From the NCBI GenBank assembly GCA_034431195.1, contig DAOUDP010000001.1, positions 179,385-243,384 of the forward strand: 64,000 nucleotides of DNA. Reading direction: 5' to 3'. Under the pieces are notes generated by a model. It was not told the origin of the DNA and searched no databases. It worked only from the letters and a program-made list of their open reading frames with translations. The position numbers and the translations under genes are program-made. Shown here in pieces: positions 1 through 64,000 of the stretch (within the stretch, counting starts at the first letter, position 1; the number at the start of each line of letters is the position of its first letter). This DNA comes from Dehalococcoidia bacterium. GTDB lineage: Bacteria > Chloroflexota > Dehalococcoidia > GIF9 > AB-539-J10.

Positions 1-705
1 GCCCAGCTTCAGAGCTTCGTTCAAATCATGGGTAACGAACAAGACAGTCTTGTGAACCACAGAGAGCAGTTTGATGAACTCCTCTTGCATCTGCCGCCGT
101 ATTAGAGGGTCCAAGGCACTGAAAGGCTCATCCATAAGCAAGATTTCCGGCTCGACCGCTAGAGCCCGAGCTAAACCAACACGCTGCTGCATTCCCCCGC
201 TTAGCTCATCGATTTCGCTATTTTCCCAGCCTTTTAGGCCAACAAGCTCCAGCATTTTCAGTGCCCGCTCACTTCGCTCGTCACGGCCAACGCCTTGTAT
301 CTCCAGCCCGTAGGCAACGTTCTCTAGGACCGATCGATGAGGAAACAACGCGAAATGCTGGAAAACCATGCTCAGTTTCTTGCGTCGTAGCTCTCTAAGC
401 CCAACACCACTGAGTGTGTTTACCTCTTCTCCGTCAACGAAAATCTTCCCATCTGAAGGTTCGACGAGCCCATTAATGCAGCGTATCAGGGTGGACTTGC
501 CACTCCCCGATAGCCCCATGATCACAAAGAGTTCCCCTTCATAGATTTCCAGGGAGACATCCTTCACGGCAATCACATGGCCTGTTTTGGACAGCATGTC
601 CTCTTTGGCCATATCATGGTCCGCCGATTCAATAATCTTATCCGGGTGGGGACCAAAGATTTTCCACAGGTTCAGGCACGCTATTCTAGGACAAGCTTCA
701 TTCAC
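1..705 (-). CDS. ABC transporter ATP-binding protein, glycine betaine/proline (ProV/OpuAA-like); C-terminus runs off the window
   Basis: Minus-strand translation gives LWKIFGPHPDKIIE...MGLSGSGKSTLIRCINGLVEPS (Walker A) ...LSGGMQQRVGLARALA (ABC signature) ...LLMDEPFSALD (Walker B). Probable GTG start at 705. Confidence 0.8.
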   Translation of the reverse strand, partial: MNEACPRIACLNLWKIFGPHPDKIIESADHDMAKEDMLSKTGHVIAVKDVSLEIYEGELFVIMGLSGSGKSTLIRCINGLVEPSDGKIFVDGEEVNTLSGVGLRELRRKKLSMVFQHFALFPHRSVLENVAYGLEIQGVGRDERSERALKMLELVGLKGWENSEIDELSGGMQQRVGLARALAVEPEILLMDEPFSALDPLIRRQMQEEFIKLLSVVHKTVLFVTHDLNEALKLG

Positions 706-983
706 AGGCTACACCCTTTGTGCGCTGCCTTTTGCCACCCGTGGCTTGAAATGCGGCGCTATCGGGGAGCTAAGCTGTCTAACAAGATATGGTCAGATGC
801 GATAAGTATGATGAGATGGAAGGCACAAAAGACAACTCAATCTCTCATAGAGTTATTATCTTTGGGATTAAGCCTCCTTTTTTTTAACAATTCAATATTA
901 ATAAAATGGTTACAACATGTCAACCGCCCATAACTAATTTGACCCCGAATCCATTTTGTTGTATTTTGAGGTGAAGCTTAACC

Positions 984-1892
984 ATGTCTGTTATATTACA
1001 AACCAATTTACCCTTTCCTTTAGCTCGGCGTGGCAAAGTGCGGGATGTCTATGATTTAGGAGACAAGCTTCTCATCGTATCCACTGACCGCATCTCTGCC
1101 TTCGACTATGTCCTCCCCTGCGGTGTTCCTGAAAAGGGAAGGATTCTCAACCAGCTCTCCGCCTTCTGGTTTAAAAAAACAGGCCATATTATTCCCAATC
1201 ACCTTATTACAGCAATTGATAGCCTCGATACCATTCAGGATGTTATTCAACAGCTGACAGCTGACAGCTATCAGCTGAAAGCTTTAAACTGCCTCATTGG
1301 TCGCTCCATGCTTGTAGCCAAAGCTCACCGTATCCCGGCGGAATGCATTGTTCGAGGCTACCTTTGTGGTTCAGCCTGGGTAGAATATAAACAAAGTGGA
1401 AGAGTTGGCAACATTCGATTGCCATCTGGAATTCAGGAAAATGAGGAACTTCCCCAGCCCATCTTCACCCCCACCACCAAAAGCGATGTGGAACATGACC
1501 GCCCGTTGACCAGGGAGGATGTAACAGAGCTTGGCATCGAGCACTTAGTAGCAGAAATGGAACGAAAGAGTTTACTCATCTATCGATTTGCTCAGGACTA
1601 CGCTAAAACCAGGGGCATCATAATCGGCGATACCAAATTTGAATTTGGTCTCATTGATGGTAAGCTATCGCTTATCGACGAGTTATTAACCCCGGACTCA
1701 AGCCGTTTCTGGGATGCCAGTCAATACAAAGTCGGGCAATTTCAGCACAGCCTGGATAAACAGCCTGTGCGTGATTGGCTGCTTGCCTCAGGGTGGGATA
1801 AGGAATCCCCACCACCCACGCTGCCCCTGGAGGTAATCCAGGCCACCACAGAGCGCTACAATAAAATCTATAACCTGTTTACTAGCCATTAA
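984..1892 (+). CDS. purC: phosphoribosylaminoimidazole-succinocarboxamide synthase (SAICAR synthetase), long form
   Basis: GKVRDVYD...LLIVSTDRISAFD motif typical of PurC; 302 aa. Confidence 0.88.
   Translation: MSVILQTNLPFPLARRGKVRDVYDLGDKLLIVSTDRISAFDYVLPCGVPEKGRILNQLSAFWFKKTGHIIPNHLITAIDSLDTIQDVIQQLTADSYQLKALNCLIGRSMLVAKAHRIPAECIVRGYLCGSAWVEYKQSGRVGNIRLPSGIQENEELPQPIFTPTTKSDVEHDRPLTREDVTELGIEHLVAEMERKSLLIYRFAQDYAKTRGIIIGDTKFEFGLIDGKLSLIDELLTPDSSRFWDASQYKVGQFQHSLDKQPVRDWLLASGWDKESPPPTLPLEVIQATTERYNKIYNLFTSH
1254..1285. repeat. 32-bp in-frame insertion-like element CTGACAGCTGACAGCTATCAGCTGAAAGCTTT (copy inside purC)
   Basis: Identical 32-mer at 57080-57111 (reverse complement, inside ileS); related variant at 46926-46955 (inside nnr). 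Confidence 0.85.
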
Positions 1893-1984
1893 ATATCTCA
1901 AAAAGCTTGCCTGATGAGTAAGAAAGAAATAAAATTAAACTAGGTTTGATGTTTTCGGCATAGACCTTTTGTAGGAGGCTGGAT

Positions 1985-2197
1985 ATGAAGTTACCGGTAG
2001 TTCTAACACCTGGCGAGGCAGGATACATCGTAGCTGAGGTGCCCATTCTGCCCGGTTGTATCTCGCAAGGAAAAACTGTGCAAGAGGCGTTAGCTAATAT
2101 TAAGGAAGCCGCTGAGTTGTGTTTGGAGAGTGCAGAGGAAGAAGGATGGATACTCAGCAATGAGTACACCATTGAACAAATCGAAGTAGCTGCCTGA
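1985..2197 (+). CDS. hicB: HicB-family antitoxin (UPF0150)
   Basis: 70-aa protein with HicB-like N-terminus; its stop overlaps the start of the downstream HicA-like ORF (TGATG). Confidence 0.7.
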   Translation: MKLPVVLTPGEAGYIVAEVPILPGCISQGKTVQEALANIKEAAELCLESAEEEGWILSNEYTIEQIEVAA

Positions 2198-2415
2198 TGG
2201 CAAAACTGCCAGTTATTTCCGGGGACGAATGCGTAAAGGCTTTGGAGCATGTGGGCTATTATGTAGCTCGGACTAAAGGAACCCATGTTAGGTTGAGATG
2301 TCCGGAGCGAAAGCCGGTAACCGTTCCCAAGCATAAGGAGTTGGACCCTGGGACTCTGAGAAGCATCATCAGAGTAACAGGGCTCTCAGTAAAAGAATTC
2401 CTTGAGCTGCTATAG
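2197..2415 (+). CDS. hicA: HicA-family mRNA interferase toxin (YcfA-like)
   Basis: 72 aa, GDECVKALEHVGY...KGTHVRL pattern of HicA; coupled to hicB. Confidence 0.7.
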   Translation: MAKLPVISGDECVKALEHVGYYVARTKGTHVRLRCPERKPVTVPKHKELDPGTLRSIIRVTGLSVKEFLELL

Positions 2416-2477
2416 ATGATAAATGATTTTAAATAGCCTATTTGGCTTAAGGTAAATAAAGAGAGTAAAATTTAAAG

Positions 2478-2555
2478 GCGTCCCTGTAGCTCAATTGGAT
2501 AGAGCGGCTGCCTTCTAAGCAGCGGGTTGTGGGTTCGAGTCCCGCCAGGGACGCC
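2478..2555 (+). tRNA. tRNA-Arg (anticodon TCT)
   Basis: Cloverleaf with acceptor stem GCGTCCC/GGGACGC, D-arm TAGCTCAATTGGATAGAGC, anticodon loop CTTCTAA, T-arm GGGTTCGAGTCCC. Confidence 0.85.
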
Positions 2556-2665
2556 ATGAGGTTTGTGGATTGTAGAATATGGTTCACTGTCGCAATACAC
2601 ATTCTCTGGGATGCCCTAGTAGCAGCGGGGATTTTCTGCAATAATGTTCAGGAGACGGGCGCGAT

Positions 2666-4075
2666 ATGAAGCCTCGAAAGTTGTTGTGGTTGAGCCTTTT
2701 GATAGTGGCTAGTCTGGTTATGCCTGCCTTCCTGCAATTCTATGTAGTTCCTCCCCAGGTGGCGATGGCCAGCCCCGATACAGTTACTTATTATTTCAAC
2801 GCTTATGGTGCCGAGGTTTGGGAGTTCAGTCCAGCTTCTATGACCGATGGCAATCTCGGTACCTATGCTTCTACCAACAACGCAGGAGAAGTTCAGCTTA
2901 ATAATGCAAATAACTGTTCCGGAACAGGTTTAGGGCCAATCAGCAAAGTTGAGCTTCGGGCTTATGGATATGGAGATGGTGGAGATTTTATCTATCTTCG
3001 ACCGGTTTTCACCGCAGGAGACGGAACTAACCACACGTGGACTCCAGGAACATCGCCTGGCTGGAGTCCTTACTATAATATTACCAGTGATACCAATGCC
3101 CCCACTTCATGGAACTGGAGCAATGTTCAGGAACTTGACGTTGATGTGGTGTATGATGGTTTAGCTAAACCAAATCTTTTGTATATTGCTAAAGTTGAGA
3201 TTCGGGTTACTTATACACCAAATGTTTCGCCCACTGTGGGCACCATCACCATCTCACCAAGTCCTATGACGCCGCAGGAGCAGTGGACAAATATAACCGT
3301 CCCCGTGACGGATAACGATACTCTCGCTGATGTGAATGAGGTTCATGTCACTGTGTTCTATGACAGTGCCGGAACCGACCCTTCGGCACCAGGGACGGCC
3401 AATGTCCAGACCTGTGCCATACTCACCTGGACCAGGGGAGGTTCTCCCGAGTGGGATATTGACCCGGCAAGCACAACCTGGGCAATCAATGCCGCTGGAT
3501 GCTCCAATGGCACTGACAGCCTGACCACAGATAACTGGGTGTTCTCCCTCAAGGTAGGCAAGGTAGCCACCCAGTCCCCTGGCAGTGATGATTGGGATAT
3601 ATATGCTAAAGCAACGGACAGCGCCAGCCAAACCGGAGATAATTATCTCCGTGATGTAGAGATGAACTGGTATGGCGAGATAACGGTGGAGACTTCAACC
3701 GTCTCCTGGGGAATTGTAAGTCCCGGTTGCAGTAACGAGACATCCCCGGTGGTGAACATTACATACATCTGCAACGGTAACTACACTGAGCAGATAAAGA
3801 CATCACAGAACTGGACCAGCGCTTCGGGCAACGTAACCCTGAATACAACTGGCAGCCCGGGGGCAGGTGAGTTTTCGCTGAAGGCCGATGATGATGACAC
3901 CGTTGCGGACGCTGTGCAGGTTCTTAGTGCATCGTATACCACTTTTGACACTGGCACTCAGACCACTGAGGCTGGGAATGCGGAAAACAACAATCACCTC
4001 TGGCTCTCACTAGGCAGCTCGGGCATCACATATGACACCTACTCCGGCACACTTTACTTCAGCATTGCACCGTGA
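2666..4075 (+). CDS. secreted surface (S-layer-like) protein, N-x-S/T sequon-rich, N-terminal signal peptide
   Basis: Signal peptide MKPRKLLWLSLLIVASLVMPA; Thr/Ser/Asn-rich; about 14 N-x-S/T sequons; paralog of the 4266-5276 product, sharing a NVTLNTTG(S/T)PGAGEFSL...YSGT(L/I)YF C-terminal block. Confidence 0.6.
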   Translation: MKPRKLLWLSLLIVASLVMPAFLQFYVVPPQVAMASPDTVTYYFNAYGAEVWEFSPASMTDGNLGTYASTNNAGEVQLNNANNCSGTGLGPISKVELRAYGYGDGGDFIYLRPVFTAGDGTNHTWTPGTSPGWSPYYNITSDTNAPTSWNWSNVQELDVDVVYDGLAKPNLLYIAKVEIRVTYTPNVSPTVGTITISPSPMTPQEQWTNITVPVTDNDTLADVNEVHVTVFYDSAGTDPSAPGTANVQTCAILTWTRGGSPEWDIDPASTTWAINAAGCSNGTDSLTTDNWVFSLKVGKVATQSPGSDDWDIYAKATDSASQTGDNYLRDVEMNWYGEITVETSTVSWGIVSPGCSNETSPVVNITYICNGNYTEQIKTSQNWTSASGNVTLNTTGSPGAGEFSLKADDDDTVADAVQVLSASYTTFDTGTQTTEAGNAENNNHLWLSLGSSGITYDTYSGTLYFSIAP

Positions 4076-4265
4076 ACCAAATGGAGATTGCTTCGGCCTC
4101 TGTGCTTCGCAATGACATAACAGCACTAAAGTGATATTGCCAAGCGTAGTGCAAGGCAGTATAAGTAGCGTAGGGTATTGTAACCCCATAAGATATTTGA
4201 TAGATTTATTACATAGTTATTAATGTAGTAATATAGAGAATTAAGTAAGTAGAGGGGAAAGAATA

Positions 4266-5276
4266 ATGAAAGGAAGGAAATTTGTATCAATTGTGGCTAC
4301 CCTGGGGCTGATGCTTGCACTGGCATTGGTCCCGATGGCACTGCCGGTCACGGCAGCTGAAAACCAGACTGCCACAGGTAACTTCACAGTGGGGAACGCT
4401 GTGCCGACGGTTGGGACGCCTACAGTTACTGCTTCGATGACTCCGCAGGCACAAGCATGGGTCAATGTTACCATCACCGATAACAACAAGCTATCTGACC
4501 TTTCCACAGTACAGACAGTTTTGTTCTACGATGCTGATGGCACCTATACTGACCCTGGAGCATCCCCGACTCCTGATACCCAGACTCTTGCCATTATGAC
4601 CTGGTATGCATCGAATGACACTTTTACCATCCAATCTGGTTCTCCTTCCACCTGGTCAATAGATAATTCAACTTCCACACATCCGGCTCTCACTGAATAT
4701 AGTGGCGACTGGAAATTTAGTTTCCAGCCAGGCAAGGTGGCTACCGAAACCCCTGGTAGTGATAGGTGGTTTGCAAGAGTTAACGCTACTGATTCTGCAA
4801 GTGCTACTGGGAGTAACAATAATAGCGCCACTGGTTCCACAATGAATTTCTATGGCGAGATAAATGTGAATACCACCATAGTTGATTTTGGGACTGTAGC
4901 CCTTGGGTCGGGCTTTGCTGCAAACAACGAAACTGCGGACGTTAAGAACATCGCTAATGGCAACTATAACGAAACTGCCAAGACCGACGATGGCTCAGGA
5001 AATGGCAAGTGGCTCGGTGCTACAGCAAATGTGACCCTCAATACCACCGGTACTCCTGGAGCTGGTGAGTTTTCCCTGGCAATCGATGATAGCACTACTT
5101 TAGCCAGTTCGGTAAACATGAGCACGGCTTATCAAGCGATAAACAGTGCTGGAGTTCAGACTGGCGAGGCTGGCTATCCCAGTGGTAACCATGGATTGTG
5201 GCTAGCGGTGGGGGCAGAAGGCATCGAACCAACAGAGTATAGTGGAACGATTTATTTCCAGATTGCAAACGGCTAA
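4266..5276 (+). CDS. secreted surface protein, paralog of the upstream gene, sequon-rich
   Basis: Signal peptide; shared blocks PGKVAT(Q/E)(S/T)PGSD, ATDSAS(Q/A)TG, MN(W/F)YGEI, NVTLNTTGTPGAGEFSL. Confidence 0.6.
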   Translation: MKGRKFVSIVATLGLMLALALVPMALPVTAAENQTATGNFTVGNAVPTVGTPTVTASMTPQAQAWVNVTITDNNKLSDLSTVQTVLFYDADGTYTDPGASPTPDTQTLAIMTWYASNDTFTIQSGSPSTWSIDNSTSTHPALTEYSGDWKFSFQPGKVATETPGSDRWFARVNATDSASATGSNNNSATGSTMNFYGEINVNTTIVDFGTVALGSGFAANNETADVKNIANGNYNETAKTDDGSGNGKWLGATANVTLNTTGTPGAGEFSLAIDDSTTLASSVNMSTAYQAINSAGVQTGEAGYPSGNHGLWLAVGAEGIEPTEYSGTIYFQIANG

Positions 5277-5281
5277 GGTAA

Positions 5282-6418
5282 ATGGCTAAACTGAGATGGG
5301 GGGCAGCTTTAACTGTCCCCCTTATCTTTATTACTCTTTTTCCCTTTTTGCTCACTCCCCTGCCAGTAAAGGCTGGAGGGTTAGCAATGTCGGGCAGCTT
5401 TTATCGCCAGAAGTTTGAGCTGCCCCAAGGGGTAAATATAAGCTCCCCGGGCATTTATGTGGTCATATTCAACAATGCCGACGATGCACTCAAAATCAAT
5501 ATGACCACTGAGGCTCCGATGGGAGTGAAGTTAGCGCTCTCTGAGGAAGATTTCGTTCTCAACGCTGGAGAACAGAAAAAGGTGATGGTTGGCGTTAATG
5601 TCACTGAGGATGCTGTTCCCGGAGAATATGAGCTTAAGATAAGTGCTGAAGCCCAGAGGGAAGGTGCCGGCATAAAAATCGTTGGCTCTGTTGCTCAGAC
5701 CGCTACGTTAACCATCATTGGTGAAGCGGCTTCAGTGGAGGTAACCGCGGTCAACCCCAGCGACGAGCCTATGCCTGCAGTGGTCAGGTTATACAAACTG
5801 GTAGATAGCGAGAAAACGGACTTTGGCTATTCCGAGACGGGGAGTCTCAAAGTCAAAGTATCGCCGGGAAAATACCTTGCTGAAGCTTATGTTGGTGGGA
5901 AAAAGCTGGTTGAGGAGGCCTTCGATATAGCCGCGGACGAGGAGAAGACAATAACCCTCGTTGTGAGAACGGTTTGCTTTGAAGGTTTTGGCATCGTTCC
6001 TAATTACCACACCGAGACCGGCAAGCTTGCCTTCGTCCAGTTAGTTTATACCATAAACAACCTTTATCAGACCTTCCCTGAAGCTGAGGTGGTGCTAAAG
6101 GTGACACTTGATGGCACTCCGTTAGAGGAGACCACGGTGGCAACGCTTACCCCGCTGAAGAAGGTGAGAGTTACGCAAGAATATCGTTACATCCCAGCGG
6201 GGGGCTGGCTGGATGGGACTTATGGCTTTACGCTTCAGTTGAATCTGGAGGGTGAGCCCTATGCTACCACCCTGGAGGAGGAATTGAATGTGAGTGGTGA
6301 AGTCGCAGGAGCCAGCCACAGCCGCTATTACATTATTGGCGGAGTAGTGGCAGCAGTAATCATCGGCGGGGCATACTTCTTGATGAGGAGAAGGAAGACT
6401 AAAGCTTCATCTGCTTGA
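5282..6418 (+). CDS. secreted protein with a C-terminal transmembrane anchor and basic tail
   Basis: N-terminal signal peptide; C-terminal YYIIGGVVAAVIIGGAYFLMRRRKTK. Confidence 0.5.
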   Translation: MAKLRWGAALTVPLIFITLFPFLLTPLPVKAGGLAMSGSFYRQKFELPQGVNISSPGIYVVIFNNADDALKINMTTEAPMGVKLALSEEDFVLNAGEQKKVMVGVNVTEDAVPGEYELKISAEAQREGAGIKIVGSVAQTATLTIIGEAASVEVTAVNPSDEPMPAVVRLYKLVDSEKTDFGYSETGSLKVKVSPGKYLAEAYVGGKKLVEEAFDIAADEEKTITLVVRTVCFEGFGIVPNYHTETGKLAFVQLVYTINNLYQTFPEAEVVLKVTLDGTPLEETTVATLTPLKKVRVTQEYRYIPAGGWLDGTYGFTLQLNLEGEPYATTLEEELNVSGEVAGASHSRYYIIGGVVAAVIIGGAYFLMRRRKTKASSA

Positions 6419-6435
6419 AGACCAGGTGAAAAACA

Positions 6436-7995
6436 ATGAAAAAAACAGAAGCTATCGGGCTTGTATTCACTCTTTTTGCCCTTCTTATAGTGCCCCTGGC
6501 CTGCACGCATCATATCGTAAGCGCCAATGATTCGGCTGGAGGCAGCTTTACGGTGGATACGACGCCGCCGGCAAATGTTACCGACCTAGCAGTAAGCGGT
6601 GCAACCACTAATTCTCTCACCTTAACCTGGACCTCACCAGGGGATGATGGCAACAATGGGACAGCTGCTGAGTATGATATCAGATATGCCACCTCTAACA
6701 TCGATAACGAAACCTGGGGGTTTGCCACCCAAGTAAGCGATGAGCCGGCACCGGGGCCAGCGGGTTCAAACGAAACATTTGTGGTTGGTGGGCTCACCCC
6801 TGCCACCACATATTACTTCGCCCTAAAAACGGGGGATGATGCTGGCAACTGGGCTAATTTGTCCAATATCGCCCATGGAGCCACGCTGAGAAGCGGTGGA
6901 GGTGAAGGCATCAACCATCACAAAAGGTATTTCACGGTTGATTTTCTGGGGAAGCTTACCTCTGTGCCCCTGAGTTGGGACAGAAGTCTGGCAGTTTCCT
7001 TGTTGGCAACCAGCCTTGATGGCACAGCCAGCCTGAAAATAGATAAGGGGACGAAGGTGCTGGACGCCGCTGGCAAACCCGTGGGTGAGCTAACGATAAG
7101 GACAGTAGCTAATCAGCCGCTCTCTCTTTTGCCCAACACTACAATGGTTGGCAATGTCTATGACGTTACCCCTTACAACGTTACCTTTGACAAACCAGCT
7201 ACGCTAACCCTTGGCTTCTCTCCCTCTGAAGTGCCCGAGGGTGCTTTATCACTGACCATTGTTTATGGCTCAGAAGCAAGCTGGAAGGAGATAGAGGTAG
7301 AGTGGACTAGTATTGGTGGATTGGATGCCCTGAGCGCTAAGATAAATCACACGGGCATGTTTGCCATTATTGCCGAGATGTTATCTTTCTCGGAGTTGGA
7401 AATAGGGTATATGGGACAAAAAGTTACCTCGGGGAACATCACCAAGGATGGATTTCTGATGGAGTCCCTCGAGTTCACCATTCAAAATGGAAATGGAGAG
7501 CTATATTTTAGCCTTCGCGAGGGGACGAGGATGCTGAATCGTGAAGGCAAGCCGCCAGCCATGATTATGATAGACCCCGTTGCACCATCAGAGCTTCCCC
7601 CTCCTCCGTCTGATAGCTCCGTTATCCTGATGCCCTTCAGCATTCACCCTGACCTTACCATCGACCCAATAATGAAGGTGACAATCCATTATGACAAGTG
7701 GGAGCTGGGCGATGGCATTAACGAAGAGGATTTGGTCCTTGCCTACTATGATGAGGCAAGGGAGAAATGGGTGATGCTGCCCACTGAAGTAGATGTAGAG
7801 GCTAACACGGTTACCGCCTGGGTTAGTCACACCAGCATATTCGCCATTCTTAGTAACATAGCTGGTGAATTCCCGTGGTGGTGGATTGTTGGGGGTGTCC
7901 TTGGTATCGCCCTGCTGGCATTCCTAATCAGGCACCGAATCAAGTCCCGTCCTGCTGCAAAGCCAGACGCAAGTCAGACACGGCTAACCAAATAG
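6436..7995 (+). CDS. cell-surface protein with an N-terminal fibronectin type III-like domain and a C-terminal TM anchor
   Basis: Signal peptide; FN3-like TTPPANVTDLAVSGATTNSLTLTWTSPGDDGNNGTAAEYDIRYA...GLTPATTYYFALKTGDDAGNWANLSN; C-terminal WWWIVGGVLGIALLAFLIRHRIKSR. Confidence 0.6.
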   Translation: MKKTEAIGLVFTLFALLIVPLACTHHIVSANDSAGGSFTVDTTPPANVTDLAVSGATTNSLTLTWTSPGDDGNNGTAAEYDIRYATSNIDNETWGFATQVSDEPAPGPAGSNETFVVGGLTPATTYYFALKTGDDAGNWANLSNIAHGATLRSGGGEGINHHKRYFTVDFLGKLTSVPLSWDRSLAVSLLATSLDGTASLKIDKGTKVLDAAGKPVGELTIRTVANQPLSLLPNTTMVGNVYDVTPYNVTFDKPATLTLGFSPSEVPEGALSLTIVYGSEASWKEIEVEWTSIGGLDALSAKINHTGMFAIIAEMLSFSELEIGYMGQKVTSGNITKDGFLMESLEFTIQNGNGELYFSLREGTRMLNREGKPPAMIMIDPVAPSELPPPPSDSSVILMPFSIHPDLTIDPIMKVTIHYDKWELGDGINEEDLVLAYYDEAREKWVMLPTEVDVEANTVTAWVSHTSIFAILSNIAGEFPWWWIVGGVLGIALLAFLIRHRIKSRPAAKPDASQTRLTK

Positions 7996-8081
7996 TAAAT
8001 TATATCGCTGAACATCTCTTGAATGAGCTATCTTTAGTAGCTCAATAATGTTTATAATAAAAGAACTTCGTATCTAAAGAA

Positions 8082-8702
8082 ATGGATTGGGAGAGCATAA
8101 TCAGCCTCATAATTGCCCTTTTAGTGGTAATTGCCCTTCCTTTAGCCTTTCGCAGAAGAAAGAAGGCAAGCGTCCAGAAAAGAGAGGAGCTTTACCAGCA
8201 TCTTAAAGAAACGGGGGTGAAGGCTTCGTTGGTGGAAAAAGGCAATGAAAGGGAGAAAATAGGGCTAAGCCGTATCTCGGGGCAGACATCGGAAGGAATT
8301 ATTGAACTCGAAGATAGAAATATAGATTCCATAAATATCATCAGCGCAGCCAGTCAGTATGGCACAAACTATTTCCTGGATTACCTGGTGAAGAGCTCAA
8401 ACATAACGGCGAACCGAATACTAAAGAAAACCAAGCTGACGGTAAAGAAAAGCTTATTCCTATGGGGCAAGGTGGTAGCTATGGAGTGGAAGGGAGATAA
8501 ATCGTTAGCCCAGAGCCTTAATTTCGATTACCGGCTCAAAGATAGACTATTGCAGCGTGATGTCACCGGTCTAAGGGGAAGCATCGGGATCTTCCCTGAG
8601 CCAAAACATGGATACACCAGAATAAGAACTGGTCACTCTCTTCCTTCCCCCGAGATATTCGAAGTATTGGATATCATTGCCAGGCACATCAAGTCATGGT
8701 GA
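8082..8702 (+). CDS. hypothetical membrane protein with an N-terminal TM helix
   Basis: ORF with hydrophobic N-terminus IISLIIALLVVIALPLAF followed by RRRKK; no recognisable family. Confidence 0.4.
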   Translation: MDWESIISLIIALLVVIALPLAFRRRKKASVQKREELYQHLKETGVKASLVEKGNEREKIGLSRISGQTSEGIIELEDRNIDSINIISAASQYGTNYFLDYLVKSSNITANRILKKTKLTVKKSLFLWGKVVAMEWKGDKSLAQSLNFDYRLKDRLLQRDVTGLRGSIGIFPEPKHGYTRIRTGHSLPSPEIFEVLDIIARHIKSW

Positions 8703-8828
8703 CCTCGATAACAGGATTGTCAGGATAGTCATAAAAGAGATTAGTTGGTAAAATGTGGTACCAGGTGTGAGTTACGGGTAAGGGCGTATATTATTTACAA
8801 ATTGAATTGGCGATTTGGAAGCGAATAA

Positions 8829-9479
8829 ATGATGGAAATGTACCTGAAGCCAACTCCAGTAATCGATTGTAACGCTCCTCCTGTGAGAGAAAAAGCCCAG
8901 AATTTAACCGCAGACAAGGAAAACGATGTGGAGAAGGCGAAGGCACTTTTCTACTTCGTCAGGGACGAGATCAAGTATAACCCCTATGTGCTACACAATC
9001 TTGTTGAACATAATAAGGCAAGCGTCACTCTGAGTAGGGAAGAGGGATACTGCGTTCAAAAGGCGATACTCCTTGCTGCACTAGCACGAGGTGTAGCAAT
9101 CCCAGCCCGCCTTGGATTTGCTGATATACGCAACTATATCGTCCCTCAAAAGTTGCTGGAGCTGATGCATGGGAGTAACCTTTTTATCTATCATGGCTAT
9201 TGTGAGCTATATATCGGACAAAAATGGGTTAAAGCTACACCGGCGTTCGACCTGCAAATGTGTCAAGAACATCATATCATTCCAGTGGAGTTTGATGGCA
9301 AGAACAATGCCACTTTCCACCGCTACAATCAGGAGGGAAAACTACATATTGAGTATGTCTGCGATTATGGTCATTACCCTGACCTTCCATTGGAGGAGAT
9401 ACTTAAAGCTCGCGTGAAGGTTTATGGTCCTGATTATCTAACAATACAGGAAAATTTCGCTAATCTAAACTCTGGCTAA
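8829..9479 (+). CDS. transglutaminase-like cysteine peptidase superfamily protein
   Basis: EGYCVQKAILLAALARGVAIPARLGF core Cys motif typical of transglutaminase-like domains; a downstream His is present. Confidence 0.65.
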   Translation: MMEMYLKPTPVIDCNAPPVREKAQNLTADKENDVEKAKALFYFVRDEIKYNPYVLHNLVEHNKASVTLSREEGYCVQKAILLAALARGVAIPARLGFADIRNYIVPQKLLELMHGSNLFIYHGYCELYIGQKWVKATPAFDLQMCQEHHIIPVEFDGKNNATFHRYNQEGKLHIEYVCDYGHYPDLPLEEILKARVKVYGPDYLTIQENFANLNSG

Positions 9480-9493
9480 TACCCAAAAACAAT

Positions 9494-10471
9494 TTAATAA
9501 CGCCGATGCCAGTTTTCATCCACCTCGGTGGCTTCAAGCCCAGCATACCACGGAGTCCCATAAGCGTTTGCTAATTCAGTCAGGCTTTCAAGCCTGCTGA
9601 CCACGGTGGTCTCTAAGAATTTCAATCTTTCCTCACGGGACTTTATTTGAGTGGCTTCCTGCCACAAAGCACGCCCAGCAAGAAAGCCTGAGGCTCCAGC
9701 CCGACAGGCTAGCTCAACTTCCTGACAGAAGAGTTCGAAATTAACACCGGCGCTCAAGATAACCCAGGGAACCTGGCTTGCTTCGCTAAGCTGATGGCAA
9801 AGATTTAATAGCCTGGCTTTATCCTTCTCATATTCTAAATCGGCTGGAAATTCGGCTTTCAAGACATCAACGGGAAGAGCAGTAATTTGTTTTGCTGTCT
9901 CGATTACCAGCTGTGCTTTCACCCCTGCAAAATCCTCAGGGCTAGCTTCCTTATTAGCCACTCGGTAACTTACCGGCTCAACCACAAAAGGTATATCTTC
10001 TGCGACACAATCCGTGCCTAGCTTCTGCACCGTATTTAGTTGCTTTGGGGCAACATCGACATCAGGGCGATAGTAAAGCAAAAGCTTAGCTGCTGTGGCT
10101 CCCATTTTCCTTATCTTTTTTACATCCCACTCAGGCAACAAATTGGTAACTCTCGCCTCTGCTTCGCCGGAATAGCCACTTCCCTCCAGGCTGACCAACA
10201 AACCCGTTGTTTTAGGAATAACACCAGCGGCGATTGCCTGCGCAGCACCATAAATGGGGTCAAGCAGGATAGCGGTAGCATGGGGGGCTACAACTCGACA
10301 CAGGTCTAGTTTGAAATCAACCATCTCTTGATAGCCAGCGCCTTGGGATTGTCCAGTGGAAAGCATCTTCATCAATGAGCCCCTGTGGTCAAGGGCACAC
10401 ATCGCCATTATTCCCCTCTTGTTGGCTAACTGCTGCAATCTTCTTATTTTGCCTATTGATATCTTTCTCAT
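9494..10471 (-). CDS. class I aldolase of the LacD/tagatose-1,6-bisphosphate aldolase family; probably the FBP aldolase paired with pfkA
   Basis: N-terminus KIRRLQQLANKRGIMAMCALDHRGSLMKML matches the LacD-family N-terminal signature; adjacent to pfkA. Confidence 0.7.
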   Translation of the reverse strand: MRKISIGKIRRLQQLANKRGIMAMCALDHRGSLMKMLSTGQSQGAGYQEMVDFKLDLCRVVAPHATAILLDPIYGAAQAIAAGVIPKTTGLLVSLEGSGYSGEAEARVTNLLPEWDVKKIRKMGATAAKLLLYYRPDVDVAPKQLNTVQKLGTDCVAEDIPFVVEPVSYRVANKEASPEDFAGVKAQLVIETAKQITALPVDVLKAEFPADLEYEKDKARLLNLCHQLSEASQVPWVILSAGVNFELFCQEVELACRAGASGFLAGRALWQEATQIKSREERLKFLETTVVSRLESLTELANAYGTPWYAGLEATEVDENWHRRY

Positions 10472-10474
10472 ACT

Positions 10475-11467
10475 CTAGGTAGCTAATACCTTCACTAATT
10501 GTAGCAAGCTGCTATCCATTGCCTTCTTTCTGGTATATGTTTCCTCTAAAGGTACAAGGGCTATTTCACCGTTTGATTCCCCAATCATAAAGCCCGACTT
10601 GCCCTCAGCTAAAGCATCTACAGCCGCTGCTCCAAGTTTGCTGGCTAAAATCCTATCTCTGGCTGTTGGCGAACCACCCCTCTGTACGTGTCCCAGGACA
10701 CAAACACGGTAATCCAGCCTCAACCTTTCCCCCACTTCTACAGCAATTGGAAACACCCCCCCTGCCTCATCCCCTTCAGCAACTACCACAATGTTTGACT
10801 TTTTCCCCTTCTTGAAATTACGCCTTATACTGAGGCAAAGTTGCTCTATCTTCGTCTCTGTTTCTGGTATCAAAATATCTTCAGCTCCGCCGGCAATCCC
10901 TACATCCAGAGCTATGAAGCCTCTATTCCTCCCCATAACCTCCACGAAAAAGAGGCGCTGCAAAGACCCCGCGGTATCCCTGATTTTATCTATTGCCTCC
11001 AATGCTGTATTCACCGCGGTATCAAAGCCAATGGCATAATCAGTCCCATAAACATCATTATCTATAGTGGCAGGAATTCCAATTACCTTTATGTCACCTG
11101 CTTTAGCTAATGCCACCCCAGCGCGAAAGGTACCGTCACCACCTATAGGAATCAGACCTTCAATCCCCTCCTTATGTAGGAATTGGATGGCCTTTTTAAT
11201 CCCCTCCTCGGTCTTCATCTCTTCGCATCGGGCTGACCCCAGGAAAGTCCCTCCCCGCTGGATGGTGTTTGCCACTGACCTGGGAGTTAACCCTATAAAA
11301 TCCCTTTCCAGCAAGCCACAATATCCACGCTGAATCCCCATTACCTCCAATTCATATCTTGTAGCACAGCGCACTACCGCCCTGATGCAGGCATTCATGC
11401 CCGGAGCATCACCACCGCTGGTTAACACACCAATTTTCTTCACGTTCCAGCTCCTTTCACCAGGCAA
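10475..11467 (-). CDS. pfkA: ATP-dependent 6-phosphofructokinase
   Basis: IGVLTSGGDAPGMNACIRAVVR...GIPATIDNDV...MGR motifs. Confidence 0.9.
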   Translation of the reverse strand: MPGERSWNVKKIGVLTSGGDAPGMNACIRAVVRCATRYELEVMGIQRGYCGLLERDFIGLTPRSVANTIQRGGTFLGSARCEEMKTEEGIKKAIQFLHKEGIEGLIPIGGDGTFRAGVALAKAGDIKVIGIPATIDNDVYGTDYAIGFDTAVNTALEAIDKIRDTAGSLQRLFFVEVMGRNRGFIALDVGIAGGAEDILIPETETKIEQLCLSIRRNFKKGKKSNIVVVAEGDEAGGVFPIAVEVGERLRLDYRVCVLGHVQRGGSPTARDRILASKLGAAAVDALAEGKSGFMIGESNGEIALVPLEETYTRKKAMDSSLLQLVKVLAT

Positions 11468-11575
11468 TTATAGCACCTTCTCTAGCCTAATCAGAGCTTG
11501 CTAACCTGAACAGTTTAGCTTACCCTCCAATAATGGTATTATTTTTGAAATTAGAATCCAAGGAACAGGAATTCT

Positions 11576-12697
11576 ATGGTTAAGATACTCCACACTGCCG
11601 ATATTCACCTAGGAGCGAAATTCTCAATCTTGGGTGACAAAGGAATTAAACAGCGTGAGCAGATTAAGAGCACATTCAAGAAAATCACCTCCACTGCTAT
11701 AGACGAAAGGGTGAACATTGTTTTAATCGCCGGAGATTTATTTGACTCAAACTCCCAGCCTCAAGGAAATATAGATTTAGTGATGGAGCAATTCAACTTG
11801 CTCAGGGAAAACAATATCCCTGTATGCCTTATCCCTGGCAACCATGACCCCTTTGATTCCTCTTCGATCTACAGGAAGGTCAATTTTGAACAAATATGCC
11901 CTAATGTAAAGGTTTTTACCGAGGCAGAGATAAGCTATAAGGAATATCCCGAGCTTAATTTGACGGTATATGGCAAGCCAAATTTAAGCAACAAATCTTA
12001 TACCAGCCCGCTGAAAGGGTTAAGACCATCAACGTCAACCAGGTTCCACGTTGCTTTAGCTCATGGCTCGCTTTACATCCCCGGGAAAGTATCAGAGGAT
12101 GATCATCCCTTCAAACTAGAGGAAATCAGCGCCAGTGGCATGGATTACGTTGCACTAGGACACTGGCATCGACCTTATGTGTGCTCAGATAACCCACCAT
12201 CCCGATACCCCGGTCCACCAGAGTGGATTCCTGACCAAGAGGAAATAGGCGATGTGCTTATAGTCAACCTCTCCGACACTGCTGGAGCTGAGATTGAGCC
12301 CAGAAGATTAGCGGCTCGCGGTTACCATAAAGTAGAGTTAGAAGTGAGTGAAATACAAAGCTTAGCTGCGCTAAAGGAAAAAATTGTTGATGGAGCAAGT
12401 CCAAACCTGATAAGAATGGTGATTCTCAAAGGACTCCGAGAGTCAGAACTATTCATAGAGCCTGAAGATTTAAAAAACGAACTAGAACATAAATTTTTCT
12501 TCTTGAGAATAACTGACCAATCTCACCCAAAACTAAAGGAGATACCCGAGACAACTTCTCAAGGACAGCTAATCAAGGCAAGGTTCATTAAACTGATGAA
12601 GGAGAAAATTCAACTGTCTGAAGGAGAGGAGAAAATTGTCGCCGAAAATGCACTTCAATATGGTCTAGCATTGCTCGATGGGAAGGAAGTTTTATAA
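11576..12697 (+). CDS. sbcD: DNA repair exonuclease SbcD/Mre11 family (calcineurin-like phosphoesterase)
   Basis: ILHTADIHLG...AGDLFD...GNHD phosphoesterase motifs; its stop overlaps the start of the downstream SbcC-like gene (ATGA). Confidence 0.8.
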   Translation: MVKILHTADIHLGAKFSILGDKGIKQREQIKSTFKKITSTAIDERVNIVLIAGDLFDSNSQPQGNIDLVMEQFNLLRENNIPVCLIPGNHDPFDSSSIYRKVNFEQICPNVKVFTEAEISYKEYPELNLTVYGKPNLSNKSYTSPLKGLRPSTSTRFHVALAHGSLYIPGKVSEDDHPFKLEEISASGMDYVALGHWHRPYVCSDNPPSRYPGPPEWIPDQEEIGDVLIVNLSDTAGAEIEPRRLAARGYHKVELEVSEIQSLAALKEKIVDGASPNLIRMVILKGLRESELFIEPEDLKNELEHKFFFLRITDQSHPKLKEIPETTSQGQLIKARFIKLMKEKIQLSEGEEKIVAENALQYGLALLDGKEVL

Positions 12698-14823
12698 TGC
12701 TGCTTAACAAAGTTGAGCTTCGGAACTTCAAAAGATTCGCCAATTTCCCAGCTCAATTTAGCCCCGGCATAAATGTGGTCAAGGGTCCTCTCAACGAAAC
12801 AGGAAAGTCTTCTCTGCTTGAAGGCATAATTGTTGCCCTTTTCTACAACCCCAAAAGCACTGCCAGACGGCTCGAGGATTATGCCTCATGGGGTTCAACT
12901 AAAAGATTTGAAACTAATCTCGAGTTCGAGGAGAAGGGAAATAGATACTCGCTTAAAAAGGATTTCCAAAAGGGCATTATCAAGCTGGTGAACCAAGATA
13001 CTGGAGAGGAGCTTGATACCCCTAGAGAAGTATCCCAAAGGATAGAAGAACTGCTGGGAACTGACTCTGATAATCTCTTCCGATGCAGTTCTTGTATTTA
13101 TCAAGACCAGATTAGCGAAGTTACATCGGGCAGGAAAGAAATAAGCGAAAGCCTGGAGGAAGTGGTAACCGGAGGCGAAGAAAAAATCCTCATCTCCAAG
13201 GTAATACAAAAACTGGATGACAAGGTTTACGAGATTAGAAAGGGATTAGATAGGCCAGCAAGGTTTCTCGGTGCATTAGCCAGACTAAAGGGTGAAATCG
13301 AGAGTGCTGAACAACGGCTTCGGGAAATTAGCAATGCGGTAGCGGAGGTAGAGGCTAAGAAAATCGAACTTGTGGAGATTAACAAGAACCTCGCTCAAAT
13401 CAAGCACGAATATGAACGCTCCAAAACCTTATTGGATAAAAATAAATTTAGAATAGAGGTGGAGTTATCAATAGCAAAGCTAGCACAAAAATATAATGAG
13501 ATAGCACAATCGCTCAGTGAAATAAATATCTTGATGGAAAAATCTAGGCAGGCAAACGATGCTCTCAATTCCATGGAAGGCTTGGGAGGCAAAGCCAAGG
13601 TATCTGAAGTAAGAAGCGAGCTAAACGAAGTCCAAATCGAAAAAAGAAATATTGAGGGAGATATAGCAGAGCGAAGGATGGAAATAAACCAAGCTAAGGA
13701 GGAGCTTAATAAACGGAAATTCTACAGGCTTCTTGGCTCAAAACAGAGCATCGCTTGCATAGCAATAATATCCATATGCGGCATAATCGGCACGATAGCC
13801 AGTTCCCTTTATTTCCTTGCCCTGGTAATTATAGGCATGGCCTCCCTTACTGCAGCTATGCGCGCAAAAGGCATTCTGACTCAGGAGGAAACCAAAGTCT
13901 CCGACCTAGAAGACCGAATTCAAAAGATGGAAGTGGCTCTCAAGGAATCAGATGTCAAAGAAAAAAGCTTGTTAACGGAAGTTAAATGCAACACCCTGCA
14001 AGAATTCGAAGAGAAGGAGAAAGACTTTTGGCAACGGAAAGAAGAACAACGGAAATATGAAAACCAGCTAAAAGGAAAGTTAGGGACAAGAAACATTGAG
14101 GAAATTGAACAGCAAAGAATGGAGACAGCAAGAAACCTAGCGGTGGAACAAGCAAAAATCACCGAGGACATAAAAGCTACCGCCTTAAGCCCAGAAAGAT
14201 ACATTGAGCTAGAAAAAATAGTTGAGAAACTGGAGGCGAGGCTGAAACAGCGTGAGCAGGATAAGAACCGTTGTGAAGTATTTATTGAAATGGCAAGGTT
14301 TGATGTAGAAGAGCAAATCAAACTAGAGGAGGAGTTAGATAGTCTTCAACGGGACTTGAGGCTGGAGGAGCGCAGGGTCAAGGTCTACGAATTAGCCGCG
14401 GAGTTTTTATCCCGAGCGAAGAGCGATGCTTTCTTAGCAGCAAACGAGGTTTTAGAAAATGAAACCCGAAAATATTTTGCCATCTTTACCAACGGCAAGT
14501 ATGACCAAGTGAAGATAGGCAACGGAAACTCCGAGTTCCTCGTCTATTCCAAGGAGAAAGGCGATTGGGTTAAACCAGAGGAGCTGAGTGGCGGGGTTAT
14601 TGATGAGTTCTACCTGGCATATCGGCTTGCCTTAGTAAAATTGATATTTGGCAACAAAAATCCCCCCTTACTATTAGATGACCCTTTCGGCAATTTCGAT
14701 TCAGTCCGCCTGAACAAAGCATTACTCCTCTTTAAAGACCTAAGCAAGGATTACCAAATTATTATATTCACCCTGAAAGATACATACGACGAAGTAGCGG
14801 ATAACCTAGTCCAGTTGAGGTAA
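12697..14823 (+). CDS. SbcC/Rad50-like SMC-family ATPase with a central hydrophobic hairpin
   Basis: N-terminal Walker A GPLNETGKSSLLEG; long coiled-coil region; C-terminal LSGG signature and LLLDDPFGNFD Walker B-like motif; the mid-protein segment SIACIAIISICGIIGTIASSLYFLALVIIGMASL is strongly hydrophobic. Confidence 0.7.
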   Translation: MLLNKVELRNFKRFANFPAQFSPGINVVKGPLNETGKSSLLEGIIVALFYNPKSTARRLEDYASWGSTKRFETNLEFEEKGNRYSLKKDFQKGIIKLVNQDTGEELDTPREVSQRIEELLGTDSDNLFRCSSCIYQDQISEVTSGRKEISESLEEVVTGGEEKILISKVIQKLDDKVYEIRKGLDRPARFLGALARLKGEIESAEQRLREISNAVAEVEAKKIELVEINKNLAQIKHEYERSKTLLDKNKFRIEVELSIAKLAQKYNEIAQSLSEINILMEKSRQANDALNSMEGLGGKAKVSEVRSELNEVQIEKRNIEGDIAERRMEINQAKEELNKRKFYRLLGSKQSIACIAIISICGIIGTIASSLYFLALVIIGMASLTAAMRAKGILTQEETKVSDLEDRIQKMEVALKESDVKEKSLLTEVKCNTLQEFEEKEKDFWQRKEEQRKYENQLKGKLGTRNIEEIEQQRMETARNLAVEQAKITEDIKATALSPERYIELEKIVEKLEARLKQREQDKNRCEVFIEMARFDVEEQIKLEEELDSLQRDLRLEERRVKVYELAAEFLSRAKSDAFLAANEVLENETRKYFAIFTNGKYDQVKIGNGNSEFLVYSKEKGDWVKPEELSGGVIDEFYLAYRLALVKLIFGNKNPPLLLDDPFGNFDSVRLNKALLLFKDLSKDYQIIIFTLKDTYDEVADNLVQLR

Positions 14824-14956
14824 AGGCTAACTTAAGAGTCAAGATGGAAGTAGGCTCGTCTATTTTACCGCAGTGAACAGATGCTGTTTCTTTAGTATTC
14901 TGGTATAAATCATCCAAAGTGCCCTGTCTACCTGAGCGAAGGCAATCAATACCTTT

Positions 14957-15547
14957 CTAACCCTCAATAACCTCTTTAGTGCTGGGCACTCTGCCAATAA
15001 TTCGCTCGTCGATGCGGGTGGCTGAATCCAGGGCTTGGGCGAGGGCTTTGAACAGGGCTTCGGCTTTGTGATGGTCGTTTACGCCGATAATTACCCTGGC
15101 GTGTAGGTTGACTTTGGCTTCAGCAGCAAAGGAAACCAGAAAGTGGCGGACCAAATCCGAAGATAGCTCGTCTATACTGACATCGGAAAACGAAACCTCA
15201 ACCACGCTGTAAGCCCTTCCCCCGATATCCACCGCCACCATAGCCCGAGTTTCGTCCATGGGAACGACGGCGTGCGCCATTCGGACAATACCCTCCTTCT
15301 GCCCTAATGCCTGGTTAAACGCTTTGCCTAAAGAGATAGCTACATCTTCAACCACATGATGCTGGTCAGCACCTGTGGCTGAGATTTTGAGGTCAAATAT
15401 CCCATGCCTGGCCAGTTGGGTAAGAAGGTGGTCAAACATCCTTATTCCAGTGGTGACCTCAAATTCTCCAATGCCATCAATATTCAGTTCCACCCTGACA
15501 TTTGTCTCGGCAGTTTCCCGGGTTACCTTTGCTTTCCTTTCAGCCAT
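14957..15547 (-). CDS. hisB: imidazoleglycerol-phosphate dehydratase
   Basis: RETAETNVRVELNIDG...DHHKAEALFKALAQAL; 196 aa, typical of HisB. Confidence 0.9.
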   Translation of the reverse strand: MAERKAKVTRETAETNVRVELNIDGIGEFEVTTGIRMFDHLLTQLARHGIFDLKISATGADQHHVVEDVAISLGKAFNQALGQKEGIVRMAHAVVPMDETRAMVAVDIGGRAYSVVEVSFSDVSIDELSSDLVRHFLVSFAAEAKVNLHARVIIGVNDHHKAEALFKALAQALDSATRIDERIIGRVPSTKEVIEG

Positions 15548-15593
15548 TCTTAAACCTCCATTAATATTCTATTTATCAGAATAACGAGGGTGA

Positions 15594-15663
15594 GATTGCT
15601 TCGCTTCGCTCGCAATGACAGCAGGGGGCTCGCAATGACAGCAGGGAGCTCACAATGACGAAG
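15594..15663. repeat. tandem copies of the dispersed GATTGCTTCGCT..CGCAATGACA repeat family (hisC-hisB intergenic)
   Basis: GATTGCTTCGCTTCGCTCGCAATGACAGCAGGGGGCTCGCAATGACAGCAGGGAGCTCACAATGACG; related copies at 4086-4118, 16772-16794 and 32340-32387. Confidence 0.7.
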
Positions 15664-15678
15664 AGGCATGCTGCCACC

Positions 15679-16755
15679 TTAACATATTTCCTTCAATGCC
15701 TTAATTAGGGCATCGTTATCTTCAGGCTTGCCCACACTTATTCGCAGATAATCTTTCAATCGTGGTGTATCAAAATAGCGAATAAAGATGCCTCGCTGCC
15801 GCAATTGACGCCAAATTTTCTCAGTATTTCGCTGGAGCATTGCGCAAAGGATAAAGTTAGCTTCTGATGGATAGGGCTTTAGCCATCCCAGCTCTTTTAG
15901 TTTAGTGAACAGCCTCTCCCGCTCAGTGGTTATCTTTTGAACATTACCACGAAGGTAGTCTATATCGCCTAAAGAAGCCAATACTGCCACCTCGGCGGCA
16001 ATGTTAACATTATAGGGCTGCTTGATTTTCATCATGTAGTCAGCAATTTCCACGGGGAAGACCCCATAACCTATCCGAAATCCAGCTAACCCCGCCCATT
16101 TGCTGAAGGTGCGCAGGACTATTAAGTTACGGTGAGCAGGCACCAAGCTAGCCATGGTTACCCCGTGGAACTCAAAGTAAGCCTCGTCAATGACCACGAT
16201 CCTCCCAGTATCAACGAGCTCCATTAGCTCTTGCTCCTCAATGACGTTCCCGGTGGGATTATTAGGAGAAGCGATAAAGATGACCTTCGTTCTCCCATCC
16301 AGCGCTCCTTTTATGCCCGTTATGTCCAGAGCAAAATCCTCATCCTTTCTAGGCACATCAATTATCTTGCCGCCACAAATCTCTGCGCTGAAGGGATACA
16401 TACCAAACGTCGGTGAGCAGTTAACAATTTTGTCACCCGGCTCAATAACAAGCCTCAAGACGAGGTCAATGAGCTCATCGCTGCCACTGCCACAAACGAT
16501 GTGCTGGCAAGCTATACCGGTATATTCCTCCAGTGCTTCCTTCAATTTCCTTTGCCCCGGGTCGGGGTAGATATGATAATGAGAATAGTCAGCCAGGGCC
16601 TGATAAACTCTCGGAGAGCAACCATAGGGATTCTCATTGCCATCGAGTTTTACCACCTTCCCCCGAACCCGCTGCTCCAGAATCTCCACAGGCTCTATCG
16701 GAGTGTAGCTCTTCATTGCTACCAGTTCAGGTCTCACCAGCTTGTTTATGTTCAT
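15679..16755 (-). CDS. hisC: histidinol-phosphate aminotransferase
   Basis: KLDGNENPYG motif; class II aminotransferase length; lies in the his operon. Confidence 0.9.
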   Translation of the reverse strand: MNINKLVRPELVAMKSYTPIEPVEILEQRVRGKVVKLDGNENPYGCSPRVYQALADYSHYHIYPDPGQRKLKEALEEYTGIACQHIVCGSGSDELIDLVLRLVIEPGDKIVNCSPTFGMYPFSAEICGGKIIDVPRKDEDFALDITGIKGALDGRTKVIFIASPNNPTGNVIEEQELMELVDTGRIVVIDEAYFEFHGVTMASLVPAHRNLIVLRTFSKWAGLAGFRIGYGVFPVEIADYMMKIKQPYNVNIAAEVAVLASLGDIDYLRGNVQKITTERERLFTKLKELGWLKPYPSEANFILCAMLQRNTEKIWRQLRQRGIFIRYFDTPRLKDYLRISVGKPEDNDALIKALKEIC

Positions 16756-18048
16756 CTATCTTTTGAGATTACTTCGCTTTGCTCGCAATGACACTGCCTG
16801 GGCGTGAGCATTAAACCCTTCAGCCTCAGCTATGGTTATCGCTGGTTGAGAAAGTTCCCTGGCGGTGGAATCATCCAGGGAAATGATATTGGTGACTTTG
16901 AGGAAATCCTCAACACCGAGGGGCGAACTGAAACGAGCGCTTCCCCCGGTAGGCAATACATGGCTGGGACCGGCAACATAATCGCCAAAAACTACTGATG
17001 AATTATCACCAACGAAAATAGAGCCGGCATTGTAGATTCTGGGAATCAAAGAAGAAGCGTCGGAGACCATAAGGGAAAGATGCTCAGGAGCATAAAGGTT
17101 GACCAATTCAACAGCCTGATCAATATCATCCACAAGGACAATCATCCCACTATCAAGGACTTCAGCGACAATAAAAGACCGCTTCAGCTTATCCAATTTG
17201 AGGGAAATTTCTTCATCAACCTTGTCAGCCAGCTCAGGGAATGTGGTAATCAAAAACACTTTTGCCAGCGGGTCATGCTCAGCCTGAGCGAGAAGCTCAG
17301 CAGCACATAGAGATGCATCGGCAGTGCTGTCAGCCACAATCACAATCTCGCTTGGTCCCTGAAGGCCATCAACGCCTACCTCGCCATAAACCACCATTTT
17401 GGCCAGCATCACAAAAATGTTGCCCGGACCGCAGATTTTATCCACCTTGGGCACTGACTCCGTGCCAAACGCTAGAGCAGCGATAGCTTGAGCACCACCA
17501 ATCTTGAAAATTCGATTTACCTGAGCGATGTTAGCCGCTACCAACGTAGCAGCAGGAATAGCTCCAGTAGGTCGGGGAGGCGAAGCCATAATGATCTGCC
17601 CAACACCAGCCACCTTAGCAGGAATGGCAGTCATCAACACCGTGGAGGGATAACAGGCAGTCCCACCAGGAGTATAGATCCCCACCTTATTCAGCGGCCG
17701 AACTTGTCTTCCCAAACATGGATCAATAGATATAACGCCAGCTTTTGGTAAGCAAGCAAGGTGGAATTCTCTTATCCTCTCAGCAGCTAACTCGAGGGCT
17801 GAGATTAACTTCTTGTCCGCGGCATCATAAGCTGCCGAAATCTCCTGCTGGCTCACCTCCAGAGAATCAAGTTGAGCATCCTCTAATTCCTTAGCGTAGC
17901 GAAAAAGAGCTTTATCACCCTTACTTCGTACCTTGCCGATAATATTTGCCACTACCTGTTGCTGCTCCAGCGCTACATCCAAGGATTTTAGTGGGTCTTT
18001 TCTATCAAGCACTTGCTTTGCTTGGTCAAAACCTTTGATTCTCTTCAC
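16756..18048 (-). CDS. hisD: histidinol dehydrogenase
   Basis: 430 aa with HisD-like sequence throughout; his-operon context. Confidence 0.9.
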   Translation of the reverse strand: MKRIKGFDQAKQVLDRKDPLKSLDVALEQQQVVANIIGKVRSKGDKALFRYAKELEDAQLDSLEVSQQEISAAYDAADKKLISALELAAERIREFHLACLPKAGVISIDPCLGRQVRPLNKVGIYTPGGTACYPSTVLMTAIPAKVAGVGQIIMASPPRPTGAIPAATLVAANIAQVNRIFKIGGAQAIAALAFGTESVPKVDKICGPGNIFVMLAKMVVYGEVGVDGLQGPSEIVIVADSTADASLCAAELLAQAEHDPLAKVFLITTFPELADKVDEEISLKLDKLKRSFIVAEVLDSGMIVLVDDIDQAVELVNLYAPEHLSLMVSDASSLIPRIYNAGSIFVGDNSSVVFGDYVAGPSHVLPTGGSARFSSPLGVEDFLKVTNIISLDDSTARELSQPAITIAEAEGFNAHAQAVSLRAKRSNLKR

Positions 18049-19472
18049 GCTAATCCTCCTCGCATCATCTGAATGAGGAAATCTATTTCTTCCTTCCTAT
18101 CAGGTGAAACAATACTTTCCTTGTTGCCAATGAGGCAAGCAGTGGATTCGCAAAGGGTATCAATAATTTTGAGATTATGCTCCGCCATGGTTCTTCCAGT
18201 TTGCGTGTTATCAATAAGCAAATCGGCATCTTCAGGCAGAAAAGCCTCGCTTGTCCCCCAGGTTAGTATTAGTTTGTATGGACTAACGTGGTGGTCACAA
18301 AGATACTTATCGCTGATATTGACATACTCCGAGGCTACCCTCAGCATGGATAATTTGCCCTTCTGCAGCAATTGTTTAACCTCTTCTATGGTTGATACTG
18401 GCATTTCCTGACTCGTCGCAGCTACGACTTTAACTTTGCCGAAGCCAAGATCCAATAATTCCACCACAGGGCTGGAGGGGAAACGGTAGACATGATCAAG
18501 TAGCCAGTCCCTGCCGGTTATCGCAAGGTCGAAATTGCCGTTGGCTACCTGGAGTGGCATATCCTGAGGCCTGATTACCTTAATATCAAGCCAATCTAGG
18601 TCAACCGAAGGATGATAATCCAGCGCCTCCACAGAATAATGGCTTAAATTGAGTCCAACTCGCTTTAAAAGCTGTGTCGTGGGTGGTAGCTGATGCCCAT
18701 CAGGCAAAGCTAGCCTGACTTTCTTCAGCTCGGGGCGGGGAAGTGACTCAATAGAACCTTCCTTTCTGCCTAATTCCTCAAATGACAAAGAAAACTCCTT
18801 ATTGTCAAGCTTGGAAGCAAAGCAATTCAACACTTCGCCCAAGTCCTTACTATTCAAATTTTTCTGGCTCGCAATTATCATAGCTTTAGTGGGGAGCAAT
18901 TTCATGAGAGGAAGCAAACCTTTCCTTTCCAACTGTCTCCTATTTCTGGCTCCCAATATCGCGATTTCAGCGTTCTCCGGGGGATAGACCTCAGCATCTC
19001 CCCAAACTGGAAAAATCCGAAACCTTCTCATCCTGACACTTAAGGCAAAAGCTTCGGCTAAATTAGGATATTCACTTACTATACGCCAGTTACGTTGCCT
19101 GGCTAGAAATTCATCGAGGTTGGATATTCCTGACTTGTAACTGACTGCGGCGTATACATATCCGCCACCATAATTTAGAGCAGATATCTTCACCACTGCG
19201 CTGGCTTTATACCGCACAAGAAGTTCTTCAATCCAATCCAGTCCACATATCCCCAAGTCATAATTGCCTATCGCCACCTGAATAGGAATATCCTTTTCCC
19301 GAAATATCTTGGCAGCGAGGTAAGGGAGGTTTCTTGACTGAAGCCGATATTGCCTTGTTCGTTCCGTATACCCTTTAAAGCCTAAACCTACATCAGCAAG
19401 TAAATTCGCCGTGGCTGGAAGCAATCTCCCTTTGGGCAAAGCAAGTTTAATATAGTTTGCCTGGTTTGCCAT
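18045..19472 (-). CDS. hisG: ATP phosphoribosyltransferase, tandem fusion of two short-form HisG catalytic domains
   Basis: 475 aa. The first half (KLALPKGRLLPATANLLADVGL...GNYDLGICGLDWIEE) and second half (RLALPDGHQLPPTTQLLKRVGL...GNFDLAITGRDWLLD) each resemble a complete short HisG. Confidence 0.8.
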   Translation of the reverse strand: MANQANYIKLALPKGRLLPATANLLADVGLGFKGYTERTRQYRLQSRNLPYLAAKIFREKDIPIQVAIGNYDLGICGLDWIEELLVRYKASAVVKISALNYGGGYVYAAVSYKSGISNLDEFLARQRNWRIVSEYPNLAEAFALSVRMRRFRIFPVWGDAEVYPPENAEIAILGARNRRQLERKGLLPLMKLLPTKAMIIASQKNLNSKDLGEVLNCFASKLDNKEFSLSFEELGRKEGSIESLPRPELKKVRLALPDGHQLPPTTQLLKRVGLNLSHYSVEALDYHPSVDLDWLDIKVIRPQDMPLQVANGNFDLAITGRDWLLDHVYRFPSSPVVELLDLGFGKVKVVAATSQEMPVSTIEEVKQLLQKGKLSMLRVASEYVNISDKYLCDHHVSPYKLILTWGTSEAFLPEDADLLIDNTQTGRTMAEHNLKIIDTLCESTACLIGNKESIVSPDRKEEIDFLIQMMRGGLA

Positions 19473-19478
19473 AGAAAT

Positions 19479-20720
19479 CTAATCTACACCACCTAACATA
19501 CCAGCAACCTGAGTCAAAGAGCTGACCTCCCGTTTCTCTCCGCTCTTGCGGTCAATAATGACAAAAGAGCCTTCACCAAGAACAGAAACAACCCATCGGT
19601 AATCCGCCGCTCTCCCTCCGGCCAAGTCAAGCTCAACTATATGCCCCGTGTTACGAAGCAATTGAGCCAAGCTAAAGCATGCCTCCATCACTCCTGGGGT
19701 TCTTCCACCTGCTTTAACTAACACCCCAGACTCACTACGCTCATCTTCCTTCAAGGAGAGCATCTTTATCACCGGCTCAACATAAATGGCAAATCCACAA
19801 GCTGGCATGTTCTTGCTGCCCATCAGCGATAGGAGCTCATCATACCTCCCACCACCACCAATTTTTTCGCCCCGGTAGAACAATTGAAGGCAAACTCCAG
19901 TGTAATACTCAAAGCCATGTATGGCAGCAATATCAATCCAATAATCACATTTCAAGTCATCCAACAACCTGACAATGTCGGTGAAATCACTAAGATTGGA
20001 TTTTAGCCCCGCCGAAGCTTGTGATGCTGGAAGTTCAACTTTCTTGAGGAAGTCGCTTAATTTCCCTTTAAAGTTCACCACAGAGGCAAGAAACCTATCC
20101 ACCTCAAGGTTATTTGATTTTACCTTCCTCCATGCCTGCCAATCACCATCCAAAATACGACCGAGCATTCCAGCTTCGTCTTTGGGGCTAAGTCCAAGTT
20201 CCTTAACCAGTGCCTTCGCCAAACCAGCGTGGGACAGCCGCAACTCCACCTCGCCAATACCGAGATTATGTAATAGCTCACGGGCTAACAACATCAGCTC
20301 TACATCTGCCATTGGACTAGCACCACCCAAGAACTCGACACCACATTGCCACCGCTCCCTGTTTTCCTTCCCCGTCTGCTCGAAAGCAAAGATGTCAGTG
20401 ACATAGAAAAGCCTGGCATCCTGCTGCTGGCTTAGATTTTCGATATAAAGTCTGGCTATAGGTATAGTGCCATCCGGTCTGAGCACCACCCTTTCTCCAC
20501 TCCACCCATCCCAATCAAGAAAGGAATATGCCTTGCCCAATTTGCTAGGAGTGAGTGTTCCTGTAGCGGTAAATAGGTGGAGATATTCCAAGCTTGGTGT
20601 CCTTACTTCTCGGTACCCCCACTTAACACAGCAATTGCGGAAGGTATCCTCAATATAGCGAAATCGTCGCATATCATCGGGGAGTAAATCCCTCATGCCT
20701 TTACAGCGCTGGCTTTCCAT
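19479..20720 (-). CDS. hisZ: HisRS paralog, likely ATP phosphoribosyltransferase regulatory subunit HisZ; a genuine HisS is not excluded
   Basis: Class II aaRS-like sequence (GMRDLLPDD...LRPDGTIPIARLY...GGGRYDEL) with a partly degenerate motif 2 (FAFEQTGKENRERWQ); retains a C-terminal anticodon-binding-like domain; sits at the head of the his operon next to short-form-type HisG. Confidence 0.55.
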   Translation of the reverse strand: MESQRCKGMRDLLPDDMRRFRYIEDTFRNCCVKWGYREVRTPSLEYLHLFTATGTLTPSKLGKAYSFLDWDGWSGERVVLRPDGTIPIARLYIENLSQQQDARLFYVTDIFAFEQTGKENRERWQCGVEFLGGASPMADVELMLLARELLHNLGIGEVELRLSHAGLAKALVKELGLSPKDEAGMLGRILDGDWQAWRKVKSNNLEVDRFLASVVNFKGKLSDFLKKVELPASQASAGLKSNLSDFTDIVRLLDDLKCDYWIDIAAIHGFEYYTGVCLQLFYRGEKIGGGGRYDELLSLMGSKNMPACGFAIYVEPVIKMLSLKEDERSESGVLVKAGGRTPGVMEACFSLAQLLRNTGHIVELDLAGGRAADYRWVVSVLGEGSFVIIDRKSGEKREVSSLTQVAGMLGGVD

Positions 20721-20776
20721 CCCAAAAACCTATATTACCCAGTTTGCCTCATTCTATACTACCCCCTCATCTTGCT

Positions 20777-21706
20777 TCAATGAGGAAGCATCTCCAGGAC
20801 TTGCTTTAATTCCTCAGGCAAAGGAGCGCTAAATTCAAGGTATTGATTGGTTGACGGCGAACAGAAACCAAGCCGCTGAGCATGAATGAATTGCCGACCA
20901 AGATAAGCTAATTTCACACCGTAAACGGGGTCACCAACCACAGGATAACCAATAGTGGCAAGGTGCACCCTTATTTGGTGTGTCCGCCCTGTTTTGGGCA
21001 TCACCTCGAGTAGAGTATAATCACCAAAATATCGGTTAACCTGGTAATGTGTTATTGCCTCCCTCCCTCCTTCCACTATCGCCATCCGCTTGCGATTTCT
21101 CGGGTCTCGCCCAATAGGCAACTCGATTGTCCCCCGACCAGGAAATACCCTCCCGTTAACCAGAACGAGGTAACTCTTGGTTACTGTTTTACCTTTGAAC
21201 TGGTTAATCAGAGAAACTCGAGCGGATTCATTTTTAGCAACAACGATGAGCCCTGAAGTATCTTTATCCAGCCTATGGACTATACCTGGTCGCACCAAGC
21301 CACCACTCCCTTCCAAACCGGGACAATGCGCCAGAATAGCATTAACTAAAGTATGGTCGGGATGCCATGGAGCTGGGTGAATGGTTAAGCCAGCAGGTTT
21401 ATCCACCACAATAATCTCGTTGTCTTCATAAATTATATTCAGAGGAATTGATTCAGCTTTCGGGAGAGTAGGCAAGGGAGGAAATTCAATGGTTATTCTG
21501 TCTTCTCCAGCCAATTTCCGACTCGCCTTAGCCTGCCGTTGATTAACTAAAATATAGCCTTGCTCAATTAATTTCTGTAAGTAAGCTCGAGAAAATTGAG
21601 GAAATGTCTTAGCTAAATAACTATCGAGGCGAATCCCCGATGTGGGAACAGTGAGATGAAGCATTTTAGCCTTTGGAAGTGCGTCCATGGTGATATACCC
21701 TGGCAA
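20777..21706 (-). CDS. rluD: RluA-family 23S rRNA pseudouridine synthase (RluD-like)
   Basis: S4-like N-terminus followed by HRLDKDTSGLIVVAKN catalytic motif. Confidence 0.85.
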   Translation of the reverse strand: MPGYITMDALPKAKMLHLTVPTSGIRLDSYLAKTFPQFSRAYLQKLIEQGYILVNQRQAKASRKLAGEDRITIEFPPLPTLPKAESIPLNIIYEDNEIIVVDKPAGLTIHPAPWHPDHTLVNAILAHCPGLEGSGGLVRPGIVHRLDKDTSGLIVVAKNESARVSLINQFKGKTVTKSYLVLVNGRVFPGRGTIELPIGRDPRNRKRMAIVEGGREAITHYQVNRYFGDYTLLEVMPKTGRTHQIRVHLATIGYPVVGDPVYGVKLAYLGRQFIHAQRLGFCSPSTNQYLEFSAPLPEELKQVLEMLPH

Positions 21707-22169
21707 ATAATTCTATACGATAAAGGGAATAAATGAATAAAAGGATGCCAGCCACTATAGCAGCATCCGCGAAATTAAATGCTGGCCAGTGGAAATTGTT
21801 CCAGAGCCGAAGATCAACGAAATCAACGACATAGCCGAAACGAAAGCGATCTATCAAATTACCGGTGGCGCCACCAAAAAGCAAACCAAGCGATACATTG
21901 CTTAAAGCAGCCTTAGATAATAAGTAATGTCGCACCAACAAAATGATAATTAAGACTGCTATAGTGGTAGCGATAAGAAGGGAAACCTGTCCCGGCAGCA
22001 AGCCAAAAATGGAGCCAGTGTTCTCACGATATACTAAATTCAGGAAACTTTCTCCAGAGGGCGGCAATAAGGCTGAATTGCTCCTCACCCATAGCTTAGT
22101 CAGTTGGTCGAGGGCGATTATTGAAGCAGCAGCAACCAAAAACAGCTTAAGTTGCCCTTTATCTTGCAT
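21666..22169 (-). CDS. lspA: lipoprotein signal peptidase II
   Basis: DQLTKLWV...NTGSIFG...GGATGNLIDR...VVDFVD...FNFADAAI motifs; overlaps the rluD start, as in lspA-rluD operons. Confidence 0.85.
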   Translation of the reverse strand: MQDKGQLKLFLVAAASIIALDQLTKLWVRSNSALLPPSGESFLNLVYRENTGSIFGLLPGQVSLLIATTIAVLIIILLVRHYLLSKAALSNVSLGLLFGGATGNLIDRFRFGYVVDFVDLRLWNNFHWPAFNFADAAIVAGILLFIYSLYRIELFARVYHHGRTSKG

Positions 22170-22524
22170 CCCTCGTCTGGCGCGCTTTGCAGCTCAAGCA
22201 CAAGTTTGCTTGAGGCAACGCTTCAAGACGGGCTGGCTCTATGGGCTTGCCACAAGAGTCACATAATCCATAAGTCCCTGCGTCATACTTCTCCAAGACA
22301 TGGTCTATTTCAGCAAGAGATTTCTTCAACCTCTTCTCCAAATCCAGCCTCTTTTCTAACTCCAAGACCTGGCTTGCCTCCTCCCCTCTTTTGCCAAACG
22401 GACCGCCAGCCCTTCTTTCCAATTCTTGTTGGAAACTCTGCATCTGTTCGAGCTCCTGTAACAATCGCTTTCTTTCAGCTTTCAACCGTTTCAAAAGTTC
22501 ACTAAATTCAGCCACTTTGTCCAC
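22159..22524 (-). CDS. DksA/TraR-family C4 zinc-finger protein
   Basis: Coiled-coil N-terminus plus CDSCGKPIEPARLEALPQANLCLSC zinc finger. Confidence 0.7.
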   Translation of the reverse strand: MDKVAEFSELLKRLKAERKRLLQELEQMQSFQQELERRAGGPFGKRGEEASQVLELEKRLDLEKRLKKSLAEIDHVLEKYDAGTYGLCDSCGKPIEPARLEALPQANLCLSCKARQTRDAR

Positions 22525-22540
22525 CTCAATGTAAGTTGAA

Positions 22541-24139
22541 CTAGATTCTGGTAAAAACGTTTCTTATGTTAGGGTGTAAAGCACCACCAATTTGTTCTAC
22601 TGTGTCACACCTGATTCTGTTGAGCTCTTTCTGCTTCTCCTCAAATTCAATTTTGGAATAAATCTTCTCAGGATGCAAGTAAACATTGTCTACTTGCCTT
22701 ATCGCTCTAGGCACCTTAAAGCCTGTAGGCGAATCTATCCAATCTTCAAGCCCTCCTCTTAGCAGGGAATCTAATATCGCCATGGTAAATTCCAATTTTA
22801 TATCGTGATAAAGTGCCTCTTGGCCTATCCCGCCGGTATTTAATAAGAAGTAATTCATATGAGGAAGCCCCCTCATTATTTCATAAAATTTATTTGTGTG
22901 CTCCGCTCTACCACCAGCTATAAATGGGTCATAGAAGAACTCGCTCCTTATCTTCCCCGCCTGAGTTGGGTCACCAGCAGATGACTCCACTGATTGCCCC
23001 AAAATCATCAGGGCTGTCGCTTGCTCTAAAGTTAATTGCGATATCGCTGGAATCAACGGCCCTCTGGTGATAAGAATCAGGTTATCCACCCTATCAACAT
23101 CAATATAAGGGCTGGCATGCATAAAATCTTTCCTGCGTATAACCGCTCTCCCGTTTGATGTTCTTTCAAAATTGTAAAAATCGAAATCTTTATCTTCAGT
23201 CACATAAACGTTCTCACAAAGAGTTTCTGGTTTCAACAGACCATAGAATATCTCCACCTGATTTCCAGGATTTACACTCTCGGTTTTCACAAATACTCCC
23301 CCCGCTTCGAAACCATGGAAGGAACCATCAGGCATGAGGGTTCCACCATCGTCCTGGATAAGCCAGGATTTTTCGCTATCTTTCCTGGCCAAAATCTTGC
23401 ATGTGGTGGTTGTTTTCCCATTTGCAGTCAAGGCAACGAGCAATGTCCTTACAGTTCTATAATCCCCATGTGCTGATTGAAGGCAATCCTCCCTACAGCC
23501 AGCATGCAGGAAAATTCCGTCACCAAAAGTTTTACGAGCCCAGTCTTCAGAAGCAAAAACACCCTTTTTATACTCACCGATATAATTGCTGTTCCGGACT
23601 ATCTTGATAATCCTGCCATTGCTAAGCATAGCCAATCTTATAGTGATGTCCTTTTGAGGAAGTGGTTTTGATTTATTGGGTTCAAAAGCCCCATCAGTGA
23701 ACATTACAATCTCATATGTTGGCTGCTCAACTTCCTCCTTCACGGGAACAAAAAGATTCCCGCCACCATAGGCAACATGAGCAAATCGTTCGGGAACAAT
23801 CAACCTGACCGTAGTGTTGCTATTTATATTGCCCACAATTCTGTCAATAGAGATTAATTTTTCCTTGCTTAAAGCTTGCTCACATTGAGCTAGTAGTTGT
23901 AGCTCTTCTTCACCAAAAGGATGGTCAACGCTGTTTTTGGTAAACATCGCCGCCCTGGAACTGGGCTCACTTTCAGCAACAAAATTACCATAAATTGTCT
24001 TCTCTACCTCAGGTTCTTTTTCCACAAGCACCCTTAATTCTTCAGCAGAAGGATTATCTAGTAACCTATTTCCCTCCATTGCCTTCTGCCTAATCCTATC
24101 AACAGTTAACGCAAATTGTTCTAACTCAATTTCTGACAT
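22541..24139 (-). CDS. pckA: phosphoenolpyruvate carboxykinase (ATP)
   Basis: Kinase-1a-like ALTANGKTTTT; IQDDGGTL, HGFEAGGVFVKT and NQVEIFYGLL align with the E. coli PckA motifs GLSGTGKTTLS, IGDDEHGW and FNFEGGCYAKT; 532 aa. Confidence 0.85.
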   Translation of the reverse strand: MSEIELEQFALTVDRIRQKAMEGNRLLDNPSAEELRVLVEKEPEVEKTIYGNFVAESEPSSRAAMFTKNSVDHPFGEEELQLLAQCEQALSKEKLISIDRIVGNINSNTTVRLIVPERFAHVAYGGGNLFVPVKEEVEQPTYEIVMFTDGAFEPNKSKPLPQKDITIRLAMLSNGRIIKIVRNSNYIGEYKKGVFASEDWARKTFGDGIFLHAGCREDCLQSAHGDYRTVRTLLVALTANGKTTTTCKILARKDSEKSWLIQDDGGTLMPDGSFHGFEAGGVFVKTESVNPGNQVEIFYGLLKPETLCENVYVTEDKDFDFYNFERTSNGRAVIRRKDFMHASPYIDVDRVDNLILITRGPLIPAISQLTLEQATALMILGQSVESSAGDPTQAGKIRSEFFYDPFIAGGRAEHTNKFYEIMRGLPHMNYFLLNTGGIGQEALYHDIKLEFTMAILDSLLRGGLEDWIDSPTGFKVPRAIRQVDNVYLHPEKIYSKIEFEEKQKELNRIRCDTVEQIGGALHPNIRNVFTRI

Positions 24140-24231
24140 TTCTCCCCCAAGAGGAATCCCAAATTCTAAACAAATTCAAAATCTAAATCCTCAATGTTTC
24201 GCATAGATATGAGCCCCTAGTATTTTAGTGT

Positions 24232-26130
24232 TTATACCTCGCGGAATTCACCTTCAACAGGACCTTCCTCTCCACCAGGGCCTTGCTGACCACCGGGACC
24301 CTGTTGACCACCGGGAGGTTGTTCACCAGGCTGTCCATAAACTGCACCACCAACCTTCTGCATAGCCTGCGACAGCTCTTGCGTGGCATTACGAACAGCA
24401 TCCATATCCTTGCCTTGAAGTGCTGAACGAACCGCAGCTATTTTGCCTTCTATTTCCTGTTTTAGCTCTTCAGGTATTTTGTCTCCATGGTCACGAAGCG
24501 TTTTCTCAGCAGTATAAGCAAGGTTATCAGCGGCGTTGCGAGCTTCGGTTTCCTCCTTACGTTTAACATCCTCAGCAGCATGCATCTCCGCTTCTCGCTT
24601 CATGCTGTCTACCTCTTCCTTGCTAAGCCCGCTGGAGGCGGTGATAGTGATTTTCTGTTCCTTCCCAGTGCCTTTATCCTGAGCACTGACATTAAGGATT
24701 CCGTTAGCATCAATATCGAAAGTAACTTCAACTTGAGGCATGCCTCTTGGCGCTGGCAGAATACCGTCGAGCATGAAACGGCCTAAAGTTCGATTATCTG
24801 CCGCCATAGGACGTTCTCCTTGGAGAACATGTATCTCCACGCTTGGTTGACTATCAGCAGCAGTGCTGAAAATCTGGCTCTTTGAGGTGGGAATGGTGGT
24901 ATTACGGGGAATAAGCGTCGTAGCTACTCCTCCCAGAGTCTCTATGCCTAAAGTAAGCGGGGTAACATCGAGGAGGAGAATTTCTCCCACCTCACCTTTG
25001 AGCACTCCTGCCTGAATCGCAGCACCTAAAGCCACTGCCTCATCAGGATTGACTCCTTTCACCGGTTCCCGACTAAAAAACTGCCTTAAAGCATCCTGAA
25101 CCTTAGGCATCCTCGTCTGCCCACCAACTAAAATTACATTGTTAACCTGGCCTGGTTGCAGGCCGGCGTCAGCTACAGCTTGACGACAGGGACCAAGACT
25201 TCTCTCTATTAAGTCAGCCGATAGTTGCTCCAGCTTGGCTCGGCTAAGCGTCATGGCAAGATGCTTTGGACCAGAAGCATTAGCGGTAATGAATGGAAGA
25301 TTTATCTCTGTTTGAACCACCGAGGATAGCTCTTTCTTAGCCTTTTCAGCAGCATCTTTTAACCGCTGTAATGCCATCTTGTCCTGACTTAAGTCAATGC
25401 CCTGCTCTTTCTTAAATTCGTCACATATCCAGTCCATAACTCTCTGGTCAATGTCATCCCCCCCAAGGTGGGTATCACCGTTAGTTGACTTGACCTGAAA
25501 AGTGCCCTCCCCTATATCAAGCAGGGAGATATCGAAAGTGCCTCCGCCAAGGTCATAAACGGCGATGGTTTCGTCTTTCTTCTTATCCATCCCATAGGCT
25601 AGCGATGATGCTGTGGGTTCATTAATAATGCGGAGAACGTTAAACCCAGCTATGGTTCCAGCATCTTTAGTCCCCTGTCTCTGACTATCATTAAAGTAAG
25701 CAGGCACAGTAACCACAGCATCAGTGACCTTCTCCCCGAGATAAGCTTCAGCATCAGCTTTCAGTTTTTGCAATATCATCGCTGAAATTTCCTGCGGACT
25801 ATACTCCTTATCCCCCATAATCACCCGGCAATCGTCATTGGGTGCTTTAGTGATTTTGTATGGTAAACGCTTCATATCCTCCTGGACTGAAGGATCACTA
25901 AACTTACGCCCGATAAGACGCTTCACGCTGAAAATAGTGTTATCAGGGTTAACCACTGCCTGGCGCTTAGCTATTTCTCCTACTAAACGTTCCCCCGTCT
26001 TGCTTATCGCTACCACCGAAGGAATTAGATTTCCACCTTCAGCACTGGGGATAATCTTGGGCTCCCCTCCTTCCATAACCGCCACTACACTCAGCGTGGT
26101 CCCTAAATCAATCCCTACTGCCTTTGCCAT
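24232..26130 (-). CDS. dnaK: molecular chaperone DnaK (Hsp70)
   Basis: GIDLGTT...canonical Hsp70 sequence; Gly/Pro/Gln-rich C-terminus. Confidence 0.95.
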
Positions 26131-26677
26131 CGTTTTTCTCCTCTGTTTCTTCTTTCCCCTTGCCCACCACTACCAAACTGGGGCGAATCACTCTATCTTT
26201 CAACCTATAACCTTTCTGAATTTCCTCTAATATCACCCCTTCCTCCCCTGCTCGGCCCATCACTGCCTCATGTAAATGTGGATCAAACCTTTCACCTTTA
26301 GCCTTGATTTCGGTTACTCCCGCCTTTTCCAGCGCTGCCTTAAGGCTATTATATATAATTTTAATGCCCTCAATCCAATTCATTTCACAGAGTTCAGAAG
26401 GTAATGAATCAAAAGCTCTTTCAAAATCATCTATAATAGGCAATAAACTCAAGATAAGCGTGCTATTACCAAAATCTACAATCTCTTGTTTTTCCTGCTC
26501 GGCATGCTTTCTGTAGTTAGCAAGATCAGCTTGAGCTCTTTGCCAATTCGCTAAGTATTTCTCCGCTTCTTTTTCTTGCTCCGCTAAAGCTTGCTGTAGA
26601 GCCTCAATATCCTCTGCCTTTACCTCCTCAACACCAGCTTCAGTTGTTTCGTCATTAGTTAATCCTTCTTCAGACAA
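26108..26677 (-). CDS. grpE: nucleotide exchange factor GrpE
   Basis: GrpE-like coiled-coil plus C-terminal beta domain; sits between hrcA and dnaK. Confidence 0.9.
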
Positions 26678-26691
26678 AGTTTAGAACCCCC

Positions 26692-27711
26692 CTAGATGTA
26701 TTCAGCTACCGATTCGCTCAACAATGTAGAAACAGAATTCACTGAGGAAATAGCTCGGGAATAATCCATCCGCTTCGGACCAAGCACGCCAATAATGCCA
26801 CTTGCTTTACCAGAAACTCCATATTGCCCAACTACCAGACTAAAATCCTGTAGTGCCTCCTCCCTATTCTCTTCACCTATGATTACCTCTGCCTTTTCCA
26901 TGCTAACTCGCTGTCCAAGCACGCTTGCTAGCCAACTCTCCGTCTCTAACAGCTCTAATATAGTGATTATCCTGGGACTTTGATGGAATTCAGGCTGGTT
27001 TAATAGCAGACGTAATCCTTCAATGTAAGGCCTACCATATTCCTGCCTATTCTCTACTTCCATTATATCCACTACCGCCTGAGCCACTATCTTTTCCTCA
27101 GGGGAAAGCTTTGGCTCACTAGCTGCAATTTCACTGCCTGTCGTCCCCACATAAATAGCATTAAACTTGTTGGACAAGGTGGTTAACTCATCCTGAGAAA
27201 TTACTTCATCAAAAGATAAGATTCGTTGTTTGACTCCCACTCCATATAGAACTAAGATTAGCAAGGCTACGAAATCCTGCAAGCTCACTAAGTCAAGGTG
27301 TTTAAGCCGACTTTCCGGTGCCCTTGGCGATGTTATTATTGCCAGATTATGAACAAATCTGGCCAGAAAGAACACCGCTAACCTTAGTTGCTGCTCAATC
27401 TTATCTTTTGCTTCCCGAAATAGTTGATAGAAAAAGTATTGCTCATTCTCGCCGAGGTCAAGTGCATTTCCCAGCAGTTCTACATAGTAACGATAAGCTT
27501 TATCAGTAGGAACGCTACCTGCAGAATGGTGAGGATGGGTAATATATCCCTCGCTCTCTAAATAGGCCACATCATTGCGAATGGTGGCTGGACTTACCTC
27601 CAGAGTGTAATCCTCAGCGATGCTCCCCGAGGCAACAGGCACCGCCCTGGAAATATACTCACCAACTATTATCTTCAAAATAGTTTCTCTTCTTTCTTCC
27701 AGTGAGGTCAT
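26692..27711 (-). CDS. hrcA: heat-inducible transcription repressor HrcA
   Basis: RRETILKIIVGEYISRAVPVASGSIAEDY...SPATIRNDVAYLESEGYITHPHHSAGSVPT. Confidence 0.9.
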   Translation of the reverse strand: MTSLEERRETILKIIVGEYISRAVPVASGSIAEDYTLEVSPATIRNDVAYLESEGYITHPHHSAGSVPTDKAYRYYVELLGNALDLGENEQYFFYQLFREAKDKIEQQLRLAVFFLARFVHNLAIITSPRAPESRLKHLDLVSLQDFVALLILVLYGVGVKQRILSFDEVISQDELTTLSNKFNAIYVGTTGSEIAASEPKLSPEEKIVAQAVVDIMEVENRQEYGRPYIEGLRLLLNQPEFHQSPRIITILELLETESWLASVLGQRVSMEKAEVIIGEENREEALQDFSLVVGQYGVSGKASGIIGVLGPKRMDYSRAISSVNSVSTLLSESVAEYI

Positions 27712-27738
27712 TTAGCACTTCCCCTATGAGATTGCTAA
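27712..27738. promoter_or_regulatory. CIRCE operator (HrcA binding site) abutting the hrcA start codon
   Basis: TTAGCACTT-N9-GATTGCTAA versus consensus TTAGCACTC-N9-GAGTGCTAA, with one mismatch per half-site. Confidence 0.7.
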
Positions 27739-27798
27739 TCTGTTTGAATGTATCACTTCTAGCTTCAACTGTCAACCAGGTTCGGCTTAAATTGACTA

Positions 27799-29088
27799 GT
27801 GCAAAGGGAAGGTAGTATGATAACACCGAGCATGGCTATCAAAACAACTTCTTTTATTGCCCGGCATGATGCTGAGGTAGCTCAGATTATGGAGCAGGAG
27901 AAGAAGAGACAAGCAAGCACCATAGATCTTATTGCCTCCGAAAATCACGCTGACCGTGCAGTGCTTGAAGCTCAGGGGTGCCTGATGACTGACAAGTATG
28001 CTGAAGGCTATCCAGGGCGTCGTTATTATGGTGGTTGCACTTATATAGATGCCGTGGAGACATTAGCCATTGAAAGAGCGAAGAAATTATTTAATGCCGC
28101 GCATGCCAATGTGCAGCCTCACAGCGGCGTTCAAGCTAACATGGCAGTTTACGCAGCTTTACTTCAGCCCGGTGACACCGTGATGGGCATGAGACTCGAC
28201 CAGGGTGGACATCTTTCTCACGGTGCAAAGGGCAGTTTCTCAGGGAAATTATATAACTTTGTCTCTTACGGCGTGAACCGTGAAACCGAAATGCTTGATT
28301 ACGATGAGCTAGAAAAACTCGCCGCGGAACACAAGCCTGAACTGATTATCGCTGGAGCTAGTGCTTATCCCCGAACCATTGACTTTGAACGCTTCCGCTA
28401 CATTGCTGACAAAGTGGGTGCCAAATTACTGGTTGATATGGCCCACACAGCGGGCATAATTGCTGCCAGACTTCACCCTGCCCCCATTCCTCATGCTGAC
28501 GTGGTCACCGCGACCACTCAAAAGACGCTGCGTGGCCCACGAGGTGGCTTTATTCTGTGTAAGCAGGAGCTAGCCTCAGTCATTGATGACGCTGTTTACC
28601 CAGGAATTCAGGGAGGCCCTTTAATGCATGCCATTGCAGCAAAGGCAGTTTGCTTTTTCGAAGCCATGCAACCCGACTTCATCACTTATCAACAGTCAAT
28701 TCTCACAAACTGTAAAACATTGGCTTCCGAGCTTCAGAGGTATGGATTCCGTATCGTTTCTGGAGGCACTGATACCCATCTCGCTCTCGTAGACCTTACC
28801 TCCAAAGGAATAACAGGAAAGGATGCCGAAAGCGTACTGGAATCGGCTAACATTGTGGTAAACCGAAATACCATTCCCTTCGACCCCAAGCCACCTCGAA
28901 TTGCCAGTGGCATTAGAGTAGGCTCACCGGCAGTGACCACCAGAGGCTTTAGCACTGAAGAGATGAAACGTATCGCCTTCTGGATCTCAGATGTGCTTTC
29001 CCATCCCGACGATGAACACACTATAAACAAAACCCGCCAGGAAGTTGTGGAAATGTGCCAACATTTCCCCATACCAGCAATGCAATAG
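27799..29088 (+). CDS. glyA: serine hydroxymethyltransferase
   Basis: LIASENH...[14 protein letters not shown]...HANVQPHSG...SHGAKG motifs; the true start may be the ATG at 27817. Confidence 0.9.
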
Positions 29089-29098
29089 TGAGGCAGCA

Positions 29099-30037
29099 AT
29101 GGACGAATTAAAGGTATTTAGTGGCAATGCCCATCCCTCCCTAGCACAATCAATTTGCGATTATCTTCAAATCCCTCTAGGCAGGGCCGATACTTTTGAA
29201 TTTTCTAATGAAAATATCTTTGTTCGAATCTTGGAAAATGTCCGTGAGCGGGATGTGTTTATTGTCCAGCCTATTTGCTCACCAGTCAATAAGAGCCTGG
29301 TCGAGTTATTAATCATGCTCGATGCTTTCCGAAGAGCTTCAGCAGGGCGAATCACCGCTGTCGTGCCCTACTATGGCTATGGACGCACCGATAAGAAAGA
29401 CCAGCCAAGAGTGCCTATCACTGCCCGTTTAATCGCTGACTTGATTGCCACCGCAGGAGCCAACAGGTTACTCACCGTCGATTTGCATGCCCCTCAGATT
29501 CAAGGCTTCTTTACCATACCTGTGGATGAGCTAGCTACCCTGTCAATCCTTCATCAATACTTTCAGAGGAAAAACCTAGATAACGTCACCGTAGTAGCCA
29601 CTGACATTGGCATCTCTAAGCGAGCTCGAGATTTCGCTGCCAAGCTTAACGCACCTCTGGCCATTATGGAAAAAAGACGCGTGGGAAATGCCGATGTCAC
29701 TGAAATCCTCAACATTATCGGTGATGTCCAGGGAAGGTGTGCCCTGACTGTCGATGATGAAATTGATACCGCCGGCTCCTTAATCGATACCGTAAACACA
29801 CTTTTAGAGCATGACGCTACCGAAGTTTATGCCTGTTGTACTCACCCTGTTTTCTCAGGTCCAGCTATTCAGCAAATAGCATCCAGCCCCGTGAAAGAGG
29901 TGGTAGTCACCGATACCATACCAGTTACCGGGAATAAAAAACTCGACAAGATTACCGTCCTGCCTATAGCCTCGCTTCTTGGGGAGGCTATCCAGCGTAT
30001 CCACACCGGCTCATCTGTGGGAGCTATGTTTGAGTAA
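29099..30037 (+). CDS. prs: ribose-phosphate pyrophosphokinase
   Basis: MDELKVFSGNAHPSLAQSI...DLHAPQIQGFF...; start set at the ATG preceded by GTGAGG rather than the upstream ORF extension that overlaps glyA. Confidence 0.9.
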   Translation: MDELKVFSGNAHPSLAQSICDYLQIPLGRADTFEFSNENIFVRILENVRERDVFIVQPICSPVNKSLVELLIMLDAFRRASAGRITAVVPYYGYGRTDKKDQPRVPITARLIADLIATAGANRLLTVDLHAPQIQGFFTIPVDELATLSILHQYFQRKNLDNVTVVATDIGISKRARDFAAKLNAPLAIMEKRRVGNADVTEILNIIGDVQGRCALTVDDEIDTAGSLIDTVNTLLEHDATEVYACCTHPVFSGPAIQQIASSPVKEVVVTDTIPVTGNKKLDKITVLPIASLLGEAIQRIHTGSSVGAMFE

Positions 30038-30179
30038 AAGTTTGCTGAAGCCAAAGAGGGAATCTAAACACAGAATGCTAAGCAATATCGAAGTCCAGAG
30101 GATGAGGGTTTTGAATTTAGAGCATTGAGATTTGGAATTTGTTTAGAGCCTAGAAATTAGAATCTGGGATTTATAGACG

Positions 30180-32816
30180 ATGTTGGGCTGGTTTACCAAA
30201 TTAATCGATTCTAACGAAAAAGAGCTGAAGCGACTTCAACCTTTGGTATCCCATATAAACTCGCTTGAGCCCGATTTTGAAAAACTCACCGACGGTGAGC
30301 TTCGCGACAAAACAGATGAGTTCAGGACCAGACTAAAGGATGACGAGGATTTAGATGACCTCTCATCTGAAGCTTATGCTGCAGTGAGAGAGGCTGCCAA
30401 ACGAACGATAAAGCAAAGACATTTCGATGTTCAATTAATGGGTGGAGTTGTCCTTCACCAAGGCAAAATAGCTGAAATGGCAACTGGAGAGGGAAAAACG
30501 CTGGTGGCTACATTGCCGCTTTACCTCAACGCCCTTACCGGGGAAGGATGTCACTTAGTAACCGTCAACGATTATCTCGCGAAGCGTGATTGTAACTGGA
30601 TGGGGCCTATCTACCATGCCCTCGGAGTAAGCGTGGCATGCATCAATGCCATGCAATCTCCAGACCAACCTTCACCTTCTTTCCTTTATGACCCCGATTT
30701 TGACTCCGGAGACCCGAAATGGAGGCAGCTTCGCCCCATCACCCGCCGCGAGGCTTATGAAGCAGATATAACCTATGGCACAAATAACGAGTTTGGCTTT
30801 GATTACCTCAGAGACAATATGGTCCTGGACTTATCCCAGTGCGTCCAGCGGGAGCTTAACTATGCCATCGTAGATGAAGTTGACAGCATCCTCATCGACG
30901 AAGCCCGCACACCACTGATTATAAGCGGAGCTGCTGAAGAAGCCACCCAGAAATACTACACCTTCGCTCGGCTCGTTTCTCGCCTCAAAAAAGATGACGA
31001 TTACACCGTTGACGAAAAGACACGAACATGCTCACTCACGGAAATCGGCATCGGCAAGATGGAGAAGATGCTCAAGAGCGCCGGATTGCTTAAGGCTCCC
31101 AGCTTTTACGACCCCTCCAACTACTCACTCACCCGATATCTGGAGAATGCCCTCAAGGCTCATGCTCTGTTCAGAAGGGACAAAGACTACATGGTTAAGG
31201 ATGGGCAAGTTATCATCGTTGATGAATTTACCGGAAGGTTGATGTTTGGCAGAAGGTATTCTGAGGGCTTACACCAGGCTATCGAAGCCAGGGAAGGTGT
31301 AAAGGTACAGCGGGAAAGCATCACTTTAGCCACCATCACCTTCCAGAACTATTTCCGCCTGTACCAGAAATTAGCGGGGATGACTGGCACCGCCGCCACC
31401 GAGGCTGAAGAGTTTCACAAGATTTATAAATTGGAGGTGGTGGTTATACCCACCAACAAACCCCTGGTCCGCACTGAACATACTGACCAGGTTTACAAAG
31501 ATGAGAAGGCCAAGTTTGAAGCTGTCGCCAGAGAAATTGAGCATTGGCATAAGCAAAAAAGACCGGTGCTCATTGGCACAACCTCCATTGAGAAATCGGA
31601 GACGTTAAGCAACTTATTAACCAGGAAAGGCGTACCTCACCAGGTGCTGAATGCCAAGCATCATGAGAAGGAGGCAGCCATTGTTGCTCAGGCTGGTTGT
31701 TTAGAAGCAGTAACTGTAGCTACAAATATGGCTGGACGCGGTGTGGACATCATTCTTGGAGGCAATCCTGAAAAACGTGATAGCAAGGGATGGCTTGAGG
31801 AGCATAACAAGGTGGTTGAACTTGGCGGCCTCCATATTGTAGGCACTGAGCATCATGAAGCCAGACGCATTGATAACCAGCTCCGCGGCAGAGCAGGGAG
31901 ACAGGGAGACCACGGCAGTTCCCGCTTCTTTGCCTCTTTAGAGGACGAAGTTGTCCACCGCTTCGGCGGCGACCGCATCGGAGGACTTATGCAATGGGCT
32001 GGCCTGGGAGAGGATAAGCCTCTCGAGCATCCTATGGTCAGCAAGGCGATGACAAATGCCCAAGTGCAGAGCGAGGGATATAACTTCGATATTCGCAAAC
32101 ACCTTGTTGAGTATGATGATGTAGTCAATCAGCATCGCGAGGTAATTTATGACGAAAGGAAGAAAATACTGAGCGGTGCCGACCTTAAGGCAAATATAAT
32201 GTCTATGATTACAGATGAAATTCAAACCGTGGTGGACGCTCATATCAACCACAATTTAAGTGAGCCCGATTTATCAGGATTGCGTGAAGACATTTCCGCC
32301 ATTTTCCCCTCACCACCTGACATTGCCAGCCTTTCTTCTGTCATTGCAAGCCGAAGCCCTGAGCGAAGCGAAGGGGCAGCGAAGCAACCCGAGTTTGACA
32401 GCAAGGAAATTGCCGACAAGCTAACCAATTACGCCATTGATCTTTACGAGCAGAAGGAGCAGGAAATAGGTGCCGAAAACATGCGCCTTATCGAGCGTAT
32501 GGTAATGCTTCGCGTTATTGACCGCTTATGGATGGAGCATCTTACCACCATGGAGGACATGCGGCAGGGAATAGGCTTGCGAGCTGTGGGACAGCAAAAC
32601 CCGCTGGTAGTGTACAAAAGGGAAGGAGGCATTCTTTTTGATGGTCTTCTGGCTAGCATCCAGCATGATGTCGTCCGCAGCATCTATCGGGTCAGCCTGG
32701 TTAAAAAAGAGCCGCCACTCAAAAAACAGGCTGTAATAGCCGGTAAGAAAGTGGGCCGCAACGACCCCTGCCCCTGCGGGTCAGGCAAGAAATATAAACA
32801 CTGCTGCGGAAGGTAG
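30180..32816 (+). CDS. secA: preprotein translocase ATPase SecA
   Basis: 878 aa with DEAD-like motor motifs and a C-terminal zinc-binding [14 protein letters not shown]. Confidence 0.95.
32785..32813 (+). repeat. direct repeat copy A (the native secA 3' end); attL-like
   Basis: GCAAGAAATATAAACACTGCTGCGGAAGG recurs at 34410-34438 with a single mismatch. Confidence 0.8.
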
Positions 32817-32824
32817 GATTAGGT

Positions 32825-33802
32825 ATGGGGAATCATGTACTACTTGTAAGTAGAGAGCATTTTAATAAGTGTCTTAAGTATGGAATATATGGTGCTCCCT
32901 CTCACCCACTTGAGAGAATTAATTCGGAAATTATAGCTGGTTCTGAAGCTATTAAAGCAGGAGACTTCATATTCTTCTATGTTAAAAACATTGGAGTATA
33001 TGGTTTGTGGAGAGCAACAAGTCGTCCGTTCTTTGACGAGACTGATATTTGGGGTGAAAAAGACCAGAAGTATCCTTATAGGATCTGCTTCGCACCCTCA
33101 ATTAGGTATTTCTCAAAGCCAATTGCCCTTAGTGATGTTTTAGATTTGCGAGATAGGGGAAAGATATGGACATTTGATTTAGGAGCTATCCGCGCAAAGA
33201 ATCACAATCCGCTAACCACTGATGAAAGCAAAGACTTAATACGCCTTTTCCTAAGGAATAATCCTATTTTTCATTCAGTTGCATCCATACCAGAACCGTA
33301 CCCAGCAGGTAATATCACACTGCCATTAAGCCTAGAATCAGATAGTAGGGGACGTATAAGATATGAGGGCTTCTTAAATGCTTGGTTTATGAGGAGTTTT
33401 GTTGATGGTAGATTCAAGGAAATCATTGGCGAATATAGAGATTTTCTAAACTTTGTCCCTACCTCTTTTAATAAAGTAATGGATATTTTTCTTACGCATG
33501 TCACCTCAGTTGACGGTGTTGATATCCTTCATAAATTTACTTGCATCGAGCTAAAAACAGGAATATGCACTGAAGAAGATTTGAATCAGATCATTAAATA
33601 CGAAAATTGGCTCGTAAGGAAGCTAGCTAATGGTGATAGTGAAATGGTCCAAAGCGTCCTCGTTGCATTCGATTTTCAAGACAAAGTATTGGAATATGTG
33701 CAGAAGAGAAGAACGATAGAGGAAAAGACAGTCAGGTTGCTAAAATATCGAGTGACTAAAGAACAAAACGATATTATATTAACTGAAATTGAATTCGGAT
33801 AG
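32825..33802 (+). CDS. EVE (PUA-like) domain fused to a PD-(D/E)xK nuclease; candidate modification-dependent (type IV) restriction endonuclease
   Basis: N-terminal AGSEAIKAGDFIFFYVKNIGVYGLWRATSRPFFD resembles the EVE/PUA-like GD-x-hFFYHS...G core; C-terminal VDGVDILHKFTCIELKTG fits a D...E-x-K motif; low GC. Confidence 0.55.
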   Translation: MGNHVLLVSREHFNKCLKYGIYGAPSHPLERINSEIIAGSEAIKAGDFIFFYVKNIGVYGLWRATSRPFFDETDIWGEKDQKYPYRICFAPSIRYFSKPIALSDVLDLRDRGKIWTFDLGAIRAKNHNPLTTDESKDLIRLFLRNNPIFHSVASIPEPYPAGNITLPLSLESDSRGRIRYEGFLNAWFMRSFVDGRFKEIIGEYRDFLNFVPTSFNKVMDIFLTHVTSVDGVDILHKFTCIELKTGICTEEDLNQIIKYENWLVRKLANGDSEMVQSVLVAFDFQDKVLEYVQKRRTIEEKTVRLLKYRVTKEQNDIILTEIEFG

Positions 33803-34289
33803 GAGGTTTGACGCAATGTCGGATGAAGCTATCACCGGAGTTTACAACTCTGACATTTCTGATGACGCTATTCATGAGCTTGCTCCGTCTATCCTTTTGA
33901 GCGAACAGAGTTCAGAGTTCACGCTTAACCAGGGTAAATATGCCTATCGGGTTAAAGGGGGGAAGGATGGACACCTATACTATAAAAAGAGGGCTAACGA
34001 CAGTTGGATCCTTATTGCAAACTGGTGCCTTTATGGTCTTTATATTGTAATCCGTTATAGGAAACCATTATGGCTAAGGCCAATGTATCGGAGCTTGTTT
34101 AGCAAAATGAATTTTGTTTCTATCACCTTCAGCGACCATAGTATTGAAGCGATGGGCACAGATGGACAAATTTTAAGAGGTAGACGGCTCCGCCTCAGTC
34201 CTCCTTTTGCTTTTGAAGAAGTTATGATGGAGAAGTTTGGTTATTCCCTACAGAAGGCGGAAGTGCTTCGATCGAAATTGGATTTGTGA
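33789..34289 (+). CDS. hypothetical protein; start possibly at 33816. Its 3' end overlaps a frameshifted remnant of the small gene at 36631-36843
   Basis: ORF only; the C-terminal AEVLRSKLDL resembles the N-terminus DVVEEFLDCEL of the 36631 gene. Confidence 0.3.
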   Translation: MNSDRRFDAMSDEAITGVYNSDISDDAIHELAPSILLSEQSSEFTLNQGKYAYRVKGGKDGHLYYKKRANDSWILIANWCLYGLYIVIRYRKPLWLRPMYRSLFSKMNFVSITFSDHSIEAMGTDGQILRGRRLRLSPPFAFEEVMMEKFGYSLQKAEVLRSKLDL

Positions 34290-34320
34290 TTTAATTGTTG
34301 AAGTGAAACCCTCCAAAGAT

Positions 34321-34389
34321 TTTTGCCAGTATGTTGAGGACGATTATTACGAGTGGCTGAAGGATAACTTCAAGTCCTTCTTCGACCAT
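34321..34389 (+). repeat. direct repeat copy B (small-gene fragment); B' at 36727-36793
   Basis: About 69 bp of similarity, mostly synonymous differences. Confidence 0.75.
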
Positions 34390-34409
34390 GGAAATCTAGA
34401 CCGGGAGCA

Positions 34410-34438
34410 GCAAGAAATACAAACACTGCTGCGGAAGG
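34410..34438 (+). repeat. direct repeat copy A' of the secA 3' end
   Basis: GCAAGAAATACAAACACTGCTGCGGAAGG versus the secA end; 28 of 29 identical. Confidence 0.8.
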
Positions 34439-34621
34439 GGAACATAATTCCGAGGGGCTAATTATAATGGAAGCTTGCTTAGGCATTACTATGTTGATAA
34501 ATGCGAAAAGTCTTTCGCTATGCTTGCCACCTTGATTGTTGGGATGGGGAGGAGATTTTAGAGGAGATAAAGGTATGAAAGGTTACAAGGGAAAAAGAAT
34601 AACTTATGGAGGTGCAATAAA

Positions 34622-35629
34622 ATGGAACGAGATTCAAACTTTCAGATGCTGTCTTGGTTTACAGATCAACATAGAATGGGAAATCTCGATTTAGAGCCTC
34701 CGTATCAAAGAAAAAGTATTTGGAATAATGACTACAAAGTTTATTTCATTGATACGATTCTTCGGAACTTCCCTTGTCCAACCATATTTCTAGCAGTTGA
34801 GCTTAGTTCAAGTGGACTTACTAAATACCATGTTGTGGATGGTAAGCAAAGACTTTTAACGGTTTTCGAATTTGTAAACGATGAGTTCACTACATCAGAG
34901 ATATACAGTGACCCTGATTACGCCGACAAGTATTTTTCACAATTGCCAGCCAAGGTAAAGACTCGTTTCTGGGGATACAAGTTTACAATAGAATATCTTA
35001 AAACCGAAAGTAGAAAAGACTTAAATGATTCTTTTGACAGGTTGAATAGGAATGTTGCTCGGTTAAATAAACAAGAACTGCGACATGCGCGACACGCTGG
35101 AGCATTCATCACCTACGTAACCCAGTTATCAGACGATCCATTTTGGAAAGATATGGGGATATCTACTCCCTCAAGAATAAGAAGAATGCTAGATATTGAA
35201 TATGTTTCGGAGATATTTTTAGTGGTTATGCACGGAATCAAAGACGGTAGAGACCATTTAGACGAATATTTTGCAGTGTACGATGATGAAATTCCAGACT
35301 TAGAAGAAAACAGAAAAAAATATGAAGTATGTAAGGATCTCATTGCAAAGCTAGATGTATACAAAACACGGTATAGCAACCTTGCAGACCTCTATTCTTT
35401 ATGGTCTGGGATGTCTGAATTATATGACGAGAATGGTGGTAGTTTAGAGATAGCCGTTGAAAGAACAAGAACAAAACTATTACAGTTTGCAGATAGAATC
35501 CGAGGTGACGTAGATGAACAACGAGTTCAAGCCTATGCATTGGCAGTGTTGCAGGCGTCTAATAGTATTAAAAGTAGACAGACTCGTGAGAATATATTGA
35601 AGGGACTTATTGTTGTAAAAAGAAAATGA
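34622..35629 (+). CDS. DUF262 (GmrS/ParB-like NTPase domain) protein
   Basis: EPPYQRKSIWNN...FIDTILRNFPCPTIFL...HVVDGKQRLLTVFEF, the DGQQR-type motif of DUF262; a second block FDRLNRNVARLNKQELRHA; low GC; 4-nt overlap with the downstream gene. Confidence 0.8.
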   Translation: MERDSNFQMLSWFTDQHRMGNLDLEPPYQRKSIWNNDYKVYFIDTILRNFPCPTIFLAVELSSSGLTKYHVVDGKQRLLTVFEFVNDEFTTSEIYSDPDYADKYFSQLPAKVKTRFWGYKFTIEYLKTESRKDLNDSFDRLNRNVARLNKQELRHARHAGAFITYVTQLSDDPFWKDMGISTPSRIRRMLDIEYVSEIFLVVMHGIKDGRDHLDEYFAVYDDEIPDLEENRKKYEVCKDLIAKLDVYKTRYSNLADLYSLWSGMSELYDENGGSLEIAVERTRTKLLQFADRIRGDVDEQRVQAYALAVLQASNSIKSRQTRENILKGLIVVKRK

Positions 35630-36585
35630 TAATTCCCAGATCCATTGAAGCTTTCTACGGCAAAGTAGCAGAGTCTTTATATGTTCTTAAGTACAACATT
35701 GACCAACCACTTAAGAATATAGCTGATTCATTAAATATCAGGTATGTCCACGCGAGGATAAAGCCAAAAGAGAGCTTGATGGCCAAAATAGAGAAAGAAG
35801 GGTGTAAGAATCCAGCCGATGAAATTGAGGATCTAGTCGCTTGTAGATTAATCGTGAATAACATATCTGAGATAGGTTATGTAAAAGAGAAGATAAAACA
35901 ACTATTCAATATAGAGGATGAAAAATCTAAAAGATCTCGCTCACCAAATGAATTTTTGTACGATGCCATTCATTTAATATTAAGTTTTAAAGACAGTCCC
36001 TTTATAAGTAATAAGGACATCTTAGGGAAGAAATTTGAATTGCAAATTAAAACCAGCCTACAAAATGCATTAGATGAAGTAACACGCGGCGAAATTTATA
36101 AAACAGATATATTAACCTGGGAAAAAGATAGGACTGCAAGCGAGTTAAGAGCAAATCTTGAATTACTAGATACATTGTTAAAGGATTTCCCGAAGATAGT
36201 TGCTATTCAAGAGGAGAGAGAATATGAACTATATCAAAATAGGAACAAGATAATAGCTTTACTTAAAGATGTTTGGAGCGCTGAAAAATTACCTGACGAT
36301 TTACGGAGGGCAAGCATTGTTATTGAGGAGTACCTGAAACTGGCTGAGGCAAAGGTAGAAGATTTATCTAGTTGGCTAAATCTTGACAGGTACAGAAATG
36401 CTGTTAAGGCTGTCTCAATTACTCCGTGTCAAATAATATTGATTATCTTGTTCCTAGAAAAAGGGGCTTTCCTTAACAACGTAAGAAGACAAAATAGATG
36501 TTTGCTCATAACCGATGAGATGATAGATATATGTCCCGAACTTAAGGAAATAGACCTATCATATCGCGTGAACATCGATTACTAG
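35626..36585 (+). CDS. RelA/SpoT-homolog (RSH) synthetase-domain nucleotidyltransferase (small-alarmone-synthetase/toxSAS-like)
   Basis: Syn motifs: RYVHARIKPKESLMAKIEKEG (basic ATP-binding motif), IEDLVACRLIV (D-x-x-G/A-x-R-h-h), YDAIHLILSF, FELQIKTSLQNALDEVTRGEIYK (E-h-Q-I-R/K-T...YK). Confidence 0.75.
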   Translation: MIIPRSIEAFYGKVAESLYVLKYNIDQPLKNIADSLNIRYVHARIKPKESLMAKIEKEGCKNPADEIEDLVACRLIVNNISEIGYVKEKIKQLFNIEDEKSKRSRSPNEFLYDAIHLILSFKDSPFISNKDILGKKFELQIKTSLQNALDEVTRGEIYKTDILTWEKDRTASELRANLELLDTLLKDFPKIVAIQEEREYELYQNRNKIIALLKDVWSAEKLPDDLRRASIVIEEYLKLAEAKVEDLSSWLNLDRYRNAVKAVSITPCQIILIILFLEKGAFLNNVRRQNRCLLITDEMIDICPELKEIDLSYRVNIDY

Positions 36586-36630
36586 GGACTCAGCAAGGGT
36601 TAACCAAATACTTATACAAGGTAGCAAAAG

Positions 36631-36843
36631 ATGCTTGATAGAGATGTAGTTGAAGAATTCCTTGATTGTGAACTTGAGGGTATAGAAATTCCTGCGGATA
36701 TTTCCAAGGAACAGCTTGTAGAAGCTTTTTGTCAGTATGTTGAAGATGATTACTACGAATGGCTGAAGGATAACTTCAAGTCGTTCTTCGACCACTGCAA
36801 CCCAGATTGGGAGTGGATAAGGGAGAAGCTTAAGAACCAGTGA
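36631..36843 (+). CDS. small hypothetical protein (70 aa), intact copy of the duplicated small gene
   Basis: ORF with a partial diverged copy at 34237-34400; its stop overlaps the polX start. Confidence 0.45.
   Translation: MLDRDVVEEFLDCELEGIEIPADISKEQLVEAFCQYVEDDYYEWLKDNFKSFFDHCNPDWEWIREKLKNQ
36727..36793 (+). repeat. direct repeat copy B'
   Basis: Matches 34321-34389. Confidence 0.75.
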
Positions 36844-38564
36844 GAAACACCGCTATCGCCAAAGTATTCAGCGATATAGCAGACCTCCTCGAGCTCAAAG
36901 GTGAGAACCAGTTCAAGATTCGTGCTTACCAGAAGGCAGTTCGCGCTATTGAGCACTATCCCAAGGAAATAAGAATTATGATTGACGAAGGGGAGGACTT
37001 GAAGAGTATCCCCGGGGTAGGAGACGCAATAGCCAAAAAAACAACCGAACTGGTGAAGACGGGAAAACTGGAATACTACGAGAAACTTAAAGCCGAGTTT
37101 CCCGAAGGGATAACTAATCTCCTCGATATACCGGGGATTGGCCCAAAGACAGCTAACAAACTCTGCTCCGAACTGGGGATAACTTCAGCAGATAGCCTGG
37201 AGCAAGCGATAAAGGATGGCAGCGTGGCCACGCTGTTTCGTCTTGGTGAAAAGACCGCCAATAATATCCTCCAGCAAGTCGAGGCCTCCCGCCGCAAGGA
37301 CCAACGCATCTCTATCGGGGAGGCTTTGCCTATCGTCGAAGAAATACTCAGTGCTCTCAACTCTGTCCCCGGGGTGAGAAATCTAACTTACGCTGGAAGT
37401 CTGCGCCGCTTCCGAGAAACATTGGGCGACATTGACCTTATGGGCACCGTCGATAACCCCCAGAAAGTTATGGACGCTTTTGTCTCGTTACCTATTGTAG
37501 GGCAGGTTTTAGTCCAGGGACCCACTAAATCAAGCGCCATAGTCTCCGGTGGTTTGCAAGTCGACTTAAGACTGGTAGAACACGAGGCTTTTGGGTCACT
37601 GCTTCAATATTTCACCGGAAGTAAACAACATAATATTTCTTTAAGGGAAAGAGGGCGAAGGCAAGGATTAAAATTGAGCGAATATGGCATCACCGATATT
37701 GCCACAGATAAGCTGGAGAAATTTGCTGATGAAGAGAATTTTTATCACCGACTGGGGATGCAGTATATTCCCCCCGAGCTTAGAGAAGATCAAGGCGAGG
37801 TGGAAAAGGCTGAACGGGGAGCCATCCCCAGGCTTGTAGAGGTGTCCGATATAAAGGGAGACCTCCATATGCACACCGATTGGAGTGATGGGCATAGCTC
37901 CATCAAGGAAATGGCTCTAGCGGCTAAAAAATTAGGGTATCAGTATATTGCCATCACCGAGCATTCCGGTGGGCGCGGCATCGCCCACGGGCTTGATGTT
38001 GAACGGCTAAGGAAACAGATTGAGGAAATCAAAAAGGTCAATGAATACATAGATGGCATTCAAGTGTTCAGTGGCATCGAGGTTGATATCCGAGCAGATG
38101 GGACTCTGGATTTACCCCACGAAATTTTGGCAAAGTTGGATGTAGTTATCGCTGCGGTGCATTCAGCGATGAACCAAAGCGAGGGAAAAATGACCCAGAG
38201 AGTACTAAGCGCTGTGGAGGACCCCGATGTCGACATTATTGCCCATCCTACCTGTCGTCTTCTGGGCGAGCGTGAACCTATAGCCCTTGACCTGGAAGCG
38301 GTTTTTCGCACCGCTGTCAAGAACAACAAAATCATGGAGATAAATGCCATGCCCGACAGACTTGACTTGAATGATATTCATGCCTCCAGGGCTAGAGAAC
38401 TAGGTGTGAAGCTTGCTATCGAGACCGATGCCCATGCTGTCTCCCACCTTGATTTTATGAGGTTTGGAGTCGGCATGGCGCGGCGAGCCTGGTGTGAGCC
38501 TCAACATATAGTAAATACTCTGCCCCTGGCAGACGTGCTCACCTTCCTGAATGTGAGCAGATAA
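36840..38564 (+). CDS. polX: DNA polymerase X family protein with a C-terminal PHP phosphoesterase domain
   Basis: N-terminal NxxIAxxFxxIAxLLExxGENxFKIRAY helix-hairpin-helix region; PolX palm; C-terminal PHP (DLHMHTDWSDG...). Confidence 0.9.
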   Translation: MRNTAIAKVFSDIADLLELKGENQFKIRAYQKAVRAIEHYPKEIRIMIDEGEDLKSIPGVGDAIAKKTTELVKTGKLEYYEKLKAEFPEGITNLLDIPGIGPKTANKLCSELGITSADSLEQAIKDGSVATLFRLGEKTANNILQQVEASRRKDQRISIGEALPIVEEILSALNSVPGVRNLTYAGSLRRFRETLGDIDLMGTVDNPQKVMDAFVSLPIVGQVLVQGPTKSSAIVSGGLQVDLRLVEHEAFGSLLQYFTGSKQHNISLRERGRRQGLKLSEYGITDIATDKLEKFADEENFYHRLGMQYIPPELREDQGEVEKAERGAIPRLVEVSDIKGDLHMHTDWSDGHSSIKEMALAAKKLGYQYIAITEHSGGRGIAHGLDVERLRKQIEEIKKVNEYIDGIQVFSGIEVDIRADGTLDLPHEILAKLDVVIAAVHSAMNQSEGKMTQRVLSAVEDPDVDIIAHPTCRLLGEREPIALDLEAVFRTAVKNNKIMEINAMPDRLDLNDIHASRARELGVKLAIETDAHAVSHLDFMRFGVGMARRAWCEPQHIVNTLPLADVLTFLNVSR

Positions 38565-38717
38565 TTTATAGCTAACCACACACCTCTTCCTTGGTTCTCC
38601 CTCACCTAACCTCTCCCTTCAAGGCAGAGGAACTTTATACAAGGTTACGCCAAGGATTATAATCATCAAGGAGATTAAACAAGAGGCTAGCGAGCCAAAT
38701 TAGGGGAAAATAGGATT

Positions 38718-39512
38718 ATGCTAACGACAACCCGCTATGAAGAAGTAACCCAGATCAAGATGAGCCTCTTTTCTGAGAGTCATCCTCCTTTATGCGCCTG
38801 TGCCTACCTGGTAGATGGTTTGTTAATAGACAGTGGCCCCGATTGCACAGGCAGGGAGCTAGCCGATTTCCTGAAAGACAAAGGGGTAAAGCTCCTGGTC
38901 AATACTCACTATCATCATGACCATATCGGGGGTAATGCCACTCTCCAACAGAACTATAGCCTGGAGATACTTGCTCACCCAGCGGCGATAGACAAAATCG
39001 AGCAACCGCCCCAACCATATCCCTATCAGGAAGCACTCTGGGGACATGCATTGCCCAGTCAGGCAAAGAAAATCGGTAATGTGGTCAAAACGGCACACTT
39101 CCAGTTCGAGGTAATCTACACACCGGGACATAGCAATGACCATATTTGCCTCTTTGAGAGGAATAAAGGATGGCTTTTCTCGGGCGATCTGGCCACCGTC
39201 ACCCATCCCAGGTTAGCCAGGGCTGAGGAAAATCAATGGAAAACGATAATTTCACTTAAGAAAATCAAAGAATTAATGCCGCGGGTGTTACTTACTGCGC
39301 CAGAATACATAATCACTGAACCATCCACCATGCTGGAGAAAACCATCCAGTACCTCGAGGAAACAGGGCAGCGCATTAGAGCCCTGTCTAGCAAAGGTCT
39401 ATCTCCCGCTGAGATAGCAGAGCAACTCTTTGGTGAAGACATTGCAGCCCAAATTACCGAAGGACAGTTTTCCTCGGAGAATTTTGTGAACTCCTATCTT
39501 AAAACGGATTAA
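38718..39512 (+). CDS. MBL-fold metallo-hydrolase
   Basis: NTHYHHDHIGG (HxHxDH) motif. Confidence 0.75.
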   Translation: MLTTTRYEEVTQIKMSLFSESHPPLCACAYLVDGLLIDSGPDCTGRELADFLKDKGVKLLVNTHYHHDHIGGNATLQQNYSLEILAHPAAIDKIEQPPQPYPYQEALWGHALPSQAKKIGNVVKTAHFQFEVIYTPGHSNDHICLFERNKGWLFSGDLATVTHPRLARAEENQWKTIISLKKIKELMPRVLLTAPEYIITEPSTMLEKTIQYLEETGQRIRALSSKGLSPAEIAEQLFGEDIAAQITEGQFSSENFVNSYLKTD

Positions 39513-39529
39513 AAGGCTATAATTATTCT

Positions 39530-40288
39530 ATGGCGACGGTAAATTCCTCGATAGCGAAGCAACAAATATCTGAACTTGCCACAAGCGATGTCGAGGCAAT
39601 CAAACATTTAAAACAGGCTATCGCCCAGGGTAAACACTGGTATCTAGCTTTACTCGAAGCCGTCAAGGTATGGGACAGCACTGAAGAGGACTATGACGAC
39701 AGGCATTACCAATACCTCATCGCTAATGAAGCTTTTGATTGGTTACTCCTTGCTCAAAGACTATGTGAGGAGGTTAGCGAGCTCATTCCACATAAAGAGC
39801 TAATTAATCTTCTCTTCTTCGATCAGCAACCGATAGAGCTGACCAAAGACGAGTTCAAGGAACTGATCGGTAATGCTAAATATCTCGCTTATCTCAACTA
39901 CCTATATGGAGTCTTCATGGAAAGACTCCTCGTTTTGACCATCGCTGAAGAGATCCGGAAAAGAAGGCGAACTGCTGGTTTAATCAACGAAGGAAACACA
40001 ATTAATGAAGCATTTCAACATCTTTATGGCGAGAGTGAACAGGAATTGGCGCAGCAGTTTAAAAGGGAGAAGCGTTATCCCAGACGCAGATCTATGAATT
40101 TAAGTGAGCTCAACGAGTTTACCTATTGGTTATTTAAGAAAAGATTAGTCCGCAACGATAAATCTCGCGTTGCCAGCGATACCAAAAAGGCGTTGCTGGC
40201 GTTGTGTCACTATTTAGAACGAAAAGGGGAACGTCTCAAGAACGAAGCTGAGAAATTTCCATCTTCACCCGCTCAAGCTTATCTCTGA
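39530..40288 (+). CDS. hypothetical protein
   Basis: ORF only; its 3' end overlaps the convergent valS 3' end by about 50 nt. Confidence 0.4.
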   Translation: MATVNSSIAKQQISELATSDVEAIKHLKQAIAQGKHWYLALLEAVKVWDSTEEDYDDRHYQYLIANEAFDWLLLAQRLCEEVSELIPHKELINLLFFDQQPIELTKDEFKELIGNAKYLAYLNYLYGVFMERLLVLTIAEEIRKRRRTAGLINEGNTINEAFQHLYGESEQELAQQFKREKRYPRRRSMNLSELNEFTYWLFKKRLVRNDKSRVASDTKKALLALCHYLERKGERLKNEAEKFPSSPAQAYL

Positions 40289-42902
40289 GCTCAGTAAGTC
40301 TTTGCTTTTCCTTTTCAACGACATGCTGTGGCGCTTTCGCCAAAAAATCATTATCGCGTAGCCTGGCGTCGAGCTGACCTATCCTTGCCTCAGTCACCTC
40401 ACGTTCCCTGGTCAACCGTTGCTCCTCAACAGATAAGTCAACCAGGCTTGCCCATGGCAAGATTACCTCGGATTCCTTGAGCACCAGCACAACCGCACGC
40501 CCCACATCACTCTTCCTTTCCCTTCGAGGAGCAACAGCTAACGGATTAACTCGTGCTAGCGTTTTGATTGCTTCAGCTTGGGAAGAAATTTGGGGCAAGA
40601 GTTCATCAGCATAAACCCACGCTTCAATTTGCTTGGCTGCCTCCACCTTATACCGGGCACGAACATTGCGGATGGAACGGATAATTTCTATCACTGAATT
40701 CATCGCTCGTTCCGCTTCAGGGTCTATTGCCCTACTGTCAGCAACAGGGTAGGAAGCTGTCATAATGGAATCAGGCATGTGGCTTTCCTCAGGGAAATGC
40801 TGCTTTACATTTTGCCACAGCTCCTCAGTAACAAAAGGCATGAAAGGATGTAAAAGACGTAATGAGTTTTCCAATACATTCACCAGAAATGGCAAAGGTG
40901 ATGCTGCAGGTTCTACAGGACGGAGGCGCAACTTGGCAATCTCGACATACCAATCACAGAACTCGCCCCACATAAAATCATATATTTGCCAGCAGGCTTC
41001 CCCAAACTCGAACCTCTCCATAAGCCTGTTGACTTCACCTATTACACGGTTGAGACGGCTGACAATCCAGCGGTCTTCCAATAACTGCGGCTCAACCTTT
41101 ATTTCTATAGTCTGTCCTGTTAGTGTCGTTGCATCCACACTTTGGAAAATGAATCTGGCAGCGTTCCACAGCTTGTTGACGAAATTGCGGCTGGATTCCA
41201 CCTTTCCCCTGCCGAGATTTATATCGTTGCCCGGCGTGCTATTGCTGGCAAGGGCAAAGCGCAGAGCATCAACACCATATTCATTGATAGCTTCGGTGGG
41301 ATTAATAACATTCCCGCGTAGCTTGCTCATCTTTTCGCCATGTTCGTCCCGAATCAAGCCGTGAAGATAAACGGTGCGGAATGGTATTTCACCAGTATCC
41401 TCCAGCCCCATCATAATCATCCTTGCCACCCAGAAGAATAGTATGTCATAACCTGTCTCCATCACCGCGCCAGGATAAAAGTAGCGCAGATCCTCGGTAT
41501 CCTCGGGCCAGCCAAGCGTGGAATGCGTCCATAGAGCTGAGCTAAACCACGTATCAAGAACATCGTTATCTTGAACAATCTGACTTGAACCACAGTATGA
41601 GCAGTGAGAAGCAACATCCACGGAAACAGTGAACTCACCACAATCCTGGCAATACCACACCGGAATGCGATGTCCCCACCAGAGTTGTCGGCTAATACAC
41701 CAATCCTTGATATTTTCCATCCATTCAAAGTATATCTTGGTGAACCGCTCCGGTATTATAATTATGTCACCTTCCCTGACCGTCCTTATAGCCTTTTCTG
41801 CTAAAGGCTTGGTGCGAATAAACCATTGCAGGCTAACCCTGGGCTCAACCATTGTTTGACAGCGAATACAATGCCCCACTGAATGCAAATAAGGCTCTAT
41901 TCTCTCCAACAGGCCTTTTCCCTTCAACTCATCCACCACCATATCCCGACAGGCAAATCTCTCCAGCCCAGCGTAAGGACCGGCATTCTCATTCAGAGTG
42001 GCATCGGGGTTCATAATATCCGCCAGCGGCAGATTATGTCTCTGCCCTACTTCGAAGTCTGTGGGGTCATGCGCCGGGGTTATCTTCAACACTCCGGTGC
42101 CAAAAGATACATCCACGGCATCATCGGCAATAACGGGAATCTGCTTATCTATGATAGGAAGCACTACTTTCTTACCTACCAAATCTTTGTATCGCGCATC
42201 TTCAGGATTCACCGCTACCGCAGTATCACCAAAGAAAGTCTCGGGACGGGTGGTAGCTACAGTGATAAAACCACTTTCGTCTGCTAAAGGATAACGAATG
42301 TAATAAAGATGCCCGTTAATCTCCTTGTGTTCCACCTCCAGGTCAGAAAGAGCAGTCTGACACCGGGGACACCAGTTTATAATGCGCTCTCCCCGGTAAA
42401 TCAGCCCTTTGTTATACAAGTTGACAAAGGCGGTGCGGACTGCCTTGCTCGGCCCCTCATCCAGGGTGAATCGCTCGCGCGTCCAATCACATGAAGCCCC
42501 CAGCATCTGATGCTGGAGGTTGATACTCTCCCTGCTGTTATTTGCCCATTCCCAGGCCAGTTGGAGGAATTTTCCCCTGCCTACATCCCTTCTGGTCACC
42601 GATTGCTCTGCCAATCGCTGCTCCACCACTACCTGTGTAGCAATGCCAGCATGGTCAGTTCCAGGTAACCATAATGTAGGTTCCCCCTTCATGCGCTGCC
42701 ACCTGACCATCACATCCTCCAGGGTAGTAGTAAGAGCATGCCCCAGGTGGAGCTCACCGGTAACATTTGGCGGTGGCATGATAATAACGAAAGGCTTCTT
42801 CTTGAGGTTTATCTCAGGGGTAAAGTAGCCCTGCTTGAGCCAGAAGTTGTACCAGTTTTTCTCTATTTTACCTGGCTCATAAGCTTTAGGAATTTCAGGC
42901 AT
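40236..42902 (-). CDS. valS: valyl-tRNA synthetase
   Basis: PPNVTGELHLGHA (HIGH) and KMSKLRGN (KMSKS) motifs; C-terminal coiled coil; 888 aa. Confidence 0.95.
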   Translation of the reverse strand: MPEIPKAYEPGKIEKNWYNFWLKQGYFTPEINLKKKPFVIIMPPPNVTGELHLGHALTTTLEDVMVRWQRMKGEPTLWLPGTDHAGIATQVVVEQRLAEQSVTRRDVGRGKFLQLAWEWANNSRESINLQHQMLGASCDWTRERFTLDEGPSKAVRTAFVNLYNKGLIYRGERIINWCPRCQTALSDLEVEHKEINGHLYYIRYPLADESGFITVATTRPETFFGDTAVAVNPEDARYKDLVGKKVVLPIIDKQIPVIADDAVDVSFGTGVLKITPAHDPTDFEVGQRHNLPLADIMNPDATLNENAGPYAGLERFACRDMVVDELKGKGLLERIEPYLHSVGHCIRCQTMVEPRVSLQWFIRTKPLAEKAIRTVREGDIIIIPERFTKIYFEWMENIKDWCISRQLWWGHRIPVWYCQDCGEFTVSVDVASHCSYCGSSQIVQDNDVLDTWFSSALWTHSTLGWPEDTEDLRYFYPGAVMETGYDILFFWVARMIMMGLEDTGEIPFRTVYLHGLIRDEHGEKMSKLRGNVINPTEAINEYGVDALRFALASNSTPGNDINLGRGKVESSRNFVNKLWNAARFIFQSVDATTLTGQTIEIKVEPQLLEDRWIVSRLNRVIGEVNRLMERFEFGEACWQIYDFMWGEFCDWYVEIAKLRLRPVEPAASPLPFLVNVLENSLRLLHPFMPFVTEELWQNVKQHFPEESHMPDSIMTASYPVADSRAIDPEAERAMNSVIEIIRSIRNVRARYKVEAAKQIEAWVYADELLPQISSQAEAIKTLARVNPLAVAPRRERKSDVGRAVVLVLKESEVILPWASLVDLSVEEQRLTREREVTEARIGQLDARLRDNDFLAKAPQHVVEKEKQRLTELRDKLERVKMEISQLRS

Positions 42903-42921
42903 GTTTAATGATTCTCCCTAC

Positions 42922-43107
42922 TCAAGGCTTTGGAATTTCCAAGTCTTTGCAGATCTTCTTTATCAAAAAGTCATTAATCTCTCGATGGCGAGGGACAGTG
43001 GAGGTTCTGTTATTGGCTGGATTATAAAATACACTGTGCTTGCTACCTTCTCGGAATAATTGGCATCCTTGGTTATAAAGGTGCCTCAGCAAATCCCTTC
43101 GTTTCAT
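42922..43107 (-). CDS. hicA: HicA-family toxin
   Basis: 61 aa LLRHLYNQGCQLFREGSKHSVFYNPANNRTSTVPRHREIN, the YcfA/HicA pattern. Confidence 0.7.
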   Translation of the reverse strand: MKRRDLLRHLYNQGCQLFREGSKHSVFYNPANNRTSTVPRHREINDFLIKKICKDLEIPKP

Positions 43108-43116
43108 TCAACGGGC

Positions 43117-43338
43117 TCATATCTCTATGGTGATAGGCTCTTTGGTGACGACGGTATCTGCTTGGCTTTTTGCTGCGAGGTCCCTATTGGCTTCGATAAT
43201 TAAGTGCAGAGCTTCTTTAAGGTTTTCTCTCACCTCTTTCAAGGTTCTCCCCTGGGTATTTACCCCAGGAAGCTCCTCCACATAACCGATATACCAGTTA
43301 CCCCTTTTCTCAATAACGCTGGTGAACTCTCGTTGCAT
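43117..43338 (-). CDS. hicB: HicB-family antitoxin (UPF0150)
   Basis: 73 aa EKRGNWYIGYVEELPGVNTQGRTLKEVRENLKEAL, the HicB/UPF0150 pattern; upstream of hicA. Confidence 0.7.
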   Translation of the reverse strand: MQREFTSVIEKRGNWYIGYVEELPGVNTQGRTLKEVRENLKEALHLIIEANRDLAAKSQADTVVTKEPITIEI

Positions 43339-43350
43339 CTTCTCAACTCC

Positions 43351-44442
43351 TTACTCTGTTTTAAGGCGGTAGCGCTTCATTGGCTCAATGACTTCAAAAA
43401 CCACTTTATCCCCCACTTTTACTGTCGGGTGCTGTCTATACCATCCTGCTAGCTTTGCTTGGATGTAAGTCCCCCCATGTGGGTCACCAATCTGAGTTCC
43501 TTCTTTGTCTGAAGTGACATAAGTTTCGATTTCACCCACGTCTGTCTCCAATTTAAAAGGAACCTTATAGCCAGGGAAAAAACTCCGTTCAGACTTTGGG
43601 ATCACAAAAAGGTGAAATTTTATGAATGAAGGGTTTCGCACAGTAATTTCGATTGTCGGAAGCTTGTCTCCTCTTATCCAACTTTTGGCCTGTTCTAGCG
43701 AGCGGAGGCCTCGAGCAATTTCGGCCCTCTGAGGGAGCTTCCCGATAGAGTATTCCCCCTTTTTTTCGTATATTTCATAATCACCCACAATATCGACTAG
43801 CGTATACCCCTCACCTTGCCAACCAATTTCCCTCTTTTCCTCTTTTTTGTCTTCGTATAATGGCCCAAATAAATGTGCATGTACATCCAAACCAACGCCT
43901 GCTCTAATAAAAGTTTGAAACTCTACAATTTTAATTTGAGAGTGGGCAAGTGCGCCGATAGCTTCGTCTAACTGCTCTGTGCGTTTTTCTATAATGATTG
44001 TTACCACTGGTGATTTTGAGAGCAGGTCTGAAAGGAATTTATAGGTTTCGGTTGTCCCAATCGCCTTTTTTAAGCGAAGTCTAACAAACTCATCGCTATC
44101 TATCTCCTGGTAGATAGCACTAACTATGTCTTTTTGAGTTGAAGGATTTTTAATCCCGTTAATGAACCTGCTAACTTGCGGAACTATATGTTCATATAAT
44201 GGATGAGAGGATAGTTCTACTTCAACGATGTGCCAATGAGGTTCGTCTCCAAAAATAATCACATATCCATCAGGTATGGAGCCAATCCCCGATTTCGTTC
44301 TTAGCTTATGTTTTATATCAAGGTATATAGATTGCTCGCCGAAGATGTCTTTGGCGTGCTCCTTGACGACTTTCTCAAAGTCATATTCATTTTGAGGTGT
44401 CCACGCTTCATACCTCACGCCATCTATCACGACTATTCGCAT
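43351..44442 (-). CDS. hypothetical protein, possible restriction-endonuclease-like N-terminal domain
   Basis: IPDGYVIIFGDEPHWHIVEVELS resembles PD-(D/E)xK/HsdR_N-like cores; otherwise unassigned. Confidence 0.35.
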   Translation of the reverse strand: MRIVVIDGVRYEAWTPQNEYDFEKVVKEHAKDIFGEQSIYLDIKHKLRTKSGIGSIPDGYVIIFGDEPHWHIVEVELSSHPLYEHIVPQVSRFINGIKNPSTQKDIVSAIYQEIDSDEFVRLRLKKAIGTTETYKFLSDLLSKSPVVTIIIEKRTEQLDEAIGALAHSQIKIVEFQTFIRAGVGLDVHAHLFGPLYEDKKEEKREIGWQGEGYTLVDIVGDYEIYEKKGEYSIGKLPQRAEIARGLRSLEQAKSWIRGDKLPTIEITVRNPSFIKFHLFVIPKSERSFFPGYKVPFKLETDVGEIETYVTSDKEGTQIGDPHGGTYIQAKLAGWYRQHPTVKVGDKVVFEVIEPMKRYRLKTE

Positions 44443-44446
44443 CGGC

Positions 44447-45652
44447 TTATCTTTTACCTCGCGTTTTTTTGCTTAAAAGCTTCGCCACTTTGTCCAGAAC
44501 TTTGTCAGCCACCTCTTTTTTGTGAAGAAGCGGCAGGCTTTCAGCTTTGCCACCCTTGCCAATTATGGTTACTTGATTGCTATCGGTGCCGAACCCACTA
44601 CCCTCAGCAGTAACGTCATTAGCTACAATAAGGTCAAGGTTTTTTCGTCGCAATTTTCGTGTGGCATTTTCCACCAGATTTTCACTTTCAGCGGCAAAAC
44701 CTACTCTGATGAAATCTCCTTTAACCTCGCCCAAAATATCTGGCGTGCGTTCCAACTCCAGGGTTAATCCAGCACCTTCTTTCTTAATCTTTTCTTTGGC
44801 TTTAGTCTTGGGGCGGTAATCCGCTACCGCTGCTGCCATAACTAAAACATCAGCCCCAGAAATAGCGCTTCTCACCGCCTGAAGCATCTCTTCAGCAGTG
44901 CAAACATCAATTACTTCAGCACCAACAGGCCTGGTGAGCAAGGTGGGACCGGTAATCAACGTTACCTTAGCTCCCCGATCACGAGCAGCCTCAGCAAGGG
45001 CATAACCCATCTTCCCTGAAGAGCGGTTAGTGATAATACGAACCGGGTCAATAAATTCTTGCGTGCCACCAGCAGTAACCACGATATGCCTATCGGCAAA
45101 GCTTCCTCCCCTACCCAGTACTTGAGAAATAACACCTATTATCTCCACAGTATTGGCAAACCGTCCCAGACCCTCCACCCCCGAAAGCAACTTGCCGAAC
45201 TTTGGTCCTACAAAGATGAAGCCACGCTTCTTTAGCCTGGACACATTCTCCTGTGTAACGGGATTCTCATACATGTTCACATCCATGGCTGGCGCTATTA
45301 CTACAGGTGCATTGGTTGCTAACACCGTGCAACACAGCACATCATCAGCAATGCCAGTAGCTAACTTAGCAATGACATTAGCTGTGGCTGGAGCGATAGC
45401 AACTACATCAGCAGCTCTAGCCAGAGCAATATGGGTAACATTAAGTTCCGAAGAGGCATCAAACATGTCGGTCGCCACAGTCCTTCCGGTAATAGCACGA
45501 AAACTGAGCGGAGATACAAACCTGGTAGCCTTTTCAGTCATAACTACATCCACCTTGACCCCTGCCCTGCTGAGCTGGCTAGCAATATCCACTGCCTTAT
45601 AAGCAGCGATGCTCCCTGTTACTCCCAGGATTACCGTCTTTCCTTCAAGCAT
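44447..45652 (-). CDS. coaBC: bifunctional phosphopantothenoylcysteine decarboxylase / phosphopantothenate-cysteine ligase
   Basis: KTVILGVTGSIAAYKAVDIASQL flavoprotein N-terminus plus a C-terminal CoaB domain; 401 aa. Confidence 0.9.
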   Translation of the reverse strand: MLEGKTVILGVTGSIAAYKAVDIASQLSRAGVKVDVVMTEKATRFVSPLSFRAITGRTVATDMFDASSELNVTHIALARAADVVAIAPATANVIAKLATGIADDVLCCTVLATNAPVVIAPAMDVNMYENPVTQENVSRLKKRGFIFVGPKFGKLLSGVEGLGRFANTVEIIGVISQVLGRGGSFADRHIVVTAGGTQEFIDPVRIITNRSSGKMGYALAEAARDRGAKVTLITGPTLLTRPVGAEVIDVCTAEEMLQAVRSAISGADVLVMAAAVADYRPKTKAKEKIKKEGAGLTLELERTPDILGEVKGDFIRVGFAAESENLVENATRKLRRKNLDLIVANDVTAEGSGFGTDSNQVTIIGKGGKAESLPLLHKKEVADKVLDKVAKLLSKKTRGKR

Positions 45653-46436
45653 GATGCTCCTTTCGCCCCTCCACTTTGTTCATTTCATAGATAAGACGCA
45701 GCCCAACTAGCGACAAATCAGGATTTATTACCTTTATCCGTGACGTTGCCTCAGCCAAAAGGTGGGCATATCCCCCCGTAGCTATCACCTTTACCTTACT
45801 CCCTAATTCCTGTTCTATACGATTAATCATACCCTCAACAAGCCCTATATATCCAAATATTATACCTGATTGCATCGCAGAAATCGTATTCCGGCCAATA
45901 ACTTGCGTGGGGCGAACTAACTCCACCCGGGGTAACATGGCAGTGCGGGAAAATAGTGCTTCGGTAGAAATGGTGACTCCCGGTGAAATGGCTCCACCTA
46001 GATAATCACCTTCTTCAGAAATAACATCAAAAGTAGTAGCAGTGCCAAAGTCAATAACAACCGCCGGACCCCCATAAAGATGATGAGCAGCAACAGCATT
46101 CACCACACGGTCAGGACCGAGTTCTCGGGGGTTATCCACGGAAAGGCGTATCCCCGTTTTAACCCCCGCTTCAACTATTAAAGGGAGAATATTCAGGTAT
46201 TTCCGGCACATCCCCTGAAAAACGGGGGTCAACGGTGGAACAACGCTGCACGTCGCTCCCCCGGTGATTCTCGAAATAGGCAACTTTTTCTGCTTGAGAA
46301 AGGCAACCAACAAAGCACCATATTCATCCGCCTCGCGCTGTATGCTTGTGGCTAATCGCCAAGTAGCCTTAAGCTTCTCACCATCAAATACACCTATGGC
46401 GATGCTGCTGTTTCCAATATCAATAGCCAGTAACAT
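45645..46436 (-). CDS. coaX: type III pantothenate kinase
   Basis: MLLAIDIGNSSIAIGVF...; typical CoaX length of 263 aa. Confidence 0.9.
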   Translation of the reverse strand: MLLAIDIGNSSIAIGVFDGEKLKATWRLATSIQREADEYGALLVAFLKQKKLPISRITGGATCSVVPPLTPVFQGMCRKYLNILPLIVEAGVKTGIRLSVDNPRELGPDRVVNAVAAHHLYGGPAVVIDFGTATTFDVISEEGDYLGGAISPGVTISTEALFSRTAMLPRVELVRPTQVIGRNTISAMQSGIIFGYIGLVEGMINRIEQELGSKVKVIATGGYAHLLAEATSRIKVINPDLSLVGLRLIYEMNKVEGRKEHHA

Positions 46437-46441
46437 AACAG

Positions 46442-48004
46442 CTAACCTTCTCTCAATGCCTTGATTACCCTGGGCAAAACAGGTAGCAAATCAGTGGCAA
46501 TTACCCCGGCATCACCCAGCTCCTCGGCGACAATGTCACCCGCTCGAGAATGAAGATACACCCCACAGGCAGCAGCATCGAAAAGAGAAAGCCGTTGCGC
46601 CGCTAATCCAGCTATTGCGCCAGCGAGGACATCCCCCGTCCCCGCTGAAGCTAAAGCAGGATTTGCAGCATTATTCACTTTAGCTTCCCCATTTGGAGCA
46701 GCCACAACCGTGTTAGCTCCTTTAAGCACAACGGTTTTCCCCCATTCCTTTGCTGAGCGTTGCGTTATTGATAACCTACTTTCCTGAACTTCTTTTGCCG
46801 AAATTCCCAACAATCTCGCCATCTCCCCAGGATGCGGCGTAAGGATAGCATCCCGCCTTAACTTTCGCCACCACTGAGGCATTTGAGCCAAGGTATTAAC
46901 AGCATCGGCATCCAGAATTAGACAGTTGACAGCTGACAGCTGACAGCTATCAGTTAGCAAAGACTTGACGAATTCTACCGTCTCAGGATGCTGTCCCAAT
47001 CCACAGCCAAGAAGCAATACGTCGTAATTGCTAAGCTCCAATTGTAGCGTAGAGGTTGCCTGTGAACCAATCACCCCCGTCTTAGCTTCAGGCAGTGGGA
47101 TATAGGTTGTCTCGGTCAATTTAGACGCCAGGATAGGCTGGAGGCTGCTGGCGGTAGCTAGAGTTACTAATCCAGCACCCACTCTGGCGGCACCCATACA
47201 GGCAAGATAAGCAGCGCCGATGTAGTTAACCGAGCCAGCAATGACCAATACTTTCCCAAAACTACCTTTATGGGCATTCAAAGGACGCTGGGGCAAAGTT
47301 TCCCTTACCCACTGCTCGGTTATCAATTCCACATCTATATCATGAACCAAATCTCGTGGAATTCCAATGTCAGCAATAACGAGCTTGCCCACTTTCTCGG
47401 CGCCAGGAAAACTGAATAACCCAATTTTGGGATAACCGAAGGTAACAGTGATGTCAGCGTATGGACAACTCGGCTCTACTTCGCCAGTATCGGAGTTGAG
47501 CCCTGAGGGTAAATCAACAGTCACCAGGACAGGCTTTGACTTCGTTCCCTTAACCATAGAGACATTTTGCAATACTTCCTTGAATATCCCTTCAATAGGG
47601 CGGATTTTGCCAATGCCAAAAAGGGCGTCAATGATGACATCAGCCGCAGATATGGAAGCACGCAGGTCAGCGAGAGCCCTACCTTCATAAGCGGGGATAA
47701 TAGGTATCCCGCATTGCATAGCTAGTTTAAGGTTCTTATCATTCTGCGCCCTGGAAGCACAAAGGCAAATATTGACCTTAGCTCCCCAGTCATGGAGATA
47801 ACGCGCAGCTACCAAGCCGTCGCCACCGTTATTGCCAGGACCAACCAGAACCAACACCCTTTTACCAACAGCGCTATGCAATACTTGCTTAACCTGTGCA
47901 GCTACGGCGTTGCCGGCATTTTCCATGAGCATTTCCAATGAAACGCCCAAATTAACAGCTTGATTTTCAATTTGCCTCACTTGGTCAGCAGTGACGATTT
48001 TCAT
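46442..48004 (-). CDS. nnr: bifunctional NAD(P)H-hydrate epimerase / ADP-dependent dehydratase (YjeF family)
   Basis: GPGNNGGDGLVAARYL (YjeF_N) plus a C-terminal carbohydrate-kinase-like domain with GTGDVLAG. Confidence 0.85.
   Translation of the reverse strand: MKIVTADQVRQIENQAVNLGVSLEMLMENAGNAVAAQVKQVLHSAVGKRVLVLVGPGNNGGDGLVAARYLHDWGAKVNICLCASRAQNDKNLKLAMQCGIPIIPAYEGRALADLRASISAADVIIDALFGIGKIRPIEGIFKEVLQNVSMVKGTKSKPVLVTVDLPSGLNSDTGEVEPSCPYADITVTFGYPKIGLFSFPGAEKVGKLVIADIGIPRDLVHDIDVELITEQWVRETLPQRPLNAHKGSFGKVLVIAGSVNYIGAAYLACMGAARVGAGLVTLATASSLQPILASKLTETTYIPLPEAKTGVIGSQATSTLQLELSNYDVLLLGCGLGQHPETVEFVKSLLTDSCQLSAVNCLILDADAVNTLAQMPQWWRKLRRDAILTPHPGEMARLLGISAKEVQESRLSITQRSAKEWGKTVVLKGANTVVAAPNGEAKVNNAANPALASAGTGDVLAGAIAGLAAQRLSLFDAAACGVYLHSRAGDIVAEELGDAGVIATDLLPVLPRVIKALREG
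46926..46955. repeat. variant copy of the GACAGCT-repeat element inside nnr
   Basis: TTGACAGCTGACAGCTGACAGCTATCAGTT: three GACAGCT units versus two in the purC and ileS copies. Confidence 0.7.
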
Positions 48005-48489
48005 TTCTCTTCCTTGGCAAGCTCCTCCAGTTCCTTACTCATCCTTTGCCAGTGAGTGCCCTGCCAATAGATACGGTGGCATACTGGACATTCCATATAG
48101 TGCTCCTGGGTCTTGAACACATAAGGCGGAACTAAACTCCGCACTTCCTCCCTACTTTTTGGCATTAGTGGCTGGTTACATTCCAGACAAAGAGAGAAGG
48201 GTTTACGATGATAATCTAAATCTAATCTTGTAACCACTTCCTGCAATTGAGCTTTGGGATTATCGTGTTTAATCAATACAGCCTTCAGCCTGCCACTGGT
48301 AACCAACCGCCTTACCATGATTTGGGTGTCCTTGGTCAGAATCGTCCTGTCCTCTTTAACCGCAATTTTAATCAGTTTCCCATCATCCCTTTCATCAAAA
48401 AACAAGGTATCATAGCCAATAATCCTGAGCCATTTAGCTAATTTACCAACGTTATTATCTGCGATGAACTTCATCAGTTTGGAAGGCAA
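48001..48489 (-). CDS. Mut7-C RNase domain (PIN-like) protein with a C-terminal zinc ribbon
   Basis: FIADNNVGKLAKWLRIIGYDTLF N-terminal signature; C-terminal CLECNQ...CPVCHRIYW. Confidence 0.65.
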   Translation of the reverse strand: MPSKLMKFIADNNVGKLAKWLRIIGYDTLFFDERDDGKLIKIAVKEDRTILTKDTQIMVRRLVTSGRLKAVLIKHDNPKAQLQEVVTRLDLDYHRKPFSLCLECNQPLMPKSREEVRSLVPPYVFKTQEHYMECPVCHRIYWQGTHWQRMSKELEELAKEEK

Positions 48490-48516
48490 AAGAGCCCGCT
48501 CTAAATCAAGGGATAC

Positions 48517-49479
48517 TTACAACCATTTTCGGCGGCGAGCGTAAACAATCATGCCTACACCGATAAATGCCATAACTAAAAGCAACATGCCTAAGGGTAA
48601 AAGATTGCCTGACTCCAGTCCACCTGGTAGGGGGATGTTCATACCGTAAATGCTAGCCACCAATGTAGCTGGTGCTATGATTGCCATGATAATAGTCAAA
48701 ACGCGCATTATCTCTTGGATGCGATTTGAGGTTAACCAATTGCTAGTCTCAGCAAGCCCGTCAACGACTTCCTTGCTATCCTCAAGTCCATCCCAGATTT
48801 TACGGGTATGGTCAGCAATATCACCAAAATAAGCTTCCTGGTCTTCTTTAAAGAAAGGATATTCCTCCTTCTCCAGCGTCTCGATTACCCGTATCTGGGG
48901 ATGGATAACCCGGCGAAAAGAGATAAGGTCATGCCGAATCACGGAGATCTCTTGAACAGTCTTTGGAACAGCTTTGGCGAAGATAACATTCTCCACATCA
49001 TCAATGCTCTCGGTAATCTTACCCAGGATGGGGAAGCAATAGTTAACCAACCTATCGAGAACATGGTAGAACAGAAAACCGGAGCTTCGTCCTAAATAGG
49101 CGCGTCGCTTCTCTTCATTAATCTGACACTCCCTGAAGAACTTAGCCAGTGGCTTGAGGTCAGCAGAACAATGCACAGTGACAAGATAATTTTCCCCGAC
49201 AAAAACATCTACCTCGCTCGGTCTCGTTATCTTATTCTCCTTATCAAACACAGGAAAATGGAGTACTACGAATAAATGGTCATCATATTCGTCGATTTTA
49301 GGGCGCTGGATACGGCTCAAGACGTCATCCAGGTTAAGGGGATGGAATTTGAAACGCTGCTTTAAAAATTCAACCTCAGCGGCAGAGGGCTTTTCAATAT
49401 AGAACCAGGTCAACTTACCTTCGCTAATTGATTGTATATTTAGTTCCTTTTCTTTGGTTACCGCCATTGATATCCCCAC
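48517..49479 (-). CDS. corA: CorA-family magnesium/cobalt transporter
   Basis: Two C-terminal TM helices with a YGMN motif (SIYGMNIPLPG). Confidence 0.8.
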   Translation of the reverse strand: MGISMAVTKEKELNIQSISEGKLTWFYIEKPSAAEVEFLKQRFKFHPLNLDDVLSRIQRPKIDEYDDHLFVVLHFPVFDKENKITRPSEVDVFVGENYLVTVHCSADLKPLAKFFRECQINEEKRRAYLGRSSGFLFYHVLDRLVNYCFPILGKITESIDDVENVIFAKAVPKTVQEISVIRHDLISFRRVIHPQIRVIETLEKEEYPFFKEDQEAYFGDIADHTRKIWDGLEDSKEVVDGLAETSNWLTSNRIQEIMRVLTIIMAIIAPATLVASIYGMNIPLPGGLESGNLLPLGMLLLVMAFIGVGMIVYARRRKWL

Positions 49480-49611
49480 ATATTGCGAAGTCTTGGTTAA
49501 ATAATAAATCTAACCAGGTGATATTTACAATACCAAGCTCAATAAAAACCAACCTGGTAAGTGAACTCCTTTGCCAGGCTGGAGAACTTCTGTTACCTGC
49601 ATCACAAACTA

Positions 49612-49956
49612 TTAATCGACATCAATATACATGCGCAAGAGTGCCTGACACATTGCCCCCCCGGTGCCATCCCAGCGGAGGGTGGTGGTCATTCCCCCAC
49701 CAAGACCATGGTCAAGAACGATGTTCAAAGCCTTCATGTTATCCAAGGGATAAATATGCACATCACCCTTGCTCCACTCCTTGAAATGCTCCTGCAGTGC
49801 CTCGGGGGTCACCTTCTTCCTTATCAGTTCATAAACCCTTTCGTCGAAATCAATAGCCTGCAAACCAATATTGCTCTTATCTCCCCTACCTCCAGAGCGT
49901 GCATAGCAAATATCCTTTAGTTGCACCTTACCCGCCTTTGGTATCTCTACTGCCAT
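49612..49956 (-). CDS. small protein partner of the AtuA-like protein (DUF4387-like)
   Basis: 114-aa ORF immediately downstream of the DUF1446/AtuA-like gene, the arrangement commonly seen for this pair. Confidence 0.4.
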   Translation of the reverse strand: MAVEIPKAGKVQLKDICYARSGGRGDKSNIGLQAIDFDERVYELIRKKVTPEALQEHFKEWSKGDVHIYPLDNMKALNIVLDHGLGGGMTTTLRWDGTGGAMCQALLRMYIDVD

Positions 49957-49968
49957 TCTGCCTCCTTC

Positions 49969-51354
49969 CTAGAGCTTGCTTTCCTTTATAGCTAATGCAG
50001 GATGGATTTCGCTCCTGGGGATAAGCGTTGGCCAGAAAGCTGTTATCCGAATGGGCGCTGGCGGAACATGCTGTCCAAATGGCAAGCCAGGAAAAATTGA
50101 CCAAACCCTTCCAAGCTCTTTCCTAAAGAACTCCGCCTCTTCACGAGTCTGCCACTTGGTAGCAAACCTTACTCCTATCTCAGGAATGTCCTTGCCATAT
50201 TTCCCCTCTATCTCATCTATGGAAACGGTGGGACCCAGACACATGTTAACACCGTCAATCTGGACCTCCCACTCTAAAGGATGCACATTAGCCCACTTAA
50301 GCCACTCTTGGAAATGCTTTTTGCACATTCTCACCTTCTCCAGAACATCAGGCCAGACAATGTGAACAGTTACATCAAACAGAAACCCACCATGAAAGCC
50401 TATTCCTACCTTCAGTTTGTCAGGTCTTGGTTTTCCAGTCATGTTGGTAATCCTTACCCTGTTCTGACCCACATCCTCAAGATGCAACGTCGTCAAATCA
50501 GCAATTCCATCGGGCATTATATAGTTTCGAGGGTCGAGAATCTCGTAGACCAATTGCTCCCTGATTGTTTGGCGGTTCACCAAACCACCCGTGTCAGGCG
50601 TCTTGGTGATTACCGCAGTACCATCCTCATTCATCTCGACAATAGGATAACCAGGATGCCAGGGCTCAGGAATCTCCCGCCATATGCTGCTCATCGCACC
50701 ACAACACGACCGGGAGGATTCAACTATGTGCCCCGCAGTTATGGCAGCGCCAATCTTGTTCCAATAAGGTTCCTTATATTCCCAGCCAAACTCATACATC
50801 ATTGGCCCAACGTATAAAGCGTTATCGGAGAACCTTCCTCCCACTATCTCATCACATCCCGCCTTAAGAGCCTCGATAATCTGGTCAGCACCGATGTAAG
50901 CATGAGCACCTATCACCTTGTCTTCGATGCTGGTAATATCCTCCTCACCAGTATCCGTGTTGGGGAATTTCATCCCTTCCTTTCGCAGCCTCTTTATAGT
51001 ATCAAGCACATCATCGCCAGTAACAACTCCCAGCTTCAAAGGCACTTCCAGCGCCTGAGCTATATACAATATCCCGTCAGCAACTATCTCGGGATTAGCC
51101 CCTCCCCCATTAGAAACAAGCCTGATGCCCTTCTTGATGGCGATGGGCAAAAGCCGTTTATTCCATTCCACAACATCGGTGGGATAACCTGAAAGAGGAC
51201 TCCTCTGCCGCAACCGATAAAGCAACGACATGGTAAATTCAGTGAGAAAATCGTAACATTGATAGTGCACATCAGCCTTCTCAGCCATTTCAACAGAAGG
51301 CTGGATAAGGTCGCCCCACATCATGCCACACCCACCTACTTTCACTGTTTTCAC
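49969..51354 (-). CDS. AtuA-like (DUF1446, acyclic terpene utilisation family) protein
   Basis: 461 aa with N-terminus MKTVKVGGCGMMWGD and overall AtuA-like architecture; assigned from memory of the family. Confidence 0.5.
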   Translation of the reverse strand: MKTVKVGGCGMMWGDLIQPSVEMAEKADVHYQCYDFLTEFTMSLLYRLRQRSPLSGYPTDVVEWNKRLLPIAIKKGIRLVSNGGGANPEIVADGILYIAQALEVPLKLGVVTGDDVLDTIKRLRKEGMKFPNTDTGEEDITSIEDKVIGAHAYIGADQIIEALKAGCDEIVGGRFSDNALYVGPMMYEFGWEYKEPYWNKIGAAITAGHIVESSRSCCGAMSSIWREIPEPWHPGYPIVEMNEDGTAVITKTPDTGGLVNRQTIREQLVYEILDPRNYIMPDGIADLTTLHLEDVGQNRVRITNMTGKPRPDKLKVGIGFHGGFLFDVTVHIVWPDVLEKVRMCKKHFQEWLKWANVHPLEWEVQIDGVNMCLGPTVSIDEIEGKYGKDIPEIGVRFATKWQTREEAEFFRKELGRVWSIFPGLPFGQHVPPAPIRITAFWPTLIPRSEIHPALAIKESKL

Positions 51355-51579
51355 ATTACACCCGCCCTATCAAATATTCGGGACACTCTACCTTGAACTC
51401 CAGAGTTTGTCAATCAAGCTGTATCTGTTCATAATGTAACCAACACGTGTGACCGAAATCACGATTCCCTTGCGCATGTTATAGCTATCTTTAACTTTGT
51501 CCAGTCAACCTCTCTTGACAAAGGGTGGGCTTGCTACATAAAATATAATAGAACTGAATAAGTGAAAGGCTGCGAACAG

Positions 51580-51835
51580 GACTAGTACAGTCTGAGGCGG
51601 AGTTTAGAGAGTCGGGTAAGGTGTAAGCCGATACTTGCGCAAGACTGGAATGGACCTGGGAGCTGCAAACCGAAAGGCTACAAGGCTGAGTAGGCTTTGT
51701 CGGTAGGGCACCGTTAGAAGCCCAGGGTATCGCTCTCAAGTTGAGCTGTATCCGAGAAGAGATAGTCGTAAGACTGAAATGGGGTGGCACCGCGAAGGTT
51801 AGGCCTCTCGCCCCCTGGCGAGAGGCCTTTTTATT
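51580..51835 (+). promoter_or_regulatory. T-box riboswitch leader (Trp-specific) upstream of trpB2
   Basis: Conserved T-box sequence AAATGGGGTGGCACCGCG at 51777-51794; UGG codons in the putative specifier region (ACUGGAAUGGA); followed by an intrinsic terminator. Confidence 0.7.
51801..51835 (+). terminator. Rho-independent terminator of the T-box leader
   Basis: AGGCCTCTCGCC-CCCT-GGCGAGAGGCCT followed by TTTTATT. Confidence 0.75.
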
Positions 51836-51938
51836 ATACTGAAGGAGGTTTAAGCATGTTCAATATTAAGACCTGGCGCCACGCCGGCGCCTGAATAGAA
51901 ACGGTGAAAATAAACAGACAATGAAAGGAGGTTAGAAA

Positions 51939-53300
51939 ATGGAAAGAACAAAATTCACCCTTGATGAAACAGAAATCCCTACTCATTGGTACAACATCCA
52001 GGCTGACTTGCCCAAGCCACTGCCACCGGTTCTGCACCCAGGTACTGGAAATCCAGTCACTCCTGACGATTTAGCACCCCTATTTCCCATGGAGCTGATC
52101 AAGCAAGAGGTGAGCACTGAGCGGTGGATTGAAATACCCGAGGAGGTGCGCGATGTATACCAGCTATGGAGACCGACAACGCTATTTCGGGCGCATAGAT
52201 TGGAGAAGGCTCTGGATACGCCGGCAAAGATTTTCTACAAATATGAAGGGACAAGCCCTCCCGGCAGCCATAAGCCAAATACCGCCGTAGCCCAGGCATA
52301 TTACAACAAGCAGGAAGGGATAAAGCGCATCAGCACCGAGACTGGAGCAGGGCAGTGGGGAAGTGCCCTATCCTTTGGTGGCGCCTGCTTCGGCGTTGAG
52401 ATCAAGGTCTATATGGTGAGGATTAGCTATGATCAAAAGCCTTACCGCAGAATAATGATGGAGACCTGGGGGGCGAAATGCGTGCCCAGCCCGAGTGAGG
52501 ATACCAAGGTAGGGCGAGATATGCTGGCAAAATGGCCTGATTGTCCCGGCAGCCTGGGTCTTGCCATTAGCGAGGCTGTGGAGGATTGTGTGACCCATGA
52601 TGACACTCACTACGCCCTGGGCAGCGTGCTCAACCATGTTCTGCTGCATCAAACTGTGAACGGCCTGGAGGCGAAAAAGCTGATGGAGAAGGCAGATGCC
52701 TACCCCGACATCATCGTCGGCTGCATTGGTGGAGGCTCAAACTTCGCCGGGCTATTTTTGCCCTTTGTCAAAGATAAAATTGATGGTACAAAGCCAGACC
52801 TGCGTGTCATCAATGTAGAGCCCATGTCTGCTCCCAGCGTTACCAAGGGACTATATACCTATGACTTTGGCGATTCAGCCCAGCTCACCCCCTTGATTAA
52901 GATGTATACCCTGGGACATAGCTTCATTCCACCCCCGATTCACGCTGGTGGACTGCGCTATCACGGGATGGCACCCATAATTTGCCATCTCCATCAATTA
53001 GGGCTTGTTGAAGCCAGGGCTGAGCACCAGCTTGCCACCTTCGAAGCGGGGGTGACCTTCGCCCGCACCGAGGGCATCATCAGTGCTCCAGAGCCATGCC
53101 ATAATATTAAGGTTGCCATTGACGAAGCCTTGAAATGTCGCGAGTCAGGCGAGTTAAAAACCATCCTGATAGCCCACAGCGGACATGGACATGTTGACAT
53201 GGCTGCCTATGATGCTTACTTTTCGGGCAAGCTCCAGGATTATGAGTATCCCGAGGATAAAGTAAAGGAGGCGCTGGCTGAGCTACCAAAGGTAGGCTAA
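51939..53300 (+). CDS. trpB: tryptophan synthase beta chain-like, TrpB2 family
   Basis: PLP-lysine motif GSHKPN; 453-aa long-form TrpB2-type length; downstream of a Trp T-box. Confidence 0.8.
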
Positions 53301-53301
53301 C

Positions 53302-54075
53302 CTATAACACCACCCTCATATCTTCGTGGCCCAGGTTTACATCAGCTCCCAGCTCCTTAGCTACCTGGGCCACTTCTTGTTCAATTTCCTGCTCATGCAA
53401 AATAGCAATATGAATAACGATGACCTTTGGCAAATAACCTTTAAGTTGCTTGAACTGGATAAGCTCATCTTTTAACAATCGTGGAGTAAGATGCCCAGCT
53501 TTCCTGGCAAAATCTCCCAACATATTTGGAAGGGAAGACTCGCAGATAAGTAAATCTGGAGAAATATGCTCCCAGCAATCAGATAGTCCAGGACCGGTGT
53601 CACTGGTGTAAAACAACTTTTTGCCCCTGGGGGAGGTAACTTGATAACCAACGGTGGGGGTATTATGTTTTACCGGTAACGCCAAAATCTTGTATCCTTG
53701 CATATTTGCTTCCTTATATGTCTCAATAGTCTCGAACTGAAGTACGGGTCTTTTTTTGGAGGGATATTCAAGCAGATTAGCATATATCTTGCCATCAAGA
53801 AGGCATGGAATAACAACGTTTAGCGTTTCAGATAGAGCATAGACTTTAACTTGCCCATCCCATAAAGCAGCATTGTAACCAAGAGTGACTAAATCCCGTG
53901 TGTGGTCAAAATGATGGTGAGTAAGCAATACAGCCTTGATTTTTTCTTGCTCGGCTAAAGAAAGAGTGGAAGTAAGCCCGCCGGCATCTATAGCTAACAC
54001 ATCACCGAGCAACAATGAAGTTAGGCAAGCCCCTCTAGCTTCGTTGCTATGGGCACCTAAGATTCGTAGTTCCAC
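53302..54075 (-). CDS. MBL-fold metallo-hydrolase (RNase Z/phosphodiesterase-like)
   Basis: LTHHHFDHTRD (HxHxDH). Confidence 0.7.
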   Translation of the reverse strand: MELRILGAHSNEARGACLTSLLLGDVLAIDAGGLTSTLSLAEQEKIKAVLLTHHHFDHTRDLVTLGYNAALWDGQVKVYALSETLNVVIPCLLDGKIYANLLEYPSKKRPVLQFETIETYKEANMQGYKILALPVKHNTPTVGYQVTSPRGKKLFYTSDTGPGLSDCWEHISPDLLICESSLPNMLGDFARKAGHLTPRLLKDELIQFKQLKGYLPKVIVIHIAILHEQEIEQEVAQVAKELGADVNLGHEDMRVVL

Positions 54076-54107
54076 TATTAGTCTGCTTCCGACTGCAAAG
54101 ATGGTTT

Positions 54108-54458
54108 CTAGTAACTTACAACCTTACTGGTGGCATTATAAAATTGCTGCCATTCGCTTAATTCCTCAGCTAGAATTTGATGCCCTTTTTCAGTTAACAC
54201 ATAGCATCTCCGCTTTTGCTTCCGGGTAACCTGCTGCCACGTGCTCAACACCAACCCTTCCCGTTCCAAGCGGCGTAGTGCTGAGTAAATGGTGCTCCCT
54301 CCAAATTTGAAGTAACCTCTGCTCCTCTTATCTAACTCCTTGGCAATGTGATAGCCATACGTCGGCAACTCTCTGATAACGAGAAGCAACAAAGGTTCTA
54401 CAACACCCTTCAAAAGCTGCTCCAAATATAGTTGAGTCATTTTATAGTACTTTACCAC
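54108..54458 (-). CDS. PadR-family transcriptional regulator
   Basis: LLLLVIRELPTYGYHIAKELDKRSRGYFKFGGSTIYSALRRLEREGLV winged helix of the PadR type. Confidence 0.8.
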   Translation of the reverse strand: MVKYYKMTQLYLEQLLKGVVEPLLLLVIRELPTYGYHIAKELDKRSRGYFKFGGSTIYSALRRLEREGLVLSTWQQVTRKQKRRCYVLTEKGHQILAEELSEWQQFYNATSKVVSY

Positions 54459-54529
54459 CTATCCTTAAATAAGTCACATAACAGGAAAACTTGTCCAAAC
54501 TAGGCTAGAGTAATAAAATTAAGTTTGTA

Positions 54530-55600
54530 ATGCGTGGTAAATTCAAATACATCTCCCTTTTTCTAGCGACGTTAGCTTTAATTCTGCTGAGCGTAACTGG
54601 CTGCACCGCGCCCGAAGTATTCACTCCCCCTCCCCCCAGCAATGCCACCGAAACAATTGAGCCCAATTGGGCTTTCCCTACCACATACAATCAATCAAGC
54701 GCCTTGTTGCCAAGCTTCTCCGCTGTAGTGACAAAGGTGAAACCTGCAGTAGTTTCCGTAACTACAGAGGTAGCTAAAGGCTCTGGATTCGTGATTGACG
54801 GAGAGCAGGGATATATCGCTACCAATGAGCATGTGGTTGCCAACGCTCAAAATATTGAGGTAACCATGGATAATGGCGAGACATTTTCCGCCAATGTAGT
54901 GGGCGAAGATGCGCTGACTGACCTAGCAGTGATCAAGGTTGACGCTAGCGATTTACCCTACACTTACCTGGGCAATTCCTCCTCGCTAGCAGTAGGGGAA
55001 TGGGTGCTGGCTATTGGGAATGCCTTTGGCATGGGTTTGAGGGTAACCGAAGGAATTGTAAGTGGATCAAACGTCACCATAACCCTATTATCCGGGGAGA
55101 AGCTCTATGCCCTGATCGAAACTACGGCAGCGATCAATCCCGGTAATAGTGGCGGACCACTGGTGAACATGAAAGGCGAAGTGGTAGGCATTACCAGTGC
55201 CAAGATCCTTGGGGCAGAAAACATGGGTTACGCCATAAGCAGCAGTATCGCCAAGCCAATCATTGAAGATTTAATCCGCCAGGGCTATATAATTCGCCCC
55301 TGGTTGGGAGTGCAAATCCAGACTTTGGACTGGTTCACCGCCTGGCTCAACAAGCTTTCGATTGATGGGGGAGCGTCAATTACAGAAGTGGTTCCTGGTA
55401 GCCCAGCGGAGGCCGCTGGATTAAAGAAGGGAGATATAATCACCAAGTTCCAGGACAAAGAAATTGATACCGCTCGGGCATTGCAGGAAGCGATACACGA
55501 TTGCTATATTGGTGAAAAAGTAGAGATAACTTTTGTGAGAGGGGGAAGTACTGGCACAACCCACGCCGTTCTAGAGCAAAGCCCACCGCCATGGAGCTAG
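54530..55600 (+). CDS. HtrA/DegP-family trypsin-like serine protease with a PDZ domain; likely lipoprotein
   Basis: Signal plus lipobox-like LSVTGC; catalytic His (ATNEHVV), Asp, and GNSGGPL serine motif; C-terminal PDZ. Confidence 0.8.
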   Translation: MRGKFKYISLFLATLALILLSVTGCTAPEVFTPPPPSNATETIEPNWAFPTTYNQSSALLPSFSAVVTKVKPAVVSVTTEVAKGSGFVIDGEQGYIATNEHVVANAQNIEVTMDNGETFSANVVGEDALTDLAVIKVDASDLPYTYLGNSSSLAVGEWVLAIGNAFGMGLRVTEGIVSGSNVTITLLSGEKLYALIETTAAINPGNSGGPLVNMKGEVVGITSAKILGAENMGYAISSSIAKPIIEDLIRQGYIIRPWLGVQIQTLDWFTAWLNKLSIDGGASITEVVPGSPAEAAGLKKGDIITKFQDKEIDTARALQEAIHDCYIGEKVEITFVRGGSTGTTHAVLEQSPPPWS

Positions 55601-58600
55601 TCAACCTTACTAACAGCCAACAAAACATCGCTATTTGAGATGCGATGCTTTTCAACATAAGCACCTTCAGGCGGTGAACCCTCAGTAAGCTCCAGAGATA
55701 AGGTCTCTTGCTTGATATAGCCAGCAAAATCCTTCATCACCCTCGTAATATCTTCTTCTCCTTGATAGTAGGTAGCAATATGGTCGGCAACATCAAATCC
55801 GGCAGCACGACGCATAGTCTGGATATGACGCACGATTTCCCTGCTTGCTCCTTCATCTTCAAGCTGGGGAGATAACCTTGCATCTATAGCTACCCAATAT
55901 TTTCCATCATTAGCCACAGCATGGTAAGGCATGTCTTCCAAGAGCGTGTCCTTAACAAACTCCAGTTCCTTAACATTTATCTCATCCATGACATCAGCGG
56001 CAGACTTCTCCAAAGCACCCCTTTCGCTTCCCTGCGTTAATGTAATAATTGCTTTAGCCAATGGTTGCCGTACCTTGATGCCCGCTTTAGCTCGTGCCGC
56101 CCTGCCCAGACTGGCTATCTTCATTGCTAATCTAACCTCACCGTCCAACCTGTCATCAATTTTAGCTTCATTTGCCAATGGGAAACCAGTCAGATGCACA
56201 CTTTCGGGAGCTTGCTGATCTGCAGAACAAATCAGGTTTCGGTAAATTTCCTCAGCAATGAAGGGGACAAACGGAGCCAACAGCTTCGATAAGGTTACCA
56301 AACACTGGTATAGGGTGTTATAAGCAGCTAACTTATCGGCATCTTCTTCGCTTTTCCAAAATCGTCGCCTGCCCCTCCTTACATACCAGTTGGAAAGCTC
56401 GTCCACAAAATTCCCGGCTCTACGTGCCGCTGAAGTAAAGTCATAATTATCTGACGCCTTGGTCATATCAACGATAAGCCGATTGAGCTCCGAGATAATC
56501 CAGTTATCCAGGTGAGAAAAAGACAGATTCTTTTCCCCCTCCTGAGGAACAAAATGGTCAATATTAGCGTAAAGAACAAAAAAGGAATAGATATTCCACA
56601 AAGTAAGCAGATCTCCCCGCATTGTCTCAGCTACCATTTGCGTGGAAAAACGATGGACACTTTCTCCGGGCGCTGCGGTAAGCAAGTGCCAACGAAGCAC
56701 ATCAGCACCATAGTTGTCCACCACCATCCAGGGATCAACAACGTTATTCTTAGACTTGCTCATCTTTTCGCCTTGAGCATCCACGATATGCCCTAAACAG
56801 ACAACATTCTTAAAACAAGGACGGTCGAACAGCAGCGTGGATATAGCATGCAAGCTATAAAACCAACCACGAGTTTGGTCAATGGCTTCACAAATAAAAT
56901 CAGCAGGGAAATTCTGCCCAAATTCTTCTCTATTTTCAAAAGGATAATGCCATTGGGCTATGGGCATAGCTCCGGAATCAAACCAACAGTCAATTACCTC
57001 AGGAACGCGCCGCATTACACCGTTGCATCCAGGACAAGCAAAAGTGATCTCATCTACATAAGGACGATGCAAATCACTCAAAGCTTTCAGCTGATAGCTG
57101 TCAGCTGTCAGTTTTGACCTTGTCTTTAGTTCCTCAACGCTACCTACGCAGTCAAGATTACCACAGGATTCACATCGCCAAATATTCAACGGCGTCCCCC
57201 AATAGCGCTCCCTGGAGATAGCCCAATCGACGTTGTTTTCCAGCCAATCACCGAAGCGACCATACTTGATATACTCAGGATACCAGTTTATCTCATCATT
57301 ACCACCAGTAAGCCTATCTTTTACTGCCGTTGTTTTGATATACCACGCTTCCTTAGCATAATAAAGAAGAGGAGATTCACATCGCCAGCAAAATGGGTAG
57401 GTATGAACAATTCTGTCACTGCGATAGAGCAAACCGCGAGATTTAAGGTCTTCAAGGATAAGAGAGTCGGCATCTTTCACAAACTTGCCAGCGAAGGGAT
57501 AGGTGCCCTGTATGATACCCTGCAAATCAACATAATCTCGCACGAAATCGAGGCCATTATCCTCACCCGCCTTGAAGTCCACCTCGCCAAAAGCCGGTGC
57601 ACTATGGACGATGCCGGTGCCCTCGTCTAGGGAGACGAAGTCAGCATCGATAACCGGGAAGGATAAATCCTTGTCCTCTGGCTGAATTTCAAGAGCCATA
57701 CGCCATGTGCTTGCCTCTTCGTAATACTGCCTAAACCGTCCCCTTTCTACACCATATTCATGTGGATTGAATAGCGGTTTGTATCTCAACCCTTTTTGGA
57801 CGCCTGCGAGGTCTACCCCCTTGACCCTATCTACCTCACGATAGCCCTCAAGCCCTACCTTACCCACAAGGATCGAAGCCATGATAAGGTAGTTATCCTC
57901 TCCCTCCATTACTGAATATTCAGCATCTGGTGCCACCGCCAGGGCGGTATTACCAGGCAGTGTCCACGGAGTAGTTGTCCACGCTAAAAAATAGGCGGGC
58001 TTACTTGAAAAGAGATTAGAAAGCCGTTCCAGTGCTTCAGAACGTGGCAATGATGATGGGACAACCTTGAACTTTATGTAAACCGAAGGGTCATCAACCT
58101 CCTCGTAACCCAAAGCTACTTCGTGAGAGCTAAGAGATGTCCCACACCGGGGACAATGCGGCGTTACCTTATATCCCTGATAAATAAGCCCTTTGTCCCA
58201 CAATTGCTTTATCGCCCACCAGCAAGATTCAATATAGCCATTATCCAGTGTCACATAGGGATTCTCCATATCCAGCCAATAACCAATACGCTCAGTCATT
58301 ACCTCCCATTCCTTGATATACTTGGAAACGCTTCCCCGACACTTCTGGTTAAACTGGGCTATCCCGTATTCTTCAATTTGAGCCTTGCTGGTAAATCCAA
58401 GGGTATTCTCCACCTCCAACTCCACAGGCAGACCATGGGTATCCCATCCAGCCTTGCGTGGCACGTAATAACCTTTCATCGTTTTATACCGGCAGACAAC
58501 ATCTTTAAATAGACGGGAAAGCACATGATGGATCCCCGGGCTGCCATTAGCCGTAGGTGGACCTTCATAAAAGACGTACCTCCTCGACCCTTCCCTCACC

Positions 58601-58698
58601 TCAACACTTTTGTCAAAGATCTTGTGTTCCTTCCAATAACGGAGAATATCTTTTTCCAGTTGAGGGAAGTCTATTTTACTATTGACCTTTTTGAACAC
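55597..58698 (-). CDS. ileS: isoleucyl-tRNA synthetase (type 2, about 1033 aa)
   Basis: PPTANGSPGIHHVLS (HIGH-type) and KMSKSKNN (KMSKS) motifs; CP1 editing domain; zinc-binding cysteines. Confidence 0.95.
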   Translation of the reverse strand: MFKKVNSKIDFPQLEKDILRYWKEHKIFDKSVEVREGSRRYVFYEGPPTANGSPGIHHVLSRLFKDVVCRYKTMKGYYVPRKAGWDTHGLPVELEVENTLGFTSKAQIEEYGIAQFNQKCRGSVSKYIKEWEVMTERIGYWLDMENPYVTLDNGYIESCWWAIKQLWDKGLIYQGYKVTPHCPRCGTSLSSHEVALGYEEVDDPSVYIKFKVVPSSLPRSEALERLSNLFSSKPAYFLAWTTTPWTLPGNTALAVAPDAEYSVMEGEDNYLIMASILVGKVGLEGYREVDRVKGVDLAGVQKGLRYKPLFNPHEYGVERGRFRQYYEEASTWRMALEIQPEDKDLSFPVIDADFVSLDEGTGIVHSAPAFGEVDFKAGEDNGLDFVRDYVDLQGIIQGTYPFAGKFVKDADSLILEDLKSRGLLYRSDRIVHTYPFCWRCESPLLYYAKEAWYIKTTAVKDRLTGGNDEINWYPEYIKYGRFGDWLENNVDWAISRERYWGTPLNIWRCESCGNLDCVGSVEELKTRSKLTADSYQLKALSDLHRPYVDEITFACPGCNGVMRRVPEVIDCWFDSGAMPIAQWHYPFENREEFGQNFPADFICEAIDQTRGWFYSLHAISTLLFDRPCFKNVVCLGHIVDAQGEKMSKSKNNVVDPWMVVDNYGADVLRWHLLTAAPGESVHRFSTQMVAETMRGDLLTLWNIYSFFVLYANIDHFVPQEGEKNLSFSHLDNWIISELNRLIVDMTKASDNYDFTSAARRAGNFVDELSNWYVRRGRRRFWKSEEDADKLAAYNTLYQCLVTLSKLLAPFVPFIAEEIYRNLICSADQQAPESVHLTGFPLANEAKIDDRLDGEVRLAMKIASLGRAARAKAGIKVRQPLAKAIITLTQGSERGALEKSAADVMDEINVKELEFVKDTLLEDMPYHAVANDGKYWVAIDARLSPQLEDEGASREIVRHIQTMRRAAGFDVADHIATYYQGEEDITRVMKDFAGYIKQETLSLELTEGSPPEGAYVEKHRISNSDVLLAVSKVD
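57080..57111. repeat. 32-bp element copy inside ileS (reverse complement)
   Basis: AAAGCTTTCAGCTGATAGCTGTCAGCTGTCAG is the exact reverse complement of 1254-1285. Confidence 0.85.
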
Positions 58699-58701
58699 AA
58701 C

Positions 58702-59334
58702 TTAGCTCTGTTTAGGTGAAATAACTACTTTCCTATCCTCACCAACACCTATACTATGAGTTACCACTTCAGGATGCTCAGCCAAGGCGAGGTGGATGAT
58801 GCGCCGTTCACTAGCAGGCATTGACTCCAAAGTTATAGCACGCTGTCTTAATTTAACCTGTTCCGCCAAGTGCAACGCTAATTCCTGAAGTGCGCTACGT
58901 CGCCGTTCCCTGTATCCACCAACATCGATAGAAAGTGGCTGCCAATTCGCTAATCGTCCAGCTACTATAAGTTTAACAATGTACTCCAAAGAGGCTATGG
59001 TTTGCCCATGACGTCCAATCAAAATACCCAAATCATCGCCTTTGATATTGAAAGTCACCGGTATTTGGTCAGGCAGAACTTCAACCTCAGCTGTTACCTC
59101 TAATAAATCAAGTAACTTATCCAGAATCTCTCTGGCTATCTCAACTAAATCCTCCTCCGCTGGAGGTAAAGGCTTCACCCTGATTACAGCCTCTTCAGCT
59201 CCTATACCCAGAATCCCTGACTTCCCTTCATTAACAACCTCTACTTCAAATTGGTCTCGCTTCATCTCAAGTCGCCTTTCCGCTTCCTCCAGCGCTTCCT
59301 CAACCGTGCCTGCAACTATCTCCAGCTCCTCCAT
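58702..59334 (-). CDS. jag: Jag/KhpB RNA-binding protein (Jag_N + KH + R3H)
   Basis: R3H motif IIHLALAEHPEVVTHSIGVGEDRKVVI; position next to yidC. Confidence 0.8.
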   Translation of the reverse strand: MEELEIVAGTVEEALEEAERRLEMKRDQFEVEVVNEGKSGILGIGAEEAVIRVKPLPPAEEDLVEIAREILDKLLDLLEVTAEVEVLPDQIPVTFNIKGDDLGILIGRHGQTIASLEYIVKLIVAGRLANWQPLSIDVGGYRERRRSALQELALHLAEQVKLRQRAITLESMPASERRIIHLALAEHPEVVTHSIGVGEDRKVVISPKQS

Positions 59335-59409
59335 ATTTTAACCTCCCCTTTGAGTAATTCACCACAGTATTGAATTGCCTTAAGGCTGTTTTGATGATGC
59401 TGCTTTAGT

Positions 59410-60156
59410 CTACCGCCTTAATGGCAACTTAGGCAAAGCACCACGGCCCAGGTACCCCCACCCAGTAACTAAATACTGAATTACAATGCCAATCACATTG
59501 GAAACTGCCCAAAAAAGAGCCAAACCGCTGGGAAACATCAAGGTAAAGAAAGCAAACATAAATGGCATCATTAACTGCATCATGCTATTCATCGACTTCT
59601 GCCTCGGGTCAACCGTGGGAGCAGTTACCATCTTCTGTTGTACCCACATTGAGCCACCAACTATAACAGCTAGAATCATGGTGCCGTCAGGCACTCCTAA
59701 ATTGAGCCACAGGAAATGGCTATCTAGCGGAATAGCCCGAGTCACTACCTCCCAGGAGTAAAGATGCCGAAATAAATCTAACAGGCTTTCGGGAGTAGTA
59801 GCTAAAGCCCTCATGATAGATTGATAGAGGGCAATCCACACTGGAAATTGAACCAGCATTGGCCACAAACAACCCAGCGGATTGACTCCAGCCTCTTTAT
59901 AAAGCTTCATCATCTCCTGCTGAAGTTTTTGCTGATTTTTACCATGTTTCTTCTGTAATTCCTGGATTTTAGGTTGCATGCCTTGCAAAGCCTTGGTGGA
60001 TTTGAGTTGCTTCAAAGTAAGGGGCACGAGTATCAAACGAACTATGATGGTGAGCGCAATGATAGCCAGCCCAAAACTGCCATCTAAAACACTGGTCAGC
60101 GCAACCAACCCATTGAGCATCGGGTTGAGGATAATTAAATTCCACAGGTCAGCCAT
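59410..60156 (-). CDS. yidC: membrane protein insertase YidC (short form)
   Basis: 248-aa polytopic protein with YidC/Oxa1 core ...IIVRLILVPLTLKQ...MQPKIQELQKKHG...; oriC-type gene context. Confidence 0.85.
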   Translation of the reverse strand: MADLWNLIILNPMLNGLVALTSVLDGSFGLAIIALTIIVRLILVPLTLKQLKSTKALQGMQPKIQELQKKHGKNQQKLQQEMMKLYKEAGVNPLGCLWPMLVQFPVWIALYQSIMRALATTPESLLDLFRHLYSWEVVTRAIPLDSHFLWLNLGVPDGTMILAVIVGGSMWVQQKMVTAPTVDPRQKSMNSMMQLMMPFMFAFFTLMFPSGLALFWAVSNVIGIVIQYLVTGWGYLGRGALPKLPLRR

Positions 60157-60169
60157 GACTATAAAACCT

Positions 60170-61342
60170 CTATTCGGTAACTAGAGGAAATTCCCAAATC
60201 ACCTCCCCTTGCTCAATATCCAGAGCATATAGACAGTTATCCTGCCCACGAACATAAACCACATCACCTGAAGCACAAAGCGATGCTCGGACAGAAGTAC
60301 CAATGGATAACTGATTTACTATCCTGTTATCACCTGTAGCCTCAGTCTTAAGAACATATACCTCTCCTAAGTCACAAGCTATTACCAGCAAATCATCCAC
60401 CAGAAGTGGTGAGACGACTATAGGACTTCCCGCATCAAAAGACCACAATTGTGTGCCATTGCCAGCATCAATAGCATAAATCTTACCATCAAGACATCCA
60501 GCGTAGACAACATTATTACTAACTAAAGGAGTAGCCCAAAAGCAGTTGTCTCCAGCGAATTTCCACAATGTTTCGTTGCTTTCTACTTTCACAGCATGGA
60601 GGTTGCGGTCGAAGGAACCTACAAATATCACTCCGTTAGACACTACCGGAGAGGAAATAAATCCTATTTTTGACTCTGATGCAAAACTCCAGGTTATACT
60701 GCCATCGTCAGCCGATAAGGCGTAAAGATGCCCATCAAGGCTAGTTATATAAACCTTGTCTTCCTCAATATAGGGAGTGGACCACAGTTTCTTAGCGAGG
60801 ACATCCGATTCCCATTTTTGATCACCAAAATCTTTGTGTAACGAATACACCTTGCCATTTGAACTTGTTACATATATAGCGTCGTCACTCACCACCGGAC
60901 TGCCTACAACGCTTCCTATCACCTCGTTTGTCTTGGGATAGAACCATTCCTTGTCTCTGGTCTGTGGGAAATTCAGATTCTGGCTTCGGGCTAACGTGCT
61001 TAGCGCATAGACTTTGCCATTATAGGTACCAATAAACACTAAATCTCCATCCACAGCGGGTGTGCCATATATGGCAACAGGAGTGGATACTGGACCGCAT
61101 GACAATCCCCCCTGGGAAGAAGTAGTAATAGCATAAACCCACTCCCCACCCGCCGGGAAGTAAAGTCGCTGACTCCGAGCAGAGGCATTCACCGCCATGA
61201 TTTTGCCATCCATTGAACCTAAATAAAGAATCCCGTCACCACGAGTAATTCCCGAGAACCCGGTTGGTGCTTCAGCACAACCAAATGCAAATAAGCTAAA
61301 AAGGCAAAAAAGGACGATAAAATTTGTTAGATTAGTTTTCAC
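60170..61342 (-). CDS. PQQ-like beta-propeller repeat protein, secreted or lipoprotein
   Basis: Signal peptide with LFAFGCA; repeated G-x-LYALD/VYALS/IYAID and W-x-F blades. Confidence 0.65.
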   Translation of the reverse strand: MKTNLTNFIVLFCLFSLFAFGCAEAPTGFSGITRGDGILYLGSMDGKIMAVNASARSQRLYFPAGGEWVYAITTSSQGGLSCGPVSTPVAIYGTPAVDGDLVFIGTYNGKVYALSTLARSQNLNFPQTRDKEWFYPKTNEVIGSVVGSPVVSDDAIYVTSSNGKVYSLHKDFGDQKWESDVLAKKLWSTPYIEEDKVYITSLDGHLYALSADDGSITWSFASESKIGFISSPVVSNGVIFVGSFDRNLHAVKVESNETLWKFAGDNCFWATPLVSNNVVYAGCLDGKIYAIDAGNGTQLWSFDAGSPIVVSPLLVDDLLVIACDLGEVYVLKTEATGDNRIVNQLSIGTSVRASLCASGDVVYVRGQDNCLYALDIEQGEVIWEFPLVTE

Positions 61343-61365
61343 TTCAATGTCTCACAGCATGGCGG

Positions 61366-61578
61366 TCAAGGCACAGGGTCATATCCCCCTCTAGAGAAAG
61401 GATTGCACCGAGCCAATCGTTTAGTTACCAACCAGCTACCTTTAATAAATCCATACCTTTCAATCGCTTCATGAGCATAGTGCGAGCAAGTGGGTTGATA
61501 ACGGCAGGAATGCGGAGTAACTTCCGATATCGTCGTTTGATATAATTCAATCAAATCGAGGATTAACCGTTTTGTCAT
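61366..61578 (-). CDS. yidD: membrane protein insertion efficiency factor YidD
   Basis: [19 protein letters not shown]...[17 protein letters not shown]. Confidence 0.85.
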
Positions 61579-61909
61579 CGTCCATCAGCAACTGCGCCTG
61601 CCCCAATAATCTAGCTACCGAACTTTTCAATTCATGATAATCAGCACCCGCTGCTTCGGGTTGGGCAATAAATACTATATCCCATCCCGGCTTTATCACT
61701 TGTAGCCTCATTATCTCCCTTAATAAACGCTTCAACCGATTGCGTATTACCGCGTTGCCCACCTTCTTACTCACCGAAAGACCATACCTGGTCGAACCTA
61801 AGCCCGTGGGCAAAGTTCTCACCACTATTAGATCTCCCCTCCATACTTTGCCTCTTTGGTAAACCGAAAAGTAATCTGCCTTCTTGGTTAGAGTCAAGGG
61901 TCGTCTCAT
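61547..61909 (-). CDS. rnpA: RNase P protein component
   Basis: 120-aa basic protein with [12 protein letters not shown] (RNR motif region); downstream of rpmH. Confidence 0.85.
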
Positions 61910-61913
61910 ACAA

Positions 61914-62054
61914 TTAAACCGGGGTCAGCTTCCACCGCCCTTTAAGCCGCCTTCGCTTAAGCACTCTCCGGCCACCTCGAGTAGCCACTCTGGCACGAAA
62001 GCCGAGCTTTCTCTTCCTGGAAAGCCTCTTTGGCTGATAAGTTCGTTTAGGCAT
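61914..62054 (-). CDS. rpmH: 50S ribosomal protein L34
   Basis: Manual translation [46 protein letters not shown]; below the ORF-track length cut-off. Confidence 0.85.
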
Positions 62055-62354
62055 TTAACTCCTGCGATGTCTTGCTGCAGGCAAGCCTACACCGCCTGTC
62101 TTCCAGATATGAACCGGGGCATAAGGCAACAAAGCCAAAAAACGAGCCCTCTTTATAGCTCGTGCTAGAGCCCGCTGATGCTTAGCACAAGCCCTAGTTG
62201 TGTGCCGTGACCCAATGCTTCCATGGCTAGCGAGATACTGAGATAAGGTAGCCACATCTTTATAGTCTATGGTTGCCTTTCCAGTGCAGAAAGGACAAAT
62301 TGCAGGCTTACGGGTGAAGCTTCTTGTCCGCCCTGTTGCTCTAAAATCAGCCAA
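62055..62354 (-). CDS. rpsR: 30S ribosomal protein S18
   Basis: ICPFCTGKATIDYKDVATLSQYLASHGSI...KHQRALARAIKRARFLALLPY; its stop directly abuts the rpmH ATG. Confidence 0.85.
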   Translation of the reverse strand: MADFRATGRTRSFTRKPAICPFCTGKATIDYKDVATLSQYLASHGSIGSRHTTRACAKHQRALARAIKRARFLALLPYAPVHIWKTGGVGLPAARHRRS

Positions 62355-62371
62355 TCCTTTGCTCCTTCGAA

Positions 62372-62779
62372 TTACTCAAAAGGCAGATCCTCAGGCTGGA
62401 TCTCCCCTTCCTCAGGAACGCCCTCTTCAGGAAGGGGAGCTACAGCTCCTGGCTTACCAAGGAAAAGTACTTGATTTGCAGTCACTTCAAGGCTGGTGCG
62501 TACCTGTCCATCCTGCCCTTCCCAGTTGCGAGCATGCAGCCTCCCTTCCACATAAACCTGCTTACCTTTGGTTACGAATTGATTACAAGCCTCCGCTTGC
62601 TTACCCCAAACGCTAATTCTAAACCAATCTGTTTCTTCCCTGGTCTCGCCGCTAGAGGTGGTGTAACGGCGACTAGTAGCCATGCTAAAAGAAGTAACCG
62701 GTTTGCCATTTGGTGTGTAGCGCATCTCAGGGTCACCGCCTACATTGCCGATAAGTATCACTTTGTTCAAACTTGCCAT
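62372..62779 (-). CDS. ssb: single-stranded DNA-binding protein
   Basis: MASLNKVILIGNVGGDPEMRYTPNGKPVTSFSMATS... OB fold; acidic C-terminal tail EDLPFE. Confidence 0.9.
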   Translation of the reverse strand: MASLNKVILIGNVGGDPEMRYTPNGKPVTSFSMATSRRYTTSSGETREETDWFRISVWGKQAEACNQFVTKGKQVYVEGRLHARNWEGQDGQVRTSLEVTANQVLFLGKPGAVAPLPEEGVPEEGEIQPEDLPFE

Positions 62780-62782
62780 CTC

Positions 62783-63070
62783 TTAACCTCCTCCTTTCAC
62801 TATGAGATGTCGCAGAATTTCCTCCGAAGCCCGCAGTTCAGCACCAAGTTTCTTCGTCAAATCGGGCTCCAGCTTAAATCGGGTCAAAACATAATTAGCT
62901 TCCATGAACTTCTTTATAGGATAAGCTAACTTCCGTATTCCCCATTGTTCAGTTGATTCCACCATCCCACCTTCGTCAGTAATAAACTTGCCCACCTGCT
63001 CGATAATCTCAGGCAGTCTTTCCCCGTCAACTTCGGGACTTATTATAGTTACCAACTCATAATCAGTCAT
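62783..63070 (-). CDS. rpsF: 30S ribosomal protein S6
   Basis: YELVTIISPE...WGIRKLAYPIKK...ANYVL. Confidence 0.85.
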   Translation of the reverse strand: MTDYELVTIISPEVDGERLPEIIEQVGKFITDEGGMVESTEQWGIRKLAYPIKKFMEANYVLTRFKLEPDLTKKLGAELRASEEILRHLIVKGGG

Positions 63071-63108
63071 CTCTAACTCTAGTATTTTAATCCGTATAGT
63101 ATATCATA

Positions 63109-63876
63109 CTAGTAGCCATAACTTAATCGTTCAGTCAAAGGCGAAGGTAAATTATATTCCATCATTTTTTGCTGAGTAGCACTTATATCATAGTTAACCC
63201 GATAATAATATACCATTTGAGCCTCGCCATCATAGATGGCATAGCTAGCTCTAGGGTCACCATCACGGGGTTGTCCCACCCCACCAGGATTGATAATCAA
63301 GCGCTTGCTTTCAAAGCTTAACTTTATTTCACTGGGAATTTTAGCCACAGAGTAATGTTTTAAACTATCCTGCTGGAAGACTATCGGCTTATGAGAATGA
63401 CCTACAAGGCAAAACTTGGTGTCAAACTGGTTAAAGTTATCCTCAACATCCTTTGTTGATAGCCACCCTGGCTCAAGGTATTCCCAGATTGGATGGCGAG
63501 GACTGCCATGAACTAGGGTAAAATCCCCCTTCTTTATCCTCTGAGGAAGATCTTGCAGATAATTCATATCCCCGGCAGCCAGTTGCTGCCTCGTCCAAAG
63601 GATAGCTTGAGCTGCATAGGGATTAAAATCGGAGATATCAAGTTTACCAATAGCTGCCCAGTCATGATTGCCGGCAACACAAATATGCTTGTATTGACAT
63701 AAAAGCTCAATGCAGGCATGAGGCTCAGGTCCATAGCCCACTACATCACCCAAGCACCAAATCTCATCAGTGCCGCCCCTACTTTCTATATCTCGAAGCA
63801 CAGCTTGAAAAGCAACTAGATTGCTATGGACGTCGGCAAGGATAGCATAACGCATGACACCAACTATACCATCCAT
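63109..63876 (-). CDS. metallophosphoesterase (calcineurin-like); start probably at 63855
   Basis: ILADVHSN...GDVVGYGP...GNHD...GHSH motifs. Confidence 0.7.
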   Translation of the reverse strand: MDGIVGVMRYAILADVHSNLVAFQAVLRDIESRGGTDEIWCLGDVVGYGPEPHACIELLCQYKHICVAGNHDWAAIGKLDISDFNPYAAQAILWTRQQLAAGDMNYLQDLPQRIKKGDFTLVHGSPRHPIWEYLEPGWLSTKDVEDNFNQFDTKFCLVGHSHKPIVFQQDSLKHYSVAKIPSEIKLSFESKRLIINPGGVGQPRDGDPRASYAIYDGEAQMVYYYRVNYDISATQQKMMEYNLPSPLTERLSYGY

Positions 63877-64000
63877 AGGACAGCATGGTGAAATTGAGGC
63901 TAATGTGCGCTGAATGCTATAATCACCTTAAAACTTTGACGGATTAGGCAAACCCAGAGTTCATATATGCCGCCGTTAAGTGAAATCTGGCTCGGGCTCC

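Follow-up and report, generated by a model that had tools for sequence, protein, structure and literature searches.

How does one 32-nt sequence come to lie in frame in unrelated essential genes of a single bacterial genome? The DNA analysed here (the window, 64 kb) contains the 32-mer CTGACAGCTGACAGCTATCAGCTGAAAGCTTT as two exact copies, at 1254-1285 on the forward strand and at 57080-57111 on the reverse strand, as the first-pass annotation had noticed. Such a pair appeared in none of 100 dinucleotide shuffles, and the 64-kb window has no third copy at up to three mismatches. Both copies are read in the coding sense and encode the peptide LTADSYQLKAL. The first lies in purC (984..1892, + strand), encoding SAICAR synthetase (PF01259), where the peptide forms residues 91-101. 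The second lies in ileS (55597..58698, − strand), encoding a type-2 isoleucyl-tRNA synthetase, as residues 530-540. A third, variant array is located in nnr (46442..48004, − strand), encoding the bifunctional NAD(P)H-hydrate repair enzyme (PF03853 and PF01256). PDB and Pfam matches were obtained for all three host genes. All three copies in the window are intragenic, and the three unrelated essential genes keep intact reading frames, as had been claimed.

In purC, the 32-mer is part of a full 43-nt heptamer cassette (1248..1290, + strand; CAACAG CTGACAG CTGACAG CTATCAG CTGAAAG CTTTAAA CT). In an alignment of the allele DNA, this segment is the part that differs from the other purC loop alleles, and the flanks, GATGTTATT and GCCT(C/T), are common to them. 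In ileS, it forms the initial 32 nt of a five-unit array (57077..57111, − strand; CTGACAG CTGACAG CTATCAG CTGAAAG CTTTGAG), which is translated to LTADSYQLKALS (IleS residues 530-541). The nnr array (46921..46955, + strand; GACAGTT GACAGCT GACAGCT GACAGCT ATCAGTT) contains the three GACAGCT units attributed to it, but it is not the same sequence read in a different frame. It is the reverse complement, antisense to nnr, and the − strand, which is the coding strand of nnr, reads LTDSCQLSAVN (Nnr residues about 350-362). In the CTNNNAG register it is written TTGACAG CTGACAG CTGACAG CTATCAG (46926-46953). TRF called period-7 arrays of 4-4.9 copies at each of the three sites. The pattern AGCT-N3-AGCT-N3-AGCT, with up to one mismatch, has 10 matches in the window against 0.3 expected, every one at these sites, and the heptamer element is the strongest dispersed repeat of the window. 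The density of arrays is three per 64 kb in the window vs one per 84 kb in relatives.

The element spans 32-43 nt and consists of tandem 7-nt units, written here in the CTNNNAG register, and its local master form is CTGACAG CTGACAG CTATCAG CTGAAAG CTTTCAG. The CAGCTG palindromes described earlier are present, and the units can also be written in an NNNCTGA-type register (CAGCTGA, TAGCTGA, AAGCTGA). A pure (GACAGCT)n repeat has a TGA in every frame; one forward frame is readable because the CTATCAG unit removes its TGA stop. The frames used in open reading frames are forward 0 (LTADSYQ, which the ATCAG unit keeps open) and reverse 0 and 2 only (LIAVSCQ or DSCQLS). Because the unit contains the palindrome CAGCTG, similar peptides arise from both strands (DSYQLK and DSCQLS). 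Over 74 loci, the arrays have 3-16 units and are highly variable in unit number and type. Among these 74 arrays the tail CTGAAAG CTTT is restricted to purC and ileS, and the same ordered five-unit variant occurs at at least three sites (purC, ileS site 1 and ileS site 2). All alleles seen keep the frame, and the sole difference in unit number is one of three units (21 nt). A contingency locus, that is, a phase-variable repeat, was considered and rejected, since the alleles stay in frame and the hosts are essential enzymes.

The ortholog alignments that had been proposed as a check show the residues to be lineage-specific in IleS and Nnr, and the PurC cassettes to vary. The ancestral IleS loop is KPGFSGLKEPLDLHRP, and just a few lineages have SKLTADSYQLKALSDLHRP instead. 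In sister lineages another loop of IleS was occupied independently (FVPQPLTADSYQPKTFSELDNW), with graded decay there. Ancestral-type IleS and Nnr loops lack the element, and many PurC orthologs also lack the peptide. Among the Nnr orthologs, the array was found in the window protein and one 93%-identical relative only. A metagenome scan for PurC loci gave at least eight close orthologs. PurC orthologs have heptamer, shorter and other cassettes at the loop, and four unrelated ones occur among purC alleles whose DNA is about 90% identical. At purC, ileS and nnr, the arrays substitute for loop segments of similar length, and no clean insertion was seen. A constant net gain of 12 nt at all sites was dropped on recount (+9 nt in PurC, +1-2 aa in Nnr). 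The junctions at purC, ileS and nnr have no target-site duplication; terminal inverted repeats, an associated enzyme, defined ends and a conserved cleavage motif were not seen for the arrays either, and the symmetry of the element is internal rather than terminal. With 23 aligned sequences, AlphaFold modelled PurC at a pLDDT of 53.8, which is insufficient to position the loop. Judged from the ortholog alignments, the heptamer element is a secondary, lineage-specific DNA repeat in variable loops of housekeeping proteins.

Conservation is strongest at the level of DNA. Between the IleS lineages, the nucleotide identity of the gene is 0.68-0.79 and that of third positions 0.45-0.65, whereas 32-35 of the 36 nt of the element are identical. 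Over 321 codons compared in four lineages, eight element codons form the longest nucleotide-invariant run of IleS, and the next is KMSK with four. The third positions of the element are invariant in 8/8 cases vs 27% overall, so that synonymous sites are conserved inside the element where the remaining gene is saturated. Across PurC clades, 33 of 36 nt of the element are identical vs 0.71 for the whole gene. Many of the substitutions within it alter the amino acid (T to I or M, L to P, K to N), and both orientations of the element are used. The claim that conservation acts on DNA rather than protein was thus upheld: synonymous sites are kept, and the peptide is absent from ancestral-type orthologs. 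The element is nucleotide-conserved beyond the needs of the encoded protein, and the protein is not the constrained unit. Maintenance is not universal, because in the L072-74 clade the decay of the purC copies equals or exceeds the average of the gene.

Hairpins of 8-12 bp are predicted for the arrays (z-scores between −2 and −4). The antisense strand is predicted to fold better through G·U pairs, with energies from −21 to −22 kcal/mol (z-scores from −3.4 to −4.0); better antisense folding holds for 62 of 70 loci. The two arms have a clear polarity, with CTGAnAG for the left units (50 vs 5) and CTnTCAG for the right units (31 vs 6; p = 2e-13). CTGACAG was replaced by CTGATAG twice independently (purC L072 and ileS L162), which results in perfect pairing with CTATCAG; in L156 it was replaced by CTTTCAG, which pairs perfectly with CTGAAAG. 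Variants change by whole-unit swaps that improve the predicted hairpin. Multi-nucleotide changes that turn imperfect palindromes into perfect ones are known as quasipalindrome template-switch mutagenesis (Ripley; the Lovett laboratory), and the swap in L156 and the two CTGATAG changes resemble them. The term describes how sequences mutate and does not denote a family of elements, and here it is only a proposed route by which the arrays might change or be copied. The difference in the purC allele L075 amounts to exactly 21 nt, which lie between two CAGCTG copies that belong to the repeat itself. A locus-specific extended hairpin was dropped, since flank covariation and complementarity did not exceed permutation (z = −1.2). 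No Rfam 15 family matched at the three sites; in the window, only a T-box and a tRNA reach the gathering score.

The core 21-mer was found in 71 GTDB species genomes vs about 0.3 expected, distributed patchily over more than ten phyla. The carriers include Chloroflexota (uncultured Dehalococcoidia among them), Nitrospirota, Acidobacteriota and CPR. Elsewhere, it lies in frame in the genes for HisRS, PriA, DnaE, PurL, PyrK, PGM/PMM, HypF, AsnB-like and other proteins. No heptamer array occurs in 249 kb of control loci. A viral or plasmid vector was rejected: each IMG/VR scan gave one match, GenBank phages none and plasmids weak partial ones, without enrichment. A literature search for the repeat strings returned unrelated primers only, and the strings of a second repeat family gave nothing relevant. 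An origin-proximal (parS-like) placement was also rejected, because the GC skew of the window tracks gene orientation without an origin signal.

We consider the element to be a non-autonomous, hairpin-forming, quasi-palindromic heptamer repeat, related to the STRR and TAACTGA repeats, that would be spread or homogenised by templated copying. Based on the sequence comparisons, we give this reading a probability of roughly 0.55. Dispersed arrays may template copies into or over loop-coding DNA, by template switching at replication forks or hairpins, or by gene conversion of short tracts that starts from CAGCTG/CTGAC microhomology. By slippage, arrays would grow and shrink, inside genes in steps of three units (21 nt), for which the 21-nt difference in L075 speaks. 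Selection would act as a filter only, for frame, for the absence of stops and for tolerant surface loops, and the array would be read through as a short harmless peptide without a required function. Copying is supported by the 32/32 identity between purC and ileS, which includes the non-repeat order GAC, GAC, ATC, GAA. The near-equal-length replacement of loops, the lack of target-site duplications and terminal inverted repeats, the decay in the purC L072-74 clade, the modest copy density and the value of z = −1.2 for flank complementarity count against it. The occurrence of the same unit in more than ten phyla also counts against it, being unusual for a lineage-bound selfish repeat. A more far-reaching proposal, which we regard as rather doubtful, is that heptamer hairpin arrays are a cross-phylum, active class of elements that overwrites the surface-loop coding of essential proteins in uncultured bacteria, through dedicated machinery or as a recognition site for protein or RNA. 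If true, the PurC loop would be hypervariable, with four alleles, and a DNA motif would be more conserved than catalytic motifs.

The strongest alternative, although an improbable one, is a functional cis-element. The CTGAYAG·CTRTCAG pairs would be a putative site in DNA or RNA for a widely conserved binding protein, or a functional mRNA hairpin. Purifying selection would preserve their nucleotides, and genes would tolerate them like parS or matS. In four lineages, no other stretch of IleS is as invariant in its nucleotides as the element, and this strong synonymous-site conservation, which counts against copying, fits a functional cis-element equally well. The presence of the 21-mer in more than ten phyla, the recurrent hairpin-improving changes and the better antisense folding through G·U pairs point in the same direction, and regulator binding has been proposed for the related TAACTGA repeats (MacGregor 2015, PMC4679880). 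However, presence varies among close orthologs, and the cassettes turn over between 90%-identical purC alleles. The element decays freely at IleS site 2 and in the purC L072-74 clade. It occurs in both orientations relative to host transcription, in the window and in other genomes, with no positional pattern, no Rfam family and wide variation in the number and type of its units.

It is considerably less likely that the arrays are substrates of a single-strand transposase or another enzyme (REP/RAYT- or IS200/IS605-like) that is encoded elsewhere and transposes them into genes. The dispersed copies of one genome have a common core of at least 21 nt (L009, L015 and L024 in a CG23 Chloroflexi MAG; three copies in the window), they form hairpins, and their patchy distribution over phyla resembles that of horizontally moving systems. 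However, the arrays lack the defined ends, conserved cleavage motif and target-site duplication of such substrates, they vary in length and replace loops of near-equal length, and viral contigs, plasmids and phages show no enrichment for them.

Independent birth in situ is very improbable. Local slippage would start from a chance proto-repeat (CTGACA...CTGAAG), and the likeness between arrays would reflect the few stop-free unit types. A short purC allele (L157) has CTGACA CTGAAG at the homologous place, and the 21-nt step of L075 would also fit slippage. According to Mrazek 2007, as cited in PMC4679880, heptanucleotides are the commonest long bacterial simple-sequence repeats and are attributed to polymerase slippage. 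However, two genes of a single genome agree at 32/32 positions and in the order of four different unit types, the ordered variant recurs at IleS site 2, and synonymous sites are conserved across lineages.

That LTADSYQLKAL is ancestral or convergently selected, or that the repeat stems from an assembly, adapter or chimera error, is effectively refuted, although many PurC orthologs conserve the peptide well and nearly all carriers are metagenome-assembled genomes: the peptide is missing from ancestral-type orthologs, codons and not residues alone are conserved, the antisense copy gives a different peptide, reading frames are intact, no literature or vector match was found, and the same sites recur in independent assemblies (L005, L021, L060, L156, L162, L163) from different projects and assemblers, and the element is present in long-read and complete-chromosome records as well. 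The two objections foreseen by the first-pass annotation, ancestral residues and artefact, both fail on the non-ancestral residues, the same-site recurrence and the lack of a full-length match in plasmid or phage collections.

Under the templated-copying reading, selfish DNA inside protein-coding genes, so far a curiosity of Rickettsia, would extend to free-living uncultured phyla with a far smaller element, and would be tied to the long-unexplained excess of heptanucleotides in bacteria. The element provides a testable case of nucleotide conservation in essential genes beyond what the function of the proteins accounts for, with eight IleS codons more invariant than KMSKS and a PurC loop that swaps among four repeat-derived cassettes in alleles with about 90% DNA identity. 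There is also a practical risk. Spurious peptides common to unrelated proteins can mislead homology searches, quality control of metagenome-assembled genomes and recombination scans.

Several known repeats resemble the element in part. Small dispersed repeats (SDR) of Nostoc, which Elhai and colleagues are said to have described in 2008, are reportedly 21-27 nt long, mobile-looking, located inside conserved sequence and in some cases hairpin-forming; their sequences and host phylum differ from those here. REPs lie outside genes, are specific to a species and go with a RAYT gene (Bertels and Rainey 2011, PMC3116915). Like the REPs and REPINs of 20-40 nt, the element is a short imperfect palindrome that is predicted to form a hairpin and has many dispersed copies, which would evolve by copying within genomes, but it is intragenic and its core is common across phyla. 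Rickettsia palindromic elements (RPE) are described as about 100-150 bp long, in ten sequence families and in Rickettsia only (Ogata et al. 2000; PMC10969869). The first-pass annotation had proposed an insertion-prone or selfish in-frame repeat of this kind. The analogy holds: palindromic DNA lies in frame in unrelated housekeeping genes, the extra peptide is tolerated, and orthologs occur without it, as seen in PurC, IleS (at two loop sites), Nnr, HisRS, PriA, DnaE, PurL and others. Membership was rejected, since there is no discrete element of about 150 bp and no clean insertion, and the arrays, at 32-43 nt, are built from 7-nt units, have no sequence relationship to RPE and are spread over many phyla.

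The heptamer repeats are closer. STRR units are CCCCAGT, TTGGTCA and CAACAGT. They are mainly intergenic, whereas the element has other units and is intragenic; we know of no STRR described in frame within essential genes. The STRR of heterocystous cyanobacteria (Mazel et al. 1990, as cited in PMC4692102) belong to the heptamers, reported in PMC4679880 from Mrazek 2007 as the most over-represented class of long simple-sequence repeats in bacteria. The element has at least three head-to-tail units and is a dispersed tandem heptanucleotide array in the same sense. TAACTGA direct repeats occur in Beggiatoaceae, Cyanobacteria and Bacteroidetes (MacGregor 2015, PMC4679880). They too are short arrays of 7-nt units, typically 2-6 copies and occasionally intragenic, with stops in all three forward frames and an open reverse strand (LSVISYQ there, LSAVSCQ/LSAISYQ here), a patchy multi-phylum distribution and no known vector. 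In the NNNCTGA register, the units are 1-2 nt apart (TAACTGA vs TAGCTGA/CAGCTGA), and the unit is thus not the same. The element also differs in its CAGCTG palindrome, with mixed units in a two-armed hairpin arrangement, and in its carriers (Chloroflexota, Nitrospirota, Acidobacteriota and others). Most TAACTGA repeats are found directly before start codons or at the ends of proteins, whereas the element lies in the middle of enzymes encoded by essential genes. On the best reading, the element belongs with the degenerate tandem-heptamer arrays of the STRR/TAACTGA kind and not with the RPE.

The window holds exactly two perfect copies of the 32-mer CTGACAGCTGACAGCTATCAGCTGAAAGCTTT, at 1254-1285 (+) and 57080-57111 (-). 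No further copy with up to three mismatches was found in the window or in shuffled sequence. The first copy lies inside ORF 984-1892 (+), which encodes the SAICAR synthetase PurC (7.6e-70 against yeast 1A48; homologs with PF01259), and the second inside ORF 55597-58698 (-), which encodes a type-2 IleRS (2.3e-90 against 8C8U for the 221-aa stretch around the element). Both are read as LTADSYQLKAL in identical sense and frame, so the window search and ORF reading confirm the exact pair reported in the first-pass annotation. The third site (46921-46955, + strand: GACAGTT GACAGCT GACAGCT GACAGCT ATCAGTT) lies inside nnr, 46442-48004 (-; 1.4e-84 against TM0922). It had been described as a variant in a different frame; it is in fact antisense to the gene and is translated as LTDSCQLSAVN. 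Tandem Repeats Finder gave period 7 at all three sites. The pattern AGCT-N3-AGCT-N3-AGCT (up to one mismatch) has 10 matches against 0.3 expected, all confined to these sites, and the element ranks first among the dispersed repeats of the window.

Other features of the window were also recorded. A tRNA gene is located at 2480-2553 (+), between purC and the next ORF, and a T-box leader at 51563-51818 (+; 102 bits, above the gathering score) upstream of ORF 51939-53300 (+, 453 aa). A low-GC patch (0.405) at 32000-37000 may be an acquired island. It contains paralogous small ORFs (34237-34461 and 36631-36843) with 92 nt in common at 85% identity (FCQYVEDDYYEWLKDNFKSFFDH), which flank ORFs 34622-35629 and 35626-36585. 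A 29-nt repeat occurs at 32785 and at 34410.

The natural register of the element is CTNNNAG. Its full form, CTGACAG CTGACAG CTATCAG CTGAAAG CTTTCAG, is found in ileS of a related MAG (locus L060), and the last unit is CTTTGAG in the window ileS and CTTTAAA in the window purC. The CAGCTG palindrome noticed earlier is present in the unit; therefore, only one base per unit distinguishes the strands, and their peptides look alike. Each unit of a pure (GACAGCT)n run brings one TGA and, as 7 is not divisible by 3, 21 nt of the run are enough to close all three frames. The complement, (AGCTGTC)n, is open in every frame, with SCQLSAV as its peptide. The third unit, CTATCAG (CTGATAG in reverse complement), changes the in-frame AGC TGA CAG to AGC TAT CAG, which leaves exactly one readable forward frame.

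The units form reverse-complement partners, and CTGAAAG/CTTTCAG is a perfect 14-nt palindrome. CTGACAG against CTATCAG gives a C·A mismatch on the element strand and G·T(U) on the opposite strand. The hairpins are moderate on the sense strand (predicted RNA -16 kcal/mol, z -2.0 to -2.5) and better on the antisense strand (predicted -20.9 to -22.4, z -3.4 to -4.0). An Rfam search at the three sites gave no match. Several variants have changed by whole-unit swaps that raise self-complementarity. In the purC of locus L156, CTTTCAG replaces the first CTGACAG, and the resulting CTTTCAG CTGACAG CTATCAG CTGAAAG is a near-perfect 28-nt palindrome. CTGACAG was changed to CTGATAG, the perfect partner of CTATCAG, separately in L072 purC and L162 ileS. 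Quasipalindrome template switching is a known mutational mechanism, and the swaps look like such events.

Comparison with orthologs shows that the element is secondary in PurC, IleS, and Nnr. Against solved structures, its peptide falls in length-variable regions: 17 residues are missing from the Mycobacterium structure at this region of PurC, IleS has 5 more residues than 8C8U, and Nnr has 5 to 6 more than TM0922 and YxkO. Most Dehalococcoidia IleS orthologs have ELKGKPGFSGLKEPLDLHRP at the window's loop (site 1), and SKLTADSYQLKALSDLHRP is restricted to the window protein, P0121, P0126, P0186, L021, and L060. The same element occupies a loop about 200 residues downstream (site 2) in a different ortholog set. 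It reads YANIDRYVPQPLTADSYQPKTFSELDNW in L041 and shows graded decay in P0122, P0127, P0145, P0151, P0124, and P0156 (PLTADSDQPKAF, PLTVDRDQPRPF, PSMTASAQPKAF). None of the orthologs examined has both sites: site 1 is absent from the site-2 carriers with a visible site-1 region, and site 2 from every site-1 carrier. IleS therefore acquired the element twice, independently. Among the Nnr proteins, only that of the window and a 93%-identical relative (LLTDSSQLLAVSC) carry the array, and P0241 may hold a decayed version; other orthologs have ALFGLAQ-SSSPALVLDAD at this position. In all three proteins, the array substitutes a loop segment of similar length, and no target-site duplication was seen. 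The lineage-specific residues represent a replaced loop rather than a clean insertion.

PurC, an essential enzyme, has a hypervariable loop at this position. Between NHLI..ID and GRSMLVAKA, 120 homologs showed several unrelated forms: the heptamer form (QQLTADSYQLKAL); a QLATL form shorter by exactly 21 nt (CAGCTG[ACAGCTGACAGCTATCAGCTG]AAAGCT versus CAGCTGGCAACT); an apparently native form (NEVKNLSSQPGELPDS); a short form (KNVILTLKELKGKNLDY); and two forms that stem from a separate palindromic repeat family (GTCATTGCGAGG...GAAGCAATCTC) and are translated as VIARSEVTKQSQ... or RHCEAQSAETISI. In a neighbour-joining tree built with the loop left out, these forms are intermixed, even where sequences are nearly identical. 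At the DNA level, purC alleles that are 85-93% identical outside the loop are wholly different within it. Four unrelated cassettes (heptamer, short, and two derived from the palindromic repeat) occur among these alleles (L005, L076, L156-L159); the heptamer cassette (43 nt) and the long palindromic-repeat cassette (166 nt) have the flanks GATGTTATT and GCCTTGTAGGTCGC in common. The mosaic may reflect repeated insertion or allelic recombination of the loop block.

The second palindromic family (GAGATTGCTTCGCTTCGCTCGCAATGAC), whose in-frame loop cassettes occur in PurC orthologs of related MAGs, is also dispersed in the window, at 15591-15660, 16764-16793, 4077-4094, and 19418-19435. It includes an intergenic 20-nt tandem (GCTCGCAATGACAGCAGGGR x2.6). 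A literature search with its strings found no match.

The comparisons show a secondary origin and multiple sites for the element, together with the copying of a specific ordered variant, maintenance at the nucleotide level, and unit swaps that improve the hairpin. We favor, at a probability of roughly 55%, a non-autonomous heptamer hairpin repeat that would have no host function. Templated events between dispersed arrays would copy or overwrite it into loop-coding DNA, slippage would then trim or expand the arrays in 21-nt steps, and selection would filter for stop-free frames and tolerant loops.

The element DNA is strongly maintained in some lineages and not in others. Among five site-1 IleS sequences from four lineages, gene nucleotide identity between lineages is 0.68-0.79 and third-position identity 0.45-0.65 (window-L021 gene identity, 0.91). 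The element is identical at 32-35 of 36 positions between lineages (31-35 across the ten pairs), and 9-11 of its 12 third positions match. In the four-lineage alignment (321 shared codons), the longest nucleotide-invariant codon run is the element's GCT GAC AGC TAT CAG CTG AAA GCT (8 codons), with the KMSK catalytic motif next at 4 codons. Overall, 27% of codons have an invariant third position, against 8/8 in the element (0.274^8 ~3e-5). In purC, the window and L072 clades share 0.71 gene identity and 0.49 third-position identity, and the element is identical at 33/36 positions and 10/12 third positions (P = 0.015; among 266 other windows of 12 codons, just 3 are equally conserved). Within the L072-74 clade, the purC element (27-31/36) changes as fast as the gene or faster, often non-synonymously (T to I or M, L to P, K to N, D to E). 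Invariant third positions and non-synonymous changes bear out the earlier proposal that conservation acts on DNA, not protein. A functional cis-element, either a binding site or an RNA hairpin, under nucleotide selection would account for the invariance in IleS and for a unit identical across multiple phyla. However, turnover, free decay in some lineages, and the use of both orientations make this a possible but distinctly less probable explanation.

One genome per GTDB species was scanned with the 21-mer common to the three window copies, giving 71 loci against about 0.3 expected. Carriers include Dehalococcoidia, other Chloroflexota, Nitrospirota, Acidobacteriota, Gemmatimonadota, Planctomycetota, Bacteroidota, Firmicutes, Alphaproteobacteria, and CPR. 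Arrays mostly have 4-5 units (range 3-16). Left units are CTGAnAG (50 vs 5) and right units CTnTCAG (31 vs 6; Fisher p = 2e-13), a bias that indicates a two-armed architecture at the family level. Flank complementarity specific to each locus was not above permutation. Only the purC and ileS copies of this Dehalococcoidia group have the tail CTGAAAG CTTT, which argues that this particular ordered variant was copied from one site to another. Many arrays are in frame within bona fide genes: HisRS (L009), PriA (L015), PGM/PMM (L024, L027, L062), asparagine-synthase-like (L036), DnaE (L042), PurL (L070), PyrK (L035), nucleoside hydrolase (L053), HypF of Nitrospirota (L012, L014, L034), and a CTP-transferase/DUF359 protein of CPR (L048). 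Long ORFs at the 71 loci read the element only in the rescued forward frame and two reverse frames. Single MAGs carry several array-bearing genes (CG23: L009, L015, L024; binchicken_co122_242: L042, L070). The 64-kb window has 3 arrays, the 84 kb surrounding purC in relatives 1, and the 249 kb of unrelated PurC-bearing contigs used as controls 0.

In Gemmatimonadales/Acidobacteriota MAGs (L001, L013, L028, L031, L063), longer arrays of the CTNNNAG family (units AACAG, GACAG, ATCAG) reach 7 units in L031, 11 in L013, and 16 in L001, and some are accompanied by another array no more than 8 kb away. Non-genic, STRR-like versions thus exist outside Chloroflexota.

Mobilisation of a miniature element by an enzyme is unlikely; arrays were not enriched on viral contigs, phages, or plasmids. 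REP/REPIN-RAYT systems are likewise short palindromes, but as described they are extragenic and enzyme-linked. Independent in-situ slippage is still less likely. A protein motif or an artefact is highly improbable, as the patterns of conservation and decay in purC and IleS indicate that protection does not act on the peptide, and the carrier records include long-read assemblies and one complete chromosome.

A literature search with the heptamer repeat string gave no match. Heptanucleotide repeats are the most over-represented class of long simple-sequence repeats in bacteria and are largely uncharacterised (PMC4692102). The closest described relative is the TAACTGA direct repeat of MacGregor, which forms short arrays closed by stops in every forward frame, reads LSVISYQ in reverse, is patchy across Beggiatoaceae, Cyanobacteria, and Bacteroidetes with no known mechanism, and, where it lies within genes, is mostly located at the ends of the protein (PMC4679880). 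In the same register, the units TAGCTGA and CAGCTGA differ from TAACTGA by 1-2 bases. Rickettsia palindromic elements are palindromic DNA lying in frame within numerous housekeeping genes (PMC10969869), and the heptamer element behaves similarly. They are about 150 bp long and Rickettsia-specific; the present element therefore works alike but is not a member. The first-pass reading of a selfish in-frame repeat analogous to them holds in the main, once corrected for this point, the antisense nnr copy, and the replaced loops. What is new here is the host organisms and genes, together with an unexplained degree of nucleotide conservation, in an element that combines heptamer repeats of the STRR/TAACTGA type with in-frame selfish DNA as in Rickettsia.

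Follow-up and report, generated by a model that had tools for sequence, protein, structure and literature searches.

The window analysed here, 64,000 nucleotides of a Dehalococcoidia genome, carries on its + strand four co-directional genes (P1 to P4, positions 2666-7995) that form a conserved, operon-like cassette. We give a probability of about 0.5 to the reading that their products assemble non-covalently into a complex for surface display, with P3 as its anchor. Dehalococcoidia abound in marine and subsurface sediments and are mostly uncultured; their cultured relatives have a single membrane and a protein layer instead of a wall, an envelope that is poorly understood in molecular terms. 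The cassette defines a large unannotated protein family, with 846 representative clusters, and its architecture suggests how Dehalococcoidia cells might display variable domains of adhesin-like or binding type at the cell surface. A more far-reaching proposal, drawn from sequence, is rather doubtful: that the cassette is an undescribed class-wide display system, with a new ~300 aa attachment module whose evolution was independent of the WxL system of Firmicutes, and that one Dehalococcoidia clade N-glycosylates this dedicated surface complex at plain N-x-T.

P1 (2666-4075, 469 aa) is the "long" and P2 (4266-5276, 336 aa) the "short" member of one family, P3 (5282-6418, 378 aa) is the membrane-anchored component and P4 (6436-7995, 519 aa) a second anchored protein. 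The intergenic gaps are 5 nt between P2 and P3 and 17 nt between P3 and P4. A terminator-like hairpin with a T-run, found by a consensus scan on the + strand at 8024-8044, 29 nt past the P4 stop codon, probably closes the operon. The AT-rich spacer of 190 nt between P1 and P2 (4076-4265) features an imperfect 9 bp inverted repeat at ~4207-4234 and a GAGGGG ribosome-binding site 5' of P2, both read from the sequence, and its fold has a z-score of -2.0. A separate promoter or operator for P2 may lie in this spacer, where a consensus promoter scan called none.

All four proteins start with a K/R-rich stretch followed by a hydrophobic segment of 24-30 residues, called signal-like from hydropathy and from conservation in the family alignments. 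Only P3 (349-369) and P4 (479-502) contain another hydrophobic helix near the C-terminus, with the basic tails RRRK and RHRIKSR, respectively, behind it. The original prediction, of a cell-envelope locus with four consecutive signal-peptide proteins whose last two have a C-terminal TM helix and basic tail, fits these exported proteins, of which two are anchored in the membrane.

P1 is composed of a signal-like amino terminus (aa 1-35), an extra domain of ~150 aa without family match (aa 36-185, nt 2771-3220) and a carboxyl-terminal two-domain module (aa 186-469, nt 3221-4072). P2 is the bare module (aa ~38-336, nt 4377-5273) behind a signal peptide (aa 1-31), and its AF2 model (pLDDT 90.3, pTM 0.80) has two beta-sandwich domains. 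Neither protein has a membrane anchor, and the signal-like segment is the only hydrophobic one in each. Their paralogy, previously proposed from a shared C-terminal block, is borne out and goes further, since the 44% identity stretches across ~305 aa and covers the whole of mature P2 (E 1e-63). The best-conserved P2 motifs in the conservation profile of the family alignment are FxFxPGKVAT, MNWYGEI, NGxY, EFSLKADD, LWLxLG and YSGTIY.

There is no Pfam family for this ~300 aa module of two beta-sandwich domains. Searched with a family profile, 1.84 billion representatives gave 846 matches, each a representative cluster at the 50% identity level, 351 of them at E<=1e-30. The module is C-terminal in nearly all of the best 150 of the 846 matches; the few exceptions among these 150 match only in part, some of them in proteins that have two or more matching stretches. 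The N-terminal extensions of the matched proteins reach ~1500 aa and include PKD, LamG_3, DUF11, DUF2341, Gly_rich_2, InlB B-repeat, Ice-binding-like, disaggregatase-repeat, SprB and CBM96 domains. The very different N-terminal passenger domains at the "long" position in relatives suggest that the module is a common attachment handle for the display of variable adhesin-like or binding domains.

P3 is the most conserved part of the cassette. Its signal (aa 1-31) precedes a hairpin rich in invariant residues, GGLAMSGSFYRQxFExPQG (aa 32-50, nt 5375-5431), an Ig-like domain of NEW3/NPCBM_assoc type that extends up to aa 146 (nt 5719), a second domain of CarboxypepD_reg type (aa 150-227, nt 5729-5962), a third domain (aa 231-337, nt 5972-6292) and the TM helix at about aa 349-372 (nt 6326-6397) with its basic tail. 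The P3 alignment has 56 invariant columns, and conservation peaks (0.86) in the N-terminal hairpin of the mature protein. A mean column identity of 62% in P3 against 22% in the P1/P2 module is the pattern expected of a fixed adaptor and variable cargo.

P4 has an N-terminal signal, recognized by hydropathy, and an FN3 domain (aa 38-152, nt 6547-6891), as had been recognized from the sequence: residues 48-137 match PF00041 above the gathering score (E 1.4e-8, 35.3 bits for a cut-off of 25) and the PDB matches are gp130 FN3 domains, up to E 1.6e-4. Two tandem domains of ~150 aa follow (aa 168-315, nt 6937-7380, and aa 323-476, nt 7402-7863), which are homologous to each other (25% identity, E 5e-10); the second has a sub-threshold PGF-pre-PGF match. 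The protein ends with the TM helix (aa 479-502, nt 7870-7941) and the basic tail.

In the proposed arrangement the complex would sit on the outward-facing side of the cytoplasmic membrane in a monoderm Dehalococcoidia cell. Exported P3 would stay tethered through its C-terminal TM helix, and its three Ig-like domains would serve as a docking or adaptor stalk. The anchorless P1 and P2 would be held on the cell non-covalently through their shared module, most likely by P3, whose invariant hairpin at the mature amino terminus is the best candidate for the contact. P4, with its FN3 domain, two repeat domains and TM helix, would be the other anchored protein of the complex.

At 24 of 30 Chloroflexota loci, mostly from Dehalococcoidia, the genes follow the order long member, ~335 aa short member, P3, P4-like gene. 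Directly 5' of P3 stands nearly always the short form of ~335 aa, with a long form (470 to 3016 aa) before it, and a P4-like gene usually comes after the P3 homolog. Four of the six loci without P3 are truncated by a contig edge; the other two (L014 and L029) have a family member without a neighbouring P3. Several family members can occur at one locus (five in L007), and some loci have two P3 genes. Apart from the cassette, conserved flanking genes are absent across the loci.

Upstream of P1, on the + strand, is a tRNA-Arg(TCT) gene (2480-2556; ARAGORN and Rfam), which precedes the cassette in the clade of the window and is context only, and before it the pair hicB (1985-2197) and hicA (2197-2415), overlapping by 1 nt, with HicA_toxin and HicB_lk_antitox matches of 64.0 and 35.8 bits, both above the Pfam cut-offs. 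The start of the cassette 110 nt past a tRNA gene, with a toxin-antitoxin pair alongside, invites the explanation that it is a genomic island, gained by horizontal transfer and inserted at tRNA-Arg, and tRNAs adjoin the cassette also in L019, L020 and L027. However, the two closest relatives (L001 and L002) have purC, tRNA-Arg(TCT) and the cassette in the same order without hicBA, so hicBA is the insertion, of roughly 560 bp, and the cassette is resident. The tRNA-Arg is no scar of integration: the window has neither a second copy of its 3' end nor an att-like repeat, and the same tRNA stands before the cassette in both relatives. No integrase is found at the locus, GC content and codon usage are ordinary, and housekeeping genes surround the cassette. 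None of four features of a tRNA-linked island (an integrase, a 3' end of the tRNA repeated in direct orientation, deviant composition, absence from close relatives) is seen and conservation is class-wide, so that the "island position" of the original prediction is abandoned and acquisition at the tRNA is very improbable.

The closest architectural parallel to the cassette are the WxL/WxLIP (Csc) clusters of Lactobacillales and Bacillales, described in PMC10599100 and compared here also through real clusters. They encode a small protein made of the module alone, a large one that carries the module at its C-terminus, and WxLIP, a TM-anchored protein with two Ig domains (DUF916 PGBD and DUF3324 HBD). 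The cassette mirrors this layout of long member, short member and TM-anchored Ig protein, conserved across loci, and appears to have reached it without detectable homology of the displayed module; no component of the two systems is a demonstrable homolog of the other's. P1 and P2 are not WxL domain proteins: none of 44 family members matches the Pfam WxL family at E<=1, and hhalign of the P1/P2 family with 7 genuine WxL proteins gives a probability of 2.9%. The likeness is superficial and limited to one LWL motif and to the terminal sequence, YSGTIY(F/Y)xI in the family and YxTTLTWxL in WxL proteins. The cassette module has ~300 aa and two beta-sandwich domains whereas the C-terminal WxL domain has 160-190 aa and two W-x-L motifs, P3 has three domains instead of the two of WxLIP, and the gene order differs. 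The hhalign match between P3 and WxLIP spans the TM helix, which may drive it. Cultured Dehalococcoides, members of the class Dehalococcoidia, have no peptidoglycan. If the host of the cassette lacks it too, the peptidoglycan-binding role proposed for WxL cannot apply.

By analogy with SlaA/SlaB of Sulfolobales, the cassette could alternatively code for a two-component S-layer in which P2, with P1 as a variant, would form the lattice of a wall-less cell and P3 its membrane-anchored stalk. Glycosylation, typical of such layers, would fit, but mature P2 has only ~32 kDa, SlaA being far larger, and the family has a modular cargo architecture, acting as a handle for very diverse passenger domains. 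The several members per locus (the five of L007 among them) and the two P3 genes at some loci also speak against a lattice, as does the position of family members, which adjoin a P3 gene in those 24 of 30 loci rather than standing apart. None of the 30 loci comes from cultured Dehalococcoides or Dehalogenimonas. The SlaB match is no better than generic Ig domain matches, and neither SlaA/SlaB nor the C-terminally TM-anchored archaeal S-layer glycoproteins have sequence homology with the cassette. The hints at an S-layer are indirect, and such a function is unlikely. Still less probable is a surface fibre or pilus assembled by beta-strand complementation, in which P2 would be the shaft, P1 the tip with its extra domain and P3 a PapD-like membrane-anchored chaperone or base, as likened to chaperone-usher systems, TasA/TapA or ABP filaments and sortase pili. 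TasA/TapA and the archaeal bundling pili AbpA/AbpB (PMC9245690) do share with the cassette a secreted beta-rich subunit beside an exported, putatively anchoring protein of several beta-sandwiches, in a monoderm organism and without ATPase or usher. Membership in the TasA/camelysin group is rejected by the lack of Peptidase_M73 signal, jelly-roll match and free donor strand in the cassette proteins. Sortase pili or LPXTG proteins are rejected as well, the sequence having no LPXTG motif and only sub-threshold LPXTG_anchor matches, which are due to the TM tail; no sortase is found beside the cassette among the Pfam-scanned window ORFs or the gene families shared between loci. The display complex anchored by P3 is preferred to both readings.

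The cassette proteins are rich in N-x-S/T sequons. The original prediction had about 14 and 13 in P1 and P2, which are the exact counts, and P4 has 10, corresponding to 3.0, 3.9 and 1.9 per 100 aa, respectively, versus 0.37 in 45 other proteins of the window. The four mature proteins have 41 N-x-[ST] motifs where 19.9 are expected from composition-preserving shuffles, none of which (n=2000) reached 41; the enrichment that had been proposed therefore holds above the compositional expectation. It resides in N-x-T (32 observed, 11.9 expected), N-x-S being at 1.10x, and control motifs have no excess: reverse [ST]-x-N 1.09x, N-x-x-[ST] 0.95x, D-x-[ST] 0.94x and adjacent N-[ST] 0.43x. The extended sequon D/E-x-N-x-S/T is not enriched (1 observed, 2.2 expected), which rejects a PglB-type bacterial N-glycoprotein.

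The excess could be structural or compositional, from Asx-turns or N/T-rich beta-sandwich surfaces of unglycosylated proteins, an explanation to which we give an even chance. WxLIP proteins of Firmicutes, which do not glycosylate them, have 27 sequons for 16.0 expected (1.69x, P 0.005), and distant members of both cassette families are at ~1.2-1.5x for forward and reverse motifs alike. In the WxLIP control, however, D-x-[ST] is equally raised, unlike in the cassette, where the excess is specific to Asn and Thr as the control motifs above indicate. Moreover, the window, L001 and L002 are the only loci with an N-x-T excess in both protein sets, P1/P2 and P3/P4 (ratios 1.9-2.6, z 2.1-4.4); the same-fold orthologs at the other 27 loci are at about 1 and neighbouring cytoplasmic ORFs at 0.3-0.85. 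Two non-homologous protein sets have thus gained sequons together in one clade and their cytoplasmic neighbours have not.

It is conceivable, at somewhat less than even odds, that P1-P4, all of which have gained N-x-T sequons in the clade of the window, are N-glycosylated there by an enzyme whose gene lies outside the window. The nearby glycosyltransferase or oligosaccharyltransferase envisaged by the original prediction is absent among ORFs of >=150 aa in the 64 kb window, and the literature searched had no account of N-glycosylated proteins in Dehalococcoidia; both points favour the structural explanation. Since no glycosylation gene lies in the window, we infer glycosylation from the sequons. 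N-x-S/T excess, preference for Thr and export to the surface are shared with substrates of cytoplasmic NGT (HMW1C) and with OST-dependent N-glycoproteins (archaeal AglB, eukaryotic STT3, Campylobacter PglB); unlike PglB substrates, the cassette proteins are not enriched in D/E-x-N-x-S/T. Campylobacter-type PglB enzymes need an acidic residue at position -2, while plain N-x-T is the archaeal and eukaryotic type of sequon. If the gain of N-x-T in this clade does reflect N-glycosylation, OST-like or NGT-like protein glycosylation would extend to Chloroflexota, and sequon-rich and sequon-poor orthologs would provide a clean comparative system to find the enzyme. The gained sequons stand at positions where other lineages have K, R, E, G or Y.

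The cassette (window 2666-7995) is composed of four co-directional ORFs coding for P1 (469 aa), P2 (336 aa; 4266-5276), P3 (378 aa; 5282-6418) and P4 (519 aa). All four proteins have a K/R-rich start followed by a hydrophobic segment of 24-30 residues, and a second, carboxyl-terminal hydrophobic helix preceding an Arg/Lys tail is found only in P3 and P4. P4 features an FN3 domain that scores above the Pfam threshold and, downstream of it, two tandem homologous domains of ~150 aa each. The original prediction had described precisely such a locus, with four ORFs, signal-like segments, a transmembrane (TM) helix and basic tail in P3 and P4 and an FN3 domain; this description is accurate and its reading as an envelope locus is borne out. 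P2, P3 and P4 are tightly spaced, with gaps of 5 nt between P2 and P3 and of 17 nt between P3 and P4, and a terminator-like hairpin sits 3' of P4. An Rfam scan of the cassette yielded no regulatory RNAs. A 9 bp inverted repeat with imperfect arms (TTATTACAT...ATGTAGTAA), found at window 4207-4234, just 5' of the P2 ribosome-binding site, could be an operator.

In public gene calls P3 begins at Met36, giving a 343 aa protein that lacks the signal peptide (window 5282-6418; locus L031 2890-3921). Alignment of the family, in which the hydrophobic amino terminus is conserved, supports the 378 aa form. The P4 signal region (residues 19-30; window 6436-6525) has a weak lipobox-like motif, P-L-A-C, and also a signal-peptidase-I-type site, VSA/N. 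Lipidation of P4 is possible; lspA is present in the window at 21666-22169.

P1 and P2 share a module of ~300 aa that accounts for all of mature P2 and for the carboxyl-terminal part of P1. A profile search against 1.84 billion representative proteins identified 846 family members, 351 of them at E<=1e-30. Among the 150 best matches the module is, with few exceptions, carboxyl-terminal, and it is preceded by amino-terminal extensions ranging from none to about 1500 aa, in which PKD, LamG_3, DUF11, DUF2341, Gly_rich_2, InlB B-repeat, ice-binding-like, disaggregatase-repeat, SprB and CBM96 domains are recognized. No family in Pfam or NCBIfam covers the module. Sequence searches of the PDB with profiles of the P1/P2 and P3 families and with P1 alone gave no matches, and fold searches returned generic Ig-like matches only. 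Among 44 family members, residues equivalent to P2 K157 and N231 are invariant and those equivalent to E198 and E301 nearly so, a set that resembles that of the intramolecular isopeptide bonds of Gram-positive pilin Ig domains.

The P3 family has a nearly constant length, a mean column identity of 62% and 56 invariant columns. Conservation peaks in a hairpin, GGLAMSGSFYRQxFExPQG, that immediately follows the predicted site of signal cleavage. Domain matches are consistent but generic (NPCBM_assoc/NEW3 in 35 of 35 members, CarboxypepD_reg in 25 and FixG_C in 22). The GG_III-CTERM, PVV-CTERM, PACE-CTERM and LPXTG sorting signals all scored below threshold, and these scores reflect the TM tail.

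Scanning one genome per GTDB species by pattern and tblastn yielded 30 loci, every one from Chloroflexota and nearly every one from Dehalococcoidia. In 24 of them the gene directly after that of a P1/P2 family member codes for a P3 homolog, usually with a P4-like gene next, and four of the six loci that depart from this arrangement are cut off by contig ends. The recurrent order is at least one long family member of 470 to 3016 aa, then a short one of ~335 aa, P3 and a P4-like gene. Clustering of all ORFs showed that only the cassette families are common to the loci, their flanks being different. The cassette is an uncharacterised, class-wide surface-protein system. It expands locally, as seen in locus L007 (998-10993), which codes for family members of 1201, 356, 922 and 335 aa together with two P3-family proteins (401 and 413 aa), and in L010 (1883-10933), which codes for a family member of 3016 aa.

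Some loci show further variations. A secreted S8 subtilisin-like protease of ~340 aa adjoins the cassette in six related loci (L012, L016, L018, L020, L027 and L028; e.g. L016 3362-4387) and is absent from the window; it may serve to process the surface proteins. In L002, one of the two closest relatives of the window locus, a single family gene (3209-4633) precedes P3 and combines a P1-like amino-terminal domain with a module 85% identical to P2, a composition that suggests fusion, deletion or recombination between paralogs. The segment 3' of the cassette in the window (8082-9479) codes for a 206 aa protein with an amino-terminal TM helix followed by RRRKK and for a transglutaminase-core protein without signal peptide. 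These genes are kept only in the nearest relative, L001, and are therefore probably outside the cassette.

Chloroflexota have been described as monoderm. P1 and P2 are exported without an anchor, so in such cells their retention on the surface requires a binding partner. The co-location of module and P3 genes, the constancy of P3 against the variability of the cargo and the near-constant presence of a bare-module protein next to P3 point to a P3-module complex at the cell surface, a proposal built on gene order and conservation. Membrane-tethered P3 would hold the module of P1 and P2, which would act as a common handle for the display of variable domains. It is also possible that the cassette builds an S-layer or a fibre. 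Models based on TasA/ABP, chaperone-usher or sortase pili were rejected as there are no family matches or accessory genes and their defining components are missing.

The architecture of the cassette parallels that of the WxL clusters of Firmicutes, yet the two have no demonstrable homology. Genuine clusters from Enterococcus, Melissococcus and Lactiplantibacillus plasmids were aligned for profile-profile comparison. The module family matched WxL with an hhalign probability of 2.9% and none of 44 members matched the Pfam WxL family; membership was rejected on this lack of profile homology. The P3 family aligned with WxLIP at a probability of 77.8% (E 1.9e-5), an ambiguous result since the match spans the last domain and the TM helix. 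By analogy, the cassette would work like a WxL cluster in its architecture without being one.

The window is a core-chromosome segment of an uncultured Dehalococcoidia bacterium, its remaining genes being mostly housekeeping (purC, pfk, his operon, dnaK-grpE-hrcA, glyA, prs, secA, valS, ileS, yidC, lspA). The neighbouring tRNA-Arg(TCT) (2480-2556) and hicBA pair (1985-2415, above Pfam thresholds) had led to the proposal that the cassette occupies an island position, which is refuted. L001 and L002 (~80% amino-acid identity) have the same order purC, tRNA-Arg(TCT), cassette and align with the window through the tRNA and its flanks, except that they lack hicBA. The hicBA pair is accordingly an insertion, ~560 bp long, that lies between purC and tRNA-Arg in this genome; the cassette itself is resident. 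No second copy of the tRNA 3' end that would form an att repeat was found anywhere in the window, no integrase is present, and the GC content and codon usage of the cassette match those of its neighbours.

The original prediction also noted dense sequons, of which P1, P2, P3 and P4 have 14, 13, 4 and 10. The enrichment is real: mature P1-P4 contain 41 N-x-[ST] motifs where shuffles predict 19.9 (z about 5.4), and N-x-T is what drives the excess, with 32 occurrences against an expectation of 11.9. The motifs N-x-S (1.10x), reverse [ST]-x-N (1.09x), N-x-x-[ST] (0.95x) and D-x-[ST] (0.94x) all occur about as often as expected. Adjacent N-[ST] is under-represented (0.43x), and no enrichment is seen in the mature proteins for the sequon of PglB type, D/E-x-N-x-S/T. 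Other exported proteins of the window show no significant enrichment.

This signal belongs to a single clade and shows no gradient. An excess is found only in the window, L001 and L002, with ratios of 1.9-2.0 for the P1/P2 set and of 2.3-2.6 for the non-homologous P3/P4 set; the cytoplasmic neighbours of these three cassettes are at 0.3-0.85 and the other 27 loci at about 1. The two sets do not correlate across all loci (Spearman 0.03). Database members with at least 70% identity show the same pattern (N-x-T 2.6x), and in more distant ones sequons are no higher than the reverse-motif control. Where Asn was gained, other lineages carry K, R, E, G or Y, and within the clade there is turnover of some sequons. 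This signal is tempered by the Firmicute WxLIP proteins, which have a 1.69x sequon excess with D-x-[ST] raised to the same degree, as Asx-turn motifs would produce; their source organisms are not known to N-glycosylate. Small WxL proteins are depleted in sequons. The original prediction proposed a search for glycosylation genes nearby; no glycosyltransferase or oligosaccharyltransferase was found in the 64 kb window among the 47 ORFs of at least 150 aa outside the cassette, hicAB and two nested ORFs (one in valS, one in an AtuA-family gene) that were scanned. A literature search found no report of N-glycosylation in Dehalococcoidia. N-glycosylation of the cassette proteins is a tentative reading, with the odds slightly against it.

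Elsewhere in the window, the segment 32825-36585, right after secA, has a low GC content (0.36-0.40 compared to about 0.47). Besides genes for a GmrSD_N (DUF262) protein and a RelA/SpoT-domain protein, it contains two ORFs (325 and 166 aa) that match no family, and it has the appearance of an acquired islet for defence or stress. Rfam places a T-box leader (RF00230, 102 bits) at 51563-51818, upstream of a gene coding for a PLP-dependent (PALP) enzyme (51939-53300).

Follow-up and report, generated by a model that had tools for sequence, protein, structure and literature searches.

The zinc hook is regarded as a hallmark of Rad50/SbcC, the ATPase of a two-gene module represented by SbcCD in bacteria and by Mre11-Rad50 in archaea and eukaryotes, and in Rad50, SMC and MukB the apex is used for dimerisation. 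The SbcE/SbcF (YhaN/YhaO) class is a paralogue of bacterial SbcCD and archaeal Mre11-Rad50. In Bacillus subtilis, where the gene order is yhaO, yhaN, yhaM, a 2009 study characterised SbcE (YhaN) as resembling SbcC but lacking CxxC, with a heptad-repeat arm on either side of a central domain that is hydrophobic (PMC2811018). The isolated central domain was completely insoluble, and it was not read as a membrane anchor in that study (PMC2811018). SbcE binds SbcF; cells that have lost sbcE are more sensitive to double-strand breaks and transform about 20-fold less efficiently; and SbcE-YFP forms foci on nucleoids and moves between the poles, SbcE being present at the DNA-uptake pole (PMC2811018). 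This is the only experimental work on the family found in the searchable literature, which held nothing else relevant on membrane-anchored Rad50, SbcC or SMC proteins, on SbcEF/YhaON or on COG4717/AAA_27, and no description of an SMC-class ATPase as membrane-integral.

Two adjacent genes of this kind are present in a stretch of 64,000 nucleotides from a Dehalococcoidia bacterium (contig DAOUDP010000001.1), the whole of which is referred to as the window:

11576..12697, plus strand: gene for a Mre11/SbcD/SbcF (YhaO)-type metallophosphoesterase nuclease, 373 aa
12697..14823, plus strand: gene for an SbcE (YhaN)-like ABC ATPase of the Rad50/SbcC class, 708 aa

The nuclease gene comes first and the ATPase gene follows at once in the same direction, the stop of the first and the start of the second overlapping by one base (TAATG). 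As judged from sequence comparison, the pair is a divergent, short-armed member of the SbcEF superfamily, which is known and widespread but barely studied. It is also rather probable that the products form a membrane-anchored nuclease-ATPase machine of the SbcF/SbcE type, with slow hydrolysis, that works on DNA ends near the membrane. The five phosphoesterase motifs of the nuclease are as follows:

11600-11608, plus strand: motif I, DIH
11732-11743, plus strand: motif II, GDLF
11837-11848, plus strand: motif III, GNHD
12056-12067, plus strand: motif IV, LAHG
12158-12169, plus strand: motif V, GHWH

Its database matches identify this protein as a phosphoesterase of the Mre11 fold whose metal-binding motifs are intact. 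It matches Pfam Metallophos (E 8e-18) and, over residues 3-355, positions 1-352 of the 374 in the NCBIfam model Mre11_Sulfo, and its top PDB match is Mre11 of Pyrococcus furiosus (E 1e-11). The preliminary description of the locus had proposed an SbcD partner for the ATPase, and the Metallophos and Mre11 matches and the full set of motifs bear this out.

Homology of the pair to YhaN/YhaO exceeds that to SbcC/SbcD for both proteins. The nuclease scores 103 bits against Listeria YhaO (32% identity over 220 aa) and 45.8 bits against E. coli SbcD. For the ATPase, a family profile from alignment A2 (52 diverse members) was compared by hhalign with Listeria YhaN (probability 99.8, E 7e-28, score 221) and with E. 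coli SbcC (probability 95.5, E 1.6e-8, score 75), the high significance of the YhaN match being confined to the C-terminal head. A profile search gave 691 cluster representatives at E<=1e-30; family counts of motifs and hairpins were taken from 141 full-length top hits, and a 20-sequence alignment was used for a motif scan of genome contigs. Listeria and Staphylococcus aureus YhaN score 82 and 89 bits against Pfam AAA_27, and 51 of the 52 diverse relatives match this model at E<=0.01. The window ATPase, at 19.8 bits, falls below its gathering score of 22 and is therefore placed on a divergent branch within the superfamily and not counted as a strict AAA_27 member. Because of this sub-threshold score, and because the YhaN alignment is restricted to the C-terminal head, any function assigned from B. 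subtilis has to reach across a wide divergence. The bona fide yhaO-yhaN-yhaM loci used for comparison came from misfiled records, a Listeria chromosome listed among plasmids and S. aureus DNA listed among phages. Their YhaN proteins have the same hairpin, Asp-Asp pair and NExGKS motif, and share with the window ATPase the head motifs G-x-NE-x-GK[ST] (with one extra residue here), h-h-h-D-D and F-x-x-FD. On these alignments the hairpin, the Asp-Asp Walker B and the nuclease-then-ATPase order are traits of a large existing family, not oddities of individual genes.

The gene order is indeed constant: wherever the DNA of a related locus extended upstream of the ATPase gene, in 78 of 78 cases, the next gene on that side was the nuclease gene. 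These loci come from Dehalococcoidia, Actinomycetota, Zixibacteria, candidate-phyla-radiation bacteria and Armatimonadota, and the Listeria and S. aureus yhaO-yhaN loci have the same arrangement. No third conserved gene was found beside the pair among 42 diverse loci, which held only lineage-specific neighbours and spurious high-GC open reading frames. A UvrD/AddA-like helicase gene was near the pair in only seven of these 42. In the window the neighbours are housekeeping genes (histidine, branched-chain amino-acid and glycolysis genes), no island signature or compositional break was seen around the pair, and no yhaM-type exoribonuclease gene is present downstream.

This context bears on the possibility that the proteins form a membrane-tethered nuclease for defence or DNA exclusion, which would cut incoming phage or plasmid DNA in the manner of Lamassu or Wadjet and would not serve chromosome repair. 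The PADLOC LmuB model matches the ATPase over its full length (E 9e-16), with weaker PtuA-type matches at the N-terminus; Salmonella Lamassu LmuB and JetC are among the fold matches; weak partial relatives of the ATPase occur on plasmids and phages; and a membrane anchor would place the nuclease where foreign DNA arrives. However, LmuA, LmuC and JetABD-type partners are absent, the sole conserved partner being the Mre11-type nuclease. The LmuB match reflects generic similarity of SMC-class heads, Rad50 models scoring higher on the same protein, and the plasmid and phage matches found by tblastn are limited to the head and cover at most 42% of the ATPase. The pair adjoins housekeeping genes in all three annotated Dehalococcoidia-type loci, and one exact motif alone recovered it in 366 species genomes, whereas known defence systems are generally patchier in distribution. 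In B. subtilis, SbcE is found at the DNA-uptake pole, as such a role would suggest, but loss of sbcE lowers transformation when exclusion would predict a rise (PMC2811018). A defence role is thus unlikely. Two narrower versions of it were rejected, namely a defence island, for want of both partners and island context, and membership of Lamassu, since the LmuB model matches but the only conserved neighbour is Mre11-like and there is no third conserved gene.

The preferred reading, an anchored machine with slow ATP turnover, depends in part on the head of the ATPase, whose motifs are located as follows:

12784..12810, plus strand: Walker A/P-loop GPLNETGKS, residues 30-38, in which one residue is inserted into the family consensus G-P-N-E-x-G-K-S
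13096..13110, plus strand: Q-loop IYQDQ (Q136), aligned to the Rad50 Q-loop
14584..14598, plus strand: ABC signature LSGGV, residues 630-634, opposite LSGGE of Rad50
14665..14700, plus strand: Walker B and D-loop PLLLDDPFGNFD, residues 657-668, with D662 in place of the catalytic Glu
14755..14781, plus strand: H-loop region QIIIFTLKD, residues 687-695, with L693 at the position of the switch His

The protein is, by profile matches and its structural model, a split Rad50-type ABC head with an antiparallel helical arm. It matches Pfam AAA_23 (48.5 bits) and SMC_N (38.5 bits) in addition to AAA_27, NCBIfam Rad50 models (E 1e-27) and, by phmmer, the Rad50 heads in the PDB; the AlphaFold2 model (mean pLDDT 79.7) has Chaetomium thermophilum Rad50 (7zr1, E 4e-18) as its best Foldseek match. 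In phmmer alignments with Rad50 of Methanocaldococcus jannaschii and P. furiosus, the catalytic Glu is matched by D662 and the H-loop His by L693 (IIIFTL against IIITH and LVSH). Across the 141 representatives, Walker B reads DDP in 125, DD followed by S, A, V or K in 11 and DEP in three. Leu is invariant at position 693 in the close clade, and family-wide the residue there is Cys in 59, His in 16, Arg in 15 and Leu in 12. The Rad50-type N- and C-terminal ATPase halves, the Asp in the LLLDDPF Walker B and the lack of an obvious H-loop His that the preliminary description had reported were all recovered, and alignment with SbcC and Rad50 added that LSGG, Q136 and K37 are present while the canonical Glu and His are not. 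The P-loop insertion had been overlooked there. It makes this Walker A one residue longer than those of the family consensus, SbcC, RecF and Rad50, occurs in 10 of 136 representatives, all from a Dehalococcoidia-related clade, and may have changed or abolished nucleotide binding there.

With three active-site deviations (Asp for Glu, no switch His, the P-loop insertion) and an H-loop position so variable across the family, the head might be regarded as hydrolysis-dead, a structural tether that would anchor the nuclease or DNA to the membrane without ATP turnover or even binding. This is distinctly unlikely. Among the 52 diverse members G30, N33, E34, G36, K37, S631, D661 and D668 are invariant; Q136 is invariant in the close-homologue alignment A1 and at least 90% conserved in alignment A3; and the Walker A Gly and Lys, Q136, S631, D661, D668 and R643 show little or no variation among phyla whose proteins are 24-54% identical overall, which argues for selection on nucleotide binding and head engagement. 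The Asp-Asp Walker B is also that of E. coli RecF, which is a weak but real ATPase, and the inserted P-loop residue varies (L, F, R or Q) within a clade that keeps everything else.

The other support for an anchored machine comes from the arm and its apex:

13273..13734, plus strand: ascending coiled-coil arm, residues 193-346 (AlphaFold2 helices 193-291 and 299-339)
13744..13860, plus strand: apical hydrophobic hairpin, residues 350-388 (TM1 351-368, turn S369-S370, TM2 371-388)
13861..14487, plus strand: descending coiled-coil arm into the C-terminal head, residues 389-597 (AlphaFold2 helices 372-428, 434-462, 467-486, 499-532 and 537-597)

The arm comprises about 150-170 residues per strand, or some 20-25 nm if extended. 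The lengths on the N- and C-side of the hairpin co-vary among 137 family members (r = 0.89), which places the hairpin at the apex. No apical CxxC is present in the window ATPase. Its sole CxxC, CSSC at 130-133, was rejected as a zinc hook, being located in the N-terminal head beside the Q-loop. Residues 350-388 (QSIACIAIISICGIIGTIASSLYFLALVIIGMASLTAAM) are 39 consecutive uncharged residues, flanked by NKRKFYRLLGSK and RAK, which are rich in Lys/Arg; a run of such length occurred in none of 20000 shuffles of the ATPase. The 19-residue Kyte-Doolittle mean peaks at 2.24. Summed Hessa-type insertion energies come to about -1 kcal/mol for 351-368 and again for 371-388, and no 18-mer in the rest of the protein does better than +8.4. 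AlphaFold2 predicts a helix-turn-helix at about 349-390 (helices 349-368 and 372 onward, break at 369-371), although with a confidence there of only about 57-62. The segment has the form of a pair of hydrophobic helices, each some 18 residues long, with a turn of two to three residues between them. The same hairpin is found in 120 of 120 close homologues, and a central two-helix hydrophobic segment in about 137 of the 141 full-length distant representatives. Small residues are conserved at 355, 362, 365, 380 and 387, and Ser-Pro is frequent in the turn. The sequence drifts across the family while hydrophobicity, length (median 46 residues) and the two-segment layout persist, the pattern that lipid-facing helices would show. 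The hairpin is not absolutely required, because in the family member P0175 it is replaced by a soluble insert at the apex, and another member, P0044, has a hydrophobic stretch of only about 25 residues. The long coiled coil, the roughly 40 hydrophobic residues where a zinc hook should be and the predicted transmembrane hairpin had all been pointed out beforehand, and each agrees with these results, as does the finding of orthologues that share the apex.

It is very improbable that the protein is instead a soluble SbcCD variant that dimerises through a buried element at its apex, a protein-protein hook, as the precedent of Rad50, SMC and MukB, the apex of P0175, the modest AlphaFold2 confidence and the nucleoid foci of SbcE-YFP (PMC2811018) might suggest, for 39 uncharged residues with a Kyte-Doolittle value >2.2 and negative insertion energy (+8.4 for the best segment elsewhere) lie far beyond soluble coiled-coil tips, the drift in sequence spares the hydrophobic layout, Lys/Arg clusters flank both sides and the isolated B. 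subtilis domain was insoluble.

The window ATPase is thus probably membrane-anchored with slow ATP turnover, to judge from its predicted hairpin and altered active site. In the machine envisaged, the hairpin would insert in the cytoplasmic membrane with both ends inside, and the catalytic head would therefore hang by its arm from the inner membrane face. Heptad-spaced small residues on both helices may pack the hairpins of two protomers against each other, and such packing would join the apices, as zinc does in Rad50. ATP binding would still drive head engagement, since the Walker A Lys, Q-loop, signature Ser and D-loop Asp are invariant, while hydrolysis is expected to be slow because the catalytic Glu is Asp and there is no switch His; a long-lived, ATP-bound state that clamps DNA might result. 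The complex could then process or hold DNA ends close to the membrane, and by analogy with B. subtilis SbcE/SbcF its roles may include double-strand-break repair and the handling of DNA entering the cell. The nucleoid foci of B. subtilis SbcE-YFP and its movement between the poles are not what would naively be expected of an integral membrane protein. More tentatively, it is possible that SbcE-type proteins as a whole are an integral-membrane class of SMC/Rad50 proteins, in which a transmembrane hairpin replaces the zinc hook as both joiner and anchor, and that they form a Mre11-Rad50 paralogue dedicated to DNA at the envelope (uptake or envelope-proximal breaks), conserved from Bacillota to Chloroflexota and small-genome candidate-phyla-radiation bacteria. 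Alignments point to a phylogenetically broad sister family with a putative membrane hairpin for the zinc hook and a RecF-like Asp-Asp active site. The anchor, if true, constrains where the nuclease can act, and offers a testable idea of why a second Mre11-Rad50-like system persists in many bacteria.

Compared with known systems, the window ATPase resembles LmuB of Lamassu in its full-length alignment and fold, but the pair lacks the Lamassu partners and defence-island setting, and the solved Lamassu complex has no membrane hairpin. In Lamassu the SMC-like ATPase LmuB is encoded with an LmuA effector and usually with LmuC. RecF, an SMC-like recombination mediator, is a precedent for an SMC-class head in which ATP serves chiefly as a switch for dimerisation and DNA binding. 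E. coli RecF shares the Asp-Asp Walker B (LYLIDDFASELD) and the lack of His at the H-loop position, and differs in having no long coiled coil, nuclease partner or membrane segment. SbcCD and archaeal and eukaryotic Mre11-Rad50 have in common with the window pair the two-gene module, the Mre11 fold with five phosphoesterase motifs, the split ABC head, the long antiparallel coiled coil, and the Q-loop, signature and D-loop. However, E. coli SbcC has an apical CPLC at 506, a catalytic Glu (LFLDEG) and a switch His (VISH), whereas the window ATPase has a hydrophobic hairpin at its apex, Asp for Glu and Leu for His. The YhaO-YhaN loci of B. subtilis, Listeria and S. aureus differ from the window pair in a longer ATPase (907-981 aa against 708 aa, the window arms being about 100-130 residues shorter per strand), in an LSQA/LSQS signature where LSGG is canonical here, in the uninserted P-loop, in the downstream yhaM and in their Gram-positive Bacillota hosts, as opposed to Dehalococcoidia-type Chloroflexota. 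They are alike in the order of abutting or overlapping genes, nuclease first; in an Mre11/SbcD-like nuclease; and in a Rad50/SbcC-class head with an NE-x-GK[ST] Walker A, two hydrophobic central helices without CxxC, an Asp-Asp Walker B followed by F-x-x-FD, and no canonical switch His (FTC/FTL). Similarity of the window pair to SbcC/SbcD is much weaker than to YhaN/YhaO. The earlier view that this is not a canonical SbcCD, with zinc hook, catalytic Glu and H-loop His all missing, therefore stands, its proposal of a membrane-tethered, possibly ATPase-attenuated SMC-like protein is supported as far as computation reaches, and the main value of the comparison for this window is a correct annotation of the two genes as an SbcEF-type pair.

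A nuclease gene and an ATPase gene lie co-directionally in the window, have one base in common (TAATG), and are flanked by a phosphofructokinase gene and a histidine-biosynthesis cluster:

11576-12697, + strand: nuclease (ORF1), 373 aa
12697-14823, + strand: ATPase (ORF2), 708 aa
18045-19472 and 19479-20720, both - strand: adjacent hisG-like ORF and HisZ-like histidyl-tRNA synthetase paralogue (412 aa)

The hisG-like ORF (474 aa) contains two tandem HisG domains (Pfam HisG, two stretches, E 6e-58), a duplicated and fused short-form HisG being unusual. The remaining genes of the window are of the housekeeping type: SecA, DnaK, ValRS, IleRS and a PolX. The PolX-type polymerase (36840-38564, + strand; matches to HHH_8, DNA_pol_B_thumb and PHP) has its PHP domain at the C-terminus and is another DNA-repair gene, separated from the pair by about 22 kb. 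Upstream of the ORF at 51939-53300 there is a T-box leader (Rfam RF00230, 102 bits; 51563-51818, + strand), and two + strand ORFs, at 2666-4075 (469 aa) and 8082-8702 (206 aa), lack any Pfam match at E<=1e-5. The N-terminus of the shorter one is hydrophobic (MDWESIISLIIALLVVIALPLAF) and leads into RRRKK; this ORF is kept beside the same neighbours in L001, the locus of a relative. No compositional break was found around the pair within the window.

The preliminary description had named the first gene as an SbcD partner, and this assignment holds. ORF1 matches Pfam Metallophos (E 8e-18), is covered over its full length by the NCBIfam archaeal Mre11 model, has P. furiosus Mre11 as its closest solved structure (E 1e-11), and keeps all five phosphoesterase motifs (DIH, GDLF, GNHD, LAHG and GHWH); as read from its sequence, it is an Mre11-type nuclease with intact motifs.

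ORF2 matches AAA_23, SMC_N and the NCBIfam Rad50 models (E 1e-27), and both halves of its head align to archaeal Rad50 (phmmer against the PDB). An identical copy of the protein is known from public assemblies, on contigs of up to 258,572 bp. An AlphaFold2 model built from 20 homologues (mean pLDDT 79.7) has an α/β head with long helices at residues 193-339 and 372-597; residues 349-390 form a helix-turn-helix in it. With this model, the top Foldseek match in the PDB was C. thermophilum Rad50 (E 4e-18), after which came SMC5/6, MukB, other Rad50 heads and members of the LmuB and JetC families; the Rad50-type halves and the long coiled coil proposed at the outset are supported. A defence role for the pair could be argued from a PADLOC LmuB model, which matches ORF2 over its full length, but neither partner genes nor an island context accompany the pair.

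In the phmmer alignment, LSGG of ORF2 faces LSGGE of Rad50, LLLDDP faces ILDEP with Asp in place of the catalytic Glu, and IIIFTL faces IIITH or LVSH with Leu at the switch-His position. The P-loop is one residue longer than in Rad50 (GPLNETGKS versus GE-NGSGKS); this insertion occurs in 10 of 136 representatives, limited to a Dehalococcoidia-related clade, the inserted residue is L, F, R or Q, and to our knowledge it has no precedent. Across 52 family members (24-54% identity), G30, N33, E34, G36 and K37 (Walker A), S631, R643, D661, D668 and Q687 are invariant. A hydrolysis-dead tether is a possible reading of ORF2, although it is hard to reconcile with these invariant nucleotide-binding residues. 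In ORF2, an antiparallel arm is joined to a head of the Rad50 fold whose nucleotide-binding and dimerisation residues are conserved; ATP binding would close the heads on DNA, and hydrolysis would be slow, given the Glu-to-Asp replacement and the lack of a switch His. Slow turnover is a prediction that we moderately favour. RecF of E. coli has the Asp-Asp in common with ORF2 and likewise lacks the switch His; it is a weak ATPase in which ATP acts as a switch for dimerisation and DNA binding. The same Glu-to-Asp change, together with His-to-Gln, is seen in degenerate ABC-transporter sites, for example that of TAP1.

At the centre of ORF2, 39 uncharged residues follow each other (350-388, between NKRKFYRLLGSK and RAK), and the Kyte-Doolittle average over 19 residues peaks at 2.24; an uncharged run of such length arose in 0 of 20000 shuffles of the protein. 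Segments 351-368 and 371-388 score about -1 kcal/mol each and the best other 18-mer +8.4, in insertion sums on a biological-hydrophobicity scale. For the hairpin, the confidence of the AlphaFold2 model is about 60. An apical CxxC was sought in ORF2 and not found, the sole CxxC (C130-SSC133) being in the head, whereas E. coli SbcC has CPLC at residue 506. From the run length, the shuffles, the motif alignments and the absent apical CxxC, it follows that the features first flagged, namely a central hydrophobic stretch of about 40 residues, no zinc hook, a Walker B reading LLLDDPF and no H-loop His, are real in every particular. That the apex is a soluble hydrophobic hook is unlikely, in view of the hydrophobicity figures and of the insolubility reported for the central domain of B. 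subtilis SbcE (PMC2811018).

All of 120 listed homologues (54-100% identity) keep the central uncharged stretch, the Asp-Asp and FTL, and the stretch has 37-41 residues in all except P0044, a relative's protein (L003 6001-8454, 817 aa, 59% identity), where it has only about 25. Two membrane spans would not fit into this length, and it is a topologically awkward one for an antiparallel arm; P0044 could be either a re-entrant variant or the product of an assembly error. A profile from 20 homologues, searched against 1.84 billion cluster representatives, gave 19,699 matches at E<=1e-3, of which 691 reach E<=1e-30. The best 150 are full-length proteins of about 700 aa, and motifs and hairpins were counted in the 141 of these with at least 600 aa. 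Their central hydrophobic segment (median 46 residues) consists of two helices and a short polar turn in about 137, so that relatives with the same apex, the search for which had been proposed, do exist. Walker B is DDP in 125, DD[S/A/V/K] in 11 and DEP in 3, and the H-loop position is Cys in 59, His in 16, Arg in 15 and Leu in 12. The Walker A-hairpin and hairpin-Walker B distances co-vary (r = 0.89), as must be the case if the hairpin sits at the end of an antiparallel arm, and longer relatives (about 830 aa) have about 60 extra residues on each side of the hairpin. On these alignments, the hairpin, the Asp-Asp and the associated features are a family trait and not a local oddity. Another full-length relative, P0175 (806 aa), has the Asp-Asp Walker B and a NEAGKS Walker A, and in place of the hydrophobic apex a polar, soluble stretch of about 60 inserted residues (…FKRPTPYEIETEDGIVSAGDGAAGATLEETAKKEVRIDFKGVAEVRVAAKD…), so that the apex appears to be a module that family members can exchange.

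Small residues recur in the family hairpins at positions 355 (94% small), 362 (74% Gly), 365 (69% Gly), 380 (87% small) and 387, while the sequence otherwise drifts and a Ser-Pro turn is frequent. Their heptad spacing in both helices suggests tight helix-helix packing. The apical hydrophobic hairpin is conserved, and membrane association of the ATPase is predicted with high confidence: the hairpin would enter or span the cytoplasmic membrane and have its two ends on the inner side, the head would be suspended about 20-25 nm below it, and the small-residue faces would pack the hairpins of two protomers together, doing the job of the zinc hook.

An Mre11-like gene abuts or overlaps the ATPase gene in 78 of 78 loci with upstream DNA, and no third gene conserved across phyla was found beside the pair in 42 diverse loci. 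Amino-acid biosynthesis genes adjoin the pair in three annotated loci. A UvrD/AddA-like helicase of about 1100 aa is present within 3.5 kb in 7 of the 42, including L081, another relative's locus (7054-10371, - strand); this association is not universal and may reflect a functional link to end processing. The relatives from named genomes come from Dehalococcoidia/Chloroflexota assemblies. In their source records, family members go by the names 'AAA family ATPase', 'SbcCD ATPase subunit' or 'uncharacterized protein YhaN'. The exact motif LDDPFV[TN]F alone brings up relatives in 366 species-level genomes, with bearers in Dehalococcoidia, Anaerolineae, Actinomycetota (including Slackia), Zixibacteria, Saccharibacteria, Dojkabacteria, Armatimonadota, Ignavibacteria and one Methanocellaceae assembly. 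In the latter (Methanocellaceae archaeon UBA148, DAHG01000028.1; L059 2997-5102), the pair is carried by a 6-kb contig that was assigned to a methanogenic archaeon in binning, which could represent horizontal transfer or a binning error.

YhaN and YhaO of B. subtilis received the names SbcE and SbcF in 2009 (PMC2811018). SbcE is SbcC-like, without CxxC and with deviant Walker motifs, and its 'unique central domain', hydrophobic in the first half, was completely insoluble; it interacts with SbcF in yeast two-hybrid assays, and its loss leads to double-strand-break sensitivity and about 20-fold lower transformation (PMC2811018). By analogy, the window pair would process DNA ends close to the envelope, or protect them, during break repair and/or the handling of incoming DNA, a role to which we give even chances. 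SbcE-YFP forms foci on nucleoids and moves from pole to pole (PMC2811018), which sits uneasily with an integral membrane protein. No description of the central domain as a membrane anchor was found in the literature searched, in which the one experimental paper found was PMC2811018. The family is very poorly characterised; neither its spread outside Gram-positive bacteria nor its shorter form nor the P-loop insertion seems to have been described.

A tblastn search brought up Listeria and S. aureus DNA, both carrying yhaO-yhaN-yhaM beside prsA. The sources, a 2.9-Mb Listeria monocytogenes chromosome in a plasmid collection as 'plasmid unnamed' (L084, NZ_CP030101.1) and a 54-kb 'Staphylococcus phage' contig with the chromosomal yhaO-yhaN-yhaM-prsA locus (L087, OR845005.1), look like mislabelled host DNA. 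The two YhaN proteins (907 aa in Listeria, 981 aa in S. aureus) share the Walker A GENEAGKST and have central hairpins, MVSLGIFAVAFVLMIVFQAIWSVALVFVSALIVGYAFITTG and TTFILLTLVGIGLTAFSFISNNMLFGIIFAVLTLVFVIGIIMS, respectively; Walker B is IIIDDGF in Listeria and LIVDDAF in S. aureus, and the H-loop region FTCH and FTCV. The window-family profile matches Listeria YhaN with probability 99.8 (E 7e-28) compared with 95.5 (1.6e-8) for E. coli SbcC, and the bit score of the window nuclease is 103 with Listeria YhaO compared with 45.8 for E. coli SbcD. The features flagged in the preliminary description are genuine but common to a known, named family. Because only the C-terminal head aligns strongly to Listeria YhaN, and the window ATPase falls just below the Pfam AAA_27 threshold (19.8 versus 22 bits, with Firmicutes proteins at 82-89 bits), we place the pair as a short-armed, divergent branch of the SbcE/SbcF superfamily.

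Follow-up and report, generated by a model that had tools for sequence, protein, structure and literature searches.

The window (the whole 64-kb stretch of DNA that was analysed) carries a run of his genes on the minus strand, in which a hisZ-like gene lies 6 nt upstream of a long hisG that is followed by hisD, hisC and hisB. The product of hisG, ATP phosphoribosyltransferase (ATP-PRT), is the enzyme that opens the histidine pathway. The features used below are the following, with residues numbered in the hisG product and compared with the HisGS enzymes of P. arcticus (Pa) and A. baumannii (Ab).

19479..20720, minus strand: hisZ-like gene for a HisRS paralog of 413 aa, the predicted regulatory subunit (PF13393, 188 bits)
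18045..19472, minus strand: hisG, 475 aa, fusion of an N-type (predicted non-catalytic) and a C-type (predicted catalytic) HisG; a continuous ORF with two HisG stretches and full-length orthologs
18819..19454, minus strand: N-type HisG domain (aa 7-218), which has the HisG fold and keeps the predicted trans-acting Arg but has lost the PRPP loop
19353..19355, minus strand: codon of R40, equivalent to Pa Arg56 and Ab Arg53 (gapless alignment to both HisGS)
18933..18968, minus strand: degenerate remnant of the PRPP loop in the N-half (aa 169-180, EIAILGARNRRQ), without the canonical D..D...TGxT residues and variable across the family
18726..18818, minus strand: linker (aa 219-249) of low conservation and variable length, where confidence in the model is lowest
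18063..18725, minus strand: C-type HisG domain (aa 250-470), predicted catalytic unit
18693..18701, minus strand: D258-G259-H260 in place of the canonical K-G-R, with Pa Arg32 replaced by His (H in 96% of C-type sequences)
18570..18572, minus strand: R301, equivalent to Pa Arg73 and Ab Arg70 (R in 100% of C-type sequences)
18189..18224, minus strand: PRPP-binding loop in the C-half (aa 417-428, DLLIDNTQTGRT), where C-type sequences have T at 0.96, G at 1.00 and T at 0.85
16756..18048, minus strand: hisD, histidinol dehydrogenase, which begins with GTG and has a 4-nt overlap with the hisG stop
15679..16755, minus strand: hisC, histidinol-phosphate aminotransferase
14957..15547, minus strand: hisB, imidazoleglycerol-phosphate dehydratase

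In a profile search, the 475-aa protein shows two PF01634/TIGR00070 HisG stretches and scores 233 bits against TIGR00070 (cut-off 75.75). Each half also matches HisG separately. Against PF01634 (Pfam cut-off 25.5), the N-half alone reaches 72 bits (E 5e-20) and the C-half alone 127 bits (E 8e-37), which bears out the preliminary description of two HisG domains in one chain next to a HisZ paralog. Aligned with each other over 214 residues, the two halves share 30% identity (E 1e-36). The Pfam search gave PF01634 only, with no HisG_C (PF08029) regulatory domain in the protein, and there is no second hisG within the 64-kb window. An AlphaFold2 model made with 110 diverse sequences as input is compact and confident (pLDDT 90.8, pTM 0.88), while 32 close homologs gave only pLDDT 57.8 and pTM 0.37. 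As far as the model goes, a pTM of 0.88 is too high for two freely oriented halves. All of its matches among PDB folds are HisG chains (TM 0.85-0.89 per half), and the HisG fold of the second half is upheld by both profile search and structure prediction.

Although both halves belong to the same family, they differ in the residues that matter for substrate binding. For this comparison Pa Arg32, Arg56, Arg73, Cys115 and Asp179 were mapped from the canonical enzyme. In the C-half, the loop pattern D-x3-D/E-x3-T-G-x-T is satisfied: D417, D421, T425, G426 and T428 are present and conserved. C-type sequences also have E409 at 1.00 and D or E at the position of Ab D173. R301 corresponds to the Arg (Pa Arg73, Ab Arg70) that forms a salt bridge to the ATP gamma-phosphate (PMC10795190). 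The ALPKGRL block, initially reported in both halves, is not found in the second, which reads ALPDGHQ. PaHisGS R32A loses less than 4-fold in kcat with HisZ present (PMC9734150), and PDGH is also found in two long-form HisG proteins (P0187 and P0204). Because of these two observations, the DGH of the C-half appears compatible with catalysis. The equivalent of Pa Cys115 is Val, the Arg equivalent to Pa Arg56 is not conserved in C-type sequences, and the best PDB sequence match of the C-half is 2VD3 (62 bits).

The N-half shows the opposite pattern. It lacks D173, T177, G178, T180 and N184 (Ab numbering) in a region that is variable and carries indels across the family. The T, G, T and N of the canonical loop occur in 0-8% of N-type sequences, the loss covers exactly block Ab 159-195, and the family alignment shows no new conserved motif in place of the lost loop. 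The position of the ATP gamma-phosphate Arg (58) is variable as well (Q in 33%). Judged from its sequence, the N-type is probably incapable of catalysing the ATP-PRT reaction. The earlier picture of two complete short-form catalytic units thus gives way to one of anciently differentiated paralogs, one of them with a degenerate site. What the N-type does keep is the Arg at the R40 position, present in 97% of N-type versus 82% of canonical sequences. In P. arcticus HisGS, the equivalent Arg56 reaches the partner subunit's active site across the dimer interface, and R56A lowers kcat 42-fold without HisZ (PMC9734150). Many strongly conserved residues are also kept in the N-domain cleft (D61, Q65, N70-Y71-D72, E134-Y135, R147 and Y163-P164-P165-E166). 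In the N-half of the window's subfamily, K14-G15-R16 hardly varies, without an obvious role; across the wider N-type family, both KGR and position 58 vary. Purifying selection acts on each of the halves (dN/dS of 0.14-0.23 for the N-half and 0.11-0.18 for the C-half).

The fusion layout is conserved across uncultured Dehalococcoidia. A relative of the fusion protein is encoded in 546 stretches of species-representative genomes, and the 80 loci that were kept, from different MAGs, all belong to Dehalococcoidia/Chloroflexota. In each of the 80, the match runs over essentially the full length of the protein (a contig end truncates one), and the order hisZ-hisG-hisD-hisC-hisB is the same in them as far as the contigs reach. 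The duplicated architecture was thus found in relatives, where it is the rule; it is unusual, as had been proposed, relative to characterised enzymes but not within its own clade. For the locus labelled 'Dehalococcoides mccartyi' (L067), there are no cultured-strain names among the 120 nearest relatives, and the closest other cluster is 77% identical. That an assembly error or frameshift created the fusion, a concern raised at the outset, can be set aside almost with certainty. The ORF is continuous, four independent assemblies (L001-L004) contain orthologs with 93-98% identity, the layout recurs in 80 loci and the best 120 database matches are all 446-513 aa. Such artefacts do exist among database 'fusions' in the family. 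P0202, considered as a Rosetta-stone fusion of HisZ and HisG_N, proved to be a frameshift artefact with an Arg-rich out-of-frame stretch on a 2.33x contig, and P0175 is similarly corrupted.

In other lineages, the same N-type and C-type pair occurs as adjacent separate genes, in the order hisZ-hisG_N-hisG_C, in independent assemblies (L082-L085, L087/L088, L089 from 'Candidatus Tectomicrobia' and L090 from Dehalococcoidia). Like the fusion, these split operons carry N-type and C-type paralogs, with signatures that match those in the window, and a HisZ that also has the LDWDGWSGERVVLRPD motif; L090 also shares the downstream hisD-hisC-hisB with the window, and its hisD ortholog matches PF00815. 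Unlike the fusion, they encode separate polypeptides of 213-244 aa with no linker and usually with overlapping stop/start codons. Across the loci examined, the N-type is always fused to or adjacent to a C-type. In the tree, the N-type clade is recovered in 100/100 bootstraps and the C-type clade in 74/100, each clade mixes fused with split forms, and a sister-group relation of the two clades is unsupported (39/100). A plausible origin is a duplication, then complementary loss that made the heterodimer obligatory, with fusion afterwards fixing the 1:1 pairing.

The gene upstream fits the role of a partner. Every related locus (of the 80) that holds this flank has hisZ immediately upstream of hisG, and the PDB matches of the window's HisZ-like protein are HisRS and HisZ chains. 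Its scores fall below the NCBIfam cut-offs both for hisZ (TIGR00443, 202.6 versus 271.65 bits) and for hisS (215.1 versus 286.75 bits). The aminoacylation residues of HisRS include the motif 2 Arg, the Arg of the RGLDYY motif and the motif 3 Arg. All three are lost here in the alignment with the true HisRS of L087 and L089, where WRGER becomes FAFEQ, ARGLDYY becomes IHGFEYY and GL(T/E)R becomes YVEP. The partly degenerate motif 2 noticed in the preliminary description, consistent with HisZ, is thus borne out by the degenerate class II motifs seen here. Its anticodon-binding-like C-terminus stands in part: the last ~90 aa align with the domain of true HisRS, but Pfam gives no HGTP_anticodon match. 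Nor does such a domain make a HisZ of this length (~400 aa) unusual: solved HisZ chains have 388-400 aa. There is no true hisS within the 64-kb window; in the split operons of L087 and L089, a true hisS with HGTP_anticodon adjoins the hisZ ortholog.

Taken as a whole, we favour (with a probability of roughly 0.7) a covalent heterodimer that works with HisZ and has a single composite active site in each chain. The C-terminal domain would bind PRPP and ATP and do the chemistry. The N-terminal domain, a non-catalytic HisG, would pack on it like the second HisGS subunit and supply R40 in trans to its site. Canonical HisGS forms a head-to-tail dimer with an active site on either side of its crevice (PMC10795190). 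Here the reciprocal site would be dead both ways, with no PRPP loop in the N-cleft and no matching Arg in the C-domain, so that a single composite site per chain would be left. The adjacent HisZ paralog would activate the enzyme and mediate histidine feedback, and the assembly would be a (HisGG)2(HisZ)4 analogue of the known hetero-octamer. We infer the dimer geometry, the trans role of R40, the dependence on HisZ and the stoichiometry. Some observations count against the composite site. A purely structural partner would not obviously need the conserved residues of the N-cleft, the near-invariant K14-G15-R16 of the window's subfamily also speaks against it, and C-type sequences outside that subfamily mostly carry R-R two to three residues past the trans-Arg column, where, judging by the alignment, a register-shifted basic residue may be possible.

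The conserved cleft is an argument for seeing the N-type as a repurposed ligand-binding regulatory module (e.g. for a nucleotide, PRPP, PPi or histidine), its dead cleft serving as an allosteric site beyond HisZ control. The cleft residues are invariant or nearly so despite the lost loop, the N-half dN/dS is low enough to be read the same way, and so is the subfamily's K14-G15-R16. On the other hand, no new conserved motif replaces the loop, KGR and position 58 drift across the wider family, and folding, packing against the C-half or contacts with HisZ could account for the conserved residues. We regard such a module as unlikely, and it can coexist with the trans-Arg role. Somewhat less likely still is that the N-type acts as scaffold only, keeping the dimer and HisZ contacts with no catalytic share and conserving R40 for structural reasons. 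HisZ does contact HisGS ~20 A from the active site (PMC9734150), and the octamer may require a dimeric platform. Yet the trans-Arg is kept in the N-type and lost in the C-type, and the PRPP loop is lost only in the N-type. This is the specific pattern to be expected of a composite site, and a structural role predicts no such asymmetry. Two complete active sites per chain are very improbable: each half exceeds the PF01634 cut-off and the N-half keeps E161 and the GNYDLG block, but the N-half is without its loop residues in a variable region, its gamma-phosphate Arg is not conserved in the N-type, and the C-half is without the trans-Arg that an N-half site would need.

The proposed composite-site enzyme is best viewed against the two ATP-PRT architectures described in the literature consulted, namely the long form, a homohexamer, and the short form, in which HisGS homodimers bind HisZ. 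In the known short-form enzymes (P. arcticus 5M8H, A. baumannii 8OY0, L. lactis 1Z7M and T. maritima 1USY), HisGS joins a HisZ tetramer in a hetero-octamer that is inhibited by histidine and in which HisZ acts as activator. The window's protein resembles them in its HisG fold without HisG_C, its adjacent HisRS paralog, the PRPP loop and gamma-phosphate Arg of its C-half and the Arg56-aligned Arg of its N-half. In the short form, however, the homodimer consists of identical HisGS, and each of its two active sites receives from the opposite subunit an Arg (Pa Arg56) that completes it. Here two non-identical units (30% identity) lie in one chain, the substrate-binding signature is confined to one of them, His replaces the cis Arg (Pa Arg32) and the Pa Cys115 equivalent is Val. 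Long-form HisGL (e.g. M. thermautotrophicus 2VD3) is a homohexamer with a C-terminal regulatory domain. The window's enzyme, without HisG_C, is presumably regulated through HisZ, although its C-half shares PDGH with the long-form P0187 and P0204. A more distant parallel is AdoMetDC and its 'prozyme' in trypanosomatids, a heterodimer of an enzyme and a dead paralog without substrate-binding residues. The two cases are alike in that an enzyme was duplicated and a degenerate copy kept under purifying selection beside the active one. They differ in fold and pathway, which are unrelated, and in that the dead copy is, here, predicted to activate the live one.

We found no description of a HisG duplication, fusion, paralog or pseudoenzyme in the searchable literature, and the reviews of his gene fusions and operons that were checked do not mention a hisG duplication. 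The window's enzyme is accordingly a variant of short-form ATP-PRT for which no earlier description was found in that literature. A bolder proposal, which we put forward tentatively and with low confidence, is a third ATP-PRT architecture: an asymmetric, obligatory pairing of a dead N-type with a live C-type HisG, whether fused or split, on HisZ, with half the usual active sites and the dead cleft repurposed as an extra allosteric site, reached by duplication, complementary loss and a fusion that locked in the heteromer. If true, it would offer a clean natural case of that sequence of events. A good deal of recent work on allostery centres on the Arg that crosses the HisGS dimer interface. With the substrate site in one unit only and the trans-Arg in the other only, the composite-site enzyme would be a natural asymmetric counterpart of the in vitro mutants. 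It would permit tests of the trans-Arg mechanism, of the need for both active sites and of HisZ activation through a dead subunit. The finding also adds a hisG event to the gene duplications and fusions of the his pathway. It bears on annotation too, as hundreds of Dehalococcoidia proteins, together with stand-alone N-type genes, are labelled just 'ATP phosphoribosyltransferase'.

The his genes are tightly packed on the minus strand of the window, as follows:

14957-15547, minus strand, hisB
15679-16755, minus strand, hisC
16756-18048, minus strand, hisD, with a GTG start overlapping the hisG stop
18045-19472, minus strand, hisG (475 aa), six bases downstream of the HisRS-like gene
19479-20720, minus strand, HisRS-like gene (hisZ, 413 aa)
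20777-21706, minus strand, RluD-type pseudouridine synthase gene, leaving a 56-nt gap before hisZ
21666-22169, minus strand, lspA, upstream of the RluD-type gene
22159-22524, minus strand, DksA/TraR zinc-finger gene, upstream of lspA

The last three genes may be co-transcribed with the his cluster. Searched with Rfam, the region upstream of hisZ (20721-22524) gave neither a his leader nor a riboswitch, and hisS is absent within the 64-kb window.

The 475-aa protein consists of two HisG stretches (Pfam and NCBIfam), and it lacks HisG_C, the regulatory domain of long-form HisG. Scanned singly, the N-half (aa 7-218) scores 72 bits and the C-half (aa 250-470) 127 bits against PF01634 (cut-off 25.5 bits), and the halves are 30% identical to each other over 214 residues (E 1e-36). 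The duplication seen in the preliminary description is real. Both halves are maintained: comparison of the window hisG with five close orthologs gives dN/dS of 0.14-0.23 in the N-half and 0.11-0.18 in the C-half.

An artificial fusion is ruled out. The best 120 matches in a collection of 5.8 billion proteins are all 446-513 aa long and cover the full query at 58-98% identity. Relatives are encoded in 546 stretches (one genome per GTDB species). Of these, 80 loci were kept, and every one has Dehalococcoidia, Dehalococcoidales or Chloroflexota as its label. In all of them the match runs over practically the full protein, one being truncated where its contig stops, and the order hisZ-hisG-hisD-hisC-hisB is preserved as far as each contig extends. 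The fusion is not rare within its clade, and full-length fused proteins extend down to 35% identity (HMMER, 1.84 billion cluster representatives).

The cluster-representative search also returned stand-alone proteins matching only the N-half (213-233 aa) or only the C-half (237-253 aa). These are encoded side by side in split loci:

L082-L085 (four contigs, different samples): hisZ(397)-hisG_N(229)-hisG_C(244)
L087, L088 (two independent assemblies): hisS-hisZ-hisG_N(225)-hisG_C(229)
L089 ('Candidatus Tectomicrobia' MAG): hisZ-hisG_N-hisG_C-hisS
L090 (Dehalococcoidia MAG): hisZ-hisG_N-hisG_C-hisD-hisC-hisB

Split genes usually overlap by 4-11 nt, except for a 118-nt spacer in L089, and their products, which have no linker, show the type-specific signatures of the fused forms. 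Profile typing cleanly tells the two types apart. Neighbour-joining of 91 sequences recovers the N-type as a clade in 100/100 bootstraps and the C-type in 74/100; a closest relationship between the two is unsupported (39/100). Each clade has fused and split members interleaved, a pattern implying that fusion or fission occurred several times. A further locus, L091, keeps the order hisZ, hisG_N, second hisG and then hisD-hisC-hisB despite a frameshift; its apparent 637-aa HisZ-HisG fusion (P0202, 4001-5914) is an artefact of that frameshift on a low-coverage (2.33x) long-read contig from a high-GC organism.

The preliminary description had taken both halves for complete catalytic units. This needs correction in the light of a three-way comparison anchored on A. 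baumannii HisGS (Ab), the short-form catalytic subunit, whose sequence was taken from PDB alignments.

Residue frequencies in 28 canonical, 27 C-type and 36 N-type HisG sequences (Pa, P. arcticus HisGS)
PRPP loop T177-G178-x-T180 (Ab): canonical 0.86/0.89/0.89; C-type 0.96/1.00/0.85; N-type 0.08/0.08/0.00
Acidic D169 + D173 (Ab): canonical D 0.96/D 0.86; C-type D 0.89/E 0.81; N-type E 0.47/L 0.44
GxxE-motif Glu E160 (Ab): canonical 1.00; C-type 1.00; N-type 0.78
ATP gamma-phosphate residue R70 (Ab)/R73 (Pa): canonical K 0.57; C-type R 1.00; N-type variable (Q 0.33)
Trans-acting Arg R53 (Ab)/R56 (Pa): canonical R 0.82; C-type not conserved; N-type R 0.97
Cis Arg of KGR, R29 (Ab)/R32 (Pa): canonical R 0.54; C-type H 0.96 (DGH); N-type R 0.47

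The window C-half has D417, D421, T425, G426 and T428 in the PRPP-loop region, the GxxE Glu E409, and R301 as the equivalent of Pa Arg73, the ATP gamma-phosphate residue (PMC10795190). In the N-type, canonical residues are gone across the entire block Ab 159-195; the stretch replacing the loop, EIAILGARNRRQ in the window, differs between family members in both sequence and length. The window N-half keeps R40, aligned gap-free to the trans-acting Arg. In the P. arcticus holoenzyme this residue (Arg56) spans the dimer interface and touches the PRPP pyrophosphate in the partner subunit's site, and R56A causes a 42-fold activity loss (PMC9734150). Since, of the two types, only the C-type has the PRPP loop and only the N-type conserves the trans-acting Arg, the surviving elements make up exactly one predicted composite site, formed by the C-half cleft together with the Arg of the N-half; the reciprocal site has lost both of its contributions. 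The predicted catalytic half has His where Pa has Arg32, a position at which R32A lowers kcat <4-fold when HisZ is bound (PMC9734150). PDGH also replaces the usual KGR in two otherwise ordinary long-form proteins (HisG + HisG_C; P0187, P0204), so this change is not confined to the two-paralog system.

AlphaFold2 gave pLDDT 57.8 for the chain with a shallow alignment, and pLDDT 90.8 and pTM 0.88 with 110 sequences, among them remote relatives of both the fused and the split form; uncertainty in this second model is limited to the linker (about residues 230-250). In a chain of two equal modules, such a pTM means that the packing of the halves is confidently modelled. Foldseek against the PDB returned HisG chains only, and each spans a single half (TM 0.85-0.89 when normalised to target length and about 0.40 to query length). 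We infer that the halves pack head to tail, in the manner of the HisGS dimer of 8OY0 (PMC10795190).

The HisRS-like protein matches the HisRS core PF13393 and scores under the curated thresholds for hisS and for hisZ. We aligned it with true HisRS genes adjoining orthologous operons. The partly degenerate motif 2 noted earlier is borne out (FAFEQ in place of WRGER), His stands for the arginine of RGLDYY and Pro for that of motif 3, and LRPDGT, Q..G.E, EYYTG and GGGRYD are preserved. From what is established for HisRS, such a pattern fits a protein still able to bind histidine and unable to aminoacylate, as in HisZ, the predicted regulatory subunit. As previously suggested, an anticodon-binding domain, in shortened form, can be aligned to its C-terminal ~90 residues, although Pfam does not detect it; solved HisZ chains are 388-400 aa long, so that a C-terminal domain is not unusual. 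This HisZ lineage is nearer in sequence to HisRS than to most solved HisZ. A true hisS with HGTP_anticodon directly adjoins hisZ-hisG_N-hisG_C in L087 (2065-3426) and L089 (1993-3303), a linkage that may bear on the lineage's origin. The motif YSFLDWDGWSGERVVLRPDGT is common to HisZ of N/C HisG pairs (window 19479-20720; L082, L087, L090) and missing from the true HisRS of L087 and L089 in the same alignment; it could mark the pair system.

The window enzyme is a variant of a known system, a predicted dead and live HisG paralog pair, here fused. It most likely represents a covalent heterodimer with one predicted active site per chain. The N-half would serve as second subunit, donating R40 to the C-half site, and HisZ would activate the fused HisG and mediate feedback. 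HisG may have been duplicated, one copy losing the PRPP loop and the other, under relaxed constraint, its now-useless trans-acting Arg, before fusion enforced 1:1 pairing. The heterodimer does not explain why many N-half cleft residues are strongly conserved, with KGR conserved in the window's own subfamily; this conservation leaves room for a less likely reading, in which the dead N-half site would bind a regulatory ligand.

The fused enzyme would work like, and belongs with, the short-form ATP phosphoribosyltransferases, but departs from one of their defining features, the homodimer in which identical catalytic subunits provide two equivalent sites. The literature searched yielded nothing on HisG duplication, fusion, paralogs or pseudoenzymes, and two reviews of his-gene fusions and operons mention no hisG duplication or fusion. 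The fused pair is therefore provisionally undescribed, as subscription journals lay outside the search. Public records label the fused proteins simply 'ATP phosphoribosyltransferase'.

Among other features, P0227 (682 aa) joins HisG and HisG_C to a class I/II aminotransferase domain in one polypeptide and may be a hisG-hisC fusion. The window also carries:

2480-2553, plus strand, a tRNA gene (69 bits to Rfam RF00005)
51563-51818, plus strand, T-box leader (RF00230, 102 bits, over the gathering score)
51939-53300, plus strand, 453-aa PLP-dependent enzyme (PF00291, PALP), not an aminoacyl-tRNA synthetase, downstream of the T-box leader
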